The notes beneath the pieces were generated by a model. It saw only the letters and a program-made list of their open reading frames with translations. It did not search any database and had not been told where the DNA came from. A stretch of 64,000 bases of DNA from assembly GCA_020510985.1 (NCBI GenBank), contig CM035843.1, forward strand, positions 157,059,922-157,123,921. The letters are read 5' to 3'. Made by a program: the position numbers and the translations under genes. This DNA comes from Pholidichthys leucotaenia. Taxonomy: Eukaryota. Each line of letters opens with the position of its first letter. Positions within the stretch are counted from its first letter, which is position 1. Below are positions 1-64,000 of this stretch, piece by piece.

Positions 1-66
1 AGGACAACCCCTCACAGCACCAGTAAACATTCAGAGAACAGACATTGAGATGGTGACATCCTACAA
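1..66 (+). mobile_element. CR1/L2-like LINE (family 4) RT-region fragment. It is the upstream part of a copy that LINE copy a splits.
   Basis: 1..66 is colinear (as reverse complement) with 52000..52060 of the minus-strand family-4 copy. The same sequence resumes at 8377 after the duplicated CCTACAA. Confidence 0.6.
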
Positions 67-552
67 TTCAATTCAATTCAATTTAATTCAATTCAATTCA
101 ATTCAACTTTATTTATATAGCGCCATTTCACAACAACAGTCATCTCATAGCACTTTCAACTGTAGGGGGAACCCCCACAGTTGCAGAAAGACCCCAGCAA
201 TCAGGCGATCCCCTGTGAGCAAGCACTTGGCGACGGTGGAGAGGAAAAACTTCCTTTTAACAGGAAGAAACCTCCAGCAGAACCAGGCTCAGGGAGGGGC
301 AGTCATCTGCTGCGACTGGCTGGGGGGTGAGGGGATAGAGAAGATGAAAAGAACAGACATGTAGAGAGCAAACAACACGATGAGGACTCAATCTATGGGA
401 GAGAGCAAACAGATGTTAATGACCAGCAAAAAAAAATATTTAATTGAGAGTGAAGAAAGGAGCGAGGCCCAGTGCATTATTGGAGGTCCCCTGGCTGACT
501 AAACCTATTAGCAGCATAACTAAGGGAGGGTTCAGAAACACATGATCCCTCC
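67..552 (-). repeat. 3' UTR of LINE copy a, ending in a (CAATTCAATT)n microsatellite tail at 67..110.
   Basis: Reverse complement of 46542..47002 in copy b. The same tail motif recurs at 63592..63675. Confidence 0.8.
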
Positions 553-1584
553 CTAATTGTAGGCTATATCAAAAAGGAAGGTTTTAGCCCTATTCTTAAA
601 AACAGAGATCGAGTCTGACTCCCGAATCCAGATTGGCAGCTGGTTCCACAAGAGAGGAGCTTGATAACTGAAGGCTCTGCCTCCTATTGTACTTTTGGAG
701 ATTCTAGGTATTACAAGTAATCCTGCATTTTTGGAGCATAGTGTTCTGTTAGGATAATAAGGTAGTATCAGATCTTTTAAATAAAAAAGAGCCTGATTGT
801 TTAGAGCTTTGCAAGTAAGAGGAAGGATTCTAAACTTAATTCTAAACTCTATGGGAAGCCAATGAAGGGAGGCCAGAACCGGAGAGATATGATCTCTCTT
901 TCTAGTACCTGTTAAAACTCTTGCTGCAGCATTTTGGATCAGCTGAAGACTTTTTAAAGATGTTTTAGGACAGCCTGATAATAAAGAATTACAATAATCT
1001 AATCTCGAGCTAACAAAAGCGTGGATCAGTTTCTCAGCATCACTCTGAGATAAGATGCTCCTAATCTTGGCAATATTACGCAAATGATAGAAGGCAGTCT
1101 TAGAAACAAATTTAATATGTGAATTGAAGGACAGATCTTGATCAAAAAAAAATTCCAAGGTTCCTCACAGAGCTATTAAGAGAAAGAGTAACCACATCCA
1201 AACTGAAAGTTTGATTTGGAAAGGTATTTCTAAGGTTTTTCGGACCAACAAGAATGACTTCAGTCTTATCTGAATTTAATAGCAGGAAATTACAAGTCAT
1301 CCAAGCTTTGATTTCCTTAAGACAGGCTTCTAACTTGGCTAATTGATTACTATCATCTGGCTTCATTGACAGGTATAATTGTGTGTCATCTGCATAACAA
1401 TGAAAATGTATACAGTGCTTTCTAATAATGTTGCCTAACAGAAGCATATATAAACTAAAAAGAGCAGGGCCTAGCACAGATCCCTGTGGAACTCCATGAC
1501 TAAGCTTTGAGTTGAAAGAAAACTCATTGTTTACATGAACAAACTGGAACCTATCAGATAAAATAAGATCTAAACCACTGCAAC
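553..1584 (-). pseudogene. C-terminal RT part of LINE copy a ORF2 (YADD motif), with at least one frameshift.
   Basis: ORFs 553..1158 and 1142..1477 match copy b residues ([10 protein letters not shown] ... FLFDIAYN). Copy a has an extra T near 1545 relative to copy b. Confidence 0.8.
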
Positions 1585-2101
1585 TGTTACAACCTGAGCG
1601 CTGGGTTCTGTTCGTGCTCGGGCTAAGCTCATCTTGGTGCCGGCCTTGATAGCTGTGGGCTGTATTCTGGCCTCACCGGGCTCTTATTGTGAAGGTGCTC
1701 GGTGGGGCTTCCGCCTGTCAAGGCTGGTCAGCTGTGTGTCATTACTGCTCATTAGTGTTCGCCTTCATAAAGCGGGCACTAGCGACAGTAATGTTGCAGG
1801 AGTATGGTCAACATCTTGTCAGACTTTGTCAACATATTGTCAGATTGTCTACACTTTGTCAAACCTCGTCAAAGCATCACTAGACCTTCATGTCAGGTTC
1901 ATGCTTTTCATGTCACAGTTTAGCTCGTAGTGGCTGGGGGCAGCCCTGCGAGCCCATGTATTGATTTGTGTGTGTTTTTGCCGAGAACGGCTCACAGTCT
2001 TGTCCTGTCTCGTCTTGTATGTTAATAAACCATCATCGCAAAACTCACTGGTGGACTCTTGGCGTCTTATGGTGATCCGCGAGGATCACCGCATGACAGT
2101 A
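1585..2101 (+). repeat. 5' LTR of the non-autonomous LTR element.
   Basis: Direct repeat of 4753..5268. Confidence 0.75.
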
Positions 2102-2159
2102 TACTCCTGCCAGGACGTCCGAACGGAGACGCCACACCGAGACGTTCTTCCCTGTCTGG

Positions 2160-4079
2160 GTGTCTATTGCTGGGAGAATGCCGTCATCCAGGGGCCATGG
2201 TCGGCGCCTGAGTAGAAAGCTAGCGGAGGTTCTGGAGTATGTGGACGGTACTCTATTCACCGCTACGCTGTACGACACTCCCAGCGACATACGCTGGCAC
2301 CTGGACTGCGCTGAGGATCTTCTGGACAATCTTCCCCTCGATTGCGACGGTCACTCGGAGGTGATTATGAGGAGGGAAGAACTCGCTACACAGTGCGAGA
2401 TACTTCGTGGGCTGGAGGAGGAAGAGAGCAGGAAGCAGAGGAGGAGCCATCCTCGCTCCCCGTGTTGGAGTCCCGTTCCCGTCCCAGAGCTGGTCCAGGA
2501 GTGCGCGCCGTCTGGGGGCCGACGACTTCGGCGCAACGGCCCAGGTCACCCTCAGCAGAATCCCCGGCTGGACCTGCTGCTGGCAAAGTCCATCAGCGAA
2601 CCGCCGAGAGCGGCCCCACCTCGTCCATCCAGGGGGCCCTCTGTCGCCATCCAGCGGGGAGAAGGAGGAACAATGTCCCCTACAGCAGGAACCATCTCTG
2701 CCCTGGGAGAAAGGCAAGTGCATGATAATTTATTACATCTTGATTATAATCTGCCTTGTCTGGCTCCTGGGGGCGGAGTTCGGGGTTCGCAGCCCTCCGA
2801 ACTTCCTCCACCTGCTGTAGAGAATGTAACTAAACCTGCTGCCTCTGTGTTCCCCCCTGTCCAGCGGTCCACAACGCCAGGCCAACGTCGTCGGATGAAG
2901 AGGGGGCCTTCAGTGCTGGAAAGCCTGGATCCGGCCCTGCAGCCACATCGTGGACTGAGGAGAAAAGCGGACCGTGACCCGGAGCCTGAGCCGATGAAGA
3001 AGCGTCCCCGGGTCTCCTTGCCGGAGCGGTCCGAGCCAGTGGGTCGAGGGTCCCCTGCCCCCACGCCATACGGGTCTTCGGCGTGGACAGCAGCGCAGGA
3101 GGAACCTCAAGCTGCAGATGCCATCCTGCCAGCTGCGGAGCCCGACGCAGCTGAGTTCGAGCCTGCTGACGAGAGTTGCCGCCCTGAACCTGGATCGTCG
3201 GAGTCCTGGGTGGCAACAGAACCCAAGTGCAGGCAAGTGCTCCCTCTGGTGTCTCTGTCCCCTGTGTTGGAGCATTTTTGCCTGCCTCTCGGGGAGGCGA
3301 GTGAGGAGCAGCCGCCTGCTGCGCCCGAGCTCGTCTCGCTGGGTTATGTTGCTACCGGTGATTCTGATCCCGGTTTTCTTGTTTCTGAGCCTTGTTGCAG
3401 TGTCGCCGGCGTGGAACGAGTCGGAGTCACTGGGTTGGAGGTCCCAGGTTCGGGGGTGGAGATCGTCAGCGGAGCTGCACCGACCCAGTCGGGGTCCGTC
3501 ATGGAGGCTGCTGTGGCCCAATCGGGGTCCGACGTGGGTGCATCAGTGGCCCAATCGGGGTCCACCGCGGGTGCGGTTCTGGCCCAATCGGGGTCCCAAT
3601 GTGGGCGTACCGGAGGCCCAATCAGGGTCCGCCGCAGGTGCGGTTCTGGCCCAATCGGGGTCCGACGTGGGTGCGTCAGAGGCCCGATCGGGGTCCACCG
3701 CGGGCGCGGATCTGGCCCAATCGGAGTCCAACGTGGGTGCACCAGAGGCTCGATTTGGGTCCACCGCGGGTGCAGTTCCGGCCCAATCGGGGCCCGACGT
3801 GGGTGCAGCTGGGACTCAATCGGGGTCCAGCGGAGGTGCAGCGCCAGCGTGGTCTGCGGACAGGGGAGGAGCTGCAGACCTTTCACCGCCGAAGGGATTA
3901 CAGGCTCATCCTGGTCATCTGTTCCCTCTGAGTCACCACCCCTGTGCTTCATCGCCGGGGGCCGTGGGGGCTCCTGTTCGCTCGCCCCGGCTCTCCCGAG
4001 TTTTGTCCTCATCAGGGAGGCCGCCGCAGGCTGTTTTTCCCCGGGACTGGTGGCTGAGGGACACAGTTCGGCCGCCTGA
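2160..4079 (+). CDS. 639-aa ORF of unknown function, Pro/Arg/Gly/Ser-rich, spanning a 33-bp minisatellite. It shows no recognisable gag or pol motif.
   Basis: Longest ORF of the internal region. It has no CCHC, DTG, YxDD or DDE motifs and many out-of-frame overlapping ORFs typical of GC-rich repeats. Confidence 0.3.
   Translation: MSIAGRMPSSRGHGRRLSRKLAEVLEYVDGTLFTATLYDTPSDIRWHLDCAEDLLDNLPLDCDGHSEVIMRREELATQCEILRGLEEEESRKQRRSHPRSPCWSPVPVPELVQECAPSGGRRLRRNGPGHPQQNPRLDLLLAKSISEPPRAAPPRPSRGPSVAIQRGEGGTMSPTAGTISALGERQVHDNLLHLDYNLPCLAPGGGVRGSQPSELPPPAVENVTKPAASVFPPVQRSTTPGQRRRMKRGPSVLESLDPALQPHRGLRRKADRDPEPEPMKKRPRVSLPERSEPVGRGSPAPTPYGSSAWTAAQEEPQAADAILPAAEPDAAEFEPADESCRPEPGSSESWVATEPKCRQVLPLVSLSPVLEHFCLPLGEASEEQPPAAPELVSLGYVATGDSDPGFLVSEPCCSVAGVERVGVTGLEVPGSGVEIVSGAAPTQSGSVMEAAVAQSGSDVGASVAQSGSTAGAVLAQSGSQCGRTGGPIRVRRRCGSGPIGVRRGCVRGPIGVHRGRGSGPIGVQRGCTRGSIWVHRGCSSGPIGARRGCSWDSIGVQRRCSASVVCGQGRSCRPFTAEGITGSSWSSVPSESPPLCFIAGGRGGSCSLAPALPSFVLIREAAAGCFSPGLVAEGHSSAA
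3490..3850. repeat. Minisatellite of about 10-11 units of ~33 bp (GGCCCAATCGGGGTCCGACGTGGGTGC...).
   Basis: Visible tandem periodicity. It translates to a GPIGVRRGC-type peptide repeat in two frames. Confidence 0.75.
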
Positions 4080-4735
4080 GGAACTGTTTCGCCGGTTTGG
4101 CGCCTTGGGTCGGCCACCTGACGTGTTATGTGTGTCTTCAGGCGACCTGGTTCGACCACCGGAGGAGCGGATGTGCTGGGCGTTGGACTCTGGTGAGCCG
4201 CCTGATCATGTTCTGCCTCTTGTGACCACCCGCCGGCTGTTGGACGTGGGGAGACCACCTGAACTGTTCCTGTGGCGCTTGGTCTCCGCCGGTCAGCATA
4301 AACTGTTGGGGGGTAGTGGTTTTTCTGGGTTAATCCGTCAGTGATTGTTCTGTCTTTTTTTTTTCTTGTCCTTGCTGTTCTGTGTATTTTGTGTTTTGGT
4401 TATGTCTTGCAGTTGCCCTAGTATGTGGTTTTGTTCTACTGTTGCCTTGTTTTTATCTCCGTGTATTTTGTCTGATTTTTGAATATTTGTTTTTTTGTCA
4501 TAGTCTTGTGTTTAATATTTCTGACCCACTAGTTCTGTTTTTTTTTTGTTTCCTCCATGTGCATTTTTTGATTTTGTCTGAGTAGTTACTCTTGTCATTG
4601 TCCTGTATGTCGTTTTTCTTGTCTCTGTTTTGTCTTTGGGTTTGGTCTCTCTCCCTCCGCTCCTACCACCGGCCACCCACCCTGGGGGGTGGGGGGTGGG
4701 GGGCAGGGTGGTCCTTGGGGCGTTCTGAGCCCGCC

Positions 4736-4752
4736 CGTGGAGGGAGGGTACT
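4736..4752 (+). promoter_or_regulatory. Putative polypurine tract immediately upstream of the 3' LTR.
   Basis: GGAGGGAGGGTA abuts TGTTAC at 4753. Confidence 0.45.
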
Positions 4753-5268
4753 GTTACGACCCGAGCGCTGGGTTCTGTTTGCGCTCGGGCTAAGCTCAAC
4801 TCGCTGCCGGCCTTGATAGCTGTGGGCTGTATTCTGGCCTCACCGGGCTCTTATTGTGAAGGTGCTCGGTGGGGCTTCCGCCTGTCAAGGCTGGTCAGCT
4901 GTGTGTCATTACTGCTCGTTAGTGTTCGCCTTCATAAAGCGGGCACTAGCGACAGTAATGTTGCAGGAGTATGGTCAACATCTTGTCAGACTTTGTCAAC
5001 ATATTGTCAGATTGTCTACACTTTGTCAAACCTCGTCAAAGCATCACTAGACCTTCATGTCAGGTTCATGCTTTTCATGTCACAGTTTAGCTCGTAGTGG
5101 CTGGGGGCAGCCCTGCGAGCCCATGTATTGATTTGTGTGTGTTTTTGCCGAGAGCGGCTCACAGTCTTGTCCTGTCTCGTCTTGTATGTTAATAAACCAT
5201 CATCGCAAAACTCACTGGTGGACTCTTGGCGTCTTATGGTGATCCACGAGGATCACCGCATGACAGTA
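4753..5268 (+). repeat. 3' LTR of the non-autonomous LTR element.
   Basis: Direct repeat of 1585..2101. Confidence 0.75.
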
Positions 5269-5270
5269 AC

Positions 5271-7246
5271 AAAGTTCCATTAAGTTCAACATAGTGTTCT
5301 AATCTATCAAGTAGAATATTATGATTGATAGTATCAAAAGCTGCACTAAGGTCTAAAAGGACAAGTACAGAAACCAGTCCATTATCAGATGTGATGAGGA
5401 GGTCGTTAGTGACCTTCGCTAAGGCTGTTTCAGTACTATGATGGATTCTAAACCCAGATTGAAACTCTTCAAGTAAACCATTTCCCTGCAGGTGGTCAAA
5501 TAATTGCGTAGCAACAACTCTTTCTAAGATTTTTGAAATGAAAGGGAGATTAGAGATTGGTCTATAGTTAGCTAAAGCTCCTGGATCTAGCGTTGGCTTT
5601 TTGAGTAAGGGTTTAATTACAGCCGTTTTAAAAGCCTGCGGTACATGGCCTAAAGTTAATGAAGAATTGATTATATGAAGAATAAGGCTACCAATAAGTG
5701 GGAAGACTTCTTTAAATAACCTGGTAGGAATAGGGCCTAAAAGACAAGTTGAAGGTTTGGATGAGGAAACTATTTTGTCTAACTCACAAAGATCGATTGG
5801 AGTAAACTCATCAAGACAGACATCAGTTGAAGGAGTTGTAGTAGTTACAGTATTTAAGTTAACTGTGGGAAGAATCTGATTGATTTTATCTCTGATGGAT
5901 GAAATTTTATTATTGAAAAAGTTCATAAAGTCCTGACTAGTAAGCTCTAAGGGAATGCTAGGATTGACAGAGTCCTGACTCTTTGTCAACCTGGCTACAG
6001 TGCTGAAAAGAAACCTGGGATTATTCTTGTTCTCTTCTATTAATGCAGAATAATAACTCGTTCTAGCTTTTCTAAGAGATTTTTTATAGATTAAAAGATG
6101 ATTTCTCCAAACTAAATAGATTTCATCTAAATTAGTGGAGTGCCATTTTCTTTCTAATTGACGAGTCTTCTGTTTTAAGCTACGAGTTTCTGTGTTGAAC
6201 CAAGGAGTTAGAAATCTCTGATTAGACTTTTTCTTTTTTAAGGGGGCCACCAAGTCTAGAGTCTGATGCAGAGAAGCTGTAACACTATCCACCATGTTAT
6301 CAATTACAGAAGGAGCAAGCTGTCTATAGCTTATTTCCGTTGTGTTGACACATGGCATAGAGGAAATAATCTGCATAAATTTGGTAACAGCATCATCTGA
6401 GAGGCATCTACTGTAATAATATTTTTCTTTAGCAGCCAAATAGTCAGAAATAGTAAAATCAAAGGTTAACAGACAATGGTCTGACAGTACAGGGTTATGA
6501 GGAGACACTACAAGATTTTCTATTTCTATGCCATATGTCAGAACAAGGTCCAATGTATGGTGGAGGTAATGAGTAGAATTTCCTACTTTCTGAGAAAACC
6601 CAATCGAGTCTAATATTGAATTAAATGCCACATTAAGGCAGTCACTATCTACATCCACATGTATATTAAAGTCCCTTACTACAATTATTCTATCAGATTT
6701 CAGCACTAAATCAACTAAGAAATCAGCAAATTCGGATAAAAATTCTGAGTAGGTTGATGGGGGACGATAAACTATGGCAAATAAAATTGGGTTTAACCTA
6801 AAATTGCTAAAGTGCCCAATACTGAGGACCAGGCCCTCAAAGGAATTATAACATGTTTTTTGCTTTACATTAACTAGTAATTTGGAATGGTAAATTGTTG
6901 CTACTCCTCCTCCACGACCAGAACTTCTGGGATTTTGACAGTTTAAATAACCAGAGGGAGTTGATTCATTTAAACCAACATAATCCTCTTGCCCTAACCA
7001 AGTCTCTGTAAGGGATATTAATTCAATCTGATGATCAATTAACAGATCATGGACTAACAGAGACTTGGGAGTTAGAGACCTAATATTTAATAAACCACAT
7101 TTAATTTTTAAATTATGAGGAGGAACAGAGGCCGAATCATTCAATTTAGAGGCTTTATGTTTAATTTGAGTTTTACCAATATTTTGCTTAATCACTTTGG
7201 GATGCTTATATATTATATTTTTATTTACTTTGGAGGGAGCAGACAA
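5271..7246 (-). CDS. N-terminal part of LINE copy a ORF2: APE-type endonuclease plus RT N-terminal region.
   Basis: [17 protein letters not shown]...SLTETWL endonuclease signature; RT blocks [14 protein letters not shown]. It is colinear with 43021..45500. Confidence 0.8.
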
Positions 7247-7357
7247 TGATTCTCTGATGGGGAAGACAGGGGCTAAGTTGAGGGGTGGCGGATGAAGAGG
7301 AGCTGCAGAGAGGCGTGTAAGACTGCAACTCTGCTTCCTGGTCCCAACTCTGAGTAG

Positions 7358-8237
7358 TCAAGGTTTTGGAAATTTGGATAAAAAAGATGCCAAATTGTTA
7401 GATAAATGAGAAGCACCATCCAAAGTGGGATGAATGCTGTCTCGTCTCATAAGACCAGGTTTTCCCCAAAATGAGCTCCAATTGTCAATGTAGCCCACGT
7501 TGTTTGCAGAACACCACACAGACAGCCAACGGTTCAAGGATGACGAACGACTAAACATGTCATCACTGGTCAGATTGGGGAGGGGCCCAGAGAATACTAC
7601 AGTGGCAGACATCGTTTTTGCAAAGTCACACACCGATTCTACATTAAGTTTCATGACTTCCGACTGCCGGAGACGGATGTCATTAATGCCAGCGTGAATA
7701 ACAATTGTGGAGTATTTACAGTTACTTTTAGCCAGCATTTTCAAATTTGACTTGATGTCGCCTGCTCTGGCCCCAGGAATGCATTTGAACTATGGCCGCT
7801 GGAGTCTCTAGGTTCACGTTTCTAACTACAAAGTCACCAATGATCAGAGTTTTTTCCTCAGCGGGTGTGTCGCTGAGCAGGGAAAAACGATTAGAAACGT
7901 GAACAGGTTGGTGGTGTACTGGGGCATTGCGACTAGGCTTCCTTCTCACCGTCACCCACCCAGTCTCCTCGCTGCTGAGGAGAGCCGGAGGACCGCTAAG
8001 GGGGTTAGCTATGCTAGCTAGCTCCGCTGCAGCTAAGGGGCGTCCGTCGAGATTAACTGGCGCCGACGGTGTTTCAATACAGCGGAGTCGGGATTCCAAA
8101 TCAGACAACCTCGCCTCGAGCGCCTCAAAAAGACATTTATTACATTTACCGTTATCACTAAAAGAGGCAGAGGTGTAGCTAAACATCTGACAGAGAGAGC
8201 ACACCAGAGGAGGAGAGGAAGGACAGCTAGTAGCCAT
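7358..8237 (-). pseudogene. LINE copy a ORF1 encoding an SGNH/GDSL-esterase-like domain, with one frameshift.
   Basis: IIGDxVV (GDS block), HAGINDI (GxND block) and DSIH (DxxH block). It matches the copy b ORF at 41920..42798. Confidence 0.65.
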
Positions 8238-8376
8238 CGCTAGTGGCTAACCCAAAAGCTCAGGAGAGTGAGAAGAGCAAACCACACAGACAGACAGCAA
8301 AACAGGAAGTGACGATACGTTACCGCAAGGAAGTGATGATCAATCCAATCCACCAAGCGGAATCCTTGGTGGAAAA

Positions 8377-9029
8377 CCTACAAGTACCTAGGTGTTCATT
8401 TGAATAATAAACTAGACTGGTCACACAATACCGACGCACTCTACAAGAAGGGGCAGCGCAGGCTGTTCCCACTGAGGAAGCTCAGGTCTTTTGGTGTACA
8501 AGGGGTGCTCTTGAAGACCTTCTACGATTCGGTGGTGGTATCAGCCATCACTTTTGGAGTGGTCTGCTGGGGCAGTGGCATCACAGCAGCATAGGAAGAA
8601 ACTGAACAAACTGATCAAGAAAGCTAGCTCTGTCCTGGGGCAACGCCTTGACTCAGTGAAGGAGATAGGCGAGAGAAGGATGGTGGCTAAGCTGTCATCT
8701 CTGCTGGAGTCGGAGTCCCACCCTATGCAGGACATACTGAACGCACTGAGGAGCTCATTTAACAGTAGGCTACATCATCCTAGGTGCATGACCGAGAGGT
8801 TTTGCAGGTCCTTCCTACCTACGGCTGTCAGACTTTATAACCTACGCAGGGCTGCTCGCAGAGATAGCAAAAAAACGAGACAACCTAATAATATTGAATG
8901 CAAAAGATGCAACAGACTTACACAAAATGGTCCCCTCCAGTATACAACTAGGAATATAATAGGAATATCATTCGCTACGGAGGGTGACAATATGTATGGG
9001 TACATATTCATACTATGTGGGGTAACTAA
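8377..9029 (+). mobile_element. Family-4 L2-like LINE: RT C-terminal region and proximal 3' UTR.
   Basis: ORFs 8400..8594 and 8554..9117 match the minus-strand ORF 51408..52058 (KLDWSHNTDALYKKGQRRLF...). Confidence 0.7.
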
Positions 9030-10945
9030 AGGGCCTTTTCCACTAGCACGCTTTAGCGCGACACGGGACGGCTCAGCACGCTTTGTACGCTTTTCCACAA
9101 GCCCCAACACGGTTTAACAGCCGCGATTCTCAGCCCTGCTGCAGGGCAGGGTACAGCAGTGCTGAGCTGTGCCGTGTTGTGACGTTAACAGACTGGTCGC
9201 CGCTGATTGGTCAGGTCGTAACCGGCACTGATTGGTCAGGTTGTAACCGCCCCTCTCCTCCTCCTCATCTACCAAATCTTCACGACCTTCTCAATAAAGT
9301 TTTTGAAAAAAAAAAAAAAAATCTTCACGACCGCCTTTACTCAGCACGCAACCATTGTTGGCGGTTCCTTTTCAGTGTATTGCTGTGCTATTTTCATTTA
9401 TTCTCTATCAAAAATGTCTTCACGTAATAAGGGTGTTCCATGGACCAATAAGGAGCTGCAGTGTCTGCTCACTGCATTGTCAGACGAACGTATTCAGCAC
9501 GAGTTAGACGGAGCCGCCCGGAATGAAAAAATATACCGGGAGGTCTGGACATCGGAGTCCTTTAACGGTGAGTTTTAATTTTTTTTTTATTGTGCGTTTT
9601 TTTGCAAATATATTCGGTAAGACGCTCAGTTTATTTATGCAATAAAAAAGCTGTTCATTTGTGGATGGATCGCTGCTTTATTGCAGCACACTGCGGACTA
9701 AAGCTTTTATTTTAATTATTCATGTGAACAATACGCTGAAATAAGCGTATGTATTCTTGTTAAAAACTATTGTCTTTTCTGTATATATTGCACTTTCGTG
9801 CTGTATTTTATTGTGTGCATTTTCCTTGTAGAATCATCCCACGCGTCCGCCGCGACAGCCCGCACGGATTATTCAACCGAGCCTTCCTGACCCACAGCAG
9901 GCAGAGACGGCTTCATTCATCCGAGTCGTGACCCAGTTTGGGAAGCTGGTGTAGACACTCAGTGGTCGGCGTGTATAAAATGTCGATTAACCTTCATGTT
10001 GTGTTGCAAAGTTTTTTTTTCTGTTAATATTTTGTATATAATAAAATGGAATTGTTTTGGAAAGTGTGGTTTGTCTGTTATAACACTGAATTATAAAACA
10101 GTATAATTACATAGAAATTCCATTGCCTAGTCTGATCTGATCTTCCTGTCAGGGGTCAACCATTGTAAAGGTAATGTAATTTTTAACTAGACCAAAAAAC
10201 AAATGTTTTTGTAAGCTTTCTGTTCTTTTTATTGAAATATCATAAAAAATTAGCCCCACATGATCCAGTTCTAAACTTTGGGTACATTTTTTATGTTAAC
10301 TTATAAGAAGTTGCACAGTTGGACTTTAAAATGCAGCAGGAGAGACTGATCAAGCTTACAAGTCAAAGTAGGTAAAAAAAAGTAAGTATATGTAAATTGA
10401 ATGTTCTATCGGCATTCCAAATTCAGAGAATTACAATACTTTAGAAGGAGTGTAGCCTCATCTAAACGGAAAATAATAATACTGTTGTTCCAAACGTTGA
10501 CCTGAAGGTGAAAAACATGATTTTTTTTTAATTCAGTACATCCAAAATGCCCTAGGATGTGGTGTTGGACAGTGTGCCACCGTCTCATTATTTAATACGA
10601 ATAAAAACAAGTTTCAGCTCATTATTTCTAGGTCATTTGGCAGTTAATTCAAAACAAAAGTGACTTGTGTTGTTGCAGCTTAGTTATGAGATAAAATTAA
10701 TTGTGAGATAAATCCACAGAGCGAGCAAGGCAATAATCCTTGGATCCCTTTTTGTCTTGTGTAAATAAGGACACAGTCAGGTGCGTAACGTCACGGGAGT
10801 GTGGCCCCGCCTCGCTGAGAATCTGCTGCTGCCCCGCTTCTAAAACCTCCTAACACAAACCATCACAGCACAAGCACAACAGCGTGCTAATGGAGACAGA
10901 AGCATTCCGAGCCGTACTGAAGTGAATCGAGCCGTACCGAGGTGT
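9030..10945 (+). mobile_element. Non-autonomous PIF/Harbinger DNA transposon with ~180-bp TIRs, a TAA target-site duplication, a Myb/SANT-like ORF and no transposase.
   Basis: Left end AGGGCCTTTTCCACTAGC and reverse-complemented right end AGCCTGTTTTCCACTAGC. TAA is duplicated at 9027..9029 and 10946..10948. The uninterrupted LINE 3' UTR is seen as the reverse complement of 51400..51440. Confidence 0.7.
9414..9567 (+). CDS. Myb/SANT-like (Harbinger accessory-protein type) first coding exon, followed by a GTGAG splice donor.
   Basis: MSSRNKGVPWTNKELQCLLTALSDERIQHELDGAARNEKIYREV resembles Harbinger-associated Myb/SANT-like DNA-binding domains. A donor GGTGAG lies at 9567..9572. Confidence 0.45.
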
Positions 10946-10948
10946 GCT

Positions 10949-11172
10949 GGGCTAGTGGAAAACAGGCTTAAATAGACGGTTATGCTGTTTATTCCATCTA
11001 GCTACAATGCTCCGCACTGTGTATATATATTTATATATTTATGTGTACATATGTATATTCACTGCTCTTATTTTCTTATCTTCTAAATTATTACTCTGAG
11101 TGTTGCTATCCCTGTGCTGTTGCAATCCTGGAATTTCCCCATTGTGGGACTAATAAAGGCTTATCTTATATT
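10949..11172 (+). mobile_element. Distal 3' UTR of the family-4 L2-like LINE with a (CTTAT)n tail.
   Basis: Matches the reverse complement of 51183..51400. The tail is CTTATCTTAT. Confidence 0.65.
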
Positions 11173-11179
11173 TTCTTCA

Positions 11180-11700
11180 CTTGATGACGACTTTCTTCAC
11201 TGTGTTCCATGGTATATTTAATGCCTTGGAAATTCTTTTGTAGCCTTCTCCTGACTGATACCTTTGAACAATGAGATCCCTCTGATGTTCTGGAAGCTCT
11301 CTGTGGACCATGGCTTGTGCTATAAGATGTGACTACAAAAAATGTCAGGAAAAGCCTACTAGAACAGCTGCATTTTATTTGGGGTTAATCAGAGGCACTT
11401 TAAATGGTGGCAAGTGTGTGCTGACTCCCATTTAACATGAATTTGAATGTGACTGGTTAATTCTGAACACAGCCACATCCCCAGTTATGAGGGTGTGCAT
11501 ATTTATGCAACCAGGTTATTGTAAGTTTTTTGTTTTCACCCTTAAAAGATTTCAGTTTGTTTTTCAATTGGGTTGTACAGTTTATAGGTCACATTAATAG
11601 GGGGAAAAGTTTTGAAATGATTTATCTTGGTCTCATTTTTTACATCACAAAAACCTGGCATTTGAACTGGAGTGTGTAGACTTTTTATATCCACTGTATA
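11180..11700. mobile_element. Degenerate Tc1/mariner-like remnant, non-coding.
   Basis: AT-rich sequence resembling Tc1-like terminal regions, with no ORF. Confidence 0.2.
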
Positions 11701-12140
11701 TACACAGTGCAGGAGCACTGCAGCTAGATGGTATCAACAGCATTACAGTTAGTTAAACTACCCAGCAGAATATAAATATGGACTCAGACAGTATATTTCA
11801 CATTTGAATGAACAGTGTTGTATTTGTTGTACAAATTTGTACTGAATTTATATTTATACATTTAGTTATATTTACAGGCTACATATTGTGACATTGTGAG
11901 GGTTCACACAAGAAAGAAGAGATGACTGTGGCGAACAGGCTTTATTTATACACACACTCAACACAGAACAGAGGGGAGGTCATTCACACAGACCCCTGTC
12001 TCACTTATGGTGACACAAACACATGATCAATCACTGCTGAATTGGACGCATGCGCACGCAGCGACCGGCAGCGGGTGAAAAAAGTTTGACGTCTGTGTCT
12101 CTGTTTTCATGCACTTTAATGTGTTTTAACAGAATTCTCT

Positions 12141-12935
12141 GTGCCATTTTTGTCTTTGAATGTTTATGGACTATATAACGAAGAGCTCCCTGGTTCCATC
12201 AGTATGGATTTCCTTCTTGTTTTTGCACTGTCGTTTCTTTCTTACCGACTCTTTGTCTCGGAGGTAAGCACGATCGCAATCATGCCGGGAAGAACGCAGT
12301 ATTCCAGAAAAATGTTACTGCATTTAAACATGGAAAATGCAGCATCTGTGTTTGAGTCTGTGCCGCAACTGCCGGACTTTATTTTAAGAGATTTTCATGG
12401 ACACAGTGATGAAAAGAGAGACAAGAAGAGGAAATGCGGAAGATTAAACCTGAGGAGGCGTCAGCTTAACCACATTCCTCTTCCTTCCATTATTATGGGG
12501 AACGTACAATCCCTGAGAAATAAAGTGGATGAAATTCAAGGAAATGTACGATATCAGAAGGATTTCAAGAACTGCTGTGTCATGGCTTACACGGAGACGT
12601 GGCTTACGGCACATGACCAGGATGCAGACCTGTGGATTGACGGCTTTGGAGCCCCACTTTGCTCGGATCGGCAGGAAGAGGTAACGGGGAAATGTCAGGG
12701 GGACGGCGTATGCTTGTATATTAATAAACAGTACTGTACATCTGTCACGGTCAGAGAGCGCACCTGTACACCAGATGTGGAGCTTCTGTCCGTGTCGACT
12801 ACACCCCTTTTATCTACCTCTCAAGTTCCTCCAACTTTTTATCTGCCCCGCAAGTTCCCACAACTTTTCATAACAACTGTGTACATTCACCTGAGGGCAG
12901 ATGCTGCCTCACCTCCAGCACCGTCTTTGATGTAG
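12141..12935 (+). CDS. Family-2 LINE ORF2 N-terminal region plus APE endonuclease.
   Basis: NVQSLRNKVDEIQ ... MAYTETWL endonuclease motifs. Confidence 0.7.
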   Translation: MPFLSLNVYGLYNEELPGSISMDFLLVFALSFLSYRLFVSEVSTIAIMPGRTQYSRKMLLHLNMENAASVFESVPQLPDFILRDFHGHSDEKRDKKRKCGRLNLRRRQLNHIPLPSIIMGNVQSLRNKVDEIQGNVRYQKDFKNCCVMAYTETWLTAHDQDADLWIDGFGAPLCSDRQEEVTGKCQGDGVCLYINKQYCTSVTVRERTCTPDVELLSVSTTPLLSTSQVPPTFYLPRKFPQLFITTVYIHLRADAASPPAPSLM

Positions 12936-13352
12936 TACAGCGGTTGCAGTCGATTTCCCCAGAGGCTCCAAATTTTATCATTGGGGATTTTAACCATGTG
13001 TCTTTAATGAAGACACTTAAAAACTTTTATCAGTATGTCTCCTGCCAAACCAGGCGAAAAAAAAACATTGGACCTGTGCTACGGCTCCATAGAGAGGGCC
13101 TTTAAATCTCTTCCCCTTCCTCCTTTAGGATCCTCAGATCACAACTGTGTACATTTGCTGCCCACATATAAAACTGCTCTCAGAAGAGGCAAGGCGAAGA
13201 CCAGAGACATAAACATGTGGACAGAGGATTCAGTGCACTGCCTCCAGAAATGCTTTAACTGTATGGACTAGGAGGTGTTCACGCTCACCTGCAGAGAAGA
13301 TTTGGACTCTTTAGTGGACGTGACATGCTCATACATGGCTTTCTGAAGAGAC

Positions 13353-14429
13353 ATGATCGTTCCACGTAAACGTGTCAAAATATATCCCAACAACAAGCCA
13401 TTGGTTACAAAATCAGTTAAATCCTGCTTACAGAGGAAAGCACCTGCCTTTAAACAGGGGGTTGTTTCTGAGCTACAGGTAGCCACAAAAGAGCTGAAGG
13501 CCGAAATTTTAAGAGCAAAACAGAATTATAAATCAGAGTTGGAAAGCAAGATGGCAACGAAGAAGCTTGGTTCAGCCTGGGCCAGTATGAAAACTATTGC
13601 AGACCTTCAGAGCACAGAGCACAGTAATTGTATGTTTTTAGATGGTTTTAGTTCAGACACAGAGCTGGCTAATGCTCTTAATTGTTTTTATGGTCATTTT
13701 GATTCATTTGATTTTAGCACAGAATCCCAAGATTTGAAACAGAAACTCAAAGACAATCAGCACTTTAATATTGAGGTGCAGGATGTTAAAAGGGCATTCT
13801 GTGCTGTAAGAGTGAACAAAAGTCAGGGCCCTGATAATATATGTGGGCGCTTGGTAAAGTCCTGTGCACATGAACTGAGTCCTGTGTTTCACTATATTTT
13901 CAATAAGTCCTTACAGACACGACATGTGCCTAAGATCTGGAAAGATGCTGTGGTTGTCTCTGTTCCAAAATCCAGCTGTCCTAAAATGGTCAATGATTTT
14001 AGACCAGTTGCTTTGACCTCAATTTTAATGAAAATTTTTGAAAAACTGGTCAGATTTGAGGTCCTAGAGCAGACTGAGCATGCATTGGATCCTCTGCAGT
14101 TTGCCTATAGGCCTCACAGAGGAGTGGAGGACGCCACTGTCACTCTGTTTAACATGCTTTTTAAACATCTGGATTTTAATGGGACACACGCCAGGCTTTT
14201 ATTTGTGGACTTTTCTTCCGCTTTTAATACAGTCCAACCTCATATTTTAGTTGAAAGGCTCCTGCAACAATTTGATTTGAGTAATAATCTGGTGGGTTGG
14301 ATTCTGGATTTTTTAACCAACAGGACACAGAGAGTAAGGGTCAATGGTACATTGTCTGACCAAAAGTGTTCTTCTACTGGCTCTCCTCAGGGGTGTGTGT
14401 TGTCACCACTACTCTTCATCCTGTACATA
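13353..14429 (+). CDS. Family-2 LINE reverse transcriptase, N-terminal two thirds.
   Basis: [30 protein letters not shown] and [13 protein letters not shown] motifs. The ORF runs on into the Tc1 TIR. Confidence 0.8.
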
Positions 14430-14721
14430 CAGTGGGGTAAAAAAGTATTTAGTCAGCCACCAATTGTGCAAGTTCTCCCACTTAAAAGATGAGAGAGGTC
14501 TCCAATTTTCATCATTGGTATACCTCAACTATGAGAGACAAAATAAGAAAAAAAAATCCAGAAAATCACATTGAAGGATTTTTAATTAATTAATTGAATG
14601 GTAAATTCCTCGGTAAAATAAGTATTTGGTCAATAACAAAAGTTCATCTCAATACTTTGTTATATACCCTTTGTTGGCAATGACAGAGGTCAAACGTTTT
14701 CTGTAAGTTTTCACAAGGTTT

Positions 14722-15225
14722 TCACACACTGTTGCTAGTATTTTGGCCCATTCCTCCATGCAGATCAGTGATGTTTTGGGGCTGTCGCTGGGCAACACAG
14801 ACTTTCAACTCCCTCCAAAGATTTTCTATGGGGTTGAGATCTAGAGACTGGCTAGGCCACTCCAGGACCTTGAAATGCTTCTTACGAAGCCACTCCTTCG
14901 TTGCCTGGGCAGTGTGTTTGGGATCATTGTCATGTTGAAAGACCCAGCCACGTTTCATCTTTAATGCCCTTGCTGGTGGAAGGAGGTTTTCACTCAAAAT
15001 CTCACGATACATGGCCCCATTCATTCTTTCCTTTACACAGATCAGTCGTCCTGGTCCCTTTGCAGAAAAACAGCCCCAAAGTATGATGTTTCCACCCCCA
15101 TGCTTCACAGTAGGTATGGTGTTCTTTCTCCTCCAAACACGACAAGTTGAGTTGTTACCAAAAAGTTCTATTTTGGTTTCATCTGACCATATGACATTCT
15201 CCCAATCCTCTTCTGGATCATCCAA
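14722..15225 (-). CDS. Tc1 transposase DDE catalytic domain (C-terminal part).
   Basis: [11 protein letters not shown] ... HDNDPKHT ... [10 protein letters not shown] (D, D, E spacing). Confidence 0.85.
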
Positions 15226-15242
15226 ATGCTCTCTAGCAAACT

Positions 15243-15638
15243 TCAGACGGGCCTGGACATGTACTGGCTTAAGCAGGGGGACACGTCTGGCACTGCACGA
15301 TTTGAGTCCCTGGCGGCGTAGTGTGTTTCTGATGTAGCCTTTGTTACTTTGGTCCCAGCTCTCTGCAGGTCATTCACTAGGTCCCCCCATGTGGTTCTGG
15401 GATTTTTTCTCACCGTTCTCGAGATAATTTTGACCCCACGGGGTGAGATCTTGCGTGGAGCCCCAGATCGAGGGAGATTGTCAGTGGTCTTGTATGTCTT
15501 CCATTTTCTAATAATTGCTCCCACAGTTGATTTCTTCACACCAATCTGCTTACCTATTGCAGATTCAGTCTTCCCAGCCTGGTGCAGGTCTACAATTTTG
15601 TTTCTGGTGTCCTTTGACAGCTCTTTGGTCTTGGCCAT
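15243..15638 (-). CDS. Tc1 transposase N-terminal paired-like HTH DNA-binding domain.
   Basis: [19 protein letters not shown] ... [11 protein letters not shown]. It is separated from the DDE ORF by one stop or frameshift. Confidence 0.8.
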
Positions 15639-16008
15639 AGTGGAGTTTGGAGTCTGACTGTTTGAGGTTGTGGACAGGTGTCTTTTATACTGATAACGAG
15701 TTCAAACAGGTGCCATTAATACAGGTAACGAGTGGAGGACAGAGGAGCCTCTTAAAGAAGAAGTTACAGGTCTGTGAGAGCCAGAAATCTTGCTTGTTTG
15801 AAGGTGACCAAATACTTATTTTACTGAGGAATTTACCAATTAATTCATTAAAAATCCTTCAATGTGATTTTCTGGACTTTTTTTTCTCATTTTGTCTCTC
15901 ATAGTTGAGGTATACATATGATGAAAATTGGAGACCTCTCTCATCTTTTAAGTGGGGGAACTTGCACAATTGGTGGCAGACTAAATACTTTTTTGCCCCA
16001 CTGTAAAC

Positions 16009-16725
16009 ATGTGTCGGAGCAGACATGACAACAGACACATTATAAAGTATGCTGATGATTCAGTTGTTGTCAGTCTCCTCCAGGATGGTGAGAGTAGCCA
16101 CGGCCCAGTAGTTGATGATTTTGTTCACTGGTGTGAGGATTCCTACCTGCAGCTGAATACGACAAAAACTAAAGATATGATTATTGACTTTAGGAGGAAA
16201 ACTCCCAGGCACAAAGTCACTGTACTAAAAGGTCAGACCACTGAATGTGTGCAATCCTTCAAATATCTCAGGACGATTATTGATAGTCATTTAAACTTTG
16301 AAGAGAACTGTGAAAGGGTGTGCAAAAAGGGTCAGCAACATTTGCATTGTTTAAGGAAACTTGCACGCTTCCAAATTGACTGAACCATAATGACAATGTT
16401 TTATCAGGCTTTTATTGAATCTGTTTTATCCTTTTCTTTAGTGTCATGGTTTGGTCAGACAAAACTGAAACAGAGGAAATCCTTGGATCAGGTAGTTAGA
16501 TGGTCCAGTCGTTTGCTTGGTGAGTCACAGCTGAGCCTGACATCCCTGTACACCAGACAGGTACAGAGGATTGCTACCTCCATTTTAAAAGATGACTCCC
16601 ACCCTTTGCACTGCCACTTTCAGCTTCTTCCCTCCAGACGGAGGTTTGCTGTCCCAAAATGTAAAACCCAGCGCTACAAAAACAGCTTTGTTCCTGCTGC
16701 TGTTAAAGAGTTTAACAAGATGTAA
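16009..16725 (+). pseudogene. Family-2 LINE RT C-terminal region in two ORFs.
   Basis: IIKYADDSVVV ... LQLNTTKTK, and the C-terminal conserved region shared with ORFs at 40325..40687 and 34183..35547. Confidence 0.75.
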
Positions 16726-17104
16726 CAATATATTGCACATAATTTAGTTACCTATTTATTAATTTTATTTTATATTTACTTATTTTTGTAGTTTTTTTAT
16801 TTGGGTTCTAAATCTTTTATTGGGTTTTAGACTTTTGAGTTTAGCCTCTTTGATTAGTCTTTAACTTTTTAATATGACCCTTCTCTCTTATCTCTTTGTT
16901 TTTTCTCTTATCTCTTTGTCCTATGTCCTTATTGGTGGAGCCTTGAGTACTTTTATCATGTTTATAGTCAGCTTCATGCGTGCCTGTGTTTGTGTTCATG
17001 TTGAATGTAATTGTGAATGTAACTGTGGTTTGTAAATATGGATGTCACCTGACTGCAAAACAAATCTACCTACGGGTACAAATAAAGTAACCTGAACCTG
17101 AACC
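16726..17104 (+). repeat. Family-2 LINE 3' UTR and tail. Its last ~45 bp are shared with the SINE at 61674..61983.
   Basis: GACTGCAAAACAAATCTACCTACGGGTACAAATAAAGTAAC compared with the SINE 3' end GACTGCAAACCAAATCTACCTACGGGTACAAATAAGTAAC. Confidence 0.8.
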
Positions 17105-17720
17105 TGCTCTACTGGTCTTATAACACTGTTGTGTCATTATAATGTGGTTATAATGATACAGCAATAACACTTAGAACACGCGAATAATACTCTTTGAATC
17201 CTCCGTGGCGCAAGCATGCCGGGAGAATCCCCGCCCCCTTAACACAGCCCCAACGCTACACTGTCCCCCCCGGACTGGTTTCTGTCTCCAGAATAATAAC
17301 GTCCAGCTCAAAAGTCCAACACGAATCCGTCCAGGTGTCGGGGCGGCCGCCGTTGTCGGTGACCAGTATGTACAGGCCCACTAGTGTCCGTCTGCGCCTC
17401 GGCCGGAGTATCTTGTCGGGATGAAGGCCCCGGCTCGACCACCCGTGGGGCAGATGGCTGATACTGGGCGAGACGGTCACGGTGGAGTACCACGACCCAG
17501 TCTCTTTTCTGCAGCCTCACCCTGTACACTACATCCGACAGTTGCTGTATGACCTCGCAGAGTCCCGACCAATGGCTCGCCAGTTTTGGTGACAGTCCCC
17601 TCTTTCGCTCCGGGCAGAAAACCCAGACTCAATCTCCTGGTGCAAAGTCCCTCCTGGCAGCGGGAGTCATATGCCCGCTTCTGCCAGCTCCCCGCCGCCG
17701 CCAGGGCCTCCCGAGCCAGT

Positions 17721-18765
17721 TCATTCACCGTGTGAAGACGTTCTTTCAAACAAAACAAATAATCCAACCCCGGTTTGCCCTCCACCTCTGGCTCTGGGGG
17801 AAGGCGGGGCGGGGGGCAACACCAAATCCACCGGTGTGCGCAGCTCGCATCCAAACATCAGCACCGCAGGAGTGCACCGGGTGGATTCCTGTGCTGCCGT
17901 CTGGTACTCCCACAGAACAAAGGGCAGATGCAGGTCCCAGTCTCGCTGTCGCTGGTCCACTAGGACAGCGAGCTGGGTGGTAAGGGTCCGGTTGAACCGT
18001 TCGACCAGGCCATTGCTCTGTGGATGCAGTGGGGTGGTCCGGGTCTTCCCGATGCCCAGCCGCCTGCAGACCGCCCCAAAGACCTCTCCCTCAAAGTTCC
18101 ATCCCTGATCACTGTGCAGCTCCTCCGGTGCGCCAAACCGACAAAACATCTCATCCACCAGTTTTGATGCTGTGGTGGCGGCGCTCTGATCAGGGACCAC
18201 ATATGCCTCTGGCCATTTGGTGAAGTAATCCATTGTGACCAGCACGTAGTGGTTCCCCCAGTCCGTGGTCGGGAAAGGGCCCAGAATGTCCACTCCTACC
18301 CGCTCCATCAGTGCTCCCACCCGGTACTGCTGCAAGGGGGTGTGAGACTGCTGAGTCGGCCCTTTCTGAACTGTGCAGGTGTCGCAGCGATGGACATGGA
18401 GCTCTACGTCCTGGTGACATCCGGGCCAGTAGAACCGGGCCTGAAGATGCTGCATAGTCTTCGTCACCCCGAAGTGGCCTTCCCCCACTGCCCCGTGGAC
18501 CAGCTGGAGTACGTTGGGCCGGAGCAGCCAGGGAACCAGCAGCTGCCAGACGTGACGCTGCCCAGCTGGAGTCTGCCATTGCCGATACACAACACCCTCG
18601 TGACAGCGGAGATTGGCCCACTGGGAGTGTAGGGCCTTGGTCTCTGGGTCCAGGGCAGACACAGCCTCCCAGGCGGGCTGCTGACCCGCGTCCTGCCAAA
18701 CCCGGGAAATGACCGGATCTCTGTCCTGCTTACTCTGCAGCTGCTGTGCGCCGAGGGCCTCTGTG
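17721..18765 (-). CDS. G1 integrase (HHCC zinc finger plus DDE core).
   Basis: HFGVTKTMQHL...CDTCTVQK; DILGPFP...TDQGWNFEG. The frame continues upstream to 18765. Confidence 0.85.
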
Positions 18766-19907
18766 ATGTCATCGCTATTTATTTATTTAGCGAATGCAAA
18801 GTCCTCAAGCCAAGCAGTTGCCGCCTGGTTTGCTGTATGGAGAGAGTGTAATCCTCCTTCCAGTCTTTGGAGCGGGCAAGCCTCTATGATGTGTTCCATT
18901 GTTTGCTCCTCTCCACATGCGCACAGTGGGCAAGGGCTACTGCCCCATCTGTGAAGGCTGGCCAAGCAGGGGCCATGTCCAGTCCTGAAGCGACTGAGTG
19001 TAGACCACTGTCTCCTTGGGAGGTTGGTGCCTGGGACCTATTGGTTGGGGTTTGTCACCAGGTATTTGTTTGGGACCTCCTTGGTCTCCCATTCCTCTTG
19101 CCAAGCTGTCTGGATGGCGAAGTCAGCTGGGGGAAGGTTTTTCCAAATCGGCTGTCTGGATGGAAGTCAGGCAGTGGGTGGGGTGTAGATATCTGCATAG
19201 ATTGGTAAGTGAGGAGAATCTTTGGCTTTTTGAAGCATCCTTTGAGTTAGTGCTGCTCGCCGGATGTGTGGGGGGGCTATGTTTGACAGTACAGGGAGCC
19301 AGGGGAGTGGTGTTGAGCGGATTGTCCCAGTTATGGTTCTCATGGTTGTGTTGAGCTGGGTGTCTACGTGGTGTGTGTAGGATGACCTGGACCAGACAGG
19401 GGCACAATATTCTGCTACAGAGTATGAAAGGGCCAGTGCTGAGGTGCGCAGGGTGGAGGCTGCCGCCCCCCATTTTGCACCAGCGAGCTTACAGAGCAGG
19501 TTGTTTCGTGCCTTCACCTTAGCAGCTGTCCCCTTTAAATGTTCCTTGAAGGATAGGGTCCTGTCAAGGGTCACTCCAAGGTAGGTTGGATTCGAGGCAT
19601 GCTTAAGCTTAAGTCCGCTCAGGTGGATGTTTAGTTCTCTGGCAGCTTTTACATTGTGGAGATGGAATACACTGGAGACGGTTTTTGCTGGGCTTGGTTT
19701 TAGGTGCCAGGTTTTGCAGAACTGGTCCAGTTTGGCAAGATCTTCCATGAGCACCCGTTCCAGTGGCTCAAAGTCTGGTGCTTGGACTGCCAAACAGATG
19801 TCATCGCTGGGGAGAGCTGACTGATTATCCGAGGAGGAGCTGTGCGCCGCTGTGTTATTCCTGCTCACAGCGGTCCGTCAAGCAGCAGCCTGTGGGACGG
19901 CTTGGTC
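18766..19907 (-). mobile_element. 5'-truncated Jockey/I-group non-LTR retrotransposon fragment (RT C-terminus, CCHC-like tail motif, (TAAA)n tail), inserted between the RNase H and integrase of G1.
   Basis: ORF 19167..19868 (YLGVTLDRTLSFKEHL ... SNIAPPHIRR). ORF 18783..18965 (CPLCACGEEQTMEHIIEACPL). A TAAATAAATAAATAGC tail lies at 18766..18785. Confidence 0.55.
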
Positions 19908-20609
19908 TCAATCCTCTGCCCGCTGGCAGTGCCGACAGTCCTCCACAGCACAGGGATGCCGAGACAGTGCGTCAGCATTGACATAGAGGCGGTCTGCCCG
20001 ATGTACGATCAGAAAATCACAATCTTGAAGTGCCTCCAGCCATCTCGCCAACTGTCCATCCGGCTCTTTAAAGTTCAGCAGCCAGGTCAGGGAAGCATGA
20101 TCCGTCATGAGCTGGAACCTCCCCCCGTTCACATACGGGCAAAAATGGCAAAGCCCCTGGATGACAGGCAACAGCTGTCTGCGAGTAACACAATAATTCC
20201 TTTCAACTCTGCTGAGAGTGCGGCTGAAAAAAGCAACTGCCTGCTCTCCGTGTTCTCCCTCCTGGGATAACACCGCCCCGATGCCCTGGTTGCTGGCGTC
20301 CGTGTCCATGATGAAAGGGTGGTTCGGGTCAGGATACTGCAAGATGGAGGCTCCGATGAGCACTGAGCGAAGCCGGGAAAAAGCAGCAGCACATCTCTCA
20401 CTCCACTGAAATGCACGGCCCTTCTGTGACAGCTGATGCAGCGGGCTGGCGATGGTGGCGAAGTCTTTCACAAATCTCCTATAATAGGAGGCCAATCCAA
20501 GAAAACTCCATAGCCCTCCCACATCCCGCGGCACTGGCCAGTTTTTCACCTTTGCCACTTTCTCTGGATTGGTGGCGACTCCCGCTGCGCTGACGATGTG
20601 GCCCAGGAA
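19908..20609 (-). CDS. G1 RT C-terminal region and RNase H.
   Basis: FLGHIVS, DTDASNQGIGAVL, TDHASLTWL and ADALSR motifs. Confidence 0.8.
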   Translation of the reverse strand, partial: FLGHIVSAAGVATNPEKVAKVKNWPVPRDVGGLWSFLGLASYYRRFVKDFATIASPLHQLSQKGRAFQWSERCAAAFSRLRSVLIGASILQYPDPNHPFIMDTDASNQGIGAVLSQEGEHGEQAVAFFSRTLSRVERNYCVTRRQLLPVIQGLCHFCPYVNGGRFQLMTDHASLTWLLNFKEPDGQLARWLEALQDCDFLIVHRADRLYVNADALSRHPCAVEDCRHCQRAED

Positions 20610-21621
20610 TAGGGATGTGATTTTTCCGCTAATTCGCGGAATTCCGCTTTTTTTGTCTTCCAAAAATTTTCAGACCAGATGGCGGCGCATGCACAACGCG
20701 AGGCTCAGCGTCTCTTCAGATTTTGTGGATTAGCAGCAATATTTCTGCTCATTTCGGGTCTGTTTGTTCAGAACAGCTTCACTTTTACATCCTACACCCG
20801 AACAAAATAACGACCTTTTTATCAGCAACCTACATTTCATCCCTGAGCTCTGGAGAACACCCGACGCTAGGTAAGCTACCCGGCCGACCGGAAGTGCTCG
20901 CAGGCGGCATAGAGACCGTAAACAAAGGAGGGGGAAGCGCGGAGGGCTAAGAGCTAAGCTAAAGCTAACACCGCACCGGCTTTCTCTACCCAGCATTTTC
21001 CTCGCTAATGTACGGTCAGTGGCGAACAGAATGGATGAGCTGTTCGGATCACCAACAATAAGAAACTTATGAACTGCAATATCATGATTTTCACCGAAAC
21101 ATGGCTACATAGTGAAGTACTTGACGGTGCTGTCGAGCTGGCCGGACGGCACACTCTCCGGGCAGACGGAGCAGCTGATGACTCCGGAAAGACGTGGGGG
21201 ACTGTGCATTTATATTAACAAGGCTTGGTGCACGAACTCTGTCACTGTTGGGAGACACTGCTCAGCTAACCTGAAGTTTCTCATGGTTAAATGTAGACCT
21301 TTCTAGCTGCCACAGGAGTTCACTTTTCACTTTTCTTCATCTTGCCTGCTGAAGATGTTTTGGACTTTATTTAAAAAATATTTTTAACGCCACACATGTG
21401 ATGGATAATGCTTGTTGGAATATTTTTTAGGAATGCTATCTTCTTGGAACATAAGTCAATATTATACAGTAATAAGTGACATTCAGCTGTCTGTTTTATG
21501 TCATTTAAGCACAGTTCTGGTACTTAAAAATCATAAAAACCCAGAAGCTTCGGGGGGCTTTGCCCCCAGACCCCCCTGCTAAATTTTCAGATAATTTCCC
21601 CAACCCCAAATCACATCCCTA
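20610..21621. mobile_element. TIR-bounded insertion with perfect 14-bp TIRs (TAGGGATGTGATTT) and a 6-bp TSD (CAGGAA). Its interior contains a 5' fragment of an L2-like LINE.
   Basis: TAGGGATGTGATTT at 20610..20623 and its reverse complement AAATCACATCCCTA at 21608..21621. CAGGAA at 20604..20609 and 21622..21627. The G1 RT frame (TTFL|GHIVS) is restored once the insert and one TSD copy are removed. Confidence 0.55.
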
Positions 21622-22588
21622 CAGGAAGGTGGTCTCCCGCCAGAATAAGTGGCATTTCTGCGGGTGTAGCCTCAGCCCGGCCTGTCAGATGGCATCCAAT
21701 ACCTCCCGGAGGTTGGACAGGGCGCCATTGAAGTCAGCTGTGTGAACCGGCAGGTCATCCAGGTAAACAATGCAGCGGCTCTGGGGCACTTGAGCCAACA
21801 CTCATTCCATCAGATGTTCAAAGGTGGCCGGGGCGTTGCAAAGTCCAAACAGCATCACCTTGAACTGATACAGTCCCTGCCCGATGGAGAAGGCTGTTTT
21901 CTGGCCGGCCTCAGGAGACAGTTCTACCTGCCAATAGCCGCTGCAGAGGTCCAGCGAGCTGAACCAGCTGGAGTCGGTGATGAAATTCAGCATGTCATTG
22001 ATGCGGGGCAGGGTAGGGATCCTTGTGGGTGACGTCATTCAGGCACCGGTAATCCACACAGAACCGCCATGAACTGTCCTTCTTCCTAACCAGAACCACC
22101 GGCACTGCCCAGGGGCTGCTGGAGGGTTCAATAACATCTGCCTTCAGCATTACCCGTATTTTTTGTTCTGCCGTCACCCTCCTTGAAAAAGGCAGACGGC
22201 GGGGGCGGAGCCGGATTGGCCTGGTCTCACCGGTGTCGATCCCATGCTGCACCAAGGTGGTTCGGGTGCACTCCTCATCCTTGGCAGCGAAGACGTCAAT
22301 GTAGCAGTCCAACAGCTCCTGCAGCTGGCGTCTCTGTCCCGATTCCAGTCCGCTGCAGCTCTGCTGGAACAATTCTTTGACCACCTGGTGTGTTTCTGCT
22401 GACACATTGACCTGCTCCGCTGTGGCCATCCCTCTTGCTGTCTCTATCAGTGATTGTGCTCCCTCTGCTCGTGCTGGTGGTGCGATTGTGTTCAGTTCTT
22501 GCGGTGACCCACCCGGTTCGGTCCATCCTGGTGACCCCTCGATCACGCAGGCCCCCGGGTTCCTCCTCTGGGTTCTACTGAAGAGCAT
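21622..22588 (-). CDS. G1 reverse transcriptase (N-terminal and central parts, with frameshifts).
   Basis: WRFCVDYRCLNDVT, LDLCSGYWQV, FGLCNAPATF and YLDD motifs. Confidence 0.8.
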
Positions 22589-22824
22589 GATGGTCCGAGC
22601 CCCCAGCAGGAGGGACGACCTGGTGGTGGCAATTTTTGTGCCCTATGCTGTGAGCAGATCGAGTCCAATAATGCAGGGGTCTTTAATGTCAGCCAGCCAG
22701 AACGGGTGGTTTGTGTCTGGCCGGCCACCCCCACCACAAGAACTCTCCGCCCACCCAGTCTGGCACATTCACCGGTGGCTGTGGTGACACTATGCCCCGT
22801 GGGTTCCCACCCCTGTGGTTCTGC

Positions 22825-23664
22825 CTAGTCCGTACCTGGCAGCACCCCGGGTTGGATCAGGGAGATGGTAGAACCGGTGTCGATCAGGGCCCGGATCGGT
22901 GTGTTGTCCAGGCTGCAGTGTCGGTACATCCCTGGTGAGTGTCCAGTTCGGCCCACACATGGTGACAGTTCATTGCGGGAAATGTCTGTGGGAGGCGGCA
23001 GGTCCCCGTCTATGCCACCTCGCTCTTGTTCAACGTTGGCGAGAGGCCGGTTTGTCGAGGAGGTGGGTGCTGCGCAGTACCGCGCGATGTGTCCTGGCTC
23101 CCCGCAGCAGAAGCACCCTTCCTCGTGCTGCCGTGGCCATCTTCTCCTTGGCCGCGCTGCTGTGGTCCGGCGCAGTTCCTCCTCCTCCTCCTCGCTCTCA
23201 GCCGTGGTCTGGAAGGCTCTCTGCCTCGGTGCCGACACATCAGCTGCACAATCAATTAGTGGTCCCACCTGCTCCGCTTCTACCACAGCCGTCTCCCAGA
23301 TGCTCGCGGCGTGAATCTGGATGTGGCTCTGGAGCTGGGCCGGGCGGAGTCCCCGGATGAAGTTCTGTAGGACAAGCTTCTCCACTGCCCCCGGTTCAAA
23401 ATCCGGGTAATCACACTGTGTCAGCAGCAATATGTCTGCTGCGTAGGCTCCCAGGATCTCTCGGCTGTCTCGCCGGCGGTTGGCCAGCTGTTCTTGGGCA
23501 TGCTTAGTGTTGGCCGCTCCCCCAAACCACCTCCGGAGTGTTCCTAGTAGCACTGGCCAGCTGCGGCGTTCCTCGGGTCGGAGATCGGACAGTGTGCAGA
23601 GAGCCCTTCCCTCCAGGGCCAGCGCAAAGTGCACGGTGGTCTCTTTGGGTGGCCAGCCATTCAA
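22825..23664 (-). CDS. G1 gag with CCHC zinc knuckle plus aspartic protease.
   Basis: CFCCGEPGHIARYC; ALIDTGSTISLI. Confidence 0.8.
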   Translation of the reverse strand: MNGWPPKETTVHFALALEGRALCTLSDLRPEERRSWPVLLGTLRRWFGGAANTKHAQEQLANRRRDSREILGAYAADILLLTQCDYPDFEPGAVEKLVLQNFIRGLRPAQLQSHIQIHAASIWETAVVEAEQVGPLIDCAADVSAPRQRAFQTTAESEEEEEELRRTTAARPRRRWPRQHEEGCFCCGEPGHIARYCAAPTSSTNRPLANVEQERGGIDGDLPPPTDISRNELSPCVGRTGHSPGMYRHCSLDNTPIRALIDTGSTISLIQPGVLPGTD

Positions 23665-24047
23665 CAGAGCAGCCAGCTCAACCTGGGCCAGATAGTTGTC
23701 CTGCAGGGTTTTGCCGTTAATCCGCCCACTGGTGGATTGGTGGGATGGTCGCCTCTTGGTCGATCGCCGCCCCTGGTCGCAGTGGAATCGCTGGCTCGTC
23801 CCGCCCTGAAAAGGGTGGGAAGCGGGGCTGATCTGTTCTGCTTAGCCAACCCTGCCATGAAAAAGGCAGAAGGCAGGGTATGCTGGTCCCGTCGGGTCCG
23901 CTGCTCTATTCATCCCGATGAGCAACTCCAGGGGTCGGTGTACCAGCTCTGTCATCCATCCCCAGCTGAGCGATGAACCGCTCCAGCTGCTCAATCTCTG
24001 CTCTGATTCTGGCTTCCATCTGCTCCATAGCCCACTCCTGACAACAG

Positions 24048-24246
24048 TGTGACGTTGTGAGGGTTCACACAAGAAAGGAGAGATGACTGTGGCAAACAGG
24101 CTTTATTTATACACACACACTCAACACAGAACGGAGGGGAGGTCATTCACACAGACCCCCGTCTCACTTATGGTGACAAAAACACAAGATCAATCACTGC
24201 CCTACTGGTCTTATAACACTGCTGTGTCATTATAACTGCGTTATAA
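24048..24246 (-). repeat. G1 5' LTR (reads TGTATCAT...GTCACA in element orientation).
   Basis: Identical in order to the split 3' LTR at 11887..12037 plus 17105..17172. The gag N-terminal coding region begins immediately inside it. Confidence 0.7.
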
Positions 24247-24476
24247 TGATGTTGTAGAAGTTGGGTTAATCATCTCAGACTGGATGCAGAGGGTAAACAG
24301 AGAAGGACAATAGGTATTGAGATGTGAGAAGGGCGGTTGATATAAAAGGAGAGACCCTGGTGTATTGAGATATGCTTTTTCTGTGTATGACTGATGTGAG
24401 AGTGAATAAAGTCATCTGCTGCATAAATCTGCCTCCGTTATTTGCACTCTCCACACTGGTGACCTCTTGACAAATT

Positions 24477-25223
24477 ATGGAACACGAGGCAAGAACCCCG
24501 GAGTCGGCCCGGACGGGAAGCCCCAGCAATGCGTACACTGTTTCAGTCAAATTACCGGACTTTTGGCTGCACGACCCACGGTCTTGGTTCCACCACACCG
24601 AGGCTCAGTTCACCCTCCGGAGAATAACCGCAGACGACACCAGATATTACTATGTGGTCGCAGTGCTGGACGCTCGCATGTCTCAGCAAGTAGCGAGCCT
24701 GCTCCAACAGCCTCCAGCCCACAACAAATACGGGGCTCTTAAGGCCGCGCTGACCCGGCGCTACACGCTCTTGGACTGTGAGAGAGCAGAGAGGCTCCTT
24801 AGGCGCTCCGAGTTAGGAGATGGGTCGGGGGTCGAACTGATGGAGAAGCTGTTGGCATTGATGGGCACGGACGACGGGCATTTTCTGTTTGCCCACCTTT
24901 TTCTCCGGAACCTCCCAACAGAGGCAAGAGTGGTCCTTGCCAATTCGATGTTGCTGGCCGTGCATGACTACCGGGCACTAGCCCAGGAGGCAGATCGGAT
25001 CATCCTCACCACCAGAGCCCTCACAGTGAATGCGGCAGCATCGGAACCCAGCGAGACGACCAGCGGAGGCGAGGAGCCGGCGACGGTAGCAGCAGCAGGA
25101 GCCAGGAAGCACCAGAGAGACATGCTCTGCTTCTACCACCGCCGCTTTGGAGAGGACGCACGCAGATGCGTGCCACCGTGCCAATTCAAGCATTCAGGAA
25201 ACGCCAAGGCCGGCAGTCAGTAG
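24477..25223 (+). CDS. Element A gag-like protein.
   Basis: LPDFWLHDPRSWFHHTEAQF N-terminal motif shared with A2 gag (LLDFWQNNRRSWFNAVEAQF). C-terminal Cys/His cluster CFYHRRFGEDARRCVPPC. Confidence 0.6.
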   Translation: MEHEARTPESARTGSPSNAYTVSVKLPDFWLHDPRSWFHHTEAQFTLRRITADDTRYYYVVAVLDARMSQQVASLLQQPPAHNKYGALKAALTRRYTLLDCERAERLLRRSELGDGSGVELMEKLLALMGTDDGHFLFAHLFLRNLPTEARVVLANSMLLAVHDYRALAQEADRIILTTRALTVNAAASEPSETTSGGEEPATVAAAGARKHQRDMLCFYHRRFGEDARRCVPPCQFKHSGNAKAGSQ

Positions 25224-25753
25224 CAGTTGCGACCGCCGGTGAAGAGAACAAGCTGCTCTACGTGACGGACTCGCGCTCGGGGAGATGGTTCCTCGTAGAC
25301 ACCGGCTTCCAAAAGAGCCTCATCCTGCCGTCCTATGCCGACCGGCTAGCAGGAGCTAGCGGCCCCCAGCTGGTAGCCGTAAACGGCTCGGGCATTAAGA
25401 CTTTTGGTCGGAGAACACTGATTTTATCCCTACACGGCTGTATGTACGAGTGGACTTTTGTCATAGCGGCATTGAGTTTCCCAATCCTGGGAGCTGATTT
25501 TCTGTGTGCACACGGGTTGCTAGTTGATGTTGCTAACAGACGCTTGGTTAATGCAATGTCTTTTGATTCTCTCCCCTGTACAGCTCGAAGGGCTGGGCCA
25601 ATAACACAAGCCAACGTCACAGCTCCAGGCGGTAAGTTCGACACACTGCTCACTCAGTTCCCAGCACTCTTGGTCCCAACGTTTTCAGCGGCCAGCACTA
25701 AACACGGAGTGGAACACTTTATCACCACCACTGGGCCACCCGTTTTCGCATGA
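25166..25753 (+). CDS. Element A aspartic protease.
   Basis: FLVDTGFQKSLI. Confidence 0.7.
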   Translation: MRATVPIQAFRKRQGRQSVAVATAGEENKLLYVTDSRSGRWFLVDTGFQKSLILPSYADRLAGASGPQLVAVNGSGIKTFGRRTLILSLHGCMYEWTFVIAALSFPILGADFLCAHGLLVDVANRRLVNAMSFDSLPCTARRAGPITQANVTAPGGKFDTLLTQFPALLVPTFSAASTKHGVEHFITTTGPPVFA

Positions 25754-25762
25754 CCTCGGCAC

Positions 25763-26203
25763 GTGGACGCAGCTAAACTGGCCATAGCGTGCAAGGAGTT
25801 TGCCAACTTGGAAAGGTTGGGCATCATCAGGCGCTCAAACAGCCCATGGGCATCCTCGCTACACATGGTCCCTAAGGCCGAGAGATCATGGCGACCGTGC
25901 AGAGATTTCCGCAGGTTGAATAACACCACAGTACACGACTGCTACTCGATTCCCATATTCAGGATTTTTCTGTTCACCTCGCCGGAGCACGCATTTTTTC
26001 TAAAATAGACCAGGTCCGCGGTTACCACCAGGTCCCAGTGCGCACGGAGGACATACCCAAAACAGTGGTAATAACTCCGTTTGGCTTGTTTGAGTTTTTA
26101 CGCATGCCCTTCGGATTAAAAGGCACGGCACAGACATTCCAGCGCATGATGGATGCGGTGTTGCATGTTGTTGTGTTGCCGTTTGTGTTTGTCTACCTGG
26201 ATG
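25763..26203 (+). pseudogene. Element A RT N-terminal region, truncated by an L2 fragment insertion.
   Basis: VVITPFGLFEFLRMPFGLKGTAQTFQRMMD ... YLD. YLDDILV is interrupted after YLD. Confidence 0.7.
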
Positions 26204-26673
26204 TCTACCAGGACCCGGAGGCGTGCTGGCCGGATCATAGCCGATCCCTCACACCCTGGTCACGTACTGTTTGCCCCCCTCCCCTCTGGTAGAAGACTTC
26301 GGTCCATCCAGACTAAAACCTCCCGTCACATGAACAGCTTCTTCCCCTCTGCCATCAGACTGCTGAACACTAAGTGACTTATTGACTCTCGTGCACTATG
26401 TACAGCAGCTCAACCAGACTCATGTCAATCATCACTGTTTTCTTCCTGCATTACCGACTGCACTATATAGTTCTCCACAGTATCTGCTCCTCGCTAATAT
26501 ATTTTAACTGCTGACCAGTATCACTTACTCTTATTCTACACTTTATTGCATGTATAGTTTATTTCTTTTATCTTATCATGTTTAATGTTGCAGCATTGCA
26601 CCGAGACAAATTCCTAGTTTGTGTACTACATGAACAATGGCAATAAACCTGATTCTGATTCTGATTCTGATTC
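26204..26673 (+). mobile_element. 3' terminal fragment of an L2-like LINE (family 3) with a (GATTCT)n tail and a TSD of about GATG.
   Basis: ORF 26153..26377 ends ...[10 protein letters not shown], identical to the C-terminus of the minus-strand ORF 34183..35547. The 3' UTR matches the reverse complement of 33896..34182. Confidence 0.8.
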
Positions 26674-26680
26674 TGATGAT

Positions 26681-27634
26681 ATCCTGGTGGCCAGTGCATC
26701 CGAGGACGAGCACGTAACCCACCTCAGGATGGTTTTCCGGAGGTTGGAGGAGCACGGGTTAATAATCAACTCAGCGAAATGTCAGTTTGGCGTGACGGGG
26801 ATTGACTTTTTGGGGCACCGCGTCTCACCGGAGGGAGCGATACCCTTGCCCGACAAGGTGCGCATCGTGGTGAATTTTCCCCGACCTCAGACGGTCAGGG
26901 CGCTGCAAGAGTTTTTGGGGATGGTTGACTTTTATAACCAGTTCTTCCCCCACGGAGCTCAGCTTATGCAGTCATTGTACACCGCGCTCAAGAAACGGAA
27001 ACCGGCGGACAGAGTCAAATGGACTCCGGAGCGGGAGCAGGCGTTCTCTGAGGTTAAAACAGCCCTGGCAAACGCCACACTGTTGGCGCACCCAGACCCA
27101 GCGGCCCGGATAGCACTCACTACCAATGCCTCGGACGTGGCCATAGGGGCCGTCGTGGAGCAACGCATTGCCGGTTCTTGGCAGCCGCTCGCTTTTTTCA
27201 GCAGGGCTTTGCACGACAGTGAGCGTAAATACAGCACGTTCGACAGAGAGTTGCTGGCTCTCCATCTGGCCATACACTACTTCCAGTTCTGGCTGGATGG
27301 GTGCAGCTTCACCGCGTTCGTGGACCACAAGCCGCTAACGTTTGCGATGGCCAAGGTTTCGGAACCATGGTCGGGCCGGCAGCAGAGACAGCTGGCCACG
27401 ATCTCGGAGTTTACGACCGATATTCAGCATGTGTCAGGTAAACTGAATGTGGTGGCAGACTACCTCTCGCGCAGTAGTGGCCCCGGTCTGCGTGGGGATA
27501 GATTATACAGCCATGGCCGCAGAGCAGTTTGGCGATGCGGACGTGTGCGCGCTCCAGTCTGGACCAACAGGGTTAAGGCTGGAGAGCAGAGTACTGCAAG
27601 ACGGCAGCCCCCCCCCCCCCCCCCCAATCTGTGA
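26681..27634 (+). CDS. Element A RT C-terminal region plus RNase H.
   Basis: ILVASASEDEH, KCQFGVTGIDFLGHRVS, TNASDVAIGAVV and VDHKPLTF motifs. Confidence 0.75.
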   Translation: MLVASASEDEHVTHLRMVFRRLEEHGLIINSAKCQFGVTGIDFLGHRVSPEGAIPLPDKVRIVVNFPRPQTVRALQEFLGMVDFYNQFFPHGAQLMQSLYTALKKRKPADRVKWTPEREQAFSEVKTALANATLLAHPDPAARIALTTNASDVAIGAVVEQRIAGSWQPLAFFSRALHDSERKYSTFDRELLALHLAIHYFQFWLDGCSFTAFVDHKPLTFAMAKVSEPWSGRQQRQLATISEFTTDIQHVSGKLNVVADYLSRSSGPGLRGDRLYSHGRRAVWRCGRVRAPVWTNRVKAGEQSTARRQPPPPPPNL

Positions 27635-27782
27635 CGTCTCCACAGAACGCCCGCACCCGGTGGTCCCAGTTGCTTGGCGCCGCTGTGTGTTTGAGTCAGT
27701 TCACGCTCTGGCGCACCCAGGAGAGCGCGCGTCAGTTAAAATGGTGGGAGCGAAGTTCGTATAGCCAGGCCTGCGCAAACAA

Positions 27783-28631
27783 GTGAAAGAGTGGGCTGCA
27801 GCCTGCGTAGCGTGCCAACGAGCCAAAGTGCACAGACACACAAAGGCTCCTTTGGAGCCGTTTCGCATACTGGCTAAGAGGTTCGACCATGTTCACGTGG
27901 ACCTCGTGGGCCCCCTCCCGCCATCACAGGGGTGCATGCACCTTCTGACAGTGGTGGACCGCACCACACACTGGCCAGAAGCAGTCCCGCTGGCGGCAAC
28001 CACATCTGCGGACGTGGCACGCGCTTTTTTGACGACATGGGCGGCACGTTTTGGCATCCCGTCGGACATCACATCCGATAGGGGCCCACAGTTTGTTTCC
28101 GACCTCTGGTCCGCGATGGCCCGTAGCCTGGGTGTTGCAATTCATCGCACAACCGCGTACAACCCACAGGCCAATGGGTTATGCAAGTGTTTTCATAGGT
28201 CACTGAAAGCAGCGCTCAGGGCTTCGCTGACGGATGCAAATTGGGTAGACCGGTTGTCGTGGGTTTTATTGAGGTTGCGTTCCGCACCAAAAGAGTATTT
28301 GGAGGCTTCCCCGGCGGAGCTTGTTTTTTGTCAGCCACTGCGGCTCCCCGGGGAATTTTTGTCAGATAATACCGCGCCGGACAACTGTCCGTCTCAGCAT
28401 TCGCAGCATAGCGCAAACACAGACACGCTGCTGGGCCTGGCCCACCACTGTTTTCCACGCGCTTTTGTGCCAAAAACTTTGAAGAACGTGGCGTTCGTGT
28501 TTGTCAGGCACGATGCCCACCGCCCCCCATTGCGCCCACCCTACGATGGGCCGTTCAGAGTGCTGGAAACAGGGGACAAACAGCCGCGGAGGCGGAAAAC
28601 CCCCATTACAGCAGATACAGGAGGAGACTGA
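27783..28631 (+). CDS. Element A integrase core and C-terminal region.
   Basis: [19 protein letters not shown] and AYNPQANGLCKCFHRSLK. The HHCC region lies in the preceding frame-shifted ORF 27447..27764. Confidence 0.75.
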   Translation: MKEWAAACVACQRAKVHRHTKAPLEPFRILAKRFDHVHVDLVGPLPPSQGCMHLLTVVDRTTHWPEAVPLAATTSADVARAFLTTWAARFGIPSDITSDRGPQFVSDLWSAMARSLGVAIHRTTAYNPQANGLCKCFHRSLKAALRASLTDANWVDRLSWVLLRLRSAPKEYLEASPAELVFCQPLRLPGEFLSDNTAPDNCPSQHSQHSANTDTLLGLAHHCFPRAFVPKTLKNVAFVFVRHDAHRPPLRPPYDGPFRVLETGDKQPRRRKTPITADTGGD

Positions 28632-30229
28632 AGCCAAAAGGATGTGAGGACTGAAACTTGGTCTGAGATTCTGGGGGGAGTGATGTAGAAGCTGGCTTAA
28701 TCATCTCAGACTGGATGCAGAGGGTAAACAGAGAAGGACAATAGGTATTGAGATGTGAGATGGGCGGTTGATATAAAAGGAGAGACCCTGGTGTATTGAG
28801 ATATGCTTTTTCTGTGTATGACTGATGTGAGAGTGAATAAAGTCATCTGCTGCATAAGTCTGCCTCTGTTATTTGCACTCTCCACAGTGTCCCCTTAATA
28901 CAGCCCTAACGTTACAATATATTTATACGATCTAACAGCTAAGTTAATGCTAGGTGGCAAGACATTTTGTTACAGTTACTATGTCAGCATAGCAACTATT
29001 TTATATGAATTCTTCATGGAATCATAATGTGATGAGAGTATATTCGGTTTGTTTAATCAAAACAACAAAAGTGTGTGGGCATCAGAAAGTTTTTCTATCA
29101 GCATCCATGTTTAGCTTCCCACTGGAGTCGAGGCGGTGGAAACGTTAGATACTTCAGTTTATAATACGACTTTGCACCAGAGATAGAAGAGCCTGAATAA
29201 ACCTCTGATGACCTCCCACAGTCACTCCATAAACTGAGGTTTCCTTTTGATTCTTGAAGATCAGCTGTAGAATAAAGAAAACATTTAAGAATCTCCTCGT
29301 CTTCCCACGGATTTTCTTTCTTTTTCTTTTATTTATCAGTGAGGGATTCTAGTTTGTGATGGGCAAAAACAGCAGCTGTAAGAATCCCCACTGGGAGCCC
29401 GCATGTGCTTGTGCTGGAAAGGCGGTCGCAGTGTGTAAACGTGTGCGCCTGCATTAATCACGCAGTGAGACGTGGGTCTAGTGAGCACTTTATTACAGGC
29501 AGCAACACCGATTCTGGCCTGAAAACATCTCAGTTCACGGACCCCGTAGAGGTTCCCCTGAGGTGGTGCTCCAAGTTGATGTGATTCATCACGCCGTTCC
29601 TCACAGGGTTTTGCTTCTTCACACTTCTCACTCCTGAAGGTGTTCCATCATGTCTGGTTGCTGGGGAAGCCACTCAGCTCCCTGGCATTTATGGAATAAA
29701 TGATCAGCGGTGCAGTGGTGAGCACTGTAGCAGCACAGCAAGAATCAGTCAATCAATCAAACTTTATTTGAATAACACTTTTTAAACATTAGATGTTGCG
29801 CAAAGTGCTTTACATAGATAAAAACAGTAGACACATTTAGCTACATATTTTACATGATACATTCCCACCCCTTCCAACCCTCCCATAAACAAACCCACAA
29901 ACACAACACACACAGGCACATACATCACCCCCTACTTCTCTTACACACATATAAAATAAAAGAGACATTGCTCGACACCGAGGCACCATCCTGTGGAGCC
30001 CCCCATGCCGGGATATCACACAGCCAGTAACCACAGAAGGTGCCACAAGGGCCTCCCCAACCAGGACAGGCCGGGGCCCGCACCACAGCTGTAGGGAGTG
30101 GTATAAAGCCCCCACCCACCCAAGCAAGAGTGACCCACGAGACCAACACCTCTGCAGATGAGCCAGGCAGCATCCGGCATGAGGGGCTCCACTGAGGAAA
30201 CACCTGAACTAAAGCACATAAATACAAGA

Positions 30230-30600
30230 TAAAACTAAGAACACACAGAGCAAAGGGAACTAAAGACCCATACTTAGAAACTGAGCTAAGAACACATCAA
30301 AATAAGAAAATCTAAAAGCAAATGGCGCTAAGAAGAAGAATGTAAACCAATGGAACATATAAATGACTACTTCAATAATAGTTAAATGGTTTGTTAAAAG
30401 CCAACATTTAAAAAGGTACAAAAAGAACTAAGAACACATAAAAACAGGAACTAAAAACCCATACTTAAAAACTGAACTAAACACATCAATAAGAAGATGA
30501 GAAAATCTAAGAACAAATAGCGCCAAGAAGAACATAAAACAATGGAACATAAATGACTACTTCATTAATAGTTAAACAGGTTTATTAAAAGCCAAATTAA
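30230..30600. repeat. Two tandem copies of a ~190-bp unit inside the family-5 LINE 3' UTR.
   Basis: 30230..30415 is similar to 30420..30600 (CTAAGAACACA...CCATACTTA...AATGGAACAT...). Confidence 0.6.
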
Positions 30601-30800
30601 AAAGGTGGGTCTTGAGCCTGTTCTTAAAAACATCTATTGACTCTACAGCCCTGAGGCTCTATGGCAGGCTGTTCCACAGACGAGAACCATAATAGTGAAA
30701 GGAAGCTTCACCAAAGGTCTTGGTCTTGACTTTGGGAATCTTTAAAAGGCCAGCACCAGAGGACCTCAGGGTTCATGAGTGCTCACAAGATAAAAGCAGC

Positions 30801-31712
30801 TCAGATAGATAAGAAGGCCCAAGACCACAGGCATTTAAAAATTACTAAGTGATCCTTAAAATTGATCCTAAAACACACGGGGAGCCAAGACAGCAATTCT
30901 AAAACAGGTGTAATATGCACCCGCCCCTTGGTCCTTGTTAACACTCGTGTTGCTGAATTTTGGAGCAGTTGGAGATGTGATATTCTTTTTTGAGGAAGAC
31001 CAGAGAGCAGGGCATTACAGTAGTCTATACGACTAGTAATAAAAGCATGCATCAAGACCGCCATGCTGGCAAGAGAGAGAAAAGTGTGGACTCTGGCTAT
31101 ATTCCTAAGATGGTAAAATCCGATTTTTGTTACATTTTTAATGTGTGAAATAAAATTAAAGTCAGAGTCTAAAAGAACGCCCAGGTTCTTGACACAATGT
31201 GAAGGTTTTAGACCTAGCAATTTTGGTAGAAGTTTCTCTCTCTTGTCTTCAGGACCAGTGATTAAAACTTCTGTTTTGCCCTGGTTGCGCTGTAGGAAGT
31301 TTTCTGCCATCCATGACTTTATATCAAAAATACAGTTCAAAGGGGCATTAATTGGTTTTGTGTCATCAGGAGACGTGACAATGTACAGTTGAGTATCATC
31401 AGCATAGCTATGAAAATTGATGCCATGTTTTCTGATAACATCCCCAAGTGGTAACATATAAAGATTAAAAAGTATTGGTCCTAAAATTGATCCTTGGGGT
31501 ACACCACATTTGATTTCACGGATTGCCGAAGAACATGTATCCATACTTACAAAATAGCGGCGATCTGCGAGATAGGAATGAAACCATTCAAGAACAGTAC
31601 CTGAGAGGCCCACCAGGTGTTTGAGTCTGCGTAATAAAATGTGGTGATCTACTTTATCAAAGGCAGCACTGAGCTCCAGCAGCACCAGGACTGACAGTTT
31701 GTTGAAGTCCAT
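30801..31712 (-). CDS. Family-5 LINE reverse transcriptase, C-terminal half.
   Basis: LELSAAFDKVDHHILL, GVPQGSILGPILF and YADD motifs. Confidence 0.8.
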   Translation of the reverse strand: MDFNKLSVLVLLELSAAFDKVDHHILLRRLKHLVGLSGTVLEWFHSYLADRRYFVSMDTCSSAIREIKCGVPQGSILGPILFNLYMLPLGDVIRKHGINFHSYADDTQLYIVTSPDDTKPINAPLNCIFDIKSWMAENFLQRNQGKTEVLITGPEDKREKLLPKLLGLKPSHCVKNLGVLLDSDFNFISHIKNVTKIGFYHLRNIARVHTFLSLASMAVLMHAFITSRIDYCNALLSGLPQKRISHLQLLQNSATRVLTRTKGRVHITPVLELLSWLPVCFRINFKDHLVIFKCLWSWAFLSI

Positions 31713-32004
31713 GCTATACCTGATAATGTTAATGATTTTTAAAAGGGCTGTCTCGGTACTGTGGTTTGTCCTAAAACCAGATTGAAATTTCTCAAAAATG
31801 TCGTGGTCAATAAGAAAATTGTTTAACTGGATAAAAACAATTTTTTCTAAAACTTTACTTAAAAGCAGTAAGTTGGATACAGGTCAGTAGTTACTGAGGA
31901 TATCAGGATCTAAATTACTCTTCTTCAAAAGGGGCTTCACCGCAGCCATTTTAAAGGCAGCGGGGAAAACACCAGTCTAAAGAGAGCAATTTACAATGTT
32001 TAAA

Positions 32005-33245
32005 ATCTCATGTTTGAAGAATCCATTCATCCATCCATCCATCTTCTACTGCTTTTCCGGAGGTCCGGGTCGCGGAGGCAGCCGCTCAAGCAGAGAAGCC
32101 CAGACTTCCCTCTCCCCAGCCACCTGCTCCAGCTCTTCAGAGAGGATACCAAGGCGTTCCCAGACCAGCTGGGAGACATAGTCTATCCACCGAGTCCTGG
32201 GTCTGCCCCGGGGTCTCCTCCCAGTGGGACGTGCCTGAAACACCTCAAGTGGGAGGCGTCCAGGAGGCATCCTAATCAGATGCCCATACCACCTCAACTG
32301 ACTCCTTTCAATGTGGAGGAGCAGCGGTTCTACTCTGAGCCTCTCCTGGATGACTGAGCTCCTCACCCTATCTCTGAGGGTGAGTCCAGCAATCCTAAGG
32401 AGAAAGCTCATTTCAGCCGCTTGTATCCACGATCTTGTTCTTTCAGTCATTACCCAAAGCTCGTGTCCATAGGTGAGAGTAGGAACGTAGATTGACTGGT
32501 AAATCAACAGCTTTGCCTTAGAACTAAGCTCCCTCTTCACCACAACAGACCGGTACAACGTCCGCATCACTGCAGATGCTGCTCCAATCCGTCTGTCGAT
32601 CTCTCGCTCCATTTTCCCCTCACTCTTGAACAAGACCCCAAGATACTTAAACAACTCCACTTGGGGCAGGAGCCTGTCCCCAACCCAGAGAGGACAATCC
32701 ACCTTTTTCCCACTGAGGACCATGGACTCGGACTTGGAGGTGCTGATTCTCATCCCAGCCGCTTCACACTCAGCGGCAAATCGTCCCAGCAAGAGCTGTA
32801 GGTCATTGCTGGATGAAGCCAACAGGACAACATCATCTGCAAACAACAGAGATGAGATCCTGTGCTCACCAAGCATGACACCCTCCATTCCCTGGCTGTG
32901 CCTAGAAATCCTGTCCATAAAAATTATGAACAGGATCGGTGACAAAGGGCAGCCCTGGCGGAGTCCAACTCTCACTGGGAATGAGTCCGACCAAGTGTTG
33001 GCAATACGAACCAAACTCTCACAACGGTCGTACAGAGACCGAATAGCTCGTAACAACAAGCCCAATACCACATACTCCCGAAGCACCCCCCACAAAAAAC
33101 CACGAAGGACGGGGTCAAATGCCTTCTCCAAGTCCACAAAACACATGTAAACTGGTTAGGCAAACTCCCACGAACCCTCAAGAATTCTCGAGAGGGTAAA
33201 GAGCTGGTCCAATGTGCCGATGTTGGGATATAAGAGGAAACTGTG
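32005..33245 (-). mobile_element. Rex1/Babar-like (CR1-group) LINE, 5'-truncated, with a (GATG)n tail.
   Basis: ORF 32046..33146 with CFVDLEKAFD, LLFADDVVLLASS and C-terminal RPRGRPRTRW. Tail CATCCATCCATCCATC at 32022..32045. Confidence 0.7.
32046..33146 (-). CDS. Rex1/Babar-like reverse transcriptase.
   Basis: Complete set of RT blocks within a single 366-aa ORF. Confidence 0.75.
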   Translation of the reverse strand: MCFVDLEKAFDPVLRGFLWGVLREYVVLGLLLRAIRSLYDRCESLVRIANTWSDSFPVRVGLRQGCPLSPILFIIFMDRISRHSQGMEGVMLGEHRISSLLFADDVVLLASSSNDLQLLLGRFAAECEAAGMRISTSKSESMVLSGKKVDCPLWVGDRLLPQVELFKYLGVLFKSEGKMEREIDRRIGAASAVMRTLYRSVVVKRELSSKAKLLIYQSIYVPTLTYGHELWVMTERTRSWIQAAEMSFLLRIAGLTLRDRVRSSVIQERLRVEPLLLHIERSQLRWYGHLIRMPPGRLPLEVFQARPTGRRPRGRPRTRWIDYVSQLVWERLGILSEELEQVAGEREVWASLLERLPPRPGPPEKQ

Positions 33246-33310
33246 CTTGGCTGTATCATGCTTTTTCTGCATATGACTGATGTGAGAGTGTTAATAAACT
33301 TCGTCTGCTA
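33246..33310. repeat. ~65-bp fragment related to the LTR of element A.
   Basis: TGCTTTTTCTGCATATGACTGATGTGAGAGTG compared with 24378..24410. Confidence 0.4.
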
Positions 33311-33895
33311 ATGTTTTAAAAAGTGATGTGGGAATCGGATCTAAAAGGCAGGAGGTCAAGTTTACGTGGGAGAAAACTCTACCAAGCATCTTAGCATCAA
33401 CCAGGGCAAAACAGTCCAGCATTTCCTCAGCTTAAGGTGAGTCCAAGATTCCATTAAAAGCAGTCTTCTGGTCAGATAAAATGTTGGATCTAATAGAATC
33501 AACCTTGCACCTGAAGTGGTCTACAAAACTCTCACAGAGAGAGTCGGATGGAAGGTTTGTGTTTTTATTAAAATCTGGTGCGGCGGATGATAAAATAAGG
33601 CAGCGATGAGAGGTTTTAAATAGCGTTTATTATCATACCGCCGTCACTGGGCTCGCTCCATGAGCGAGCCCTCGGGCTCTCCAGCAAAGTGTGCAGATAA
33701 GCTGTAGCAGAGAATGAAAGTGAGAGAAAGTCAGCATGGTTACAATGCAGCATATATACCCAACTACAACAATACATCAAAGCATTCACAGCAGTTGGTC
33801 TGATCAAAGAGATAACAGAACAGGCATGAGACATTTGCATTTGAGAGACATATTGATCTCAGTCCCTAGGTCACAGTAAGGACAGGATGCATGAA

Positions 33896-35670
33896 TCAGA
33901 ATCAGAATCAGAATCAGGTTTATTGCCATTGTTCATGTAGTACACAAACTAGGAATTTGTCTCGGTACAATGCTGCAACATTAAACATGATAAGATAAGA
34001 GAAATAAACTATACATGTAATAAAGTGTAGGATAAGATTAAATGATACTGGTCAACAGTTAAAATATATATTAGCCAGCAGCAGATACTGTGGAGAACTA
34101 TATAGTGCAGTCGGTAATGCAGGAAGAAAACAGTGATGATTGACATGAGTCTGGTTGAGCTGCTGTACATGGTGCACGAGAGTCACTTAGTGTTCAGCAG
34201 TCTAATGGCAGAGGGGAAGAAGCTGTTCATGTGACGGGAGGTTTTAGTCTGGATGGACCGAAGTCTTCTACCAGAGGGGAGGGGGGCAAACAGTACATGA
34301 CCAGGGTGTGAGGGATCGGCTATGATCCGGCCAGCACGCCTCCGGGTCCTGGAGATGTACAGATCCTGGAGAGATGGGAGCTTGCAGCCGATCACCTTCT
34401 CAGCAGTGCGCACGACGCGCTGCAGCCTTAGTCTGTCCCTGGCAGTGGCTCCTGCGTACCACACGGTTATGGAGGTGGTGAGGATGGACTCGATGATGGC
34501 TGTGTAGAACTGCACTAACATCTTGGTGGGTAGCTTGAGCTTCCTCAGCTGCCGCAGGAAGAACATCCTCTGCTGGGCTTTTTTGATGAGTGAGCTGATG
34601 GTCAGCTCCCATTTGAGGTCCCTGGTGATGGTAGTGCCTAGGAAGCGGAAGGAATCAGCAGTGGTGATGGGAGAGCCTGAGAGGGTGAGGGGGGGCAGAG
34701 GAGTAGTGACTTTCCTGAAGTCTACAATCATCTCCACTGTCTTCAGAGCGTTCAGCTGCAGGTTGTTATTGCTGCACCAGGACGCCAGCTGGGCCACCTC
34801 TCTCCTGTAGGCGGACTCGTCGCCGTTGGAGATGAGCCCGATGAGGGTGGTGTCGTCCGCAAACTTGATCAACTTGACAGACTGGTGGCTGGAGGTGCAG
34901 GAGTTGGTGTAAAGGGAGAAGAGTAGGGGGGAAAGTACACAGCCCTGGGGTGATCCGGTGCTGATGCTAGTATAGTCTGAGACAGTCTTTCCCAGCCGCA
35001 CATGCTGCCTCCGGTCCGTCAGGAAGTCGATGATCCACCTGCAGAGGGAGTCAGGCACGTTGAGCAGGGACAGCTTGTCCCGGAGCAGAGCGGGGCGGAT
35101 GGTGTTGAATGCGGAGCTGAAGTCCACAAACAGGATCCTGGCGTAGGTTCCCGGGGAGTCCAGGTGCTGCAGGATGGAGTGGAGGGCCAGGTTGACTGCA
35201 TCGTCTACAGACCTGTTGGCTCGGTAGGCAAACTGCAGCGGGTCCAGGAGAGGGGTGGTGATGGACTTGAGGTGGGACAGGACCAGGCGCTCAAAGGACT
35301 TCATGACTACAGAGGTGAGCGCTACAGGTCTGTAGTCATTAAGTCCAGTGATCCGTGGCTTCTTGGGGACAGGGATGATGGTGGAGGATTTGAGGCAGGA
35401 CGGCACGTGGCATAACTTAAGGGAGGTGTTAAAAATGTCTGTGAATACAGGAGCCAGCTGTTTCGCACAGAGTCTCAGGGTGGAGGGAGACACGCCGTCT
35501 GGGCCGGGGGCCTTGCGCGGGTTCAGTCTGGAGAACTGTTTGAGCACATCCTGCTCACTGATGATAAGGGGAGGGGGGGAGGTGGGGGGGGGGGTGCCTT
35601 AAATGAAGTAGGGAATGTGGAGGCTGTGGAGCTGGAGGGAGGGGGAGGGGGACATGAATGACATCCACAA
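33896..35670 (-). mobile_element. L2-like LINE (family 3), 5'-truncated, with a (GATTCT)n tail and TSD CATGAA, nested in the LTR of X.
   Basis: CATGAA at 33890..33895 and 35671..35676. The uninterrupted LTR sequence is seen at 37180..37215. Confidence 0.8.
34183..35547 (-). CDS. Family-3 LINE reverse transcriptase (454 aa).
   Basis: [34 protein letters not shown] and the C-terminal PSAIRLLN. Confidence 0.85.
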
Positions 35671-38223
35671 CATGAACACAATGCATGGAAGGCAACATTA
35701 ACATCACAGAAGTGAGCCAGACGAAGCGGGGCTGCCTGTAGACATTAATACACATTTCACTGTTCTGTTATTTGCTCTAGCCGAGCGCTGTGTTTGACCA
35801 GTCTGTTTGTGGGGGTTTTCCCAAACCGCCCCAGCTCCCCCCCAGAGGGCTCGGCAGGTGGCCAAGACCTCGATAGTGCAGCTTGGGCAGCGAGCAGGGA
35901 AAAGCTCTGTGCAGGAGGGGGTGGAGGGGGGTGGGGGGTAGTAAAAGCCGGCCGGAGACGATGAAAACGTCCCGGCCGCGCAAAAATTGCTTGTGGGTCC
36001 GCGATGTCGAAGGGCTGTCCCGTTGAACGTGCAGAGGTCCACAAGAAGAAAAATTAGTCACTGGCTCCTCCCGCGATTAAGTCCTGCAAGGATTAATAGC
36101 GGCCGTGAAGAAAAGACGAGGCTGCGTGGCGGCTGTAATGAGAGCAGAGGGACTGGCGTGTTGGCTTTAGGTGCAGGCACAATCTTAAAGCTCTCGGGAA
36201 CCGCAAACTGCTGAATTTCCCTTGTGTGCGCCGTGGCTGAGACCGTTAGAAAATCCAGTGGGCGAGCTGCGTACGTGCTTCAGGTGTGTGAGCAGCCCTG
36301 AAGGTTCTTTGTGCAGCGGCGAAGGACGATGGCGGTCTGAAGAGCTGTATTTGTCCCGTGCATGGTGCGCCGTCCTCGTAACTCCCTGGTGCGTGTGTGG
36401 GGGCTCCGTGTGTGTGTGGGCCAGCTGGAGAGGAGACAGGGTCAGGGAGCTTATTCATCCCTGTTCAGTGTGTTGGAGCAGTGAAGGGAAATAGACGCTC
36501 TGTCACTCGCTCGGTCATGGTGCGTTCAGGTCCAAGTGTGCTCCGTCGGCCATGGGGATCGCCGTCGTGGAGAGGGGACGAGGTGCATGCGCTCTCGTGT
36601 GGAGGAGCTGTGAGCACGGCTGGTCCAGCGTGGATGTGCCGATCTAGGCGTGCAGATCTCACCATGAAACGTTGCTCAGCTTTCCCGGTCGTGGGTGTTC
36701 TCCGGAGAGTTTCGCCTGGAAACTCCGCGTTGAGGTCTCCCTGAAGCAGAAGGGAGGGCAGATCAATCAGGCTGCCGCGTTCGCTTGTCGTCGGAGAATC
36801 ACCGCCGGGTGTTGCATTTGCTGGCAGCGTGCTTGTTTCAGTGTCGGGTCACCAGTGCGGCGGATGATAAAATAAGGCAGCGATGCTGAGGTTTTAAGCA
36901 AGTTTTATTAATCATACTGCCGTCACGAGCTCCTCTCCCGGCGCCGTGCGTGCGCGCCGGGAGCGAGCCCACGGCTCTCAGAGAAGAGGGACACAATGTC
37001 TGTGTCCTGCAGCAGCAGTTGCAGAGTGAGATTGAGAGATTGAACATGAAATTCAGACAGCTTATATACTCAGCTACAACAATACATCAAAGCATTCACA
37101 GCAGTTGGTCTGATCAAAGAGATAACAGAACAGGCATGAGACATTTGCATTTGAGAGACATATTGATCTCAGTCCCTAGGTCACAGTAAGGACAGGATGC
37201 ATGAACACAATGCATGGAAGGCAACATTAACATCACAGAAGTGAGCCAGAAGAAGCGGGCTGCCTGTAGACATTAATACACATTTCACTGTTCTGTTATT
37301 TGCTCTAGCCGAGCGCTGTGTTTGACCAGTCTGTTTGTGGGGGTTTTCCCAAACCGCCACATCTGGGTTGATTAAATGATCAAAGGTTGCAAAAAGGACT
37401 TTAGGGTTATTGTTATGGGTTGAGATTATGTTGGCAAAATACTCAGTTCTCGATGCCTTGACTGCATTATTGTATATTTTTAATTATTCTGTAGTACTTG
37501 ATAATTGATAGTTAATTTGTTTTTCCTCCATTTCCTCTCACCCATCCTGCACTCTCTTTTCAGTTTTTGGATTTGGTTATTTCTCCATAGAGGCTTTGGT
37601 TTATTCCTAACTGTCCTTGTAACTATTGGGGCAACTCTGTCAATGGTTGATCTTAATTTACTATTAAAATTATCAACAATAAAATCACATGATTTTACAA
37701 AAATCACATGATGCAGATGAAATAACTGGGGGAGTGTTGTGTAAGAGCTTGATAAAATCAGCAGCCACTTCAGGTGTCAGATGGCGCTTTCTCACAGTTC
37801 GCACCGAGGTCTCCCGCTGCATAAAACCAGTGATGTTAAAAAACACATAGTAATGGTCAGATACAGCCAAGTCAACAACAGAGGACACACTCGTGGGCAG
37901 GCCATGGCTAATGACAAGATCCAGAGTGCGTCCCCTGTTGTGAGTCGGCTGTATGACATGTTGAATAAAATTCATGGACGTGAGCAGGTCATTAAAATCT
38001 TCTGACATATGGTCACCCTGCTTATCAGTGTGTAGATTAAAATCATCGGAAATGAGAATAAAATTATATGAGGAGTGGATTATTGATAAAAACTCAGAGA
38101 ACTCATTAATAAAAACAGGGCAGTATTTGGGTGGTCTGCAAACTGTGACGCATAAAATTGTGGGGCTGCTAAAGACAAAAGCGTGGTGCTCAAATGCAGT
38201 ATATTGATCAGGTAGAATTTGCT

Positions 38224-38598
38224 TTACTGCAAGTGAGAAAGAAAAAATAGAGGCAGTACCCCACCCTTCTTGCCCTTTCTTATGGAAAAAACTGAACTAA
38301 AATTTGGTGGGGAGGCCTCAGTGAGAACCGCTGAGGCATCTGTGACAAGCCACATCTCTGTTAAAAATAAACAGTCAATCTTATTATCTAAAGTCAGGTC
38401 ATTGATGATAAAAGTCTTGTTAGCGAGTGACCGTATATTTAAAAGAGCCATATTTAGGGTAGGTGGTGAGTTATTTATGGGTGGGTAATTTGTCTTCTGT
38501 GGAATATTGTTTGGAGACTGATCCACAGAACGTAGGCAGCATGGGCATGAGTTCTTGTGAACTGTATGTTTTATGGATGGAGGTCTGTCCGTGATCAA
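38224..38598 (-). pseudogene. Family-6 LINE APE endonuclease N-terminal part.
   Basis: LNIRSLANKTFIINDLTLDNKIDCLFLTEMWL. Confidence 0.7.
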
Positions 38599-39146
38599 TG
38601 TCCTAATGAGGAAGGTGGGCAGTGAATGAATTTCCAGACCAGATGGTGGAGGCTGACAAAAACGGGACTGGTGCTGGGTAGTCTTACTGGGGGTCAGAGA
38701 TGTGAGTGGATCTGGAGGGGAGGAGTCGTGGGATGTAAACAGTCAACTGCACGTTGTGGTTTGAATATTATGCATCGGGTTTGCTGCTAAAAGCCGGCTA
38801 CCTGATGCATTTAAATGTATGCCATCAGATTTATAGAGAGTGTGGCGACCCCAGAACAAGTTAAAATTGTCAGTAAAATTAATGTTAATGTTGTTGCTGC
38901 TGCAGACAGACTTGAGTCAAGTTGGGAGGACAAGAACACAGCTAAAACAGTCTGATCCACGGCGCAGTGTGGGAATGGGGCCAGAAATTAAAACAGACTT
39001 TCCGCTGTTTGACAAAATATTAAAAAGTTTGCAGAAGTTATTTTTAGTGATTTCAGACTGTCTGCGGGTGGTGTTGTTAGTCCCTACGTGAATTATAATC
39101 CATGTGGTGGAGGAGGGTTGTGACTGCAGCAGATCCGGGAGCTTTT

Positions 39147-39738
39147 CTAACAGGTCGGGGACAGTAGCTCCTGGGAAACAGTGAGTGATAGCGTTAAAAT
39201 ACCTATGATGGAGTCACCAACGATCATTGTGGTTGGAGGAAAAAGCGAGCGGAATGTTGGTGGTTGCAGGGTCCCTTGGCGAGAGTCAGTGTGGTGAGGT
39301 GGCGGCAGAGTGGGGGTCCCGTCGTTGGGGCAGGTAGGGCCCCTTACCTCACCAGCCGACGAGCAGGGCAGCGAAACAGCGCCAGAACCTGAGGAGGGAT
39401 TCCCCAACTCTTCCGTGCCTTGTGGCTTCCTGTCGGGCACAGGACTCTCCAGAATGGGGCTGGAGCCGCTGTGGCTCAGCTGGGGCCATGCCAGCCGCGC
39501 CACTGCTGTCAGCCCTCAGAAGAGGAAAGGCCACCGGGTCTTCCAACGAAGGGACGGGTGCAACGTTAGCGGGGGCTGCAGGCCGAGCGGAGCCCGGGCG
39601 AACTGGAAACGGTGAAGCTGGAGCATCGGTGGAAGGTGGGTCATCAGCCATTGCCAGAGCCTCATAGCGATTGGAGACGGGCAGAGGAGGCCTGGTGGTT
39701 GATGTGTCTGAGGCCCTTTTCCTGCTCCGGACCATCAC
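39147..39738 (-). pseudogene. Family-6 LINE ORF1, esterase-type, frameshifted.
   Basis: IVGDSIIG GDS block and an N-terminal region similar to copy a and copy b ORF1. Confidence 0.55.
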
Positions 39739-39772
39739 CTCAGACCTAGAAGGTCACAGGATTGATCTCACC

Positions 39773-39965
39773 CCCTGATCATTAGTGACCCCTCTGTGGG
39801 GAGTTTGCATGTTCTTCTACTCCGGTTTCCTCCCACAGGCCAAAAACATGCAGGTGAGGTTAACTGGAGACTCTAAAGTGGCCCTAGATGTGAATGTGTG
39901 TGTGACTTGTGAAGGGATTGGCTGCCTCATCCATTCAGGTGGATGCCCTGTAAATTTAAAAATAA
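39773..39965 (+). mobile_element. 5'-truncated fragment of a tRNA-derived fish SINE (central domain and tail).
   Basis: GGAGTTTGCATGTTCT ... CCGGTTTCCTCCCACAGGCCAAAAACATGCAGGTGAGGTTAACTGGAGACTCTAAAGTGGCC, similar to the central domain of the SINE at 61674..61983. Confidence 0.6.
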
Positions 39966-40059
39966 AAAATTAAGTATTTGTCTGAGTTAGCTTGTTCTTC
40001 CTGTAAATCTGACCCATGCCATCAAACTTATGATCCCAAATTATCTCCCGTTAACCTGC

Positions 40060-40690
40060 CATTCCAAATCAAATCAACTCAAATCAACCTTTATTGTCAT
40101 ATTGCTGTACATACAACTGTAGTGCAGGCAAGATGAAATTGTGTTTCTCTCGGCATCCATATAAGTAAAAGAACATAATTTAAGACACACTCACACACAC
40201 CCTCACCCTCACCCCCACCCCACCACATCCATTCACACATCCCTGAGACATACTTGAAAAACTAACCAGAACTATAATATACATAATGTCCGTAGGTGCA
40301 GTAGTATGTATGAGAGATTCCGTATCAACTGTTCAGCATCCTAACAGCTTGTGGAAGGAAGCTGTTAATCAGTCTGGTGGTTCTGCTCCGGAATCGTTTG
40401 CCAGATGGCAGGAGTTCAAAGTGTTTATGTAGAGGGTGAGAACAGTCCTTGACAATGTTCAGTGCCCTGCTCCTGCAACGGTTCTGAAAAAGTTCTTGGA
40501 CAGAGGGGAGGGAGACTCCAATTACCCTCTCAGCTCCCTTAACTATCCTCTGCAGGGCTTTTTTGTCTGACATACTGCAGCTGGAGTACCATGTAGCAAT
40601 GCAGTACGTCAGAACACTCTCCACCACACCTCTGTAGAAGGTCCTGAGGATGCAAATGGGGAGAGAGGTCTGTTTGAGTTTCCTCAAGAA
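40060..40690 (-). mobile_element. 3' fragment of an L2-like LINE (RT C-terminus plus tail).
   Basis: ORF 40325..40687 contains the conserved C-terminal RT region. A (CAAAT)-type tail lies near 40060..40100. Confidence 0.6.
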
Positions 40691-41310
40691 GTGCAGTTCC
40701 CATTCAAAAACAATTCAAAAGTTTCTGACTATTTTTTCCATAAATCTGAAACTTTTTTCTTAAAAGTTTGCAACTTTTTTCCTCATAAATCTGCAACTCT
40801 TTTCTCAAAAATGTGTTATTTTCTGTTGTAAATTTTTCTTAAAAGTTTGTAATTTTTTCTTATAAATTTGCAACTTTTTTCTGTACATTTTCAACTTTTT
40901 CTCATAGATTTCCAGCTTTTTTCTTAAAAGTTGGTGACTTTTTTCCTCATAGATTTGCAACTTTTTAAAAAAAAATGTGATTTTTTTTCTCATAAATTTG
41001 CACATTTTTCATGTAAATTTGCAACTTTTCCCTGAAAAGTTGAATCTTTTTTCCCTCATAAATTTGTGATTTTTTTCCTCATAAATATAGTTTTTTAACT
41101 CAAAAATTTTGATTTTTTTTCCGTGTCCATTTTAATTTTTTTTTCTCATATGTGTAACGTTTCTCTTATAAATTTGTGACCTTTTTCCTGTAAATTTTTA
41201 ACTTTTTTTCATATTTGCAACTTTTTCATTAAAGTTTGTAGTAGCTTTTTTCTCGTAAATTTGTAACATTTTTCTTAAAACATGATAACTTTTTCTTATA
41301 AATTGGCATT
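40690..41310. repeat. Satellite S: AT-rich array of ~20-23-bp units (TTTTCTCATAAATTTGCAAC-type).
   Basis: Visible tandem periodicity. The same array recurs at 53196..53600 (same orientation) and at 55480..55711 and 56304..56830 (opposite orientation). Confidence 0.75.
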
Positions 41311-41919
41311 TTTTGACATGGTACAGACCCAAGAAGCAGACATAACTCAGGTAGCACAAGTAACCTTTTATTAATAATAGTGTGAATGTGTGGATGCGTG
41401 TGTGAATGTCTGTAGTGAGTGTAGTGCGTGGTTGAATCAGCTTGGGGCGAGCAAAGCACCGTACAACCTGGCAACCCTAGGGACAGAGCAGAGAGATAGT
41501 TTAGAGTTATCTTGACAGGAGAAGTGCCAGATAGAACTGTCCTTACTTTCTGCTGAGTTGGAGAAGCACACAGGTTGGCACATCGGCCCAGGCCAGGAGG
41601 ACAGTGCCAGTCGCCCCGTTGGAGATGTAGCAGGCAGGTGAACGAGGCAAGGGAGTCCGCCACCAGGTGGAAGGGAGTCCGCCACCGGGAGGACACTGCC
41701 TGTGCACAGGGGTAGAAGATGGGTGAGAGGAAAGGTTCAGGCTTACTTGGCTGCCGGATGGTTTGGAGACCCTTGGCGAGCAGAAGACCGTGCTTGGCTG
41801 TCATTGGTATCATTGGATGGGATCTGGGATCGTCACTTCCTTGTGGTAATGTATCGTCACTTCCTGTTTTGCTGTCTGCCTGTGTGGTTTGCTCTCCAGC
41901 CACTGGCTAGCCACTAGCT

Positions 41920-42798
41920 ATGGCTACTACCTCTCTTTCCTCTCCTCTGGTGTGCTCTCTCTGTCAGATGTTTAGCTACACCTCTGCCTCTTTTAGTGAT
42001 AACGGTAAATGTAATAAATGTTGTCTTTTTGAGGCGCTCGAGGCGAGGTTGTCTGATTTGGAATCTCGGCTCCGCTGCATTGAAACACCGTCTGCGCCAG
42101 TTAATCTCGACGGACGCCCCTTAGCTGCAGCGGAGCTAGCTAGCTTAGGCCCCCCTGTCAGCGGTCCCCCGGCTCTCCTCTGCAGCGAGGAGACTGGGTG
42201 GGTGACGGTGAGAAGGAAGCCTAGTCGCAAAGTCCCAGTACACCACCAACCTGTTCACGTTTCTAATTGTTTTTCCCCACTCAGCGACACACCCGCTGAG
42301 GAAAAAACTCTCATCATTGGCGACTCTGTAGTCAGAAACGTGAACCTAGAGACTCCAGCGGCCATAGTCAAATGCATTCCTGGGGCCAGAGCAGGCGACA
42401 TCGAGTCAAATTTGAAAATGCTGGCTAAAAGTAACTGTAAATATTCCACAATTGTTATTCACGCCGGCATTAATGACATCTGTTTCTGGCAGTCGGAAGT
42501 CACGAAACTTAATATAGAATCTGTGTGTGACTTTGCAAAAACGATGTCTGCCACTGTAGTATTCTCTGGGCCCCTCCCCAATCTGACCAGTGATGACATG
42601 TTTAGCCGCTAGTCATCCTTGAACCGCTGGCTGTCTGTGTGGTGTCCTAAAAATGACGTGGGCTACATTGACAATTGGAGCTCTTTTTGGGGAAAACCTG
42701 GTCTTATGAGACGAGACAGCATTCATCCCACTTTGGATGGTGCTTCTCATTTATCTAACAATCTGGCATCTTTTTTATCCAAATTTCCAAAACCCTGA
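41920..42798 (+). pseudogene. LINE copy b ORF1, SGNH/GDSL-esterase-like, with one internal stop or frameshift near 42612.
   Basis: [20 protein letters not shown] and RDSIHPT motifs. Confidence 0.7.
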
Positions 42799-43020
42799 CT
42801 ACTCAGAGTTGGGACCAGGAAGCAGAGTCGCAGTCTTACACGCCTCTCTGCAGCTCCTCTTCATCCGCCACCCCTCAACTTAGCCCCTGTCTTCCCCATC
42901 AGAGAATCGTTGTCTGCTCCCTCCAAAGTAAATAAAAATATAATGCATAAGCATCCCAAAGTGATAAAGCAAAATATTGGTAAAACTCAAATTAAACATA
43001 AAGCCTCTAAATTGAATTAA

Positions 43021-43887
43021 TTGGCCTCTGTTCCTCCTCATAATTTAAAAATTAAATGTGGTTTATTAAATATTAGGTCTCTAACTCCCAAGTCTCTGTT
43101 AGTCCATGATCTGTTAATTGATCATCAGATTGATTTAATTTCCCTTACAGAGACTTGGTTAGGGCAAGAGGATTATGTTGGTTTAAATGAATCAACTCCC
43201 TCTGGTTATTTAAACTGTCAAAATCCCAGAAGTTCTGGTCGTGGAGGAGGAGTAGCAACAATTTACCATTCCAAATTACTAGTTAATGTAAAGCAAAAAA
43301 CATGCTATAATTCCTTTGAGGCCCTGGTCCTCAGTATTGGGCACTTTAGCAATTTTAGGTTAAACCCAATTTTATTTGCCATAGTTTATCGTCCTCCATC
43401 AACCTACTCAGAATTTTTATCCGAATTTCCTGATTTCTTAGCTGATTTAGTGCTGAAATCTGATAGAATAATTATAGTAGGGGACTTTAATATACATGAG
43501 GATGTAGATAGTGACTGCCTTAATGTGGCATTTAATTCAATATTAGACTCGATTGGGTTTTCTCAGAAAGTAGGAAATTCTACTCATTACCTCCACCATA
43601 CATTGGACCTTGTTCTGACATATGGCATAGAAATAGAAAATCTTGTAGTGTCTCCTCATAACCCTGTACTGTCAGACCATTGTCTGTTAACCTTTGATTT
43701 TACTATTTCTGACTATTTGGCTGCTAAAGAAAAATATTATTACAGTAGATGCCTCTCAGATGATGCTGTTACCAAATTTATGCTGATTGTTTCCTCTATG
43801 CCATGTGTCAACACAACGGAAATAAGCTATAGACAGCTTGCTCCTTCTGTAATTGATAACATGGTGGATAGTGTTTCAGCTTCTCTG
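43021..43887 (+). CDS. LINE copy b ORF2 APE endonuclease domain.
   Basis: [32 protein letters not shown]. The ORF is broken at 43888 by the solo-LTR insertion. Confidence 0.8.
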
Positions 43888-44506
43888 TGTCACACGTGGC
43901 TCTAGGGAGCCACGCAATAAGAGAGCCAAGGGCGAGCCAGTGAGTTGTGATGTTTATTAGTGACAGGGGTAAGGGATGAGGAAAGCACAGATGCTCATAC
44001 ACGGTAACACTCATGGGCAGCTCAGCAACAGAGTTAACAGTTTGCACCGGCGAAGGGGTAACAGTATGAAAACTCACAGCAGGTAATGCTCACGGGTTAA
44101 GCAGCCAGAGAGCTGGCACGGGCATAGGACTCCAATGCACAGGCACTCTACAAGGTGAAGCTCCCAAGTGATTCGGTCAGACGAGTAGAGAGCTAGCACC
44201 GGACATGGGAGTACAGAGACACAAATACTCCTTACAGGAAAACACTTACGAGTAATGCTGGGTGAAGAGACAAGGGCTGGAACCGGACGAAGGGACTCCA
44301 GCCTAACAGCGCTTATGTCGCAGCCCAGAGTGATCAAGGCTGCTCCTCTTTATACTCATTAGCAGCGCCCCAGCTGATGAGGATTAATTGGCCCCAGCCG
44401 TCCCGTGATACTGACAGCTGGGAGCAGCTGAGACGCTGCCTAATGAGAGGCAGGGATAAGGAGACATGGGCTGAGCGCCGAGACGGCGTCTCATCCCATG
44501 GTGACA
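43888..44506. mobile_element. Solo-LTR-like insertion (619 bp, TG...CA, 5-bp TSD CTCTG) within LINE copy b ORF2.
   Basis: TGTCACACGTGG ... CCATGGTGACA termini. CTCTG at 43883..43887 and 44507..44511. The unoccupied site is inferred from copy a (ASLHQ = GCTTCTCTGCATCAG). Confidence 0.65.
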
Positions 44507-44792
44507 CTCTGCATCAGACTCTAGACATGGTGGCCCCCTTAAAAAAGAAAAAGTCTAATCAGACATTTCTAACTCCTTGGTTCAACACAGAAACTCGTAG
44601 CTTAAAACAGAAGACTCGTCAATTAGAAAGAAAATGGCACTCCACTAATTTAGATGAAATCTATTTAGCTTGGAGAAATCATCTTTTAATTTATAAAAAA
44701 AATCTCTTAGAAAAGCTAGAACGAGTTATTACTCTGCATTAATAGAAGAGAACAAGAATAATCCCAGGTTTCTTTTCAGTACTGTAGCCAGG

Positions 44793-46541
44793 TTGACAAA
44801 GAGTCAGGACTCTGTCAATCCTAGCATTCCCTTAGAGCTTACTAGTCAGGACTTTATGAACTTTTTCAATAATAAAATTTCATCCATCAGAGATAAAATC
44901 AATCAGATTCTTCCCACAGTTAACTTAAATACTGTAACTACTACAACTCCTTCTATTGATGTCTGTCTTGATGAGTTTACTCCAATCGACCTTTGTGAGT
45001 TAGACAAAATAGTTTCCTCATCCAAGCCTTCAACTTGTCTTTTAGACCCTATTCCTACCAGGTTATTTAAAGAAGTCTTCCCACTTATTGGTAGCCTTAT
45101 TCTTCATATAATCAATTCTTCATTAACTTTAGGCCATGTACCGCAGGCTTTTAAAACGGCTGTAATTAAACCCTTACTCAAAAAGCCAACGCTAGATCCA
45201 GGAGCTTTAGCTAACTATAGACCAATCTCTAATCTCCCTTTCATTTCAAAAATCTTAGAAAGAGTTGTTGCTACGCAATTATTTGACCACCTGCAGGGAA
45301 ATGGTTTACTTGAAGAGTTTCAATCTGGGTTTAGAATCCATCATAGTACTGAAACAACCTTAGCGAAGGTCACTAACGACCTCCTCATTGCATCTGATAA
45401 TGGACTGGTTTCTGTACTTGTCCTTTTAGACCTTAGCGCAGCTTTTGATACTATCGATCATAATATTCTACTTGATAGATTAGAACACTATGTTGGACTT
45501 AATAGAACTTCGTTGCAGTGGTTTAGATCTTATTTATCTGATAGGTTCCAGTTTGTTCATGTAAATAATGAGTTTTCTTTCAACTCAAAGCTTAGTCATG
45601 GAGTTCCACAGGGATCTGTGCTAGGCCCTACTCTTTTTAGTTTATATATGCTTCCGTTAGGCAACATTATTAGAAAGCACTGTATACATTTTCATTGTTA
45701 TGCTGATGACACACAATTATACCTGTCAATGAAGCCAGATGATAGTAATCAATTAGCCAAGTTAGAAGCCTGTCTTAAGGAAATCAAAGCTTGGATGACT
45801 TGTAATTTCCTGCTATTAAATTCAGATAAGACTGAAGTCATTCTTGTTGGTCCAAAAAACCTTAGAAATTCCTTTCCAAATCAAACTTTCAGTTTGGATG
45901 CGGTTACTCTTTCTCTTAATAGCTCTGTGAGGAACCTTGGAGTTATTTTTGATCAGGATTTGTCCTTCAATTCACATATTAAATTTGTTTCTAAGACTGC
46001 CTTCTATCATTTGCGTAATATTGCCAAGATGAGGAGCATCTTGTCTCAGAGTGATGCTGAGAAACTGATCCACGCTTTTGTTAGCTCGAGATTAGATTAT
46101 TGTAATTCTTTATTATCAGGTTGTCCTAAAACATCTTTAAAAAGTCTTCAGCTGATCCAAAATGCTGCAGCAAGAGTTTTAACAGGTACTAGAAAGAGAG
46201 ATCATATCTCTCCGGTTCTGGCCTCCCTTCATTGGCTTCCCATAGAGTTTAGAATTAAGTTTAAAATCCTTCTTCTTACTTACAAAGCTCTAAACAATCA
46301 GGCTCCTTTTTATTTAAAACATCTGATACTACCGTATTATCCTAACAGAGCACTACACTCCCAAAATGCAGGATTACTTGTAATACCTAGAATCTCCAAA
46401 AGTACAATGGGAGGCAGAGCCTTCTGTTATCAAGCTCCTCTCCTGTGGAATCAGCTGCCAATCTGGATTCGGGAGTCAGACTCGATCTCTGTTTTTAAGA
46501 ATAGGGCTAAAACCTACCTTTTTGATATAGCCTACAATTAG
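44793..46541 (+). CDS. LINE copy b ORF2 reverse transcriptase (582 aa, apparently intact).
   Basis: All RT blocks are present: [40 protein letters not shown] and YADDTQLY. Confidence 0.85.
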
Positions 46542-47157
46542 GGAGGGATCATGTGTTTCTGAACCCTCCCTTAGTTATGCTGCTAATAGGTTTAGTCAGC
46601 CGGGGGACCTCCAGTAATGCACTGGGCCTCACTCCTTTTCTCACTCTCAAGGAAATATTTTTTTTTTTTTGTTGGTCATTAACATCTGTTTGTTCTCTCC
46701 CATAGATTGAGTCCCCATCGTGCTGTTTGCTCTCTGCATGTCTGTTCTTTTCTTCTTCTCTATCCCCTCACCCCCCAGCCAGTCACAGCAGATGACTGCC
46801 CCTCCCTGAGCCTGGTTCTGCTGGAGGTTTCTTCCTGTTAAAAGGGAGTTTTTCCTCTCCACCGTTGCCAAGTGCTTGCTCACAGGGGATCGCCTGATTG
46901 CTGGGGTCTTTCTGCAACTGTGGGGGTTCCCCCTACAGTTGATAGTGCTATGAGATGACTGTTGTTGTGAAATGGCGCTATATAAATAAAGTTGAATTGA
47001 ATAGAAGCGCTGGAGGATGAAGAGGCTGGAAGCTCAGTGTAGAGACTGGCAAGTTCAGATTCCTCAGGAAGGAAGCAGATGACTCTGTGCTGATCCCTGG
47101 GTCTCACAGAATAAATAGGCAGAGCCAAATAGCAGACAGGTGTGTGCGCAGGTGCGC

Positions 47158-49356
47158 CTAATTGGCGGCCATGACAGTACTCCCCCCCAACGACACGCCT
47201 CTTGGCGGATGATCCATCCTACCTGGGTGCGCCCGGTGGAAGTCCCTGATGAGTTGCTTGTCCAGCACGAAGGAGGGGCACACCCAGGATCTCCACTCTG
47301 TCCCATAGCCCTCCCAATCCACCAGGTACTGTAGACCGCGACCCCGGCGTCGGACGTCCAGAATGGCATTGACCTTCCAAGCCGGGTCATCGTCGATCAT
47401 CATCAGTGGTGGTGGGTCCCTGGGTGGAGGACACAAGGGGCTGGAGCAGACAGGCTTGAACTGGGAGACGTGAAAAGAAGGACAGATGCGGAGGAAGGGG
47501 GGAAGAGCTAGTCGCACACATACTGGGTTAATGATTTGTGTGATGGGAAAGTGTCCGATGAACCTCTGAGACATCTTCCTCCTCTCACCCTTTAAATCGA
47601 TGTGTTTCGCAGACAGCCATACCTGTTGGCCCACCTGGTAGGCGGGAGCTGGAGCCCTGTGACGGTTGGCCACTGCCGTGTTGCGCTCAGCTGTACATTG
47701 CAGAGCCTCCCGGGTAGCCCTCCAGATCTGACGACACCACTGCAGGTGGGCACAAATCGAAGGAACTGCAATGTCCCCTTCCTCCTCCGGGAACAGCAGG
47801 GGATTGTATCCCAACGAGGCCTGGAAAGGAGACATGCCTATGGCTGATGAGATGGTGGTGTTGTGCGTATACTCAATCCAGGGAAGGTGGGAGCTCCAAG
47901 ACGATGGGTTCTTGGTGGCGACACACCGCAGCGCGGCCTCCAATTCTTGGTTTGCCTGTTCACACTGCCTGTTGGTCTGAGGATGACAGCCTGAAGATAG
48001 GCTCGCTGTGGCCCCCAAGGTGCTACAAAATGATCTCCAGACTTGGGACACAAACTGGGGACCCCGGTCCGAGACAATGTCCAAGGGGATGCCATGAAGA
48101 CGAACCACATGCAGGACTAGGAGGTCTGCCGTCTCCTTGGCAGTGGGCAGCCCATGCAGGGGAACAAAATGGGCAGCCTTGGAGAATCTGCCGACCAGTG
48201 TGAGAATTACCGTATTGTGGTTGGATGATGGGAGACCGGTGATGAAATCCAGAGCCATGTGGGACCATGGACTGCCAGGGATGGGGAGGGGATGGAGTAA
48301 TCCAGCTGGAGGAGAAGAAGACGTCTTCCCGGTGGCACACTGAGAACAGGCCTGGATGTACTCCCTGACGTCCCTCTGCAGCGACGGCCACCAAAATGTC
48401 CTCTGGATCAGCTCCACTGTGCGTCCCTGCCCTGGGTGACATGAGAACTTGGATGAATGACCCCAATAAATAACCTCACCCTGGACGGCTGATGGAACAA
48501 GCAGTCTACCTGCTGGCCCCCCACCTGGGTCGGGCTTGTCCTTCAGAGCCTTCAACACCTTGTCCTTAATACCCCAGGAGATGGCACCCACAACACACGA
48601 TGGAGGTAGGATAAGGTGCTCGGGCTTCTCCGTCGTCTCCGAGGTAAACTGGCGGGACAAGGCATCCGGCTTCGTGCTCTTTGACCCGGGACGATAGGTG
48701 ATGGTGAAGTCAAACCTCCCAAAAAACAAGGACCAGCAGGCCTGCCGGGAGTTCAGACGGTTGGCCGTCCGAAGGTACTCCAAGTTCTTGTGGTCCGTCC
48801 ATACGATGAACGGCTGGGAGGCCCCCTCCAACCAATGACGCCACTCCTCCAAGGCGAGTTTGATGGCCAACAGTTCCCTGTCACTGATGTCATAATTGCG
48901 TTCAGCTGGAGATAGGCGCCGGGAGAAGAACGCACAGGGTCGGATTTTGCTATCCGCCGGAGACCTCTGAGACAGGACTGCTCCCACCCTGGAGTCCGAA
49001 GCATCCACTTCCACCAAGCACTGGAGAGAGGGGTCTACCTGCGTCAGAATGGGAGAAGAAGAAAACCTGGATTTCAGTTCAGCAAAGGCCACCGCCGCCT
49101 CCTCAGTCCACCGGAAAGGAACCTTAGGAGAGGTCAGACTGGTTAGGGGGAGAGCGATCCGGCTGTAATTTTGAATGAAGTGGCGGTAAAAGTTGGCAAA
49201 TCCCAGAAACTGTTGGAGCTGCTTTCTGGATGATGGGGTAGGCCACTCAACCACCGCTTTGATCTTACCCGGGTCGGGGAGGATCTCATTACGAGAGACA
49301 ATGAAGCCCAAGAACGAAGTCCAATTAACGTGAAACTCACATTTTTCTGCCTTCAC
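47158..49356 (-). CDS. G2 pol C-terminal region: RNase H, integrase and chromodomain (732 aa).
   Basis: [33 protein letters not shown] and DDE integrase motifs. C-terminal [33 protein letters not shown] (chromodomain-like). Confidence 0.85.
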
Positions 49357-49377
49357 AAAAAGTTTGTTTTCAAATAA

Positions 49378-49878
49378 TCACTGCAGTACCCGCCTCAAGT
49401 GCACACGATGCTGTGTTGTGCCCAAGAAGTACCTCAATACATCATTAATCAGTCTCTGGAAGACGGCAGGAGCATTGGTGAGCCCGAATGGCATCACGAG
49501 ACACTCGAAGTGTCTACTCGGGGTCCAGAATGCCGTCTTCCATTCATCGCCCTCCCGGATCCGCACCAGATGATAAGCATTGCGCAGGTCCAATTTGGAT
49601 AACCAGGAGGCACCTTGAAGGGAATCAGAGGCTGAATTAATGAGAGGGAGAGTGTACTTATCTTTGACAGTTATGTTGTTTAACTCCCTAAAGTCTATAC
49701 AGGGTCTCAGTGAGCCATCCTTTTTGCCGACGAAGAAAAAAAGCCAGCCCCCACTGCTGACGACGATGGCCTGATTATGCCTGAGCTCAACGACTCCTTG
49801 ATGTACATCTCCATCGCTTCCCACTCCGGGGCAGACAGGTTGTAGAGTCTGCTGGATGGTAGAGGAGCTCCAGCGCAT
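49378..49878 (-). CDS. G2 reverse transcriptase core.
   Basis: [30 protein letters not shown] and [15 protein letters not shown] motifs. Confidence 0.8.
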
Positions 49879-50500
49879 AGACTAATGGCACAATCATAAG
49901 GCCCGTGGGGGGGGGGGGGGGGGGTTGCGTCTTGCTGAAGGCAGCCCCCAAGTCGTGGTATTCGGGAGGGACCTTAACCAAATCAGGAGGGGCAGGGATT
50001 GGGGCACTTAGCGGCACGGACGGCGAGCATGCAGCGGACTGAAGGCAGGCACTTAAACAGAAAGAACTCCAGGCACGGACACTCCCAGACCGCCAGTCTA
50101 TGGAGGGATTTTGCAGGCGAAGCCAGGGGTAGCTGAGGATAACTGGGGATGAAGAGATCGGCAGTACATATAACCTCAGCTCCTCCCCATGATTGCCCGA
50201 TGTAATAACAGACACTGGGGTGGTCTGGTGGGAAACTGTAGCGAAAGGGGCTTTAGAGAGGGTGATCAGTCTCAAGGGGGTCTCCAATAACTGAACGGGG
50301 AGCCCCAACCGGGTTGCCAGTTCCCCAGAGATGAAGCTCTGCTCGGCCCTGGAGTCAATGAGTGCCTGTGTAGTGAATTCCTTATGTTTAAAACAGAAAC
50401 GGATGGGAATCTGGAAACTAGTGAGGGGTTTTAACTGAGGCGTGTCCGTCAGTCCCCCTACTGTGACCCACGGACTCCCCCTTTTGGCCGTACGGGACAT
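49787..50500 (-). CDS. G2 protease region, with a degenerate active-site motif.
   Basis: ALIDSRAE occurs in place of the usual D-T/S-G-A motif. It runs through a G20 homopolymer at about 49902..49922. Confidence 0.55.
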
Positions 50501-51033
50501 AACTCAAGCTTGTGTTCCTCACTCCCACAGTAAACACATAAGCCTAGTTCCTTCCACCGCTGTCTCTCAGCAGCAGACAGCTTAGTTAGACCTGTCACCA
50601 TGGGTTCTGGCTCATCCGGGGAATCGGCTGGAGGTAACGCCAATAAAGGGGGCTGCAGGGAACAGCGAAACTGACTACCCGAGCAACCAGAAGTCTTACG
50701 CTCAGTCACCCATTCTCTCAGTCTGTTGTCAAGGTTGATAGCTAGCGAAATTAGCTCGGTCAAGTTGGAGGGTTTTTCTAAGGGAGCTAACTCATCCCGC
50801 AGGCTGGGACAGAGGCTTCTGATGAAGATACTACATAATGAGGCACCCTCCCACCCCACCTCTGTGGCTACGACCAGGAAGTCTACGGCGTAATTGGCAA
50901 CAGCCCTTGCCCCCTGCTTTAAATTCAACAACCGGGAGGTAAGCACACTATCACGGTTGGAGTGGTCGAACACCTCCTTAAACTTCCTAACAAACTGTGC
51001 GTAGGTGAGAGAAGCGTAGTCAGCCCTAGCCAA
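50458..51033 (-). CDS. G2 gag with a CCHC-like knuckle.
   Basis: [15 protein letters not shown]. Confidence 0.7.
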   Translation of the reverse strand: MARADYASLTYAQFVRKFKEVFDHSNRDSVLTSRLLNLKQGARAVANYAVDFLVVATEVGWEGASLCSIFIRSLCPSLRDELAPLEKPSNLTELISLAINLDNRLREWVTERKTSGCSGSQFRCSLQPPLLALPPADSPDEPEPMVTGLTKLSAAERQRWKELGLCVYCGSEEHKLELCPVRPKGGVRGSQ

Positions 51034-51182
51034 TAACGGTGTAGGCCCAAGCCAAAGCTCACCCCTCCAACAAATTAATTACATAACCTATTCGGCTATG
51101 GTCAGAAGGAAAATCCCCTGGCACCCGCTGAAACACAGTGTCGCACTGCAGCAAAAATCCCCTAGCTTCTCCTAATTTACCA

Positions 51183-52285
51183 CTGAAGATAAGATAAGAT
51201 AAGATAAGCCTTTATTAGTCCCACAATGGGGAAATTCCAGGATTCCAACAGCACAGGGATAGCAACACTCAGAGCAATAATTAAGAAGATACGGAAGATA
51301 TAAATAAGAGCAGTGGATATACATACATACACATCAATATATAAATATATATACAAAGTGCGGAGCATTGTAGCGAGATGGAATAAACAGCATAACCGTC
51401 TACTTAGTTATCCTACGTAGTATGAATATGTACCCATACATATTGTCACCCTCCATAGCGACCGATACCATCCTAGTTGTATATACTGGAGGGGACCATT
51501 GTGTAAGTCTATTGCGTCTTTTGCATTCAGTACTATTAGGTCGTCACATTTTTTGCTATCTCTGCGAGCAGCCCTGCTTAGGTTATACAGTCTGACTGCC
51601 GTAGGTAGGAAGGACCTGCGAAACCTCTCGGTTTCGCACCTAGGATGATGTAGTCTGCTGCTAAATGAACTCCTCAGTGCGTTCAATATGTCCTGCATAG
51701 GGTGGGACTTGGACTCCAGCAGAGATGACAGTTTAGCCACCATCCTTCTCTCTCCTATCTCCTCCACTGGGTCAGGGCGCTGCCCCAGGACAGAGCTAGC
51801 TTTCTTGATCAGTTTGTTCAGTCTCTTCCTATCGGCTGCTGTAATGCCACTGCCCCAGCAGACCACTCCAAAAGTGATGGCTGATGCCACCACCGTGTCG
51901 TAGAATGTCTTCAGCAGCGCCCCTTGTACACCAAAAGACCTGAGTCTCCTCAGTAGGAACAGCCTGCGCTGTCCCTTCTTGTAGAGTGCGTCGGTATTGT
52001 GTGACCAGTCTAGTTTATTGTTCAGATGAACACCCAGGTACTTGTAGGATGTCACCATCTCAATGTCTGTTCCCTGTATGTTTACTGGTGCTGTGAGGAG
52101 GTTGTCCTTGGCTGCGGCAGTCCACCACTAGCTCCTTAGTTTTCCTCGCGTTGATCTGGAGGCAGTTCCTATGGCACCAGTCCACGAAGTCCTGGATAAG
52201 TCCTCTGTACTCAGCTTCATCTCCATTGGAGATGAGGCCGACAATTGCAGAGTCGTCAGAGAACTTCTGTAGATGGCACCTGTAG
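51183..52285 (-). mobile_element. Family-4 L2-like LINE, 5'-truncated, with a (CTTAT)n tail, nested in G2 gag.
   Basis: ORF 51408..52058 plus RT motifs FSDDSAIVGLISNGD at about 52240. The G2 gag frame continues on both sides (RFIYR | ... | GDFPSDHSRIGY). Confidence 0.8.
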
Positions 52286-52554
52286 ATGAAACGGGTGGGA
52301 TTAGGTATGGGAGTAAGACGGAGCGGGGAGCCTGATGTAACCTGGCTACTGACAGAGCTAACAGGTGCAGGTGAGCTAGCGGGAGCAGGAGGGAAGGCCT
52401 GTGGGTTAGCTAGGCGGTCCAACCGATCAGTAACTTGAGCTAGCTGTGTGAGTATGGTTTGCTGCTGGTAGGCTAACTGGTCCACCCAAGCTTCTAAGTT
52501 GTTAACCTTGCACGCTAGCACGCTATCTGCTGGGTCACTCTGGCGGAGTTGTAC

Positions 52555-53195
52555 TGACATGGTATAGACCCAAGAAGCAGACATAACTCAGGAAGCACAA
52601 TTAACCTTTTATTAATAATAGTGTGAATGTATGGATGCGTGTGTGAATGTCTGTAGTGAGTGTAGTGCGTGGTTGAATCAGCTTGGGGCAAGCAGAGCAC
52701 CGTACAACCTGGCAACCCTAGGGACAGAGCAGAGAGATAATTAGGAGTTATCTTGACAGGAGAAGTGCCAGATAGAACTGTCCTTACTTTCTGCTGAGTT
52801 GGAGAAGCACACAGGTTGGCACATCGGCCCAGGCCAGGAGGACAGCGCCAGTCGCCCCGTTGGAGGTGTAGCAGGCAGGTGAACTAGGCAAGGGAGTCTG
52901 CCGCCAGGTGGAAGGGAGTCCGCCGCCGGGAGGACACCGCCTGTGCACAGGAGTAGAAGATGGTTGAGAGGAAAGGTTCAGACTTACTTGGCTGCCGGAT
53001 GGTTTGGAGACCCTTGGCGAGCAGAAGCTCTGGAGGATGAAGAGGCTGGAAGCTCAGTGTAGAGTTGGCGAGTTCAGATTCCTCAGGAAGGAAGCAGACG
53101 ACTCCGTGCTGATCCCTGGGTCTCACAGAATAAATAGGCAGAGCCAAATAGCAGACAGGTGTGTGTGCAGGTGTGCCTAATTGGCGGCCATGACA
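52555..53195 (-). repeat. G2 5' LTR.
   Basis: Matches the split 3' LTR. The gag N-terminal coding region (MSVQLRQSDPADSVL...) starts right inside it. Confidence 0.75.
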
Positions 53196-53391
53196 TTTTT
53201 TTTTGTAAATTTTAGATCTTTTTTCTCCTAAATTTGCATTTTTTCCCATAAATCTGCAAATTTTTTCTCAAAAATTAATGACATTTTTCCTTATTAATAT
53301 GCACATTTTTCCATGCAAATCTGCAACGTTTTCCTGCAAAATATAAACTTTTTTCTCATAAACTTGTGATTTTTTTTCTCATAAATATACA

Positions 53392-53442
<51 letters not shown>

Positions 53443-53600
53443 TTACAAGCAATATAAATATTGCTTGTAAATTTGTAGTTTTTTTCCTGTAAATTTTCAA
53501 GTTTTTCTCATAGATTTACAAGTTTTTTGTTCTGTTTTTTACTTTTTTCATGAATTTGCAACATTCTTCTTAAAAATTTGTGACTTTTTTCTAGTTAATT
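53196..53600. repeat. Satellite S array containing a (TA)n microsatellite at about 53398..53441.
   Basis: Same ~20-bp unit as 40690..41310. It is the other flank of the G2 insertion. Confidence 0.75.
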
Positions 53601-54029
53601 GGCAGTTTTCTTCACATGACTGGGTTGGTCACGCTCATCCCCTTTAACACATGTATACCAGCTGTGATTTAAATGGATACCATTTCTAGCAGTGCTGCAT
53701 CTTTCAGAATTTTTTGTGAAATTGGTCATGTTAATCCAAAAATAGGAAAAAAAAAAAACTCCAAGAAGCATCCAAAAGTTGTTGATGAGCACGGTCCCCA
53801 CTCCAAGGGCCTCAAACTGGAAAAAGGGGCAAAGGTCATGCCAGCCCAGAGGACCCGGATGCTGACCCTGACCCAACCGGGGCTGTAAATTCTAATCGCT
53901 CCACAAGACATCCCTGTTCCCACCTGATTCATTAATCCACAGTTGATAATATCTCATGTCATTCCAGCTGTTTTTTCATTATATGTCGGCCATGCTAGTC
54001 TGGGAGACGCCTCGACTGGGTGGCCAGTA

Positions 54030-54425
54030 ACGTTGTAGTCAAGACCAGACCAAAACCAGAGTGTAGAAGAACTAAGACTTTAGGGGCGAGACCAAATCAA
54101 GACCAACCAAAGCTGCAGAGAGAACCAGTCGAGACCAAGGTCACTGAGTATGTAGGTTCTGATCTCAACTTGGTCTAGAACCGTTGTTGTCCTGGTCTTG
54201 TGAGACTCTGGTCTTGACGAAGTCTTGACTATGACACTAGCGGCGATTTCAGTCTTGTCTACCATATTAGTGATTGCCCCCAGTGGGGAGAGGCCATCAA
54301 ATGTTAGCTTAGCTTCTATATATTCTGTTTATTATTATTGTAGTCAAGACCTCGTCAGGACCAGTCTCCCAAGACCAACCCGAGACCTACATCCATAGTG
54401 GTCTCGGTCTGGTCTCGACTACAAC
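54030..54425. mobile_element. Foldback or MITE-like element with ~21-bp TIRs and an internally palindromic body.
   Basis: CGTTGTAGTCAAGACCAGACC at 54030 compared with GGTCTGGTCTCGACTACAACG at 54405. Internal AGACCAA/TTGGTCT-type motifs occur in both orientations. Confidence 0.45.
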
Positions 54426-55125
54426 GCTCATTATTTGCTGTCTACCCTCACTAGCCGTGTGGACAGACTGACAGATGAGGCCAGCTAGCGTTAGCAGAGT
54501 TTCCCCATTCACTTGTCCCCAGGGATCGGTCATATCCTACTGTCCACTCAAACCACTCACCCCTGTCCCTGATAATCATTCATTTGGGCTTTTAAGAACT
54601 TGCAGTGATGAAGTGCTTCATCTCTAATAGCTTCTGCATTTTGTGTAACGGCACAAATCAGCCGAATGAGGCAGGAGTGTTTTCAGACCTGCTGAAAGGT
54701 CTGAGTACGATAACAACACAGGACAAGTGGATACATCTGATCACATGGTCCGTCTCTAAGGAAGGAAGGACATCCTCCAGAACGTTTCAGCTCAAAAAGC
54801 TGTTAGCTGAGAAATTGGTTGCCCGAGGGGCAATCTTGTTCAGGCCATGGGAGTGATGTGAAGAGCAGCAAAGAAAAATTGGTAGCAGTAAAAGGCTCAG
54901 TTCATTAGCAGAAGATGTTAGAGGTGCAGCTGTGAATTCTGTGAAACGTCACGTGTGTTGATGTTTCACAGAGCACAAAGACGGCTTCTGGGGGGTGTCA
55001 TTCTTCCCCGAAATCCCCAAATTCTTTCAAGCATTTTTGAATTGATGTTTTTCCACATTTGATGATGATCATGGAGACCTCGTCTGAAAAGATGTGATGT
55101 AACAATTAAACATTCCCAAACTGTT

Positions 55126-55270
55126 TTGACAGTAGCCACTATTGCTCACGTGCTTGTTCCATTGAAACTCGCTTCCATCCACCCATCCATCCATCCGTCC
55201 GTCCGTCCATCCATCCTTCTGTCCATCCATCCATCCGTCCATCCGTCCTACCGTCCGTCCATCCATACCC
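55126..55270. repeat. (CCAT/CCGT)n microsatellite.
   Basis: Direct reading. It also drives the spurious 162-aa ORF 55126..55614. Confidence 0.85.
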
Positions 55271-55400
55271 AGCCAGCATGTCCATGTGGGCCCCACCAAA
55301 GGTTAAACTGGGCTGTCTACTGGGTCCCATGTGGGTTTGTCCATGAGTTCCATGTTGGCCCCATCTGTGTTTGCCCACATGGACTTTACATGTGGCACAG
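55268..55400 (+). repeat. Arm W, about 130 bp. An inverted copy lies at 56837..56978.
   Basis: Reverse-complement match at about 90% identity between the two arms. Confidence 0.65.
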
Positions 55401-55479
55401 GAAAGCAGGTGATATGTTTACCTGCATTAAACCCACCTGGGCCCCATGTGGGTTTAATCTAGGCGATCAGGTTTCAGTT

Positions 55480-55711
55480 ACACTGGTGCCAAAATTACAA
55501 GGAAAAAAGTCACATATTTATGAGAAAAAACGTTGCAAATTTATGAGAAAAAAATATGAAAATTTATGGGAAACAAATCACAAATTTACAAAAAAAATAG
55601 GAGGAAATGCATGACTAAAAAACGTCACAAATTTATGAGAAAAAAGTGAAAATTTCGGAGAAAAAGTTGGCACATTTACAAGAAAAAAAATAGTAAAATT
55701 ACTTCAAAAAC
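55480..55711. repeat. Satellite S array in reverse orientation.
   Basis: Units GTTGCAAATTTATGAGAAAAAA. Confidence 0.7.
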
Positions 55712-56303
55712 ATTACAAACTTACTGACATAACGCACGGCTCAGGAGACGCACACACACAGGCTCAAAGTAGTTCAAATAGTTTATTAACAGCAGGCGTG
55801 TATGAGTGTGTGTCTGCGGGATGTAAATGTGTTGGTGGCGGCGTCTGCTTCGGGCACAGAGGCAGGAGACCGTACAGCCGGACAACCCTATGGGAAAAAA
55901 CACAAGGAGAGAGGGTGACGGGCACACACCAACACAGGAGAAGAATGAGCGAGAGAGGAGCTTACTTGGGAGGGACAGATGACTGGCACAACAAGGACGA
56001 GACCTGGTAGACAGCCACCTGCAGAGCTCGGTGCAGCAGTGAGGAATGGGCGATGGAGAGGCGTTGTCCGCCGCCGAGGAATCCACCTGTGCACAGGGGA
56101 GCAGACTGGGAAGAGAAGGAAGGTAAGATCTTCTTACCCGAGTAGCACGCTGAGGGTGAAGGAAACTCACAGCGAATCATGAAGAAGTCCGACGGCTTCA
56201 GGCCGAAGCTCAGGGCGAGGCGGCCTATATCCCTCGCCGCTGATGATGTGCAGGTGTGCGTGCAGGTGGCGCCGCTGATGAGCGGCGCGGCGTGACACTT
56301 ACC
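55712..56303. repeat. Diverged solo LTR related to the G2 LTR, embedded in satellite S.
   Basis: The TGACATAAC... start and motifs TCCGCCNCCGAGGA..CCTGTGCACAGGGG..GAAGG are shared with 41316..41800. Confidence 0.5.
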
Positions 56304-56830
56304 AGAAAAAGTTTGCAAATTTTCAAGAAAAAAAGATACAAATTGATGAGGAAACAAATAGAAAAAGGTCCAAATTTAAAAAAGTAGTAAATATATGAGT
56401 AAATAAATTGAAAATTTATGAGAAAATAAAATCTCAAATTTATGAGAAAAAGTTGCAAATCTAGGGAAAAAGTCACAAATTTACAAGGAAAATGCAGCAA
56501 CTATGTCAAAACGTTGCAAGATCACAGTTAAAAAAGCTACAAATGTATGAGAAAAAGTTGCAAATTTACAAGAAAAAAATCACAAATTTATGAGGGAAAA
56601 GTTGAAAGTTTACAGGGAAAAGAAAACAAACAAATTTATGAGAAAAAAATTGCAAATTTATAAGAAAAAATAGTAAATTTCTGAGAAAAATATGAAAATT
56701 TACAGTAAAAAGGTTGATAATTTATGAGAAAGTTTCAAATTTTCAAGAAAAAGTAACAAATTTATGGGAAAAAAAGTCACAAATTTACAAGAAAATTGCA
56801 AATTTATGAGAAAATAAGTTGAAAATAGGT
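56304..56830. repeat. Satellite S array in reverse orientation.
   Basis: Same unit as 55480..55711. Confidence 0.7.
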
Positions 56831-56836
56831 AAAATA

Positions 56837-56978
56837 GGTCCCACAGGTAAAGCGAATGTGAGCAAACACAGATGGAGCCAACATGGAACCCATGGACAAA
56901 CCCACATGGACCCATAAGACAGCCCAGTTTTAACCTGTAGTGGGGCCCACATGGACGTGCTGGCTGGGCCTTGCCTAC
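56837..56978 (-). repeat. Arm W, inverted copy.
   Basis: Reverse complement of 55268..55400. Confidence 0.65.
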
Positions 56979-57462
56979 AAAGATATGACGTAACCATTAA
57001 ACATTCCCAGTGTGGAGAATGTGGAAATGACGAGGCTGAGTTTATCTCATGAGTCAGGTTTATTCCATTCTCCAACATCATCAAAAACAGAAAGAGAAAG
57101 AAACCCCTAGACATTCGTCCTTTTATACCCCAGGACATCAAAGCACACAGTCACATTGTATTTAATCCCAAGTAACAATGTGTCTTCTTCCAGATCTTCT
57201 CACCTACACCTAAAGTCACTGGTGGCCAGGAAATCCCTCAAGGCCATCTCTTTGCATACAAAAGGCCACATTTCACATCCTCCTGTTATCTCCTAGGAGG
57301 CTCAGTCCTTTTGTTCATCTGAGACGTGAAGCATACAGTAAGCATACAGTAATATACATGTGAAGCATATGAAACCCACATATGTGTCCCACATGACCCC
57401 CCCCAAACGTCTAAGATGGAACAATGTAATAACAGTCTGCATGTCATGAAAAATCACACACA

Positions 57463-58634
57463 TCAGTCCATATGCTGCTTGGGCCTCAGTCTTCTCCCGT
57501 ATCTGCTGTAAGCAGGCTTTACCACCTCCGCGGTGCCCTCCTGCTGGGGAGCTGCTGTCTGAGGATGAGAACTGTTAGTCAATCCCTGTGGGTGCTCTGG
57601 GGAATGCTCCCTAGGGGGTCTGCCGTGCCGAGGAGCCCTGGCCAACTGCACACCTTCGTCAGCCACCACAAAAGCGGGTTTGAGCCTGTTTATGCCAATC
57701 ATTTCTTTTCTGCCCCCCAAATCTAGCAAAAAATGCTTTTCTCCTGTCTCCAGCACTCTAAATGGTCCATCATAAGGTGGTCGCAACGGTGGGCGATGGG
57801 CATCGTGTCTGACAAAAACAAACTCCGCATTTTTTAAAGCCTTAGGCACAAAAACGCGCTGAAAACTGTGGTGAACGGGGCCAGGCAGCGTGCTTGATTC
57901 CGTGCTACTCTGCAACCGCTGAGCTGGGGAGCACTCTGGCGCCGGATTATCTGGGAGAAATTCCCCGGGCAGCCGAAGTGGCTGTGCGAAAACTAGCTCA
58001 GCCGGGGAGGCTTCTAAATCCTCTTTAGGTGCAGAACGCAACCCCAATAAAACCCATGGTAGCTTGTCCACCCAATTTGCATCCGTAAGCGACGCTCTGA
58101 GGGCCGCCTTCAATGACCTGTGAAAACGTTTGCATAACCCGTTAGCCTGGGGATCGTTGCCCCCAGGCTGCAGGCGATCACTGACCAAAGTTCGGAAACA
58201 AATTGAAGGCCTCTGTCGGACGTAATGTCCGACGGGACTCCAAAACGCGCTACCCATGCTGTTAAAAACGCGCGCGCCACCTCCTCGGCTGTGGTTGACG
58301 ACAGTGGGACCACTTCCGGCCAGCGCGTGGTGCGGTCAACCATTGTCAGAAGATGTGTGCACCCCTGTGAGGGCGGGAGGGGGCCTACGAGGTCCACGTG
58401 AACATGATCAAACCTCTTAGCTGGGATGTGAAACGGCTCCAAGGGAGCTCTCGTGTGTCTGTGTACCTTGGCTCGTTGACAAGCCATACAGGCTGCCGCC
58501 CACTCTCTAACTTGTTTGCACAGGTTCGGCCATACAAATTTCTCTCCCACCATTTTGACCGACGCGCGCACTCCCAGGTGCGCCAGAGAATGGATCGAGT
58601 CAAAAACGCGGCGGCGCCACGCGGCTGGTTCCAC
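57463..58634 (-). pseudogene. A2 integrase, in two overlapping ORFs with one frameshift.
   Basis: HSLAHLGVRASVKMV...CMACQRAK (HHCC), HVDLVGPLP and TSDRGLQFVS motifs; C-terminus similar to the A integrase. Confidence 0.75.
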
Positions 58635-58825
58635 ATGATGTGGTCGCCCAGTGGAGACATTGCAGATTGGGGGGGGGCATACCGTCTTGCAGCACCCTGT
58701 TCTCCAGCCTTAACCCTGTTGGTCCAGACTGGAGCGCGCGCACGTCCGCGTCATTAACCTGATCCGCGGCCATGGCTGCATAATCTATCCCTACCCAGAC
58801 TGGGGCCGTGTGCACTTCTGCGTCG

Positions 58826-60751
58826 CTAACCCGATCTGCGGCCATGGCTGAAATCTACCCCTACGCGGGCTGGAGCTGCCACGGCGCGCGAGAGGCAGTC
58901 TGCCACTACATTAAGTTTACCCGCCACATGCTGGATATCGGTAGTAAACTCTGAGATCGCGGCCAGCTGTCTCTGCTGCCGGCCCGACCACGGTTCTGAA
59001 ACCTTGGCCATCGCGAAAGTCAGCAGCTTGTGGTCCATGAACGCGGTGAAACGGCGTCCTTCCAGCCAGAACTGGAAGTGGCGAATGGCCAAGTGGAGAG
59101 CTAACAACTTCCTGTCGAATGCGCTGTATTTTCGTTCACTATCGCGCAAGGTCCTGCTGAAAAAGGCGAGTGGTTGCCAAGCTCCGGCTACATACTGCTC
59201 CATGACCGCCCCTATGGCCACATCTGACGCTTCAGTAGTGAGCGCTATGCGGGCCGTTGGGACTGGATGTGTTAACAATGCAGCATTTGCCAGGGCTGTT
59301 TTAACTTCCGAGAATGCGCGCTCTCGCTCTGGAGACCATTCGATTTTATTTGTGGGTTTTTGTTTTTTTAGTGCAGCATACAATGGTTGCATGAGCTGCG
59401 CTGCGCGGGGGAGGAAACAGTTATAAAAATTCACCATTCCCAAAAACTCCTGTAACGCTTTGACCGTTTGTGGCTGAGGAAAATTTGTTACTGCGCGCAC
59501 TTTGTCAGGCAGAGGAACTGCTCCTTCTGGAGAGACGTGATGCCCCAAAAAATCAATCTGCGTCACCCCGAACTGACACTTCGCTGGGTTGATTATTAAC
59601 CCGTGCTCTCCCAACCTCCGGAAAACTGCCATGAGGTGGTTTTCGTGTTCGTCTTCGGACGCACTGGCTACCAATATATGGTCCAGGTAGATGAAAACGA
59701 AGGGGAGATCGCGCAACACCGCGTCCATCATGCGTTGGAACGTCTGCGCCGCGCCTTTAAGCCCAAACGGCATGCGCAAAACCTCGAATAGCCCGAACGG
59801 AGTTATTACCACTGTTTTGGGTATGTCTTCAGTGTGCACTGGGACCTGGTGGTAACCGCGTACCAAGTCTATCTTAGAAAAAACGCGCGCCCCCGCCAAA
59901 TGAACTGAAAAATCTTGGATATGCGGGATTGGGTAGCGGTCGTGCGCTGTAGCGTTGTTCAACCTGCGGAAATCTCCGTAAGGTCGCCTCGAGCCATCAG
60001 TTTTCGGGACCATGTGAAGCGGTGAAGCCCATGGGCTTTTCGAACGCCTGATGATGCCCAACTTTTCCAGGTTGGCGAACTCCTCACGCGCTATGGTCAG
60101 TTTAGCTGAATCCAAGCGCCGAGCTTTTGCAAAAACGGGCGGTCCGGTGGTAGTAATAAAATGTTCCACCCCGTGTTTAGCCATGGTCGCCGAAAATGTT
60201 GGAACCGTGAGTGCTGGGAACTGAGTGAGCAGTGTGTGGAACTTACCACTTGCAACTGTGACGTTGGCTTGTGCTGTTGGCGGGGCCACTCGAGCTGTAC
60301 AGGGAATAGAATAAAAAGAGAGTGCATTAACCAGGCGCCTGTTAGCAAGATCAACCAACAAACCATGTGAGCACAGAAAATCAGCCCCTAACATATTGAA
60401 ATTGACTGCAGCTATGACAAAAGTCCACTCAAATGTACGGCCGTGTAGGGACAGAAGCAGAGTCCTCTCACCAAAGGTCTTAATCGCCAAGTCGTTCGCT
60501 GCTGACACCCCGGGACCACTGGAAGGTGCCAGCCGGTCAGCGGAGGAAGGTGTGATGAAACTCAGCTGGGAGCCTGTGTCCACGAGGAAATGCCTCCCCG
60601 AGCGCGCATCCTTCAAGTAGAGCAGCTTGTTCTCCTCCCCGAGGGCCGCAGCTGCTACCAACCCACGGTCTTGGCATTTCCCGAGCGCTTGAAATGGCAC
60701 GGTGGTATACATTTGCGTGCCCTCTCTGTGAAGCGGCGATGGTAGAAACAA
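58826..60751 (-). CDS. A2 pol: protease, RT and RNase H in one 641-aa ORF.
   Basis: FLVDTGSQLSFI, FGLKGAAQTFQRMMD, FIYLDHILVASASEDEH, KCQFGVTQIDFLGHHVS, TEASDVAIGAVM and MDHKLLTF motifs. Confidence 0.85.
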   Translation of the reverse strand: MFLPSPLHREGTQMYTTVPFQALGKCQDRGLVAAAALGEENKLLYLKDARSGRHFLVDTGSQLSFITPSSADRLAPSSGPGVSAANDLAIKTFGERTLLLSLHGRTFEWTFVIAAVNFNMLGADFLCSHGLLVDLANRRLVNALSFYSIPCTARVAPPTAQANVTVASGKFHTLLTQFPALTVPTFSATMAKHGVEHFITTTGPPVFAKARRLDSAKLTIAREEFANLEKLGIIRRSKSPWASPLHMVPKTDGSRRPYGDFRRLNNATAHDRYPIPHIQDFSVHLAGARVFSKIDLVRGYHQVPVHTEDIPKTVVITPFGLFEVLRMPFGLKGAAQTFQRMMDAVLRDLPFVFIYLDHILVASASEDEHENHLMAVFRRLGEHGLIINPAKCQFGVTQIDFLGHHVSPEGAVPLPDKVRAVTNFPQPQTVKALQEFLGMVNFYNCFLPRAAQLMQPLYAALKKQKPTNKIEWSPERERAFSEVKTALANAALLTHPVPTARIALTTEASDVAIGAVMEQYVAGAWQPLAFFSRTLRDSERKYSAFDRKLLALHLAIRHFQFWLEGRRFTAFMDHKLLTFAMAKVSEPWSGRQQRQLAAISEFTTDIQHVAGKLNVVADCLSRAVAAPARVGVDFSHGRRSG

Positions 60752-61437
60752 AGGACGTCGTCTGCTCCGTGTTTCTTGGCCCCTGCCGCCGCCGTCGTCG
60801 GTGAGTCTGGTACTGCTGGCTCTGGCCCCCTGCCATCTCCGGACGTTGCGCCGAGCTCCGCTGCCGCGGCCATGGCCGCACGCTGTTTGGTGGCATTGAC
60901 GAGTCGTTGTGCCTCCTGGCCCAGCTCGCGGTAGTCTCGTCGGGCCAACAGTGGCGAACTGGCCAGGGTCACTCTCACCGCTGACGGTAGGGTCCTGAGG
61001 AAAAGGTGGGCGAAGATGAAGTGATCATCGTCAGAGTCTTTCAGTCTCAACAGCTTCTCCATCAGGTCCGCAGGCCTGTCGCTTTCAAATTCAGTCAGCG
61101 CCAGGAGCCCCTCTGCTCGCTCCTCCACCGAGGGGGTGAAGTACCGGATGAGTGCAGCCTTCAACGCGCCGTACTTGTCGCTGTCCGGCGGCTGGTTGAT
61201 CAGACTCTCCACATGCTGGGCTGTGTGGTTGTCCAGTTTTGCAACCACATGGTAGAACTTTGTGGCGTCTACCGAAATCCTCCGGAGGTTGAACTGCGCC
61301 TCGACCGCGTTAAACCAGGAGCGCCGATTGTTCTGCCAGAAGTCCAGTAGCTGAACTGTGGCTGCGTTCATTTGGCTGGCTCCTGACGAGTCTGGCTCGG
61401 GAGAATTTCTTTCACTCATGATACGTCTTAGGGTCAC
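60655..61437 (-). CDS. A2 gag-like protein (260 aa).
   Basis: LLDFWQNNRRSWFNAVEAQF and CFYHRRFTERARKCIPPC. It parallels the A gag. Confidence 0.7.
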   Translation of the reverse strand: MTLRRIMSERNSPEPDSSGASQMNAATVQLLDFWQNNRRSWFNAVEAQFNLRRISVDATKFYHVVAKLDNHTAQHVESLINQPPDSDKYGALKAALIRYFTPSVEERAEGLLALTEFESDRPADLMEKLLRLKDSDDDHFIFAHLFLRTLPSAVRVTLASSPLLARRDYRELGQEAQRLVNATKQRAAMAAAAELGATSGDGRGPEPAVPDSPTTAAAGAKKHGADDVLCFYHRRFTERARKCIPPCHFKRSGNAKTVGW

Positions 61438-61673
61438 CAGTGTGGAGAATGTGGAAATGACGAGGCTGAGTTTATCTCACGAGTCAGGTTTATTCCATTC
61501 TCCAACATCATCAAAAACAGAAAGAGAAAGAAACCCCCAGACATTTGTCCCTTTATACCCCAGGACATCAAAGCACACAATCACATTGTATTTAACCCCA
61601 AGTCACAATGCGTCTTCTTCCAGGTCTTCTCACCTCCACCTAAAGTCACTGGTGGCCAGGAAATCCCTCAAGG

Positions 61674-61983
61674 GCTGCACGGTGGCGCAGTGGTTTAGCA
61701 CTGTGGCAGCACAGTTTTACCCTCGGCCGGGGGACCGCGGGGATCATGAGATCGTGGGTTTGATCCCAGCCACCGACCAACAGTGAGCTGTGTGGAGTTT
61801 GCATGTTCTCCCCGTGTTGCGCGGGTTTACTCCGGGATTTCTCCGGTTTCCTCCCGCAAACCAAAAACCTGTAGGTTTAGGGCGCTCACGCACGCAGCGA
61901 CCGGCAGCCGGTGGCTTGTCACCAGACTGCAAACCAAATCTACCTACGGGTACAAATAAGTAACAAAAAAAAAAAAAAAAAAA
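61674..61983 (+). mobile_element. tRNA-derived SINE with a tRNA-like head, a conserved central domain, an L2-family-2-derived 3' end and a poly(A) tail of about 23 nt. It is inserted in the A2 5' LTR.
   Basis: A-box-like TGGCGCAGTGG at 61683 and B-box-like GGTTTGATCCC at 61758. Central domain TGTGGAGTTTGCATGTTCTCCCC. Its 3' 45 bp equal the end of the LINE at 17050..17090. The LTR sequence is contiguous in the other copy at 57235..57260. Confidence 0.8.
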
Positions 61984-63220
61984 AAGGCCATCTCTTTGCA
62001 TACAAAAGGCCACATTTCACATCCTCCTGTTATCTCCTAGGAGGCTCAGTCCTTTTGTTCATCTGAGACTTGAAGCATACAGTAAGCATACAGTAATATA
62101 CATGTGAAGCATATGAAACCCACATATGTGTCCCACACCAGTCTGATTTGACAGTAGCCACTATTGCTCACGTGCTCATTGTTCCATTGAAACTAGCTTC
62201 CATCCATCCATCCATCCATGCATCTACAGTTTATCCAGTGTCCGGGTCACAGACACAGCAGGGCGTTCAAGGCGTTCTCCTCCCATTAAGACCAGACAAA
62301 CAGCAATCAAGACTGGCGGTTCAGGTTTTTGTACAGACGGCGATATTGTTATAAAAAGGTTAATAGGCAGCGGTGTGATGACACAGCTGGATGGTGACAT
62401 CATCACGCCAGCCAATAAATGAGGAGAGTCGGCCATCTTAGGCCTCTCTCGACTCACAGCAATATAGTGTTCGGTATACAGCAAAGCTGTACTGTATTAT
62501 TAGTAGCTGATGTAATAAAGTTCATGTTTTGAGCAGACGCCACTCTCTGTGCATCATTCTGGGTTTACAGGCATAACAGATATCTCCATCATTAACATTC
62601 TGCACTGACGCAGAGACCCGTATAACAATGCATCTAAAAACCGAGAAAGTTCCGCACCTCTGCTGTCATTTGAATGTAAACGTCTTCATCACTACCACCC
62701 CAGGAGGACTAGCTGCAGCAACAGCGAAAGAACCAACAGGACTAACTGTACTCCTCAGAACTAGCAACTTCTACTATGTCTTTGTCTTGCACTTCTGAGT
62801 TGCCCGATTTGCGATTCTTTGGTAAACTGTACCAAATCTGATGTTCTACAGCTGCTTCAAACCCGAGGATGAACCGCCTGTAGCTGTATCATCCATTGTG
62901 TTCTGTGGACCAGGGGCCTCATGTACAAAGGGTACTTATGCACAAAAACATGGCATACTGTACGTCCTTTTCCACGGAAAATTTCGGATGTGTCTAGAAT
63001 GAAATGACCATGGAAATATGCGCAGCCCCACATCAACTTCATGGCTGGTGTACGTATGTTTCTACTGTTATTGGTCCGCTGGCAACACTTAGAGGTGATG
63101 TTGGGAGACTGATGATGACGTGAAAATGATTGTACACACCAGAGACACATGATAAACAAACATCCAACTGTGCACAATTAGATAGTGGATATAAAAACAA
63201 GCGCAAAGAAGTGCAGAAAT

Positions 63221-64000
63221 GCCTCTAACAACAATGGAATTAGCATTTTTAGAGGATATTGCAAATTGTGCAGTGAGAAGAGAAAGGGTATTGAGAGACA
63301 GAAGATTTTCTGGCTCAGGATGATGACTGGCTTGTCAGGTGGTTTAGGTTTCCATGGGCAGTCCTTGTGGAGCTGTTGTCAGAGCTACGGCCGCTCTTGG
63401 AGCGCGACATGGTGAGAAGCCGAGTGCTGCCTGTCCCAGTGCAGGTGCTGACAATAACGGGGTTTCTGGCAACAGGGGCATGCCAGAGGGAGCTGGCAGA
63501 CCCATCAAGAATTTCCCAGTCAACCCTGAGCCAAGCTATGCTAGCTGTGTGGGATGGCATTATCCGACTGTCACCCAGGTACATCATATTCTATTCAATT
63601 CAATTCAATTCAACTTTATTTATATAGCGCCATTTCACAACAACAGTCATCTCATAGCACTATCAACTGTAGGGGGGGGGGGGGCAACTGCATTCTGATA
63701 CAATGCAGTTGAACAGGCCAACATCAAAGCACAATTTGCAGCGAGAGCCGGTTTTCCCAATGATTCTGATGAACAGCATTGTTGGGAACAAACTACAAGC
63801 TGGCACTGTGGGGATGGGTGGCTTCTTGGTGAGTAAATTCATGTAAGTGACCTAATAATAACCCACCTCATGTGCAACACACCTGTGCGCCACCAAATAT
63901 CACCCTGTCTTCAAGGCTTCATTACAAGTCAGTGGTTTGAGTAAGTGACTTCCTTTTTTTGCTGATTAAACAACAGCTTCACAGCATTCTACCAAGCCCC
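63221..64000 (+). pseudogene. PIF/Harbinger (HARBI1-like) transposase N-terminal region, frameshifted, interrupted by a LINE tail fragment and running off the window end.
   Basis: MELAFLEDIANCAVRRERVLRDRR, then in another frame QVLTITGFLATGACQRELADPSRISQSTLSQAML...PRYI (HTH block), and after the insert FP..IKAQFAARAGFPN. Confidence 0.55.
63592..63675 (-). mobile_element. ~85-bp 3'-tail fragment of the copy a/b LINE family inserted in the Harbinger transposase gene.
   Basis: CAATTCAATTCAACTTTATTTATATAGCGCCATTTCACAACAACAGTCATCTCATAGCACTATCAACTGTAGGGGG is near-identical to 90..170. Confidence 0.7.

Follow-up and report, generated by a model that had tools for sequence, protein, structure and literature searches.

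A decayed non-autonomous LTR retrotransposon of Pholidichthys leucotaenia with chromovirus-like cis signals and a long, domain-less open reading frame

The DNA analyzed here is a 64-kb stretch of the Pholidichthys leucotaenia genome, hereafter the window. Near its left end lies a non-autonomous LTR retrotransposon of 3,681 bp (positions 1585-5265), which is inserted in antisense orientation (element on the plus strand) into a LINE on the minus strand. The element is bounded by two LTRs and carries one long open reading frame (ORF) followed by a T-rich tract. Neither Pfam searches nor an ORF survey, which revealed no other coding capacity, detected gag, protease, reverse transcriptase (RT) or integrase sequences in the interior. 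Self-comparison found one copy only, and no autonomous partner with the same LTR is present in the 64-kb window. A mobile, non-autonomous LTR element had been predicted at this locus, and the LTRs, the polypurine tract (PPT), the missing gag-pol and an empty insertion site in a related LINE all agree with that assignment. Coordinates are collected in Table 1.

Table 1. Features of the element, its insertion site and the comparator chromovirus (window coordinates; slashes mark junctions).
Feature	Position	Strand	Basis or remark
Host LINE copy 1, esterase ORF1 and APE-RT ORF2, broken at 1584/5271	92-8352	-	Pfam; self-BLAST against copy 2
Putative left target-site duplication, GCAAC	1580-1584	+	Comparison with the LINE copy 2 empty site
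5' LTR	1585-2098	+	514 bp, TGTTACA...CATGACA; LTR-LTR alignment
TATA-like box CATAAAG, putative core promoter	1766-1772	+	Motif scan; weak motif
Putative self-primer GCAGGAGTAT	1796-1805	+	Inferred transcript 5' end, start of R
21-bp tandem repeat x 2.8, TTGTCA-rich, within 5' LTR	1807-1861	+	TRF
AATAAA polyadenylation signal	2024-2029	+	Sequence; 70 nt from LTR end
U5 hairpin GGTGATCC-GCGA-GGATCACC, 8-bp stem	2071-2090	+	Sequence and fold
GT dinucleotide and putative primer-binding site ATACTCCTGC (2101-2110)	2099-2110	+	Complementary to 1796-1805
639-aa ORF as first read	2160-4079	+	Final ~160 aa translate the repeat array out of frame
Family ORF part A, frame 0	2178-3596	+	Translation, alignment to P0001-P0011, AlphaFold2
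33-bp (11-codon) coding minisatellite AQSGS[DT][VA]GAxx	3484-3842	+	TRF, unit listing
Frameshift, extra C in TCCC	3595-3597	+	One repeat unit is 34 nt (repeat spacing, unit listing)
Family ORF part B, frame +1	3598-4344	+	Translation, homologue alignment; stop TGA 4342-4344
T-rich/GT-rich 3' untranslated tract	4345-4660 (about)	+	Sequence; AT skew -0.49
Polypurine tract GGAGGGAGGG	4739-4748	+	Sequence; TAC (3 nt), then 3' LTR
3' LTR	4752-5265	+	514 bp; LTR-LTR alignment
Putative right target-site duplication, GTAAC	5266-5270	+	One transition from GCAAC
Paralogous empty site in LINE copy 2	45505-45520	-	Reads CTAAACCACTGCAAC/GAAGTTC; self-BLAST
Chromovirus 5' LTR end, CATGTCA/GT/ACAACTCCGCCAG	52541-52560	-	Comparator

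The two direct repeats align without gaps over 519 nt (1583/1585-2101 and 4750/4752-5268) with 10 mismatches (98.07% identity, or 98.1% rounded), including the CATCTTGGTG versus CAACTCGCTG difference that the original prediction had pointed out. At both edges, identity runs 2-3 nt beyond the canonical LTR limits and takes in target or internal bases; the repeats are indeed LTRs, and their canonical length is 514 bp instead of the 517 bp first given. The two LTRs are separated over those 514 nt by a K2P distance of 0.0198, with seven of the ten differences at CpG sites. With the limits in Table 1, the LTRs have TG...CA termini with short inverted repeats. The ends TGTTACA and CATGACA fit the integrase recognition motifs of the Sushi clade (5' TGTYANR and 3' CNTNACA; PMC3601003 Table 3), which is weak evidence because the motifs are short. 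A late AATAAA has also been described for Sushi LTRs (PMC3601003), and the position of this signal in the present element indicates a long R and a short U5. The 21-bp tandem repeat recurs in the 3' LTR (4974-5028), and the sole LTR-LTR difference within the U5 hairpin (position 2079) is in the loop. The PPT lies beside the 3' repeat as predicted, and is preceded by G-runs at 4683-4712.

No TGG, the mark of a tRNA-type primer-binding site (PBS), occurs within about 50 nt after the 5' LTR, where the sequence is GTATACTCCTGCCAGGACG. At least one other LTR element in the window, E2, has an ordinary TGG PBS (TGGTGACC). The putative PBS begins 2 nt after the LTR and is the exact 10-nt complement of LTR positions 212-221. 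In an exact-match test, 21 of 5000 shuffles were as good (p≈0.004), and 2 of 523 interior 20-mers did equally well; scored by duplex energy, the complementarity gave p≈0.02. The complementary LTR segment starts 30 nt after the start of the TATA-like box, and from this motif we infer that transcription begins near position 1796. The primer:PBS helix is present in both the MFE and centroid folds, with pair probabilities of 0.71-0.97 for RNAs that start at 1790-1796, and is lost when the RNA starts at 1770-1780. The U5 hairpin lies 10 nt upstream of the PBS and has a counterpart in the U5-IR stem-loop reportedly described by Lin and Levin in 1998 (cited in PMC4600332). Because the PBS matches the element's own LTR at the expected transcript 5' end and not a tRNA, the element probably primes its own reverse transcription, as Tf1 does. 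For Tf1 this mechanism is established, and proposals extend it to Tf1/sushi elements of hosts ranging from fungi to vertebrates (PMC7175516, PMC4600332, PMC6317226).

The same window contains a chromovirus, which belongs to the Ty3/gypsy elements and serves as comparator. Its gag region matches Retrotrans_gag/Ty3_capsid, and its pol encodes RNase H, integrase, SH3_Tf2-1 and a chromodomain. Both elements have the CA/GT/PBS geometry, the PPT/TAC/TGT junction and the 30-nt spacing between the starts of the TATA-like box and the primer; the PPT/U3 junctions agree in 20 of 26 positions. The corresponding chromovirus pairing is less than perfect, comprising 9 nt with one mismatch, and is not significant by itself (p = 0.26, and 0.08 with a decayed CpG restored). 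Beyond these short junctions, the LTRs and interior of the element show no similarity to the window chromovirus, indicating that this copy is not the actual partner. A Tf1/sushi-type chromovirus is the most likely helper, since the att sites and the PPT/U3 and U5/PBS junctions are chromovirus-like and the Sushi motifs match.

We considered whether the same LTR element could instead be primed by a cellular RNA, such as a tRNA fragment or another small RNA, with the PBS-LTR complementarity being coincidental. The complementarity is only 10 nt long with a modest duplex-energy p value, and the pairing in the chromovirus is not significant. Moreover, ACTCC-GCCAG occurs in the PBS regions of both elements and might stem from a common external primer, but across 12-18 nt the two sites carry substitutions and an indel that a common tRNA primer would not permit. 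Given that the LTR border and its vicinity lack TGG, and that the exact match is rare among shuffles and places the pairing segment at the expected TATA+30 position, we find a cellular primer rather unlikely and retain self-priming as the better account.

The element was first reported to encode a Pro/Arg/Gly-rich protein of 639 residues. That ORF exists, but its Arg/Gly-rich tail does not belong to the family protein: an extra C within the repeat array shifts the frame. As judged by repeat spacing and homologue alignment, the family frame is 2178-3596 plus 3598-4344 (~721 aa), and the 639-aa ORF is its frameshifted remnant. The corrected frame alone matches the homologues, with an E value of 8e-40; otherwise the best value was 1.8e-9, to P0010 alone. 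The length of the ORF as first read is far beyond chance: in 2000 Markov simulations, not one gave as many as 473 codons. Part A encodes a three-helix N-terminal domain, a KRPR motif, a conserved central block and the first AQSGS repeats; part B encodes the remaining repeats and then C-terminal WW...GRPPE/GRPPD repeats. The minisatellite, predicted at about 10 units of 33 bp, has 10.8 copies with a period of 33, and TRF scores it better as a 66-bp unit repeated 4.8 times. AQSGS-type peptide repeats are also present in the P. leucotaenia homologues. The window copy is real but has decayed and is dead: its protein is cut short by the +1 frameshift within the array, and the 2% divergence between its LTRs is mostly due to CpG decay.

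The family protein has no Pfam, PDB sequence or fold match, in keeping with the predicted lack of gag and pol motifs. AlphaFold2, run with a shallow alignment of 11 sequences, predicts a three-helix bundle at residues 4-89, with pLDDT above 90 at residues 10-89 and below 50 nearly everywhere else. The ~630 residues after the bundle (~87% of the protein) are predicted to be disordered, and they hold the invariant, NLS-like KRPR motif, the 11-residue AQSGS tandem repeat and the C-terminal GRPPE repeats. These properties bear on the idea that the element is a BHIKHARI-like non-autonomous endogenous retrovirus with a retroviral partner, its ORF being a highly diverged Gag. The plan is that of zebrafish Bik-1, in which LTRs enclose one long ORF with a helical domain at the N-terminus and neither pol nor env is present (PMC12067270), and the TGT...ACA, TATA and AATAAA motifs of the LTRs are common to retroviruses. 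However, the AlphaFold2 model contains no capsid-like domain, only low-confidence coil after residue ~90, and no Pfam gag, PDB sequence or fold match was found. The element also has no tRNA PBS, and its junctions resemble those of the window chromovirus. A retroviral origin is accordingly improbable in our estimation, and we continue with an element that uses chromovirus-like signals.

Other copies conserve the ORF: at least 10 P. leucotaenia gene models, spread over several chromosome-scale sequences, belong to the same protein family, with identities of 25-53%. The homologue alignment is colinear, the frame-corrected C-terminus included, and the start of P0001 (MPS...) is colinear with the window ATG at 2178, directly after the leader. 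Gene model P0011 joins the conserved block to an N-terminal region that is unrelated, and P0002 ends in a C-terminal tail (CFCGSLCCFWVWCFF...) that appears to be translated from a similar T-rich tract. When 1.84 billion representative proteins were searched with a profile, family members were recovered only among multicopy P. leucotaenia gene models. The rest of the matches, a fungal protein among them, are confined to the repeat region (profile positions ~420-517), and we read them as low-complexity matches. The profile-search matches include no single-copy orthologue series across fishes. It had been suggested that the interior is a captured fragment of a host gene, one for a repeat-containing disordered protein. 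The lack of a TE-typical domain and the P0011 fusion would suit such a capture, but a family that appears solely as multicopy models in one species, with no orthologue series and with a P0001 start that aligns immediately after the leader, makes it very improbable. We take the ORF to be a constituent of the element.

The insertion site was defined by comparison with a second LINE. In the host copy, Pfam places the GDSL esterase domain of ORF1 at 7358-7744, the APE endonuclease and N-terminal part of RVT_1 (profile positions 3-93) at 5234-7246, and the C-terminal part of RVT_1 (profile positions 125-200) at 1142-1477, all on the minus strand. The two RVT_1 parts flank the element, showing that the insertion splits the RT domain, as expected from the predicted location in LINE ORF2. 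LINE copy 2 (41814-47006) is 96-98% identical to copy 1 and unbroken at this position, and therefore supplies an empty site (...CACTGCAAC/GAAGTTC, as compared for the left duplication) that demonstrates a precise insertion. Relative to this site, AAC is the unambiguous and perfect part of the duplication. The original prediction allowed at most these 3 bp and called them atypical of integrase. AAC is duplicated, but the target duplication is more simply read as 5 bp, GCAAC/GTAAC, beside canonical TG...CA LTRs. This reading requires one C>T change in the right-hand copy, and the calculated chance of at least four matches in 5 bp is 0.016. Although only one copy is present in the 64-kb window, an immobile local segmental duplication that yielded two direct repeats by chance is essentially refuted by the precise empty site with duplicated target bases, the complete set of LTR cis signals and the dispersal of the protein family over several chromosome-scale sequences.

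Together, these results make it reasonably probable that the locus holds a non-autonomous element whose cis signals are Tf1/sushi-like, which probably primes itself and is mobilized in trans, and whose family has a ~721-codon ORF where gag-pol would stand. The element keeps 514-bp LTRs, a TATA-like box, a late AATAAA, a U5 hairpin, a PPT and a putative PBS, and, because it lacks gag, protease, RT and integrase, a helper would have to supply those proteins in trans. The 5' end of the transcript would fold back onto the PBS, RNase H would then cut it, and the short RNA released would prime minus-strand synthesis. Our best guess is that the ORF product is a non-enzymatic accessory protein or Gag substitute that acts on the element's own RNP. 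A bolder proposal, which we consider unlikely, is that the ORF represents a new class of retrotransposon-borne non-Gag protein that has been selected in at least two percomorph lineages and whose AQSGS and GRPPE repeats are expandable. Such a protein could enable a gag-less element to take over chromovirus particles or the nuclear import route, for instance by serving as a scaffold or as an RNA chaperone that forms condensates, or could have a host-directed "addiction" role like the BHIKHARI Gag.

Nothing here is surprising in kind, since the element class and the priming mechanism are already known; the element is ordinary, and its passenger protein is unusual. For annotation, the family escapes domain-based TE filters and is called as "uncharacterized protein" genes, which has already happened to at least 10 P. 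leucotaenia models. The element would be a further case, from a vertebrate, of non-autonomous parasitism on chromoviruses of the self-priming Tf1/sushi type. Its TE protein, conserved and domain-less, has a role that could be tested, which is timely because Gag-only ORFs of fish TEs were recently shown to be important in development.

The element shares LTR boundaries, missing gag-pol and probable mobilization in trans with the LARD and TRIM elements to which it was first likened. TRIMs are under about 1 kb with LTRs of 100-250 bp, and LARDs span several kb, their LTRs being kb-sized and their interior non-coding. A 3.68-kb element with 514-bp LTRs and a conserved ~721-codon ORF fits neither label. 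Non-standard ORFs associated with LTRs are also known from chicken ENS-1/ERNI, where ERNI is a Gag (PMC12067270), and from the wtf genes of S. pombe, which are flanked specifically by Tf1/Tf2 LTRs (PMC7175516). The wtf genes are meiotic drivers that encode membrane proteins, with no evidence of mobility reported (PMC7175516), and the ORF described here has no sequence or structural similarity to ERNI or wtf. The zebrafish lokiretroviruses Bik-1 and Bik-2 of the BHIKHARI system are, like this element, partner-dependent fish LTR elements of a few kb with a single ORF of ~600-700 codons and no pol or env, and the 617-aa Bik-1 ORF likewise went for a long time without recognized homology (PMC12067270). 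The Bik ORF adopts the fold of a retroviral Gag, with coiled coil, CA and Gly-rich tail, whereas the present ORF shows no CA fold and its element's cis signals are chromovirus-like rather than retroviral. Compared with Tf1, Tf2, Tj1 and pufferfish sushi-ichi, the element lacks gag, protease, RT, integrase and chromodomain, and the likeness is read from cis signals. The complementarity spans 10 nt here and 11 in Tf1, and the paired segments are about 300 nt apart, which implies a long R-U5. In common with the Tf1/sushi elements, it has the LTR end motifs, a late AATAAA, a long R and a hairpin just upstream of the PBS, and its putative PBS apparently pairs with the element's own 5' region and not with a tRNA; should the one-mismatch reading hold, the 5-bp target-site duplication is shared as well.

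The 3,681-bp element (1585-5265) interrupts a minus-strand LINE, which we call LINE copy 1. Parts of the LINE reverse transcriptase domain (RVT_1) lie to both sides of the element, indicating that the insertion splits this domain. A paralogous LINE at 41814-47006 (+), LINE copy 2, is 96-98% identical in the window self-comparison and continuous across the insertion point, and alignment of both element junctions with it gave the empty site ...CTAAACCACTGCAAC/GAAGTTCTATT. Because LINE copy 2 is uninterrupted, we conclude that the element inserted precisely and duplicated target bases. These results confirm the predicted insertion into LINE ORF2 and show that a mobile unit, rather than a segmental duplication, occupies the site. 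The best protein matches of LINE ORF2 and ORF1, from various percomorph fishes, reach only 65-68% identity. At its 3' end, LINE copy 1 carries a (CAATT)8.6 microsatellite (64-106), probably a LINE tail of the microsatellite type.

The original prediction of LTR-type direct repeats with an abutting polypurine tract (PPT) was borne out. The repeats (1583/1585-2101 and 4750/4752-5268) align over 519 nt without gaps and with 10 mismatches (98.07% identity), and their identity spans ACTGTTAC to GACAGTA. Setting the LTRs at 1585-2098 and 4752-5265 yields canonical TG...CA ends, flanked by GCAAC (1580-1584) on the left and GTAAC (5266-5270) on the right. A single C-to-T transition sets the right flank apart from the left copy and from the empty site. 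A target-site duplication (TSD) of at most 3 bp had been proposed, and AAC is indeed all that is perfectly duplicated, but we prefer a 5-bp TSD carrying one transition at this single locus. For Sushi-clade chromoviruses, Benachenhou et al. (PMC3601003, Table 3) list the integrase-recognition motifs TGTYANR and CNTNACA, with which the LTR ends TGTTACA and CATGACA, respectively, agree. Beyond the 514-bp LTR, both repeats share AC before and GT after. Retrovirus-like linear DNA carries two extra nucleotides at its ends, which integrase trims ahead of integration. Untrimmed linear DNA of this element would end in a perfect inverted repeat, ACTGT...ACAGT. Together, the canonical ends, the flanks one transition apart, the Sushi motifs and the AC/GT extras favor the 5-bp TSD. 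Two other boundary choices were rejected: TGTTAC...GACAGTA reduces the TSD to 2 bp, and ACTGT...ACAGT as integrated ends leaves none. A G-tract run, GGGGGGTGGGGGGTGGGGGGCAGGGTGG at 4683-4712, lies just 5' of the PPT and could possibly form a G-quadruplex.

The LTRs, in which several mismatches had been noticed originally, have a K2P distance of 0.0198. Of the ten differences, eight are transitions and seven are in CpG context. Seven of the ten fall within the first 53 nt (1585-1640 versus 4752-4807; binomial p≈1e-5), and the first 7 of 26 LTR CpGs hold five of the seven CpG changes (hypergeometric p≈0.006, our own calculation). CpG density accounts only partly for this 5'-end clustering, which could reflect local hypermutation or a short conversion tract. 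No other copies or solo LTRs of the element were found within the 64-kb window; its repeats, PPT, tandem array, ORF and T-rich tract do not recur there, and tblastn with the ORF detected no further copy.

Features of the studied element, its host LINE and neighboring retroelements (PBS, primer-binding site)
Feature	Position	Strand	Details
Canonical LTRs	1585-2098 and 4752-5265		514 bp; TGTTACA...CATGACA
AATAAA	2024	+	within 5' LTR
8-bp hairpin	2071-2090	+	just 5' of PBS
639-aa ORF as read	start 2160 (GTG) or 2178 (ATG), end 4079	+	
Tandem array	3484-3842		33 bp x 10.8 copies; higher score as 66 bp x 4.8 (Tandem Repeats Finder)
PPT	4739-4748	+	GGAGGGAGGG; 3 nt upstream of 3' repeat
Host LINE ORF2, C-terminal RVT_1	1142-1477	-	opposite side of element
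Host LINE ORF2, APE endonuclease and N-terminal RVT_1	5234-7246	-	
Host LINE ORF1	7358-7744	-	GDSL/SGNH esterase domain
Chromovirus	41314-53195	-	near-complete
Chromovirus LTRs	52555-53195; 41314-41786 + 47003-47176	-	3' LTR split by LINE copy 2
Chromovirus gag			Retrotrans_gag, Ty3_capsid, CCHC knuckle
Chromovirus pol			RNase H, integrase, SH3_Tf2-1 domain, chromodomain
Chromovirus TSD			AAAAA
PPT/U3 junction			studied element CGTGGAGGGAGGGTAC / TGTTACGACC; chromovirus CGTTGGGGGGGAGTAC / TGTCATGGCC
U5/PBS junction			studied element CATGACA / GT / ATACTCCTGCCAG; chromovirus CATGTCA / GT / ACAACTCCGCCAG
E2	24250-28889	+	Ty3/gypsy; ordinary PBS TGGTGACC
E2 relative	57007-62137	-	Ty3/gypsy; 74-79% identical to E2
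Further LTR pair	11887-12037 and 24048-24200		12 kb apart; encloses minus-strand gypsy pol 17721-20663 (integrase, RNase H)

The interior had been described as a Pro/Arg/Gly-rich 639-aa ORF spanning about 10 units of a 33-bp minisatellite and followed by a T-rich tract. The minisatellite and the tract (AT skew -0.49) are both present, as is the open frame, whose length far exceeds base-composition expectation (0 of 2000 simulations attained 473 codons). In the three-frame translation, the AQSGS peptide repeat drops out of frame 0 at about 3597 and resumes in frame +1 until a stop codon at 4342-4344. The cause is a single 34-nt unit among the 33-nt repeats, lengthened by an extra C within TCCC (3595-3597). 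The frame-corrected product is about 721 aa. Its tail matches P0002, a homologous P. leucotaenia gene model, at E 8e-40, whereas the tail as read matches another such model, P0010, alone (E 1.8e-9). Therefore, the Arg/Gly-rich stretch in the 639-aa ORF is an out-of-frame translation. We infer that the repeat array of P0010 is likewise translated in the alternative frame of the uncorrected tail; P0010 residues 231-303 resemble that tail (G.HRRC...). Minisatellite frameshifts thus seem to recur within the family, and the reading frames indicate that the window copy is frameshifted and defective.

A word-indexed search returned three "uncharacterized proteins" of Pholidichthys leucotaenia (47-51% identity), and profile searching across 1.84 billion representative proteins brought the family to ten members, all from P. 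leucotaenia and on several chromosome-scale sequences; KAM9306928.1 and KAM9328833.1 are among them. Other profile-search matches were confined to the repeat region (profile positions ~420-517), and we read them as low-complexity. The homologues align colinearly with the corrected frame, C-terminal WW...GRPPE/GRPPD repeats included, and these alignments show that the ORF family is conserved between copies and multicopy in P. leucotaenia, a point on which the original prediction depended. The possibility that a host-like gene fragment was captured between the LTRs is unlikely, because no orthologue series of the ORF was found in any other fish proteome of the searched database. Fishes are well sampled there, as teleost LINE proteins of many species are abundant.

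The family had no match in Pfam and no sequence match in a PDB profile search. AlphaFold2, using an 11-sequence alignment, predicted a confident three-helix bundle (helices in residues 4-89; block-mean pLDDT 93-97 over 11-80), beyond which nearly all residues had pLDDT <50. The N-terminal domain modeled by itself gave the same fold, for which Foldseek retrieved only generic three-helix bundles (E > 0.1) from PDB and viral structures. Across Pfam, PDB, AlphaFold2 and Foldseek, neither a capsid fold nor a zinc knuckle nor any enzyme was evident in the ORF. Conservation is strongest at R276 and P277, within a KKRPRVS motif that looks like a nuclear localization signal, and at C194 in C..PGG.V.GSQ. 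An Rfam scan of 1400-5500 gave sub-threshold noise only, and protein-pattern and DNA-pattern scans of a metagenome collection and one viral-contig scan found no DNA of relatives.

A TGG-type tRNA primer-binding site is absent 3' of the 5' LTR, where the sequence reads CA/GT/ATACTCCTGCCAGG, and no tRNA genes were found in the window. The 10-nt PBS at 2101-2110 is the exact complement of LTR segment GCAGGAGTAT at 1796-1805. Equal or better complements occurred in 21 of 5000 shuffled LTRs and 2 of 523 interior 20-mers, and the pairing gave p≈0.02 by duplex energy. The segment begins 30 nt after a TATA-like CATAAAG (1766), so that 1796 is the expected place of transcript start. In the folded RNA (1796-2125), the primer:PBS helix encloses the entire R-U5 in both MFE and centroid structures. 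Helix probability was 0.71-0.97 with any 3' extension for RNAs starting at 1790-1796, and the helix was gone for starts at 1770-1780. Tf1/sushi elements of hosts ranging from fungi to vertebrates have been proposed to self-prime (PMC4600332, PMC6317226). In Tf1, the RNA's first 11 nt anneal to the PBS, and an RNase H cut frees the primer (PMC7175516); a U5-IR-like stem-loop is also needed, according to the title of Lin and Levin 1998 as cited in PMC4600332. Our results suggest that the studied element probably primes itself through the 1796-1805/2101-2110 helix. A 21-bp LTR repeat (x 2.8; 1807-1861 and 4974-5028), with five or six TTGTCA motifs, sits 3' of the putative transcription start and might be a regulatory module.

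The chromovirus in the window shares its junction layout with the studied element, and 20 of 26 positions match at the PPT/U3 junctions. TATTTAT occurs at position 60 of the chromovirus LTR, followed at the same 30-nt spacing by CGGAGTCGT, which pairs with the chromovirus PBS AC(A)ACTCCG save at one position resembling a decayed CpG; this pairing alone is not significant (p 0.26, or 0.08 with the CpG restored). The bases distinguishing the two elements' PBS helices differ on both helix sides. The chromovirus AATAAA is late (position 583 of 641), and the LTR fits the early AT-rich box and the AATAAA near the 3' end described for Sushi LTRs (PMC3601003). No LTR or internal similarity between the two elements was found beyond the junctions, so this chromovirus serves to model the type of helper and is not itself the helper.

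Evidence that the ORF is homologous to chromovirus gag was judged insufficient. C..PGGGVRGSQ (2766-2792) matches the gag end (50458-50500, -) at 8 of 9 residues (single-comparison E 0.046) and EPEPM occurs in both, but the two motifs are in reversed order, not colinear, and internal DNA similarity is lacking. Either chance or gag ancestry could explain this likeness. The chromovirus gag ATG sits within the LTR-terminal CATGTCA; the equivalent ATG is kept in the studied element (2093), but there it starts only a uORF of 40 codons, out of frame with the main ORF. Chromovirus gag is interrupted by a LINE-like fragment (51191-52057), to which fragments 8367-9029 and 10969-11177 are 90-91% identical. 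E2 and its relative both encode a DUF7041 gag-like ORF, RT, RNase H and integrase. In the 11887/24048 LTR pair, the PBS-like GTTGTCAGGAGTGGG looks tRNA-Leu-like. Retroelements nested in one another appear to make up the entire 64-kb window, in which no host gene was detected.

Judged by its sequence, the studied element has no gag-pol. We propose that transcription would begin at about 1796 and that polyadenylation would occur past the 3' LTR equivalent of the 2024 AATAAA. Sushi-type chromovirus proteins could package and reverse-transcribe the element, with the minus strand started by self-priming and the plus strand primed at the PPT. Integrase would then trim AC and GT, and integration would leave the 5-bp TSD. 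More speculatively, the ORF product may be a non-enzymatic accessory or Gag-substitute, perhaps acting in nuclear import through KRPR.

The element is a genuine feature of an ordinary class, the non-autonomous LTR retrotransposons, and is mildly interesting for its probable self-priming and its conserved, domain-less repeat protein. The LARD/TRIM-like label first given to it does not hold, since it differs from both in size and by its conserved ORF. Its body plan resembles that of zebrafish BHIKHARI, with LTRs, a single ORF (~617 aa in BHIKHARI) and no pol/env (PMC12067270), but the defining Gag/CA fold of BHIKHARI is missing from the ORF prediction. By its cis signals, the element would appear to work like a non-autonomous derivative of Tf1/sushi chromoviruses, and its layout of putative self-primer, PBS and adjacent stem-loop is the same as that of Tf1.

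Follow-up and report, generated by a model that had tools for sequence, protein, structure and literature searches.

A 1012-bp non-autonomous DNA transposon holding the 5' part of a LINE, inserted in a Gypsy element of the teleost Pholidichthys leucotaenia

The 1012-bp insert described here is a real and cleanly bounded insertion of a non-autonomous cut-and-paste DNA transposon, in a transposon-dense region of a teleost genome. It lies in a window of 64,000 nt (the whole stretch of Pholidichthys leucotaenia DNA that was analysed, whose numbering is used throughout), where it interrupts the reverse transcriptase (RT) gene of a Gypsy element and carries in its interior the 5' part of a LINE (Table 1). 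That this is a cut-and-paste insertion is shown by its terminal inverted repeats (TIRs), by the target site duplication (TSD) that flanks it, and by the exact restoration of the host reading frame when it is removed. The locus as a whole is an ordinary nested-repeat structure of a known kind. To account for it, we favor an explanation in which a hAT6-type element transposed into the Gypsy element, and in which the LINE was retrotransposed into a short TIR element that already existed; taken in all its parts, this explanation has in our view an even chance of being correct.

The two TIRs, as reported by a repeat finder, are perfect (14/14 complementary), with no complementarity beyond 14 bp, and CAGGAA lies on both sides of the insert. 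Read along the plus strand, the left junction is ...GATGTGGCC CAGGAA, followed by TAGGGATGTGATTT TTCCGC, and the right one is CCCC AAATCACATCCCTA, followed by CAGGAA GGTGG... The inverted repeats, the duplication and the TAGGG terminus at 20610 had already been proposed in a sequence-only reading of this DNA, and the coordinates and the complementarity were verified in the present analysis. When perfect 14-bp inverted pairs no more than 3 kb apart and flanked by a 6-bp direct repeat were considered over the window, this element was the sole genuine case; the two further matches to the pattern fell in a (TA)n tract and inside a long inverted repeat of Tc1. The same structure was present in 0 of 30 composition-matched shuffles, and a chance origin of the combined TIRs and TSD is excluded. 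The 40 bp that make up the TIRs and TSDs contain no substitution, which according to our own calculation leaves room for a divergence below about 7% after the insertion.

Two other ways of delimiting the insert were rejected. With a Tc1/mariner parse (GGGATG...CATCCC between TA dinucleotides) the empty site, ...CCCAGGAAGGTGG..., has no TA, 8 bases are left over and the RT frame is broken. For an 8-bp TSD the flanks would have to be direct repeats, which CAGGAATA and TACAGGAA are not, and the reconstructed empty site excludes this reading as well.

The integrity of the insertion site could be evaluated through the protein encoded by the interrupted Gypsy element. The right flank, translated from the minus strand, closes with ...PQKCHLFWRETTFL, and the left flank, translated likewise, opens with FLGHIVSAAGVATNPEKV (FLGHIVSAAGV), so that the two CAGGAA copies correspond to the two FL dipeptides at the flank ends. 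After removal of the 1012-bp insert and of one CAGGAA (1012 + 6 bp), the joined protein reads ...KCHLFWRETTFLGHIVSAAGV..., and the Pfam domain RVT_1 covers its residues 46-174, across the junction at residues 170/171, with the RT_RNaseH domains downstream. Eight fish Gypsy homologues from the database and two other Gypsy copies of the window align over the junction without gaps; the best of the homologues, which is 72% identical, is P0019 of Scortum barcoo, another teleost, and it reads KCHLFRRETSFLGHVVSAAGV at this point. Since the frame is restored and the relatives are gap-free, the TSD measures exactly 6 bp, and the 14-mers do not belong to the Gypsy sequence. The earlier statement that the insert splits the Gypsy RT frame exactly is thereby borne out. 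The same reading had considered whether the inverted 14-mers might belong to the Gypsy family consensus, and the ten relatives, all of them without the insertion, rule this out. It should be noted that this empty-site comparison was made with protein-level homologues, and that no paralogous empty site was found at the DNA level within the window. The host RT had already decayed, as it has two in-frame stops in the 93 codons that precede the insertion. No LTRs of the host Gypsy element were found within 16-27 kb.

These data also bear on the view that there is no transposon here and that the 14-mers and CAGGAA are chance or Gypsy family sequence. A single copy of the element is known, as this view would expect; against it stand the shuffles, the ten uninterrupted relatives with the exact closure of the frame, and the unrelated LINE sequence that the insert holds on the opposite strand. 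We regard its probability as negligible.

Table 1. Features of the insert and of its host Gypsy element (window coordinates)
Feature	Position	Strand	Evidence or remark
Host Gypsy pol, downstream half (RT end from FLGHIVS, then RNase H domain)	19908-20609	-	RT_RNaseH_2 and RT_RNaseH, E = 1e-29 to 1e-30 (Pfam)
TSD, left copy, CAGGAA	20604-20609	.	Identical to 21622-21627; translated from the minus strand, gives the F-L of FLGH, a motif of the host RT
5' TIR, TAGGGATGTGATTT	20610-20623	+	14/14 against the 3' arm; terminus TAGGG
5' subterminal non-LINE sequence	20624-20672	+	No homology to L007/L008
11-bp direct repeat, copy 1, AAATTTTCAGA	20664-20674	+	Adjoins the LINE 5' start, with a 2-nt overlap
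Putative L2-type LINE, 5' fragment (653 bp)	20673-21325	+	blastn against L007/L008; protein homologues P0001-P0018
LINE 5' UTR-like part	20673-20874	+	Sub-part of the LINE fragment
Degenerate LINE ORF N-terminus with endonuclease (EN) start	20875-21324	+	Ends at about EN residue 110
Tandem TTCACTT, 2.4 units	21319-21335	+	TRF; sits exactly on the LINE 3' breakpoint
Orphan AT-rich segment (255 bp)	21326-21580	+	No match in the window, LINE 3' ends or proteins
11-bp direct repeat, copy 2, AAATTTTCAGA	21581-21591	+	30 bp from the 3' end of the element
3' subterminal sequence TAATTTCCCCAACCCC	21592-21607	+	Sequence
3' TIR, AAATCACATCCCTA on the plus strand	21608-21621	-	Exact reverse complement of TAGGGATGTGATTT
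TSD, right copy, CAGGAA	21622-21627	.	Identical to 20604-20609
Host Gypsy RT, upstream part ending ...KCHLFWRETTFL	21622-22000	-	RVT_1, E = 3.8e-23 across the junction (Pfam); two in-frame stops

From one end to the other, the insert consists of a 14-bp TIR, 49 bp of subterminal sequence, 653 bp of LINE, the 255-bp orphan segment, 27 bp of subterminal sequence and the second 14-bp TIR. The LINE piece was recognized by comparison with L007 and L008, contigs of assembly GCA_977065575.1 that carry related LINEs whose downstream ORFs have RVT_1. In blastn, 20673-21325 matched L007 5560-6238 with 76% identity, and the shorter stretch 20876-21325 matched L008 6074-6528 with 81% identity. The local alignment begins exactly at window position 20673 and L007 position 5560 (GACCAGATGGCGGCG.. 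and GACCAAGATGGCGGCG.., respectively), and the sequences upstream are unrelated; that two independent copies share their first base is as expected of the native 5' end of the LINE family. When 20980-21324 was translated with its frameshifts corrected, 18 protein matches were obtained (E = 1e-37 to 8e-5), which are fragments of fish LINE ORF2. One of these homologues, P0002, carries PF03372 (Exo_endo_phos), and another, P0001, also matches a basic region that precedes the endonuclease (RP.GSARRR.RD.KQRRGK..GLRAKL.LTPHRLSLPSIFLANVRS). The peptides IFLANVRSVANRMDEL and IFTETWL could be located at 20995-21042 and 21087-21107, and their homologues score E = 1e-37 to 1e-20. The coding remnant bears three lesions, namely a 4-bp and a 5-bp deletion, both of them frameshifting, and an in-frame stop (TAT>TAG).

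The fragment thus has an APE-type endonuclease N-terminus that is continuous with a LINE 5' UTR; the RT domain, the 3' UTR and the short-tandem-repeat tail of a LINE are absent, and the homology stops at 21325, close to residue 110 of the endonuclease. At the breakpoint (21325/21326) the LINE copies go on ...GAGTTCACTTCCACC (...GGAGTTCACTTCCACCATT), and the element has ...GAGTTCACTTTTCACTTTTC (...GGAGTTCACTTTTCACTTTTCTTC). These results agree with the earlier description of a 3'-truncated LINE piece, composed of a 5' UTR-like region and a degenerate endonuclease N-terminus, and the AT-rich sequence said to follow it is present as well (30% G+C over 21326-21540). The resemblance of motifs and the repeat tail of the relatives point to a LINE of the L2 type. 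The only other LINE endonuclease N-terminus of the window, at 12474-12857, is just 34% identical and therefore represents a different family.

The non-LINE ends of the insert comprise 63 bp on the 5' side and 41 bp on the 3' side. The first of them (20610-20672, 36.5% G+C) contains the hexamer TTCCGC/GCGGAA three times in 20625-20647, followed by a T-rich tract. The related LINEs in L007 and L008 end in ...AATAAAGTTGAATCTAATCTAA with AATCT repeats, and this repeat is absent from the element and from the whole window. Sensitive blastn of the orphan segment against the LINE 3' ends of L007, L008 and L009, and against all other parts of the window, gave only noise. The last 100 nt of the segment fold into two hairpins, with a fold z-score of -3.1 relative to shuffled sequences. 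The six-frame ORFs of the non-LINE 3' part had no match at E <= 10 among 5.8 billion proteins, and Rfam reported nothing over 20550-21680. In a six-frame translation of the complete insert there was no long ORF and no transposase, and only LINE-like remnants were observed.

Another aspect to consider is the direct repeat of 11 bp, AAATTTTCAGA, present at both ends of the block formed by the LINE 5' piece and the orphan segment. The two copies bracket 906 bp (20675-21580), and what remains outside is a miniature TIR element of about 95 bp, made up of 20610-20674 and 21592-21621. An 11-nt match between a 23-nt junction window and the 3' part occurred with a frequency of 0.009 in 20,000 dinucleotide shuffles; as the repeat was spotted post hoc, this value (p ~0.01) is only suggestive. 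With this reserve, the repeat suggests that the LINE piece was retrotransposed into the miniature element. Such a footprint would fit target-primed reverse transcription, with ordinary microhomology to account for the 2 nt that overlap at the 5' junction. The 906-bp insert has no internal TIRs, and a Mutator-like interpretation of it was accordingly discarded. It should also be mentioned that the 906-bp unit lacks the AATCT tail and the 3' UTR, so that taking the 11-bp repeat as a TSD requires a LINE 3' variant that has not been seen, or sequence inserted together with the LINE.

The sequence of events that we propose would be as follows. A DDE-type transposase, supplied in trans, would have recognised the 14-bp TIRs, and integration would have proceeded through a 6-bp staggered cut at CAGGAA, in the RT gene of a Gypsy element that was already decaying. 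The RNA of an L2-type LINE with a full-length 5' end would have been reverse-transcribed into a short TIR element that existed beforehand. We place the LINE in a pre-existing TIR element because the piece begins with the native 5' terminus of the LINE and, together with the orphan segment, lies between the two copies of AAATTTTCAGA. Most of the LINE would then have been lost by internal deletion, whether before or after insertion, and the LINE may have entered before the jump into the Gypsy element, in which case the composite moved, or afterwards, in place.

A different history is conceivable, in which a larger autonomous element gave rise to the present one by deletion or gap repair; it corresponds to the alternative, raised in the initial reading, of LINE sequence that was captured and later moved. 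The 63-bp and 296-bp ends would then be native, the LINE would be either a nested remnant cut by the deletion or filler acquired by template switching after excision, and the whole 1012 bp would have moved into the Gypsy element later. Non-autonomous hAT elements usually arise in this manner, through abortive gap repair as in Ac/Ds. The tandem TTCACTT on the LINE 3' breakpoint, with its 7-bp unit, looks like a scar of the slippage or microhomology type, the 255-bp segment is unlike a LINE 3' end, and the LINE piece has three lesions, against none in the TIRs and TSD. In its general features the element resembles Ds-like or MITE derivatives with foreign DNA, and transposons nested in other transposons, which have an interior unrelated to the transposase and derived in part from another transposon, and such slippage-like scars. 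In contrast to ordinary filler, the foreign DNA begins where a LINE naturally begins and lies between two copies of an 11-bp direct repeat, which is more like the footprint of a retrotransposition. A deletion or gap-repair history leaves this repeat beside the LINE 5' end to chance (p ~0.01), and random capture rarely begins at a LINE 5' terminus, although a nested full-length LINE that was cut later would begin there. We consider this history a real possibility that falls short of being probable. Regarding the LINE piece in particular, a nested insertion and a deletion or gap repair are roughly equally likely, and for the 11-bp repeat around the 906 bp, nested retrotransposition is a simpler explanation than capture followed by movement. 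The suggestion, made from the sequence at the outset, that the DNA element arose within a LINE was not supported. The LINE homology leaves 63 bp free at the 5' end of the element and 296 bp at its 3' end, TIRs included, and because it reaches neither TIR, that origin is disfavored under the nested reading and under the deletion or gap-repair reading alike.

A more speculative version of the nested insertion would take the 906-bp unit, flanked by AAATTTTCA(GA), as a member of an undescribed family of internally deleted L2-derived retroposons with a non-canonical 3' end, which landed in a 95-bp miniature element of hAT6 or IS3EU type, the composite being mobilised afterwards by a DNA transposase. 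Under the nested reading, the unit shares with the short, internally deleted LINEs of the SIDE type a LINE 5' end (UTR and ORF start), a structured 3' end and a duplication of 9-11 bp. Unlike them, its 3' 255 bp show no similarity to the 3' UTR or AATCT tail of the related LINEs, and no other copy was found. We think it improbable that this version is correct; if it were, the retroposon in its miniature element would represent a cut-and-paste vehicle spreading the internal promoter of a LINE.

With respect to the superfamily, hAT6 appears the most likely one, judging from the TAGGG end, the short TIR and the 6-bp TSD. The hAT terminal motif is reportedly (C/T)A(A/G)NG, as given by Rubin and colleagues in 2001, and TAGGG agrees with it. 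The ends of maize Ac, which we take to be CAGGGATGAAA and TAGGGATGAAA, share TAGGGATG with this TIR, whose first 8 nt are those of TAGGGATGAAA. The length of 14 bp is also within the 5-27 bp described for hAT TIRs (PMC3517528). In the initial reading, the 6-bp TSD was seen as conflicting with hAT, where it is 8 bp, and the superfamily was therefore called unclear. This objection falls away: hAT families whose TSDs measure 5 bp and 6 bp have group names of their own, hAT5 and hAT6 respectively (Kapitonov & Jurka 2007, as quoted by PMC12730594), and our element has the 6 bp of hAT6 instead of the canonical 8 bp. Non-autonomous hAT6 members are similar in their 6-bp TSD, short TIRs and TAGGG end, and in lacking an ORF of their own, as occurs in Ds-type derivatives. 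The difference is that no hAT transposase is linked to these ends, and that an element known from one copy is being likened to the group by TSD length and by general hAT terminal features. Because neither a transposase nor a second copy was found, the superfamily is unproven, and membership in hAT is judged from the termini and the TSD length only.

The main competitor is IS3EU/GingerRoot, whose integrase-like DDE transposase would have inserted the element by the same mechanism. These elements have 6-bp TSDs and always TA..TA termini (PMC10045372; PMC6839031), as found here (TAGGG...CCCTA), and the ends of fungal IS3EU elements, TAYGG..CCRTA (PMC12730594), are close to those of our element. 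Moreover, matches to the DDE region of the GingerRoot transposase are present in 29 species of ray-finned fish, and in the clubmoss GingerRoot elements often contain foreign gene fragments and lie in Gypsy-rich regions (PMC6839031), a situation comparable to the foreign fragment and the Gypsy neighborhood observed in our case. However, IS3EU/GingerRoot TIRs are described as longer than 30 bp and up to 100-150 bp (PMC12730594; PMC6839031), whereas the complementarity here is only 14 bp, and the third position of the terminus is G and not Y. We therefore regard an IS3EU/GingerRoot element as unlikely, if well worth keeping in mind. The TSD length would likewise suit a non-autonomous member of Dada, which is documented in many Actinopterygii with TSDs of 6-7 bp and targets multicopy small RNA genes (tRNA, U1, U6) (PMC8869645). 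One medaka Dada copy lies inside a hAT element with a 6-bp TSD (PMC8869645), so off-target Dada insertions do occur. Against this assignment, our site is a codon pair of a Gypsy RT and not a small RNA gene, and ARAGORN found no tRNA in 19500-22700, that is, up to 1 kb on either side; Dada was set apart by its target preference, and we consider it very improbable. Ranked by termini and TSD together, hAT6 stands at an even chance or slightly above it, IS3EU would be a minority candidate, and Dada or some other group would be a distant one.

The search for further copies gave no positive results. Within the window, the TIR did not recur with up to 2 or up to 4 mismatches, no second TIR pair appeared even at up to 4 mismatches, and blastn of the whole element recovered only itself. 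Exact-pattern scans of the termini, in which the chance matches were of 24-mers, gave no match in viral contigs, six loci in metagenome contigs (none of them with a partner TIR, and each due either to chance or to the same unrelated locus) and one chance match in prokaryotic genomes, in a Poribacteria MAG. An exact look-up of the ORFs of the element and of the large ORFs of the window revealed no sibling copies on record, and a full-text literature search for the TIR sequence returned unrelated primers only. It should be noted that the nearest database relatives are just 72% identical for the Gypsy protein and 76-85% identical for the LINE, and the absence of copies is therefore uninformative on the copy number in the genome.

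Beyond annotation, the importance of this locus is small, since it adds one clean TIR element with a 6-bp TSD, of hAT6 or IS3EU type, in a teleost. Nesting and deletion are sufficient to explain the 3'-truncated LINE piece, and no exotic origin is required. For annotation, TSD length is no ground for excluding such termini from hAT, and IS3EU and Dada are also candidates when 6-bp TSDs are found in fish. If the family turned out to be abundant and all its copies contained the LINE 5' UTR, it would provide a modest example of a LINE promoter being spread by a DNA transposon.

Within the 1012-bp non-autonomous TIR DNA transposon that lies inside a decayed Gypsy RT (hereafter the element), two kinds of repeats were observed at the internal junctions (see table). 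The direct repeat AAATTTTCAGA may be a target duplication produced by nested retrotransposition; in 20,000 dinucleotide shuffles of the 3' part, an 11-nt match to the 23-nt junction window arose in a share of about 0.009 (p). The tandem duplication at the point where the LINE homology ends looks like a scar of slippage or microhomology.

Features of the element, of the other LINEs of the window and of the related LINE family
Feature	Coordinates	Strand	Remarks
11-bp direct repeat of the element	20664-20674 and 21581-21591		Brackets the LINE piece and the AT-rich orphan segment
Tandem duplication TTCACTT-TTCACTT-TTC	21319-21335		Exactly where LINE homology stops in the element
Second L2/CR1-type LINE	12141-14492	+	Endonuclease N-terminus and RT ORF; unrelated to the LINE piece of the element
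LINE family with EN plus RT, copy 1	5234-7246	-	Opposite orientation to copy 2, ~38 kb between
LINE family with EN plus RT, copy 2	44793-46541	+
L2-type LINE RT, 5'-truncated	34183-35547	-	With Pfam ALKBH8_N tail
AATCT tandem repeats (LINE family terminus)	L007 9470-9503; L008 9285-9300		Contigs of GCA_977065575.1

The endonuclease N-terminus of the second L2/CR1-type LINE (12474-12857) is intact-looking and presents 34% identity to the fragment in the element. The RT ORF of this LINE (13353-14492) ends at the site of a Tc1-like DNA transposon (14430-16003), by which it was probably interrupted. This transposon, with TA at either flank, has the termini CAGTGGGGTAAAAAAGTATTTAGTCAGCC... and ...CCCACTG, inverted repeats of ~170 bp that are 95% identical and, inside, remnants of a Tc1-type transposase ORF.

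The region 2160-4344 presented 63% G+C and long ORFs overlapping in several frames, and its Pfam search gave no matches. Since its translations reiterate a motif of ~9-10 residues (GPIGV.RGC.. / AQSGS..GA), the sequence suggests a minisatellite-like tandem array. In the scan of the whole window for inverted repeats with flanking direct repeats, the matches at 53397-53436 were spurious, produced by a (TA)n microsatellite.

As regards the remaining LINEs, the translated stretches of the two copies of the EN plus RT family are near-identical. In the LINE family of L007 and L008, which is related to the LINE piece of the element, the AATCT repeats are preceded by ...TGCAATGA(C/A)AATAAAGTTG, and L008 carries between the EN and RT regions ~800 bp that L007 lacks. 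The 5'-truncated RT of the window shares 65-69% nucleotide identity with the LINE of these contigs, so a distant relationship to the family represented by the 5' end within the element is possible.

Follow-up and report, generated by a model that had tools for sequence, protein, structure and literature searches.

SINEs that carry both ends of a partner LINE are well documented for the RTE and Vingi clades, and the template-switch model for their origin is established for the same two (Kojima, 2018, PMC5786205). SINE bodies are largely of unknown origin, and Kojima's work showed that the 5' parts of LINEs can seed them; in its Repbase-wide survey such 5' contributions came from RTE and Vingi elements only, and why only some LINEs yield bipartite derivatives was left unexplained (PMC5786205). 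L2 LINEs need a 3' stem-loop for retrotransposition (PMC4176376, PMC1636434), and recognition of the tail structure by the L2 protein has been shown experimentally for UnaL2 and ZfL2 (PMC1636434, PMC4176376).

Here we describe a single SINE from fish DNA in which both ends of an L2-type LINE are present. Like Bov-tA/Bov-A, Mar-1, AfroSINE, Ped-1/2 and BuceSINE, it joins a head of the small-RNA type to a LINE 5' part and the extreme 3' end of a LINE. As in the bipartite SINEs described by Kojima, the 3' part is the partner LINE's extreme 3' end and the middle part comes from the 5' end of the same LINE; the partner, however, is L2-like rather than a member of the RTE or Vingi clade. An internally deleted LINE and a template switch are proposed here as they were for the RTE bipartite SINEs (Okada and Hamada, 1997; Kojima, 2018, PMC5786205). 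Unlike those elements, the present SINE has an L2-type partner and a poly(A) tail instead of the LINE repeat, and its junction is a predicted, co-varying 5'-3' helix, of which we found no description for the RTE bipartite SINEs.

Other described systems share some of these features. The order of parts (head, conserved SINE core, LINE 5' part, LINE 3' part) is that of SINE2-1_ACar and WALLSI2 (PMC5786205), which suggests that an existing SINE recombined with a bipartite LINE; where those two combine a CORE domain with Vingi or RTE parts, a V-like core is combined here with L2 parts. With UnaSINE1/UnaL2 and ZfL2 (PMC1636434, PMC4176376) our element has in common an L2-type partner, a shared 3' tail with a hairpin, short repeats at the end of the LINE and, presumably, recognition of the tail by the LINE protein, but those SINEs are described with sharing of the 3' tail only, and no 5' module or 5'-3' pairing is mentioned for them. 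V-SINEs such as HE1, DANA and HAmo SINE (PMC2653535) combine a tRNA-type head with an L2-type 3' tail and a conserved central domain of the type GGAGTTTGCATGTTCTCC...GGTTTCCTCCC, to which the V-like core of our element may correspond; our element has in addition a LINE 5' module between core and tail. Finally, only the two ends of an autonomous element are kept, as in RIME/ingi, NARTc/L1Tc and the Vingi derivatives, although these are without a Pol III head, keep the 5' end for a promoter or ribozyme and belong to other clades. The V-SINE superfamily itself reportedly goes back to Ogiwara in 2002.

The phenomenon is therefore known in kind; what is new is the L2 clade of the LINE and a structural rationale for keeping both ends. 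In the full-text literature that we searched, the coverage of which is incomplete, neither a bipartite L2-derived SINE nor pairing between the 5' and 3' ends of a LINE was described.

Results

A composite SINE inserted as one unit

The 64-kb stretch of DNA that was analysed (the window) is repeat-dense teleost DNA with LINEs, LTR retrotransposons and a Tc1 element, and without an obvious host gene. One of its LTR retrotransposons, at 57007-62137, has a gag-pol region on the minus strand (57463-61437) and LTRs that are 97.2% identical. The SINE lies on the plus strand at 61674-61983 (310 bp), within the LTR at 61437-62137, and is known here from this one copy in the 64 kb. Its flanks, 61437-61673 and 61984-62137, are contiguous in the partner LTR of the same retrotransposon (57007-57393; 376/387 positions identical to the SINE-bearing LTR), where the empty site at 57240-57243 reads CTCAAGG/CCATC. 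The insertion therefore comprises exactly 61674-61983, the boundaries given in the original prediction, and is flanked by a 4-bp target site duplication (TSD), AAGG (61670-61673 and 61984-61987). The target site, CCTT/GA, is not TTTT/AA-like. Since the SINE sits in one LTR, it was inserted after the LTR element had integrated, which gives a relative upper age. From the empty site in the sister LTR, the AAGG duplication and the 97.2% identity of the LTRs, the entire composite moved as one RNA-derived unit, and did so recently.

From 5' to 3' the SINE consists of a head, a V-like core, an L2 5' module, an L2 3' module and an A-tail. The head has an A-box-like Pol III promoter element, TGGCGCAGTGG (61683-61693, plus strand), which fits TRGCNNAGTGG exactly, and a B-box-like element, GGTTTGATCCC (61757-61767, plus strand), with one mismatch to GGTTCGANNCC. 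The two are spaced 63 nt apart and form the sole A-plus-B pair on the plus strand of the window; some 30 extra nucleotides lie between them, together with a TTTT run (61715-61718, plus strand) that is a potential Pol III terminator. A tRNA head had been predicted, and this did not hold up beyond the consensus matches to the A and B boxes: ARAGORN found 0 tRNA genes in the head, and Rfam returned no tRNA match at the gathering threshold or at E<=10, its only matches on the SINE being two sub-threshold chance ones. Compared with a SINE2, the element is thus short, non-coding, retroposed with a TSD and equipped with an internal Pol III promoter of A and B boxes, and differs in that its head has no recognisable relation to a tRNA. 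Translation of its three open frames gave no matches in a protein database search, and no copies were found when bacterial genomes and viral contigs were scanned with a 19-mer of the SINE tail and a 5' 19-mer.

The central core, GGAGTTTGCATGTTCTCC...GTAGGTTTAGG (61794-61881, plus strand), is putatively V-domain-like and is 75-86% identical to part (39759-39855) of a second V-like SINE fragment. This fragment occupies 39759-39965 (plus strand) and has a different 3' part, without L2 modules. A related SINE had been proposed at 39773-39965: the relationship stands for the B-box region and core, the only parts shared (75-86% identity), and fails for the L2 module, which is absent. At 29707-29746 there is also a head fragment with the canonical ...CACAGCAAGAA continuation and without the roughly 30 extra bases of the SINE studied here. 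Together these two V-like pieces show the V-type backbone to occur without the L2 module as well.

Downstream of the core, the L2 5' module, GGGCGCTCACGCACGCAGCGACCGGCAGCCGGTG (61880-61913, plus strand), corresponds to bases 7-40 of the LINE described below. A filler of three bases, GCT, separates it from the L2 3' module, TGTCACCAGACTGCAAACCAAATCTACCTACGGGTACAAATAAGTAAC (61917-61964, plus strand), which corresponds to the final 49 nt of that LINE ahead of its tail repeats and contains a small UACC-UACG-GGUA hairpin (61941-61952). The SINE ends in a pure A19 tail (61965-61983, plus strand), or A21 with the two A of the TSD included.

The resident L2-type LINE

The partner is a full-length L2-type LINE of the second LINE family in the window (family 2; 12038-17106, plus strand), about 3.49 kb long without a Tc1-like insert. 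It has a single frame of 955 codons, from 12282 to 16725 with the insert removed, interrupted by five in-frame stops. Pfam recognises RVT_1 (E 4e-28) and ALKBH8_N, the latter being typical of such elements, and relatives have an AP-type endonuclease domain (Exo_endo_phos in close relatives). The closest LINE relative in the protein database is 61% identical; for the young transposable-element ORFs of the window, the best protein match has 71% identity (Parambassis ranga). The 3' end comprises a small hairpin, which co-varies across relatives, then AATAAAGTAAC and then a (CTGAAC)n microsatellite, present here as (CTGAAC)2.5 (17092-17106, plus strand). With an AP endonuclease (seen in relatives) and reverse transcriptase in a single ORF, a 3' stem-loop and short terminal repeats, the predicted architecture is that of the L2 clade, and features of RTE elements are absent from this LINE. 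We presume its placement in the L2 clade from this architecture and from sequence motifs.

The 5' end of this copy is fixed by an uninterrupted paralogue of its insertion site at 24048-24250, which joins 11887-12037 directly to 17104-17157 (94% and 89% identity, respectively). As the flanks are contiguous there, the LINE starts at 12038 and has a 4-bp TSD, CTGC (12034-12037; the other copy, 17104-17107, overlaps the tail repeat). The Tc1-like DNA transposon nested in its reverse transcriptase region (14430-16003, minus strand) has duplicated a TA, has the termini CAGTGGGG...CCCCACTG and carries a decayed transposase on the minus strand. Elsewhere in the window, at 9276-9332, an 18-bp fragment, TTCTCAATAAAGTTTTTG, followed by A16 stands between 12-bp direct repeats, ATCTTCACGACC; this retrocopy with its long TSD implies L1-type, poly(A)-dependent retroposition in the genome.

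The SINE matches both ends of the LINE

When the element was compared with the window by BLASTN, the SINE 3' module (61917-61964) was 46/49 identical to LINE positions 17043-17091 (E 5e-15), a segment on the plus strand that includes the LINE hairpin (17067-17078) and AATAAA. The module stops at the last base before the LINE repeats, and A19 stands in place of the repeat tail. Upstream, SINE positions 61889-61913 were 24/25 identical to LINE positions 12053-12077 (E 9e-6), and similarity to the consensus 5' end of L2 relatives reaches back to 61880 (GGGCGC...). The corresponding segment of the LINE, the conserved 5'-terminal motif of the L2 lineage, GGACGCATGCGCACGCAGCGACCGGCAGCGGGTG (12044-12077, plus strand), starts 6 nt from the LINE 5' end, and the SINE departs from it by three clustered differences (ATGC to TCAC). 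The original prediction that the SINE ends in the 3' terminus of this LINE and carries its extreme 5' end just upstream is thus borne out at both ends, the 5' match beginning at base 7 of a LINE whose first base, 12038, is set by its empty site. It had been feared that the 5' similarity might be a GC motif common to unrelated sequences. Allowing <=3 mismatches, a 24-mer of the 5' motif occurs at two sites in the window, the SINE and the LINE, and in 0/100 dinucleotide-preserving shuffles, so in this window the match is not a common GC motif. The last ~85 nt of the SINE ahead of its tail are accordingly an internally deleted resident L2-type LINE with both termini kept. This does exceed the usual sharing of tails, as predicted, but is not new in kind, being known for RTE and Vingi elements (Kojima, 2018, PMC5786205).

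Beyond the conserved core of the motif, GGCAGC.GGTG is common to the SINE and the resident LINE only, which makes the resident LINE family, or one closely related to it, the likely donor. The conserved L2 5' motif also contains a palindrome, GCGCATGCGC (12046-12056 in the window, 215-224 in family L001 and 7-16 in L080), which is broken in the SINE (GCGCTCACGC), although the next 18 bases are identical. It resembles a binding site for NRF-1 and may act as an internal promoter element for Pol II.

The 5' motif in related L2 families

Relatives of the LINE were compared on contigs from other samples that encode LINEs of 44-61% amino-acid identity. In other fish samples, related L2 families keep the 5' motif, GGGCGCATGCGCACGCAGCGACCGGCAG, close to their 5' ends. 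It stands upstream of the ORF as GGGCGCATGCG(C/T)ACGCAGCGACCGGCAG in five families (L001, L002, L061-64, L065 and L080) and as a variant, GGCGC...GGCGAC...GCAGC, in three (L067, L068 and L071). Within the 5' UTR it lies at the terminus, or <=~32 nt from it, where the end can be judged: in L067 a flanking tandem repeat limits its distance from the 5' end to <=~5 nt, and in L080 the contig begins 5 nt before it. In the L068 family it is ~226 nt from the 5' end, and hence not terminal in every family; the stretch upstream of it there is common to four contigs, of which 3/4 reach differing 3' flanks. The possibility that the LINE itself extends upstream past the motif was rejected, as no similarity upstream of it was found among the four families compared (window, L001, L002 and L061) and the window copy has its 5' end defined by the empty site.

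In none of the relatives (>=8 families) does V-type SINE sequence adjoin the motif. Its presence in the 5' UTRs of L2 relatives free of such sequence shows that the motif passed from LINE to SINE and not in the reverse direction. All relatives, like the resident LINE, end in microsatellite repeats of 4-7 nt, and the SINE in A19. The 5' UTRs of the relatives are otherwise highly variable: L068-L070 and L072 have a (TA)n run within bases 1-226, upstream of the motif, and other families have long tandem repeats between motif and ORF (L065, 100-950; L066, 1-485).

A predicted helix between the two ends of the LINE

The bases that immediately follow the 5' motif of the LINE are predicted to pair with those that immediately precede its conserved 3' tail. 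In the window copy the 5' strand, GCAGCGGGUGA (12068-12078), and the 3' strand, UCACCUGACUGC (17045-17056), both read on the plus strand, would form 11 pairs including one G.U, with one bulged A and -16.9 kcal/mol. Pairing at this position is predicted in 8/8 L2 families. The hypothesis was set down after the window copy, L001 and L002 had been seen, and the five further families fetched later all show the pairing (5/5).

For the tests, segments were anchored on conserved sequence, the first running for 22 nt from the conserved GGCAG onwards and the second comprising the 27 nt up to and including the conserved CTGC just before AAAACAAAT. Across the eight families the mean duplex energy was -19.6 kcal/mol for cognate segments against -13.4 kcal/mol for non-cognate ones, every row and every column (8/8 each) had its cognate partner as the best one, and among all 40,320 permutations none but the cognate arrangement reached its score. 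Shuffling of the 3' segment gave p values from 0.000 to 0.048 per family in the five families tested. The signal was gone when either segment was slid by >=10-27 nt (7-family analysis), and within each of seven elements the homologous site was among the few best partners (z -2.5 to -3.4). The helix has a conserved outer half, GCAG/CUGC, and an inner half that varies between families yet stays complementary (GGGUGA/UCACCU, AAAAG/CUUUU, AAGCGUU/AAUGCUU and AAAGAGU/ACUCUUU). When the segments were large and unanchored (62 x 100 nt), cognate pairs were only weakly favoured (465/5040 permutations), and GC- and GU-rich noise dominates such duplex scans. Column-wise RNAalifold recovers the outer 5 pairs only, one of them with compensatory changes, because the positions of the bulges differ between families. 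As a prediction from folding energies and comparison of families, these analyses show a 5'-3' helix with co-variation in the L2 lineage, and this helix may have a functional role.

A second complementary site, in the ORF of the LINE ~2570 nt upstream of the 3' strand, was rejected, as its pairing is not cognate-specific (684/5040 permutations). This ORF site (~12960-12990, at the end of the endonuclease region) is the best or a near-best partner of the 5' segment in several L2 families, and in L002 a 12-mer found there, CCTTTTACCTGC, is repeated at the 3' site.

The 5' module of the SINE ends with the 5' strand of the helix, and its 3' module begins 3 nt before the 3' strand. The deletion junction thus lies at the apical end of the helix, so that the long-range helix of the LINE becomes a local hairpin in the SINE: GCAGCCGGUG, loop GCUUGU, CACCAGACUGC (61904-61930, plus strand; predicted at -11.8 kcal/mol, or -15.4 kcal/mol when its halves are treated as a duplex). 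The UACC-UACG-GGUA tail hairpin follows 10 nt downstream. By our own estimate, both breakpoints of a 3.4-kb deletion would fall at the apex of the helix by chance with a probability of ~1e-3 or less, and chance placement is therefore unlikely. Within the helix the SINE differs from the LINE at two positions, on opposite sides of one pair, which becomes an uncompensated C x A.

Discussion

The SINE is, in our judgement, probably a retrocopy of a composite element in which a Pol III head and a V-like core were joined to a miniature L2, the latter having arisen as a bipartite LINE derivative that kept the helix, with spread driven by L2 elements. On this reading it would belong to a multi-copy family. 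Mobilisation by an L2 LINE of the resident type is plausible, with the proviso that the tail is poly(A) and not (CTGAAC)n.

On this account an internally deleted, bipartite L2 RNA or cDNA that kept the helix would have arisen first. The reverse transcriptase may have passed between the two strands of the helix, or deletions may have been lost unless they kept the helix, if only such variants stay mobile. Splicing was rejected as the cause of the deletion, since its breakpoints (GGTG/AAAAAA ... TATGGA/TGTCACC) are without GT...AG. On reaching the LINE 5' end, reverse transcription could then have switched onto a V-type SINE RNA. The junction between core and L2 sequence, ...GGTTTAGG/GGGCGC, lies within a stretch where both sources look alike, and at this junction the V-like core (compare 39850-39860) resembles the LINE 5' ends, TTTGGGCGC, in L061 and L065. 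The resulting SINE would be transcribed by Pol III from its A and B boxes, and its RNA would be mobilised in trans by an L2 reverse transcriptase through the 3' tail structure, as by a 'stringent' LINE. The TSD of the SINE is as long as that of the LINE (4 bp each), and that of the poly(A) retrocopy (9288-9321) is 12 bp. Both the A19 tail and the clustering of changes in the 5' motif favour a distinct RNA lineage over LINE RNA itself as the template.

A different course of events would make this copy a one-off chimera, in which reverse transcription started on an L2-tailed RNA, jumped from the LINE 3' region to its 5' region and from there to the RNA of a V-type SINE. A single copy was seen in 64 kb, none was retrieved from the protein, metagenome, bacterial and viral collections searched, Pol III would be hampered in transcribing this copy by the TTTT run in its head, and template switching at LINE 5' ends is an accepted source of such chimeras (PMC5786205). 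Two precise jumps would be needed in a single event, however, and a poly(A) tail in place of (CTGAAC)n speaks against LINE RNA itself as the template. The three clustered differences in the 5' motif suggest that the module has for some time been evolving separately from the LINE, and the insertion begins precisely with the first base of the head and is a unit of normal SINE size. We therefore regard a one-off chimera as unlikely. Still less probable is that a poly(A)-dependent LINE of the L1 or Tx1 type mobilised the SINE, the L2 parts being relics. The pure tail of A19-21 fits such machinery, and the polyadenylated retrocopy with its 12-bp TSD indicates that machinery of this kind is active in the genome. 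Yet the TSD of the SINE has the 4 bp of the L2 LINE rather than the 12 bp of the retrocopy, its target, CCTT/GA, is not TTTT/AA-like, and its L2 3' module is 94% intact, hairpin included.

That the 5' similarity is a chance match of GC-rich sequence, or that the LINE captured the segment from a SINE, we consider effectively refuted, with hardly any probability left to it. It is true that the 19-mer core of the motif, CGCACGCAGCGACYGGCAG, has 51 exact matches in GC-rich bacterial metagenome contigs, which shows that GC-rich strings of the sort turn up repeatedly by chance when a database is very large. In the window, on the other hand, the match is confined to two sites and is absent from all 100 shuffles, the motif occupies the homologous 5'-UTR position in at least eight L2 families without V-type SINE sequence, and the family-specific GGCAGC.GGTG is found in the SINE and the resident LINE alone. 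The metagenome matches were also considered as possible copies of the SINE and were rejected, all 51 loci being GC-rich bacterial chance hits with no fish DNA among them.

Returning to the helix-keeping bipartite origin, bipartite SINEs would now extend to an L2-type LINE, that is, to the clade whose members are partners of V-SINEs, MIR and many fish SINEs. The SINE also suggests a concrete, testable reason for keeping both ends of a LINE: the ends pair, and precisely this pairing survives in the SINE. Should the helix prove functional, it would be a new cis element of stringent-type LINE retrotransposition. More tentatively, and with somewhat more doubt than belief, we propose that the co-varying 5'-3' helix cyclises L2 RNAs and contributes to the cis signal for their reverse transcription, and that non-autonomous parasites succeed by fusing the two strands of this helix into a hairpin beside the 3' tail. 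Such a cyclisation helix might mark full-length templates for reverse transcription. Were this reading true, it would be the first explanation of why the LINE 5' end persists in some internally deleted LINEs and SINEs, and L2 would join the LINE clades that seed SINE bodies.

L2-type LINE reverse transcriptases were also encountered on contigs binned as bacteria, namely L072 and L073 (Brevinema sp. MAG CAMQSH01) and L074 and L076 (Metamycoplasmataceae MAG CBDHHR01). L072 belongs to the same L2 family as the contigs L068-70 from fish samples, and the presence of these genes in bacterial MAGs looks like contamination of the bins with eukaryotic host DNA.
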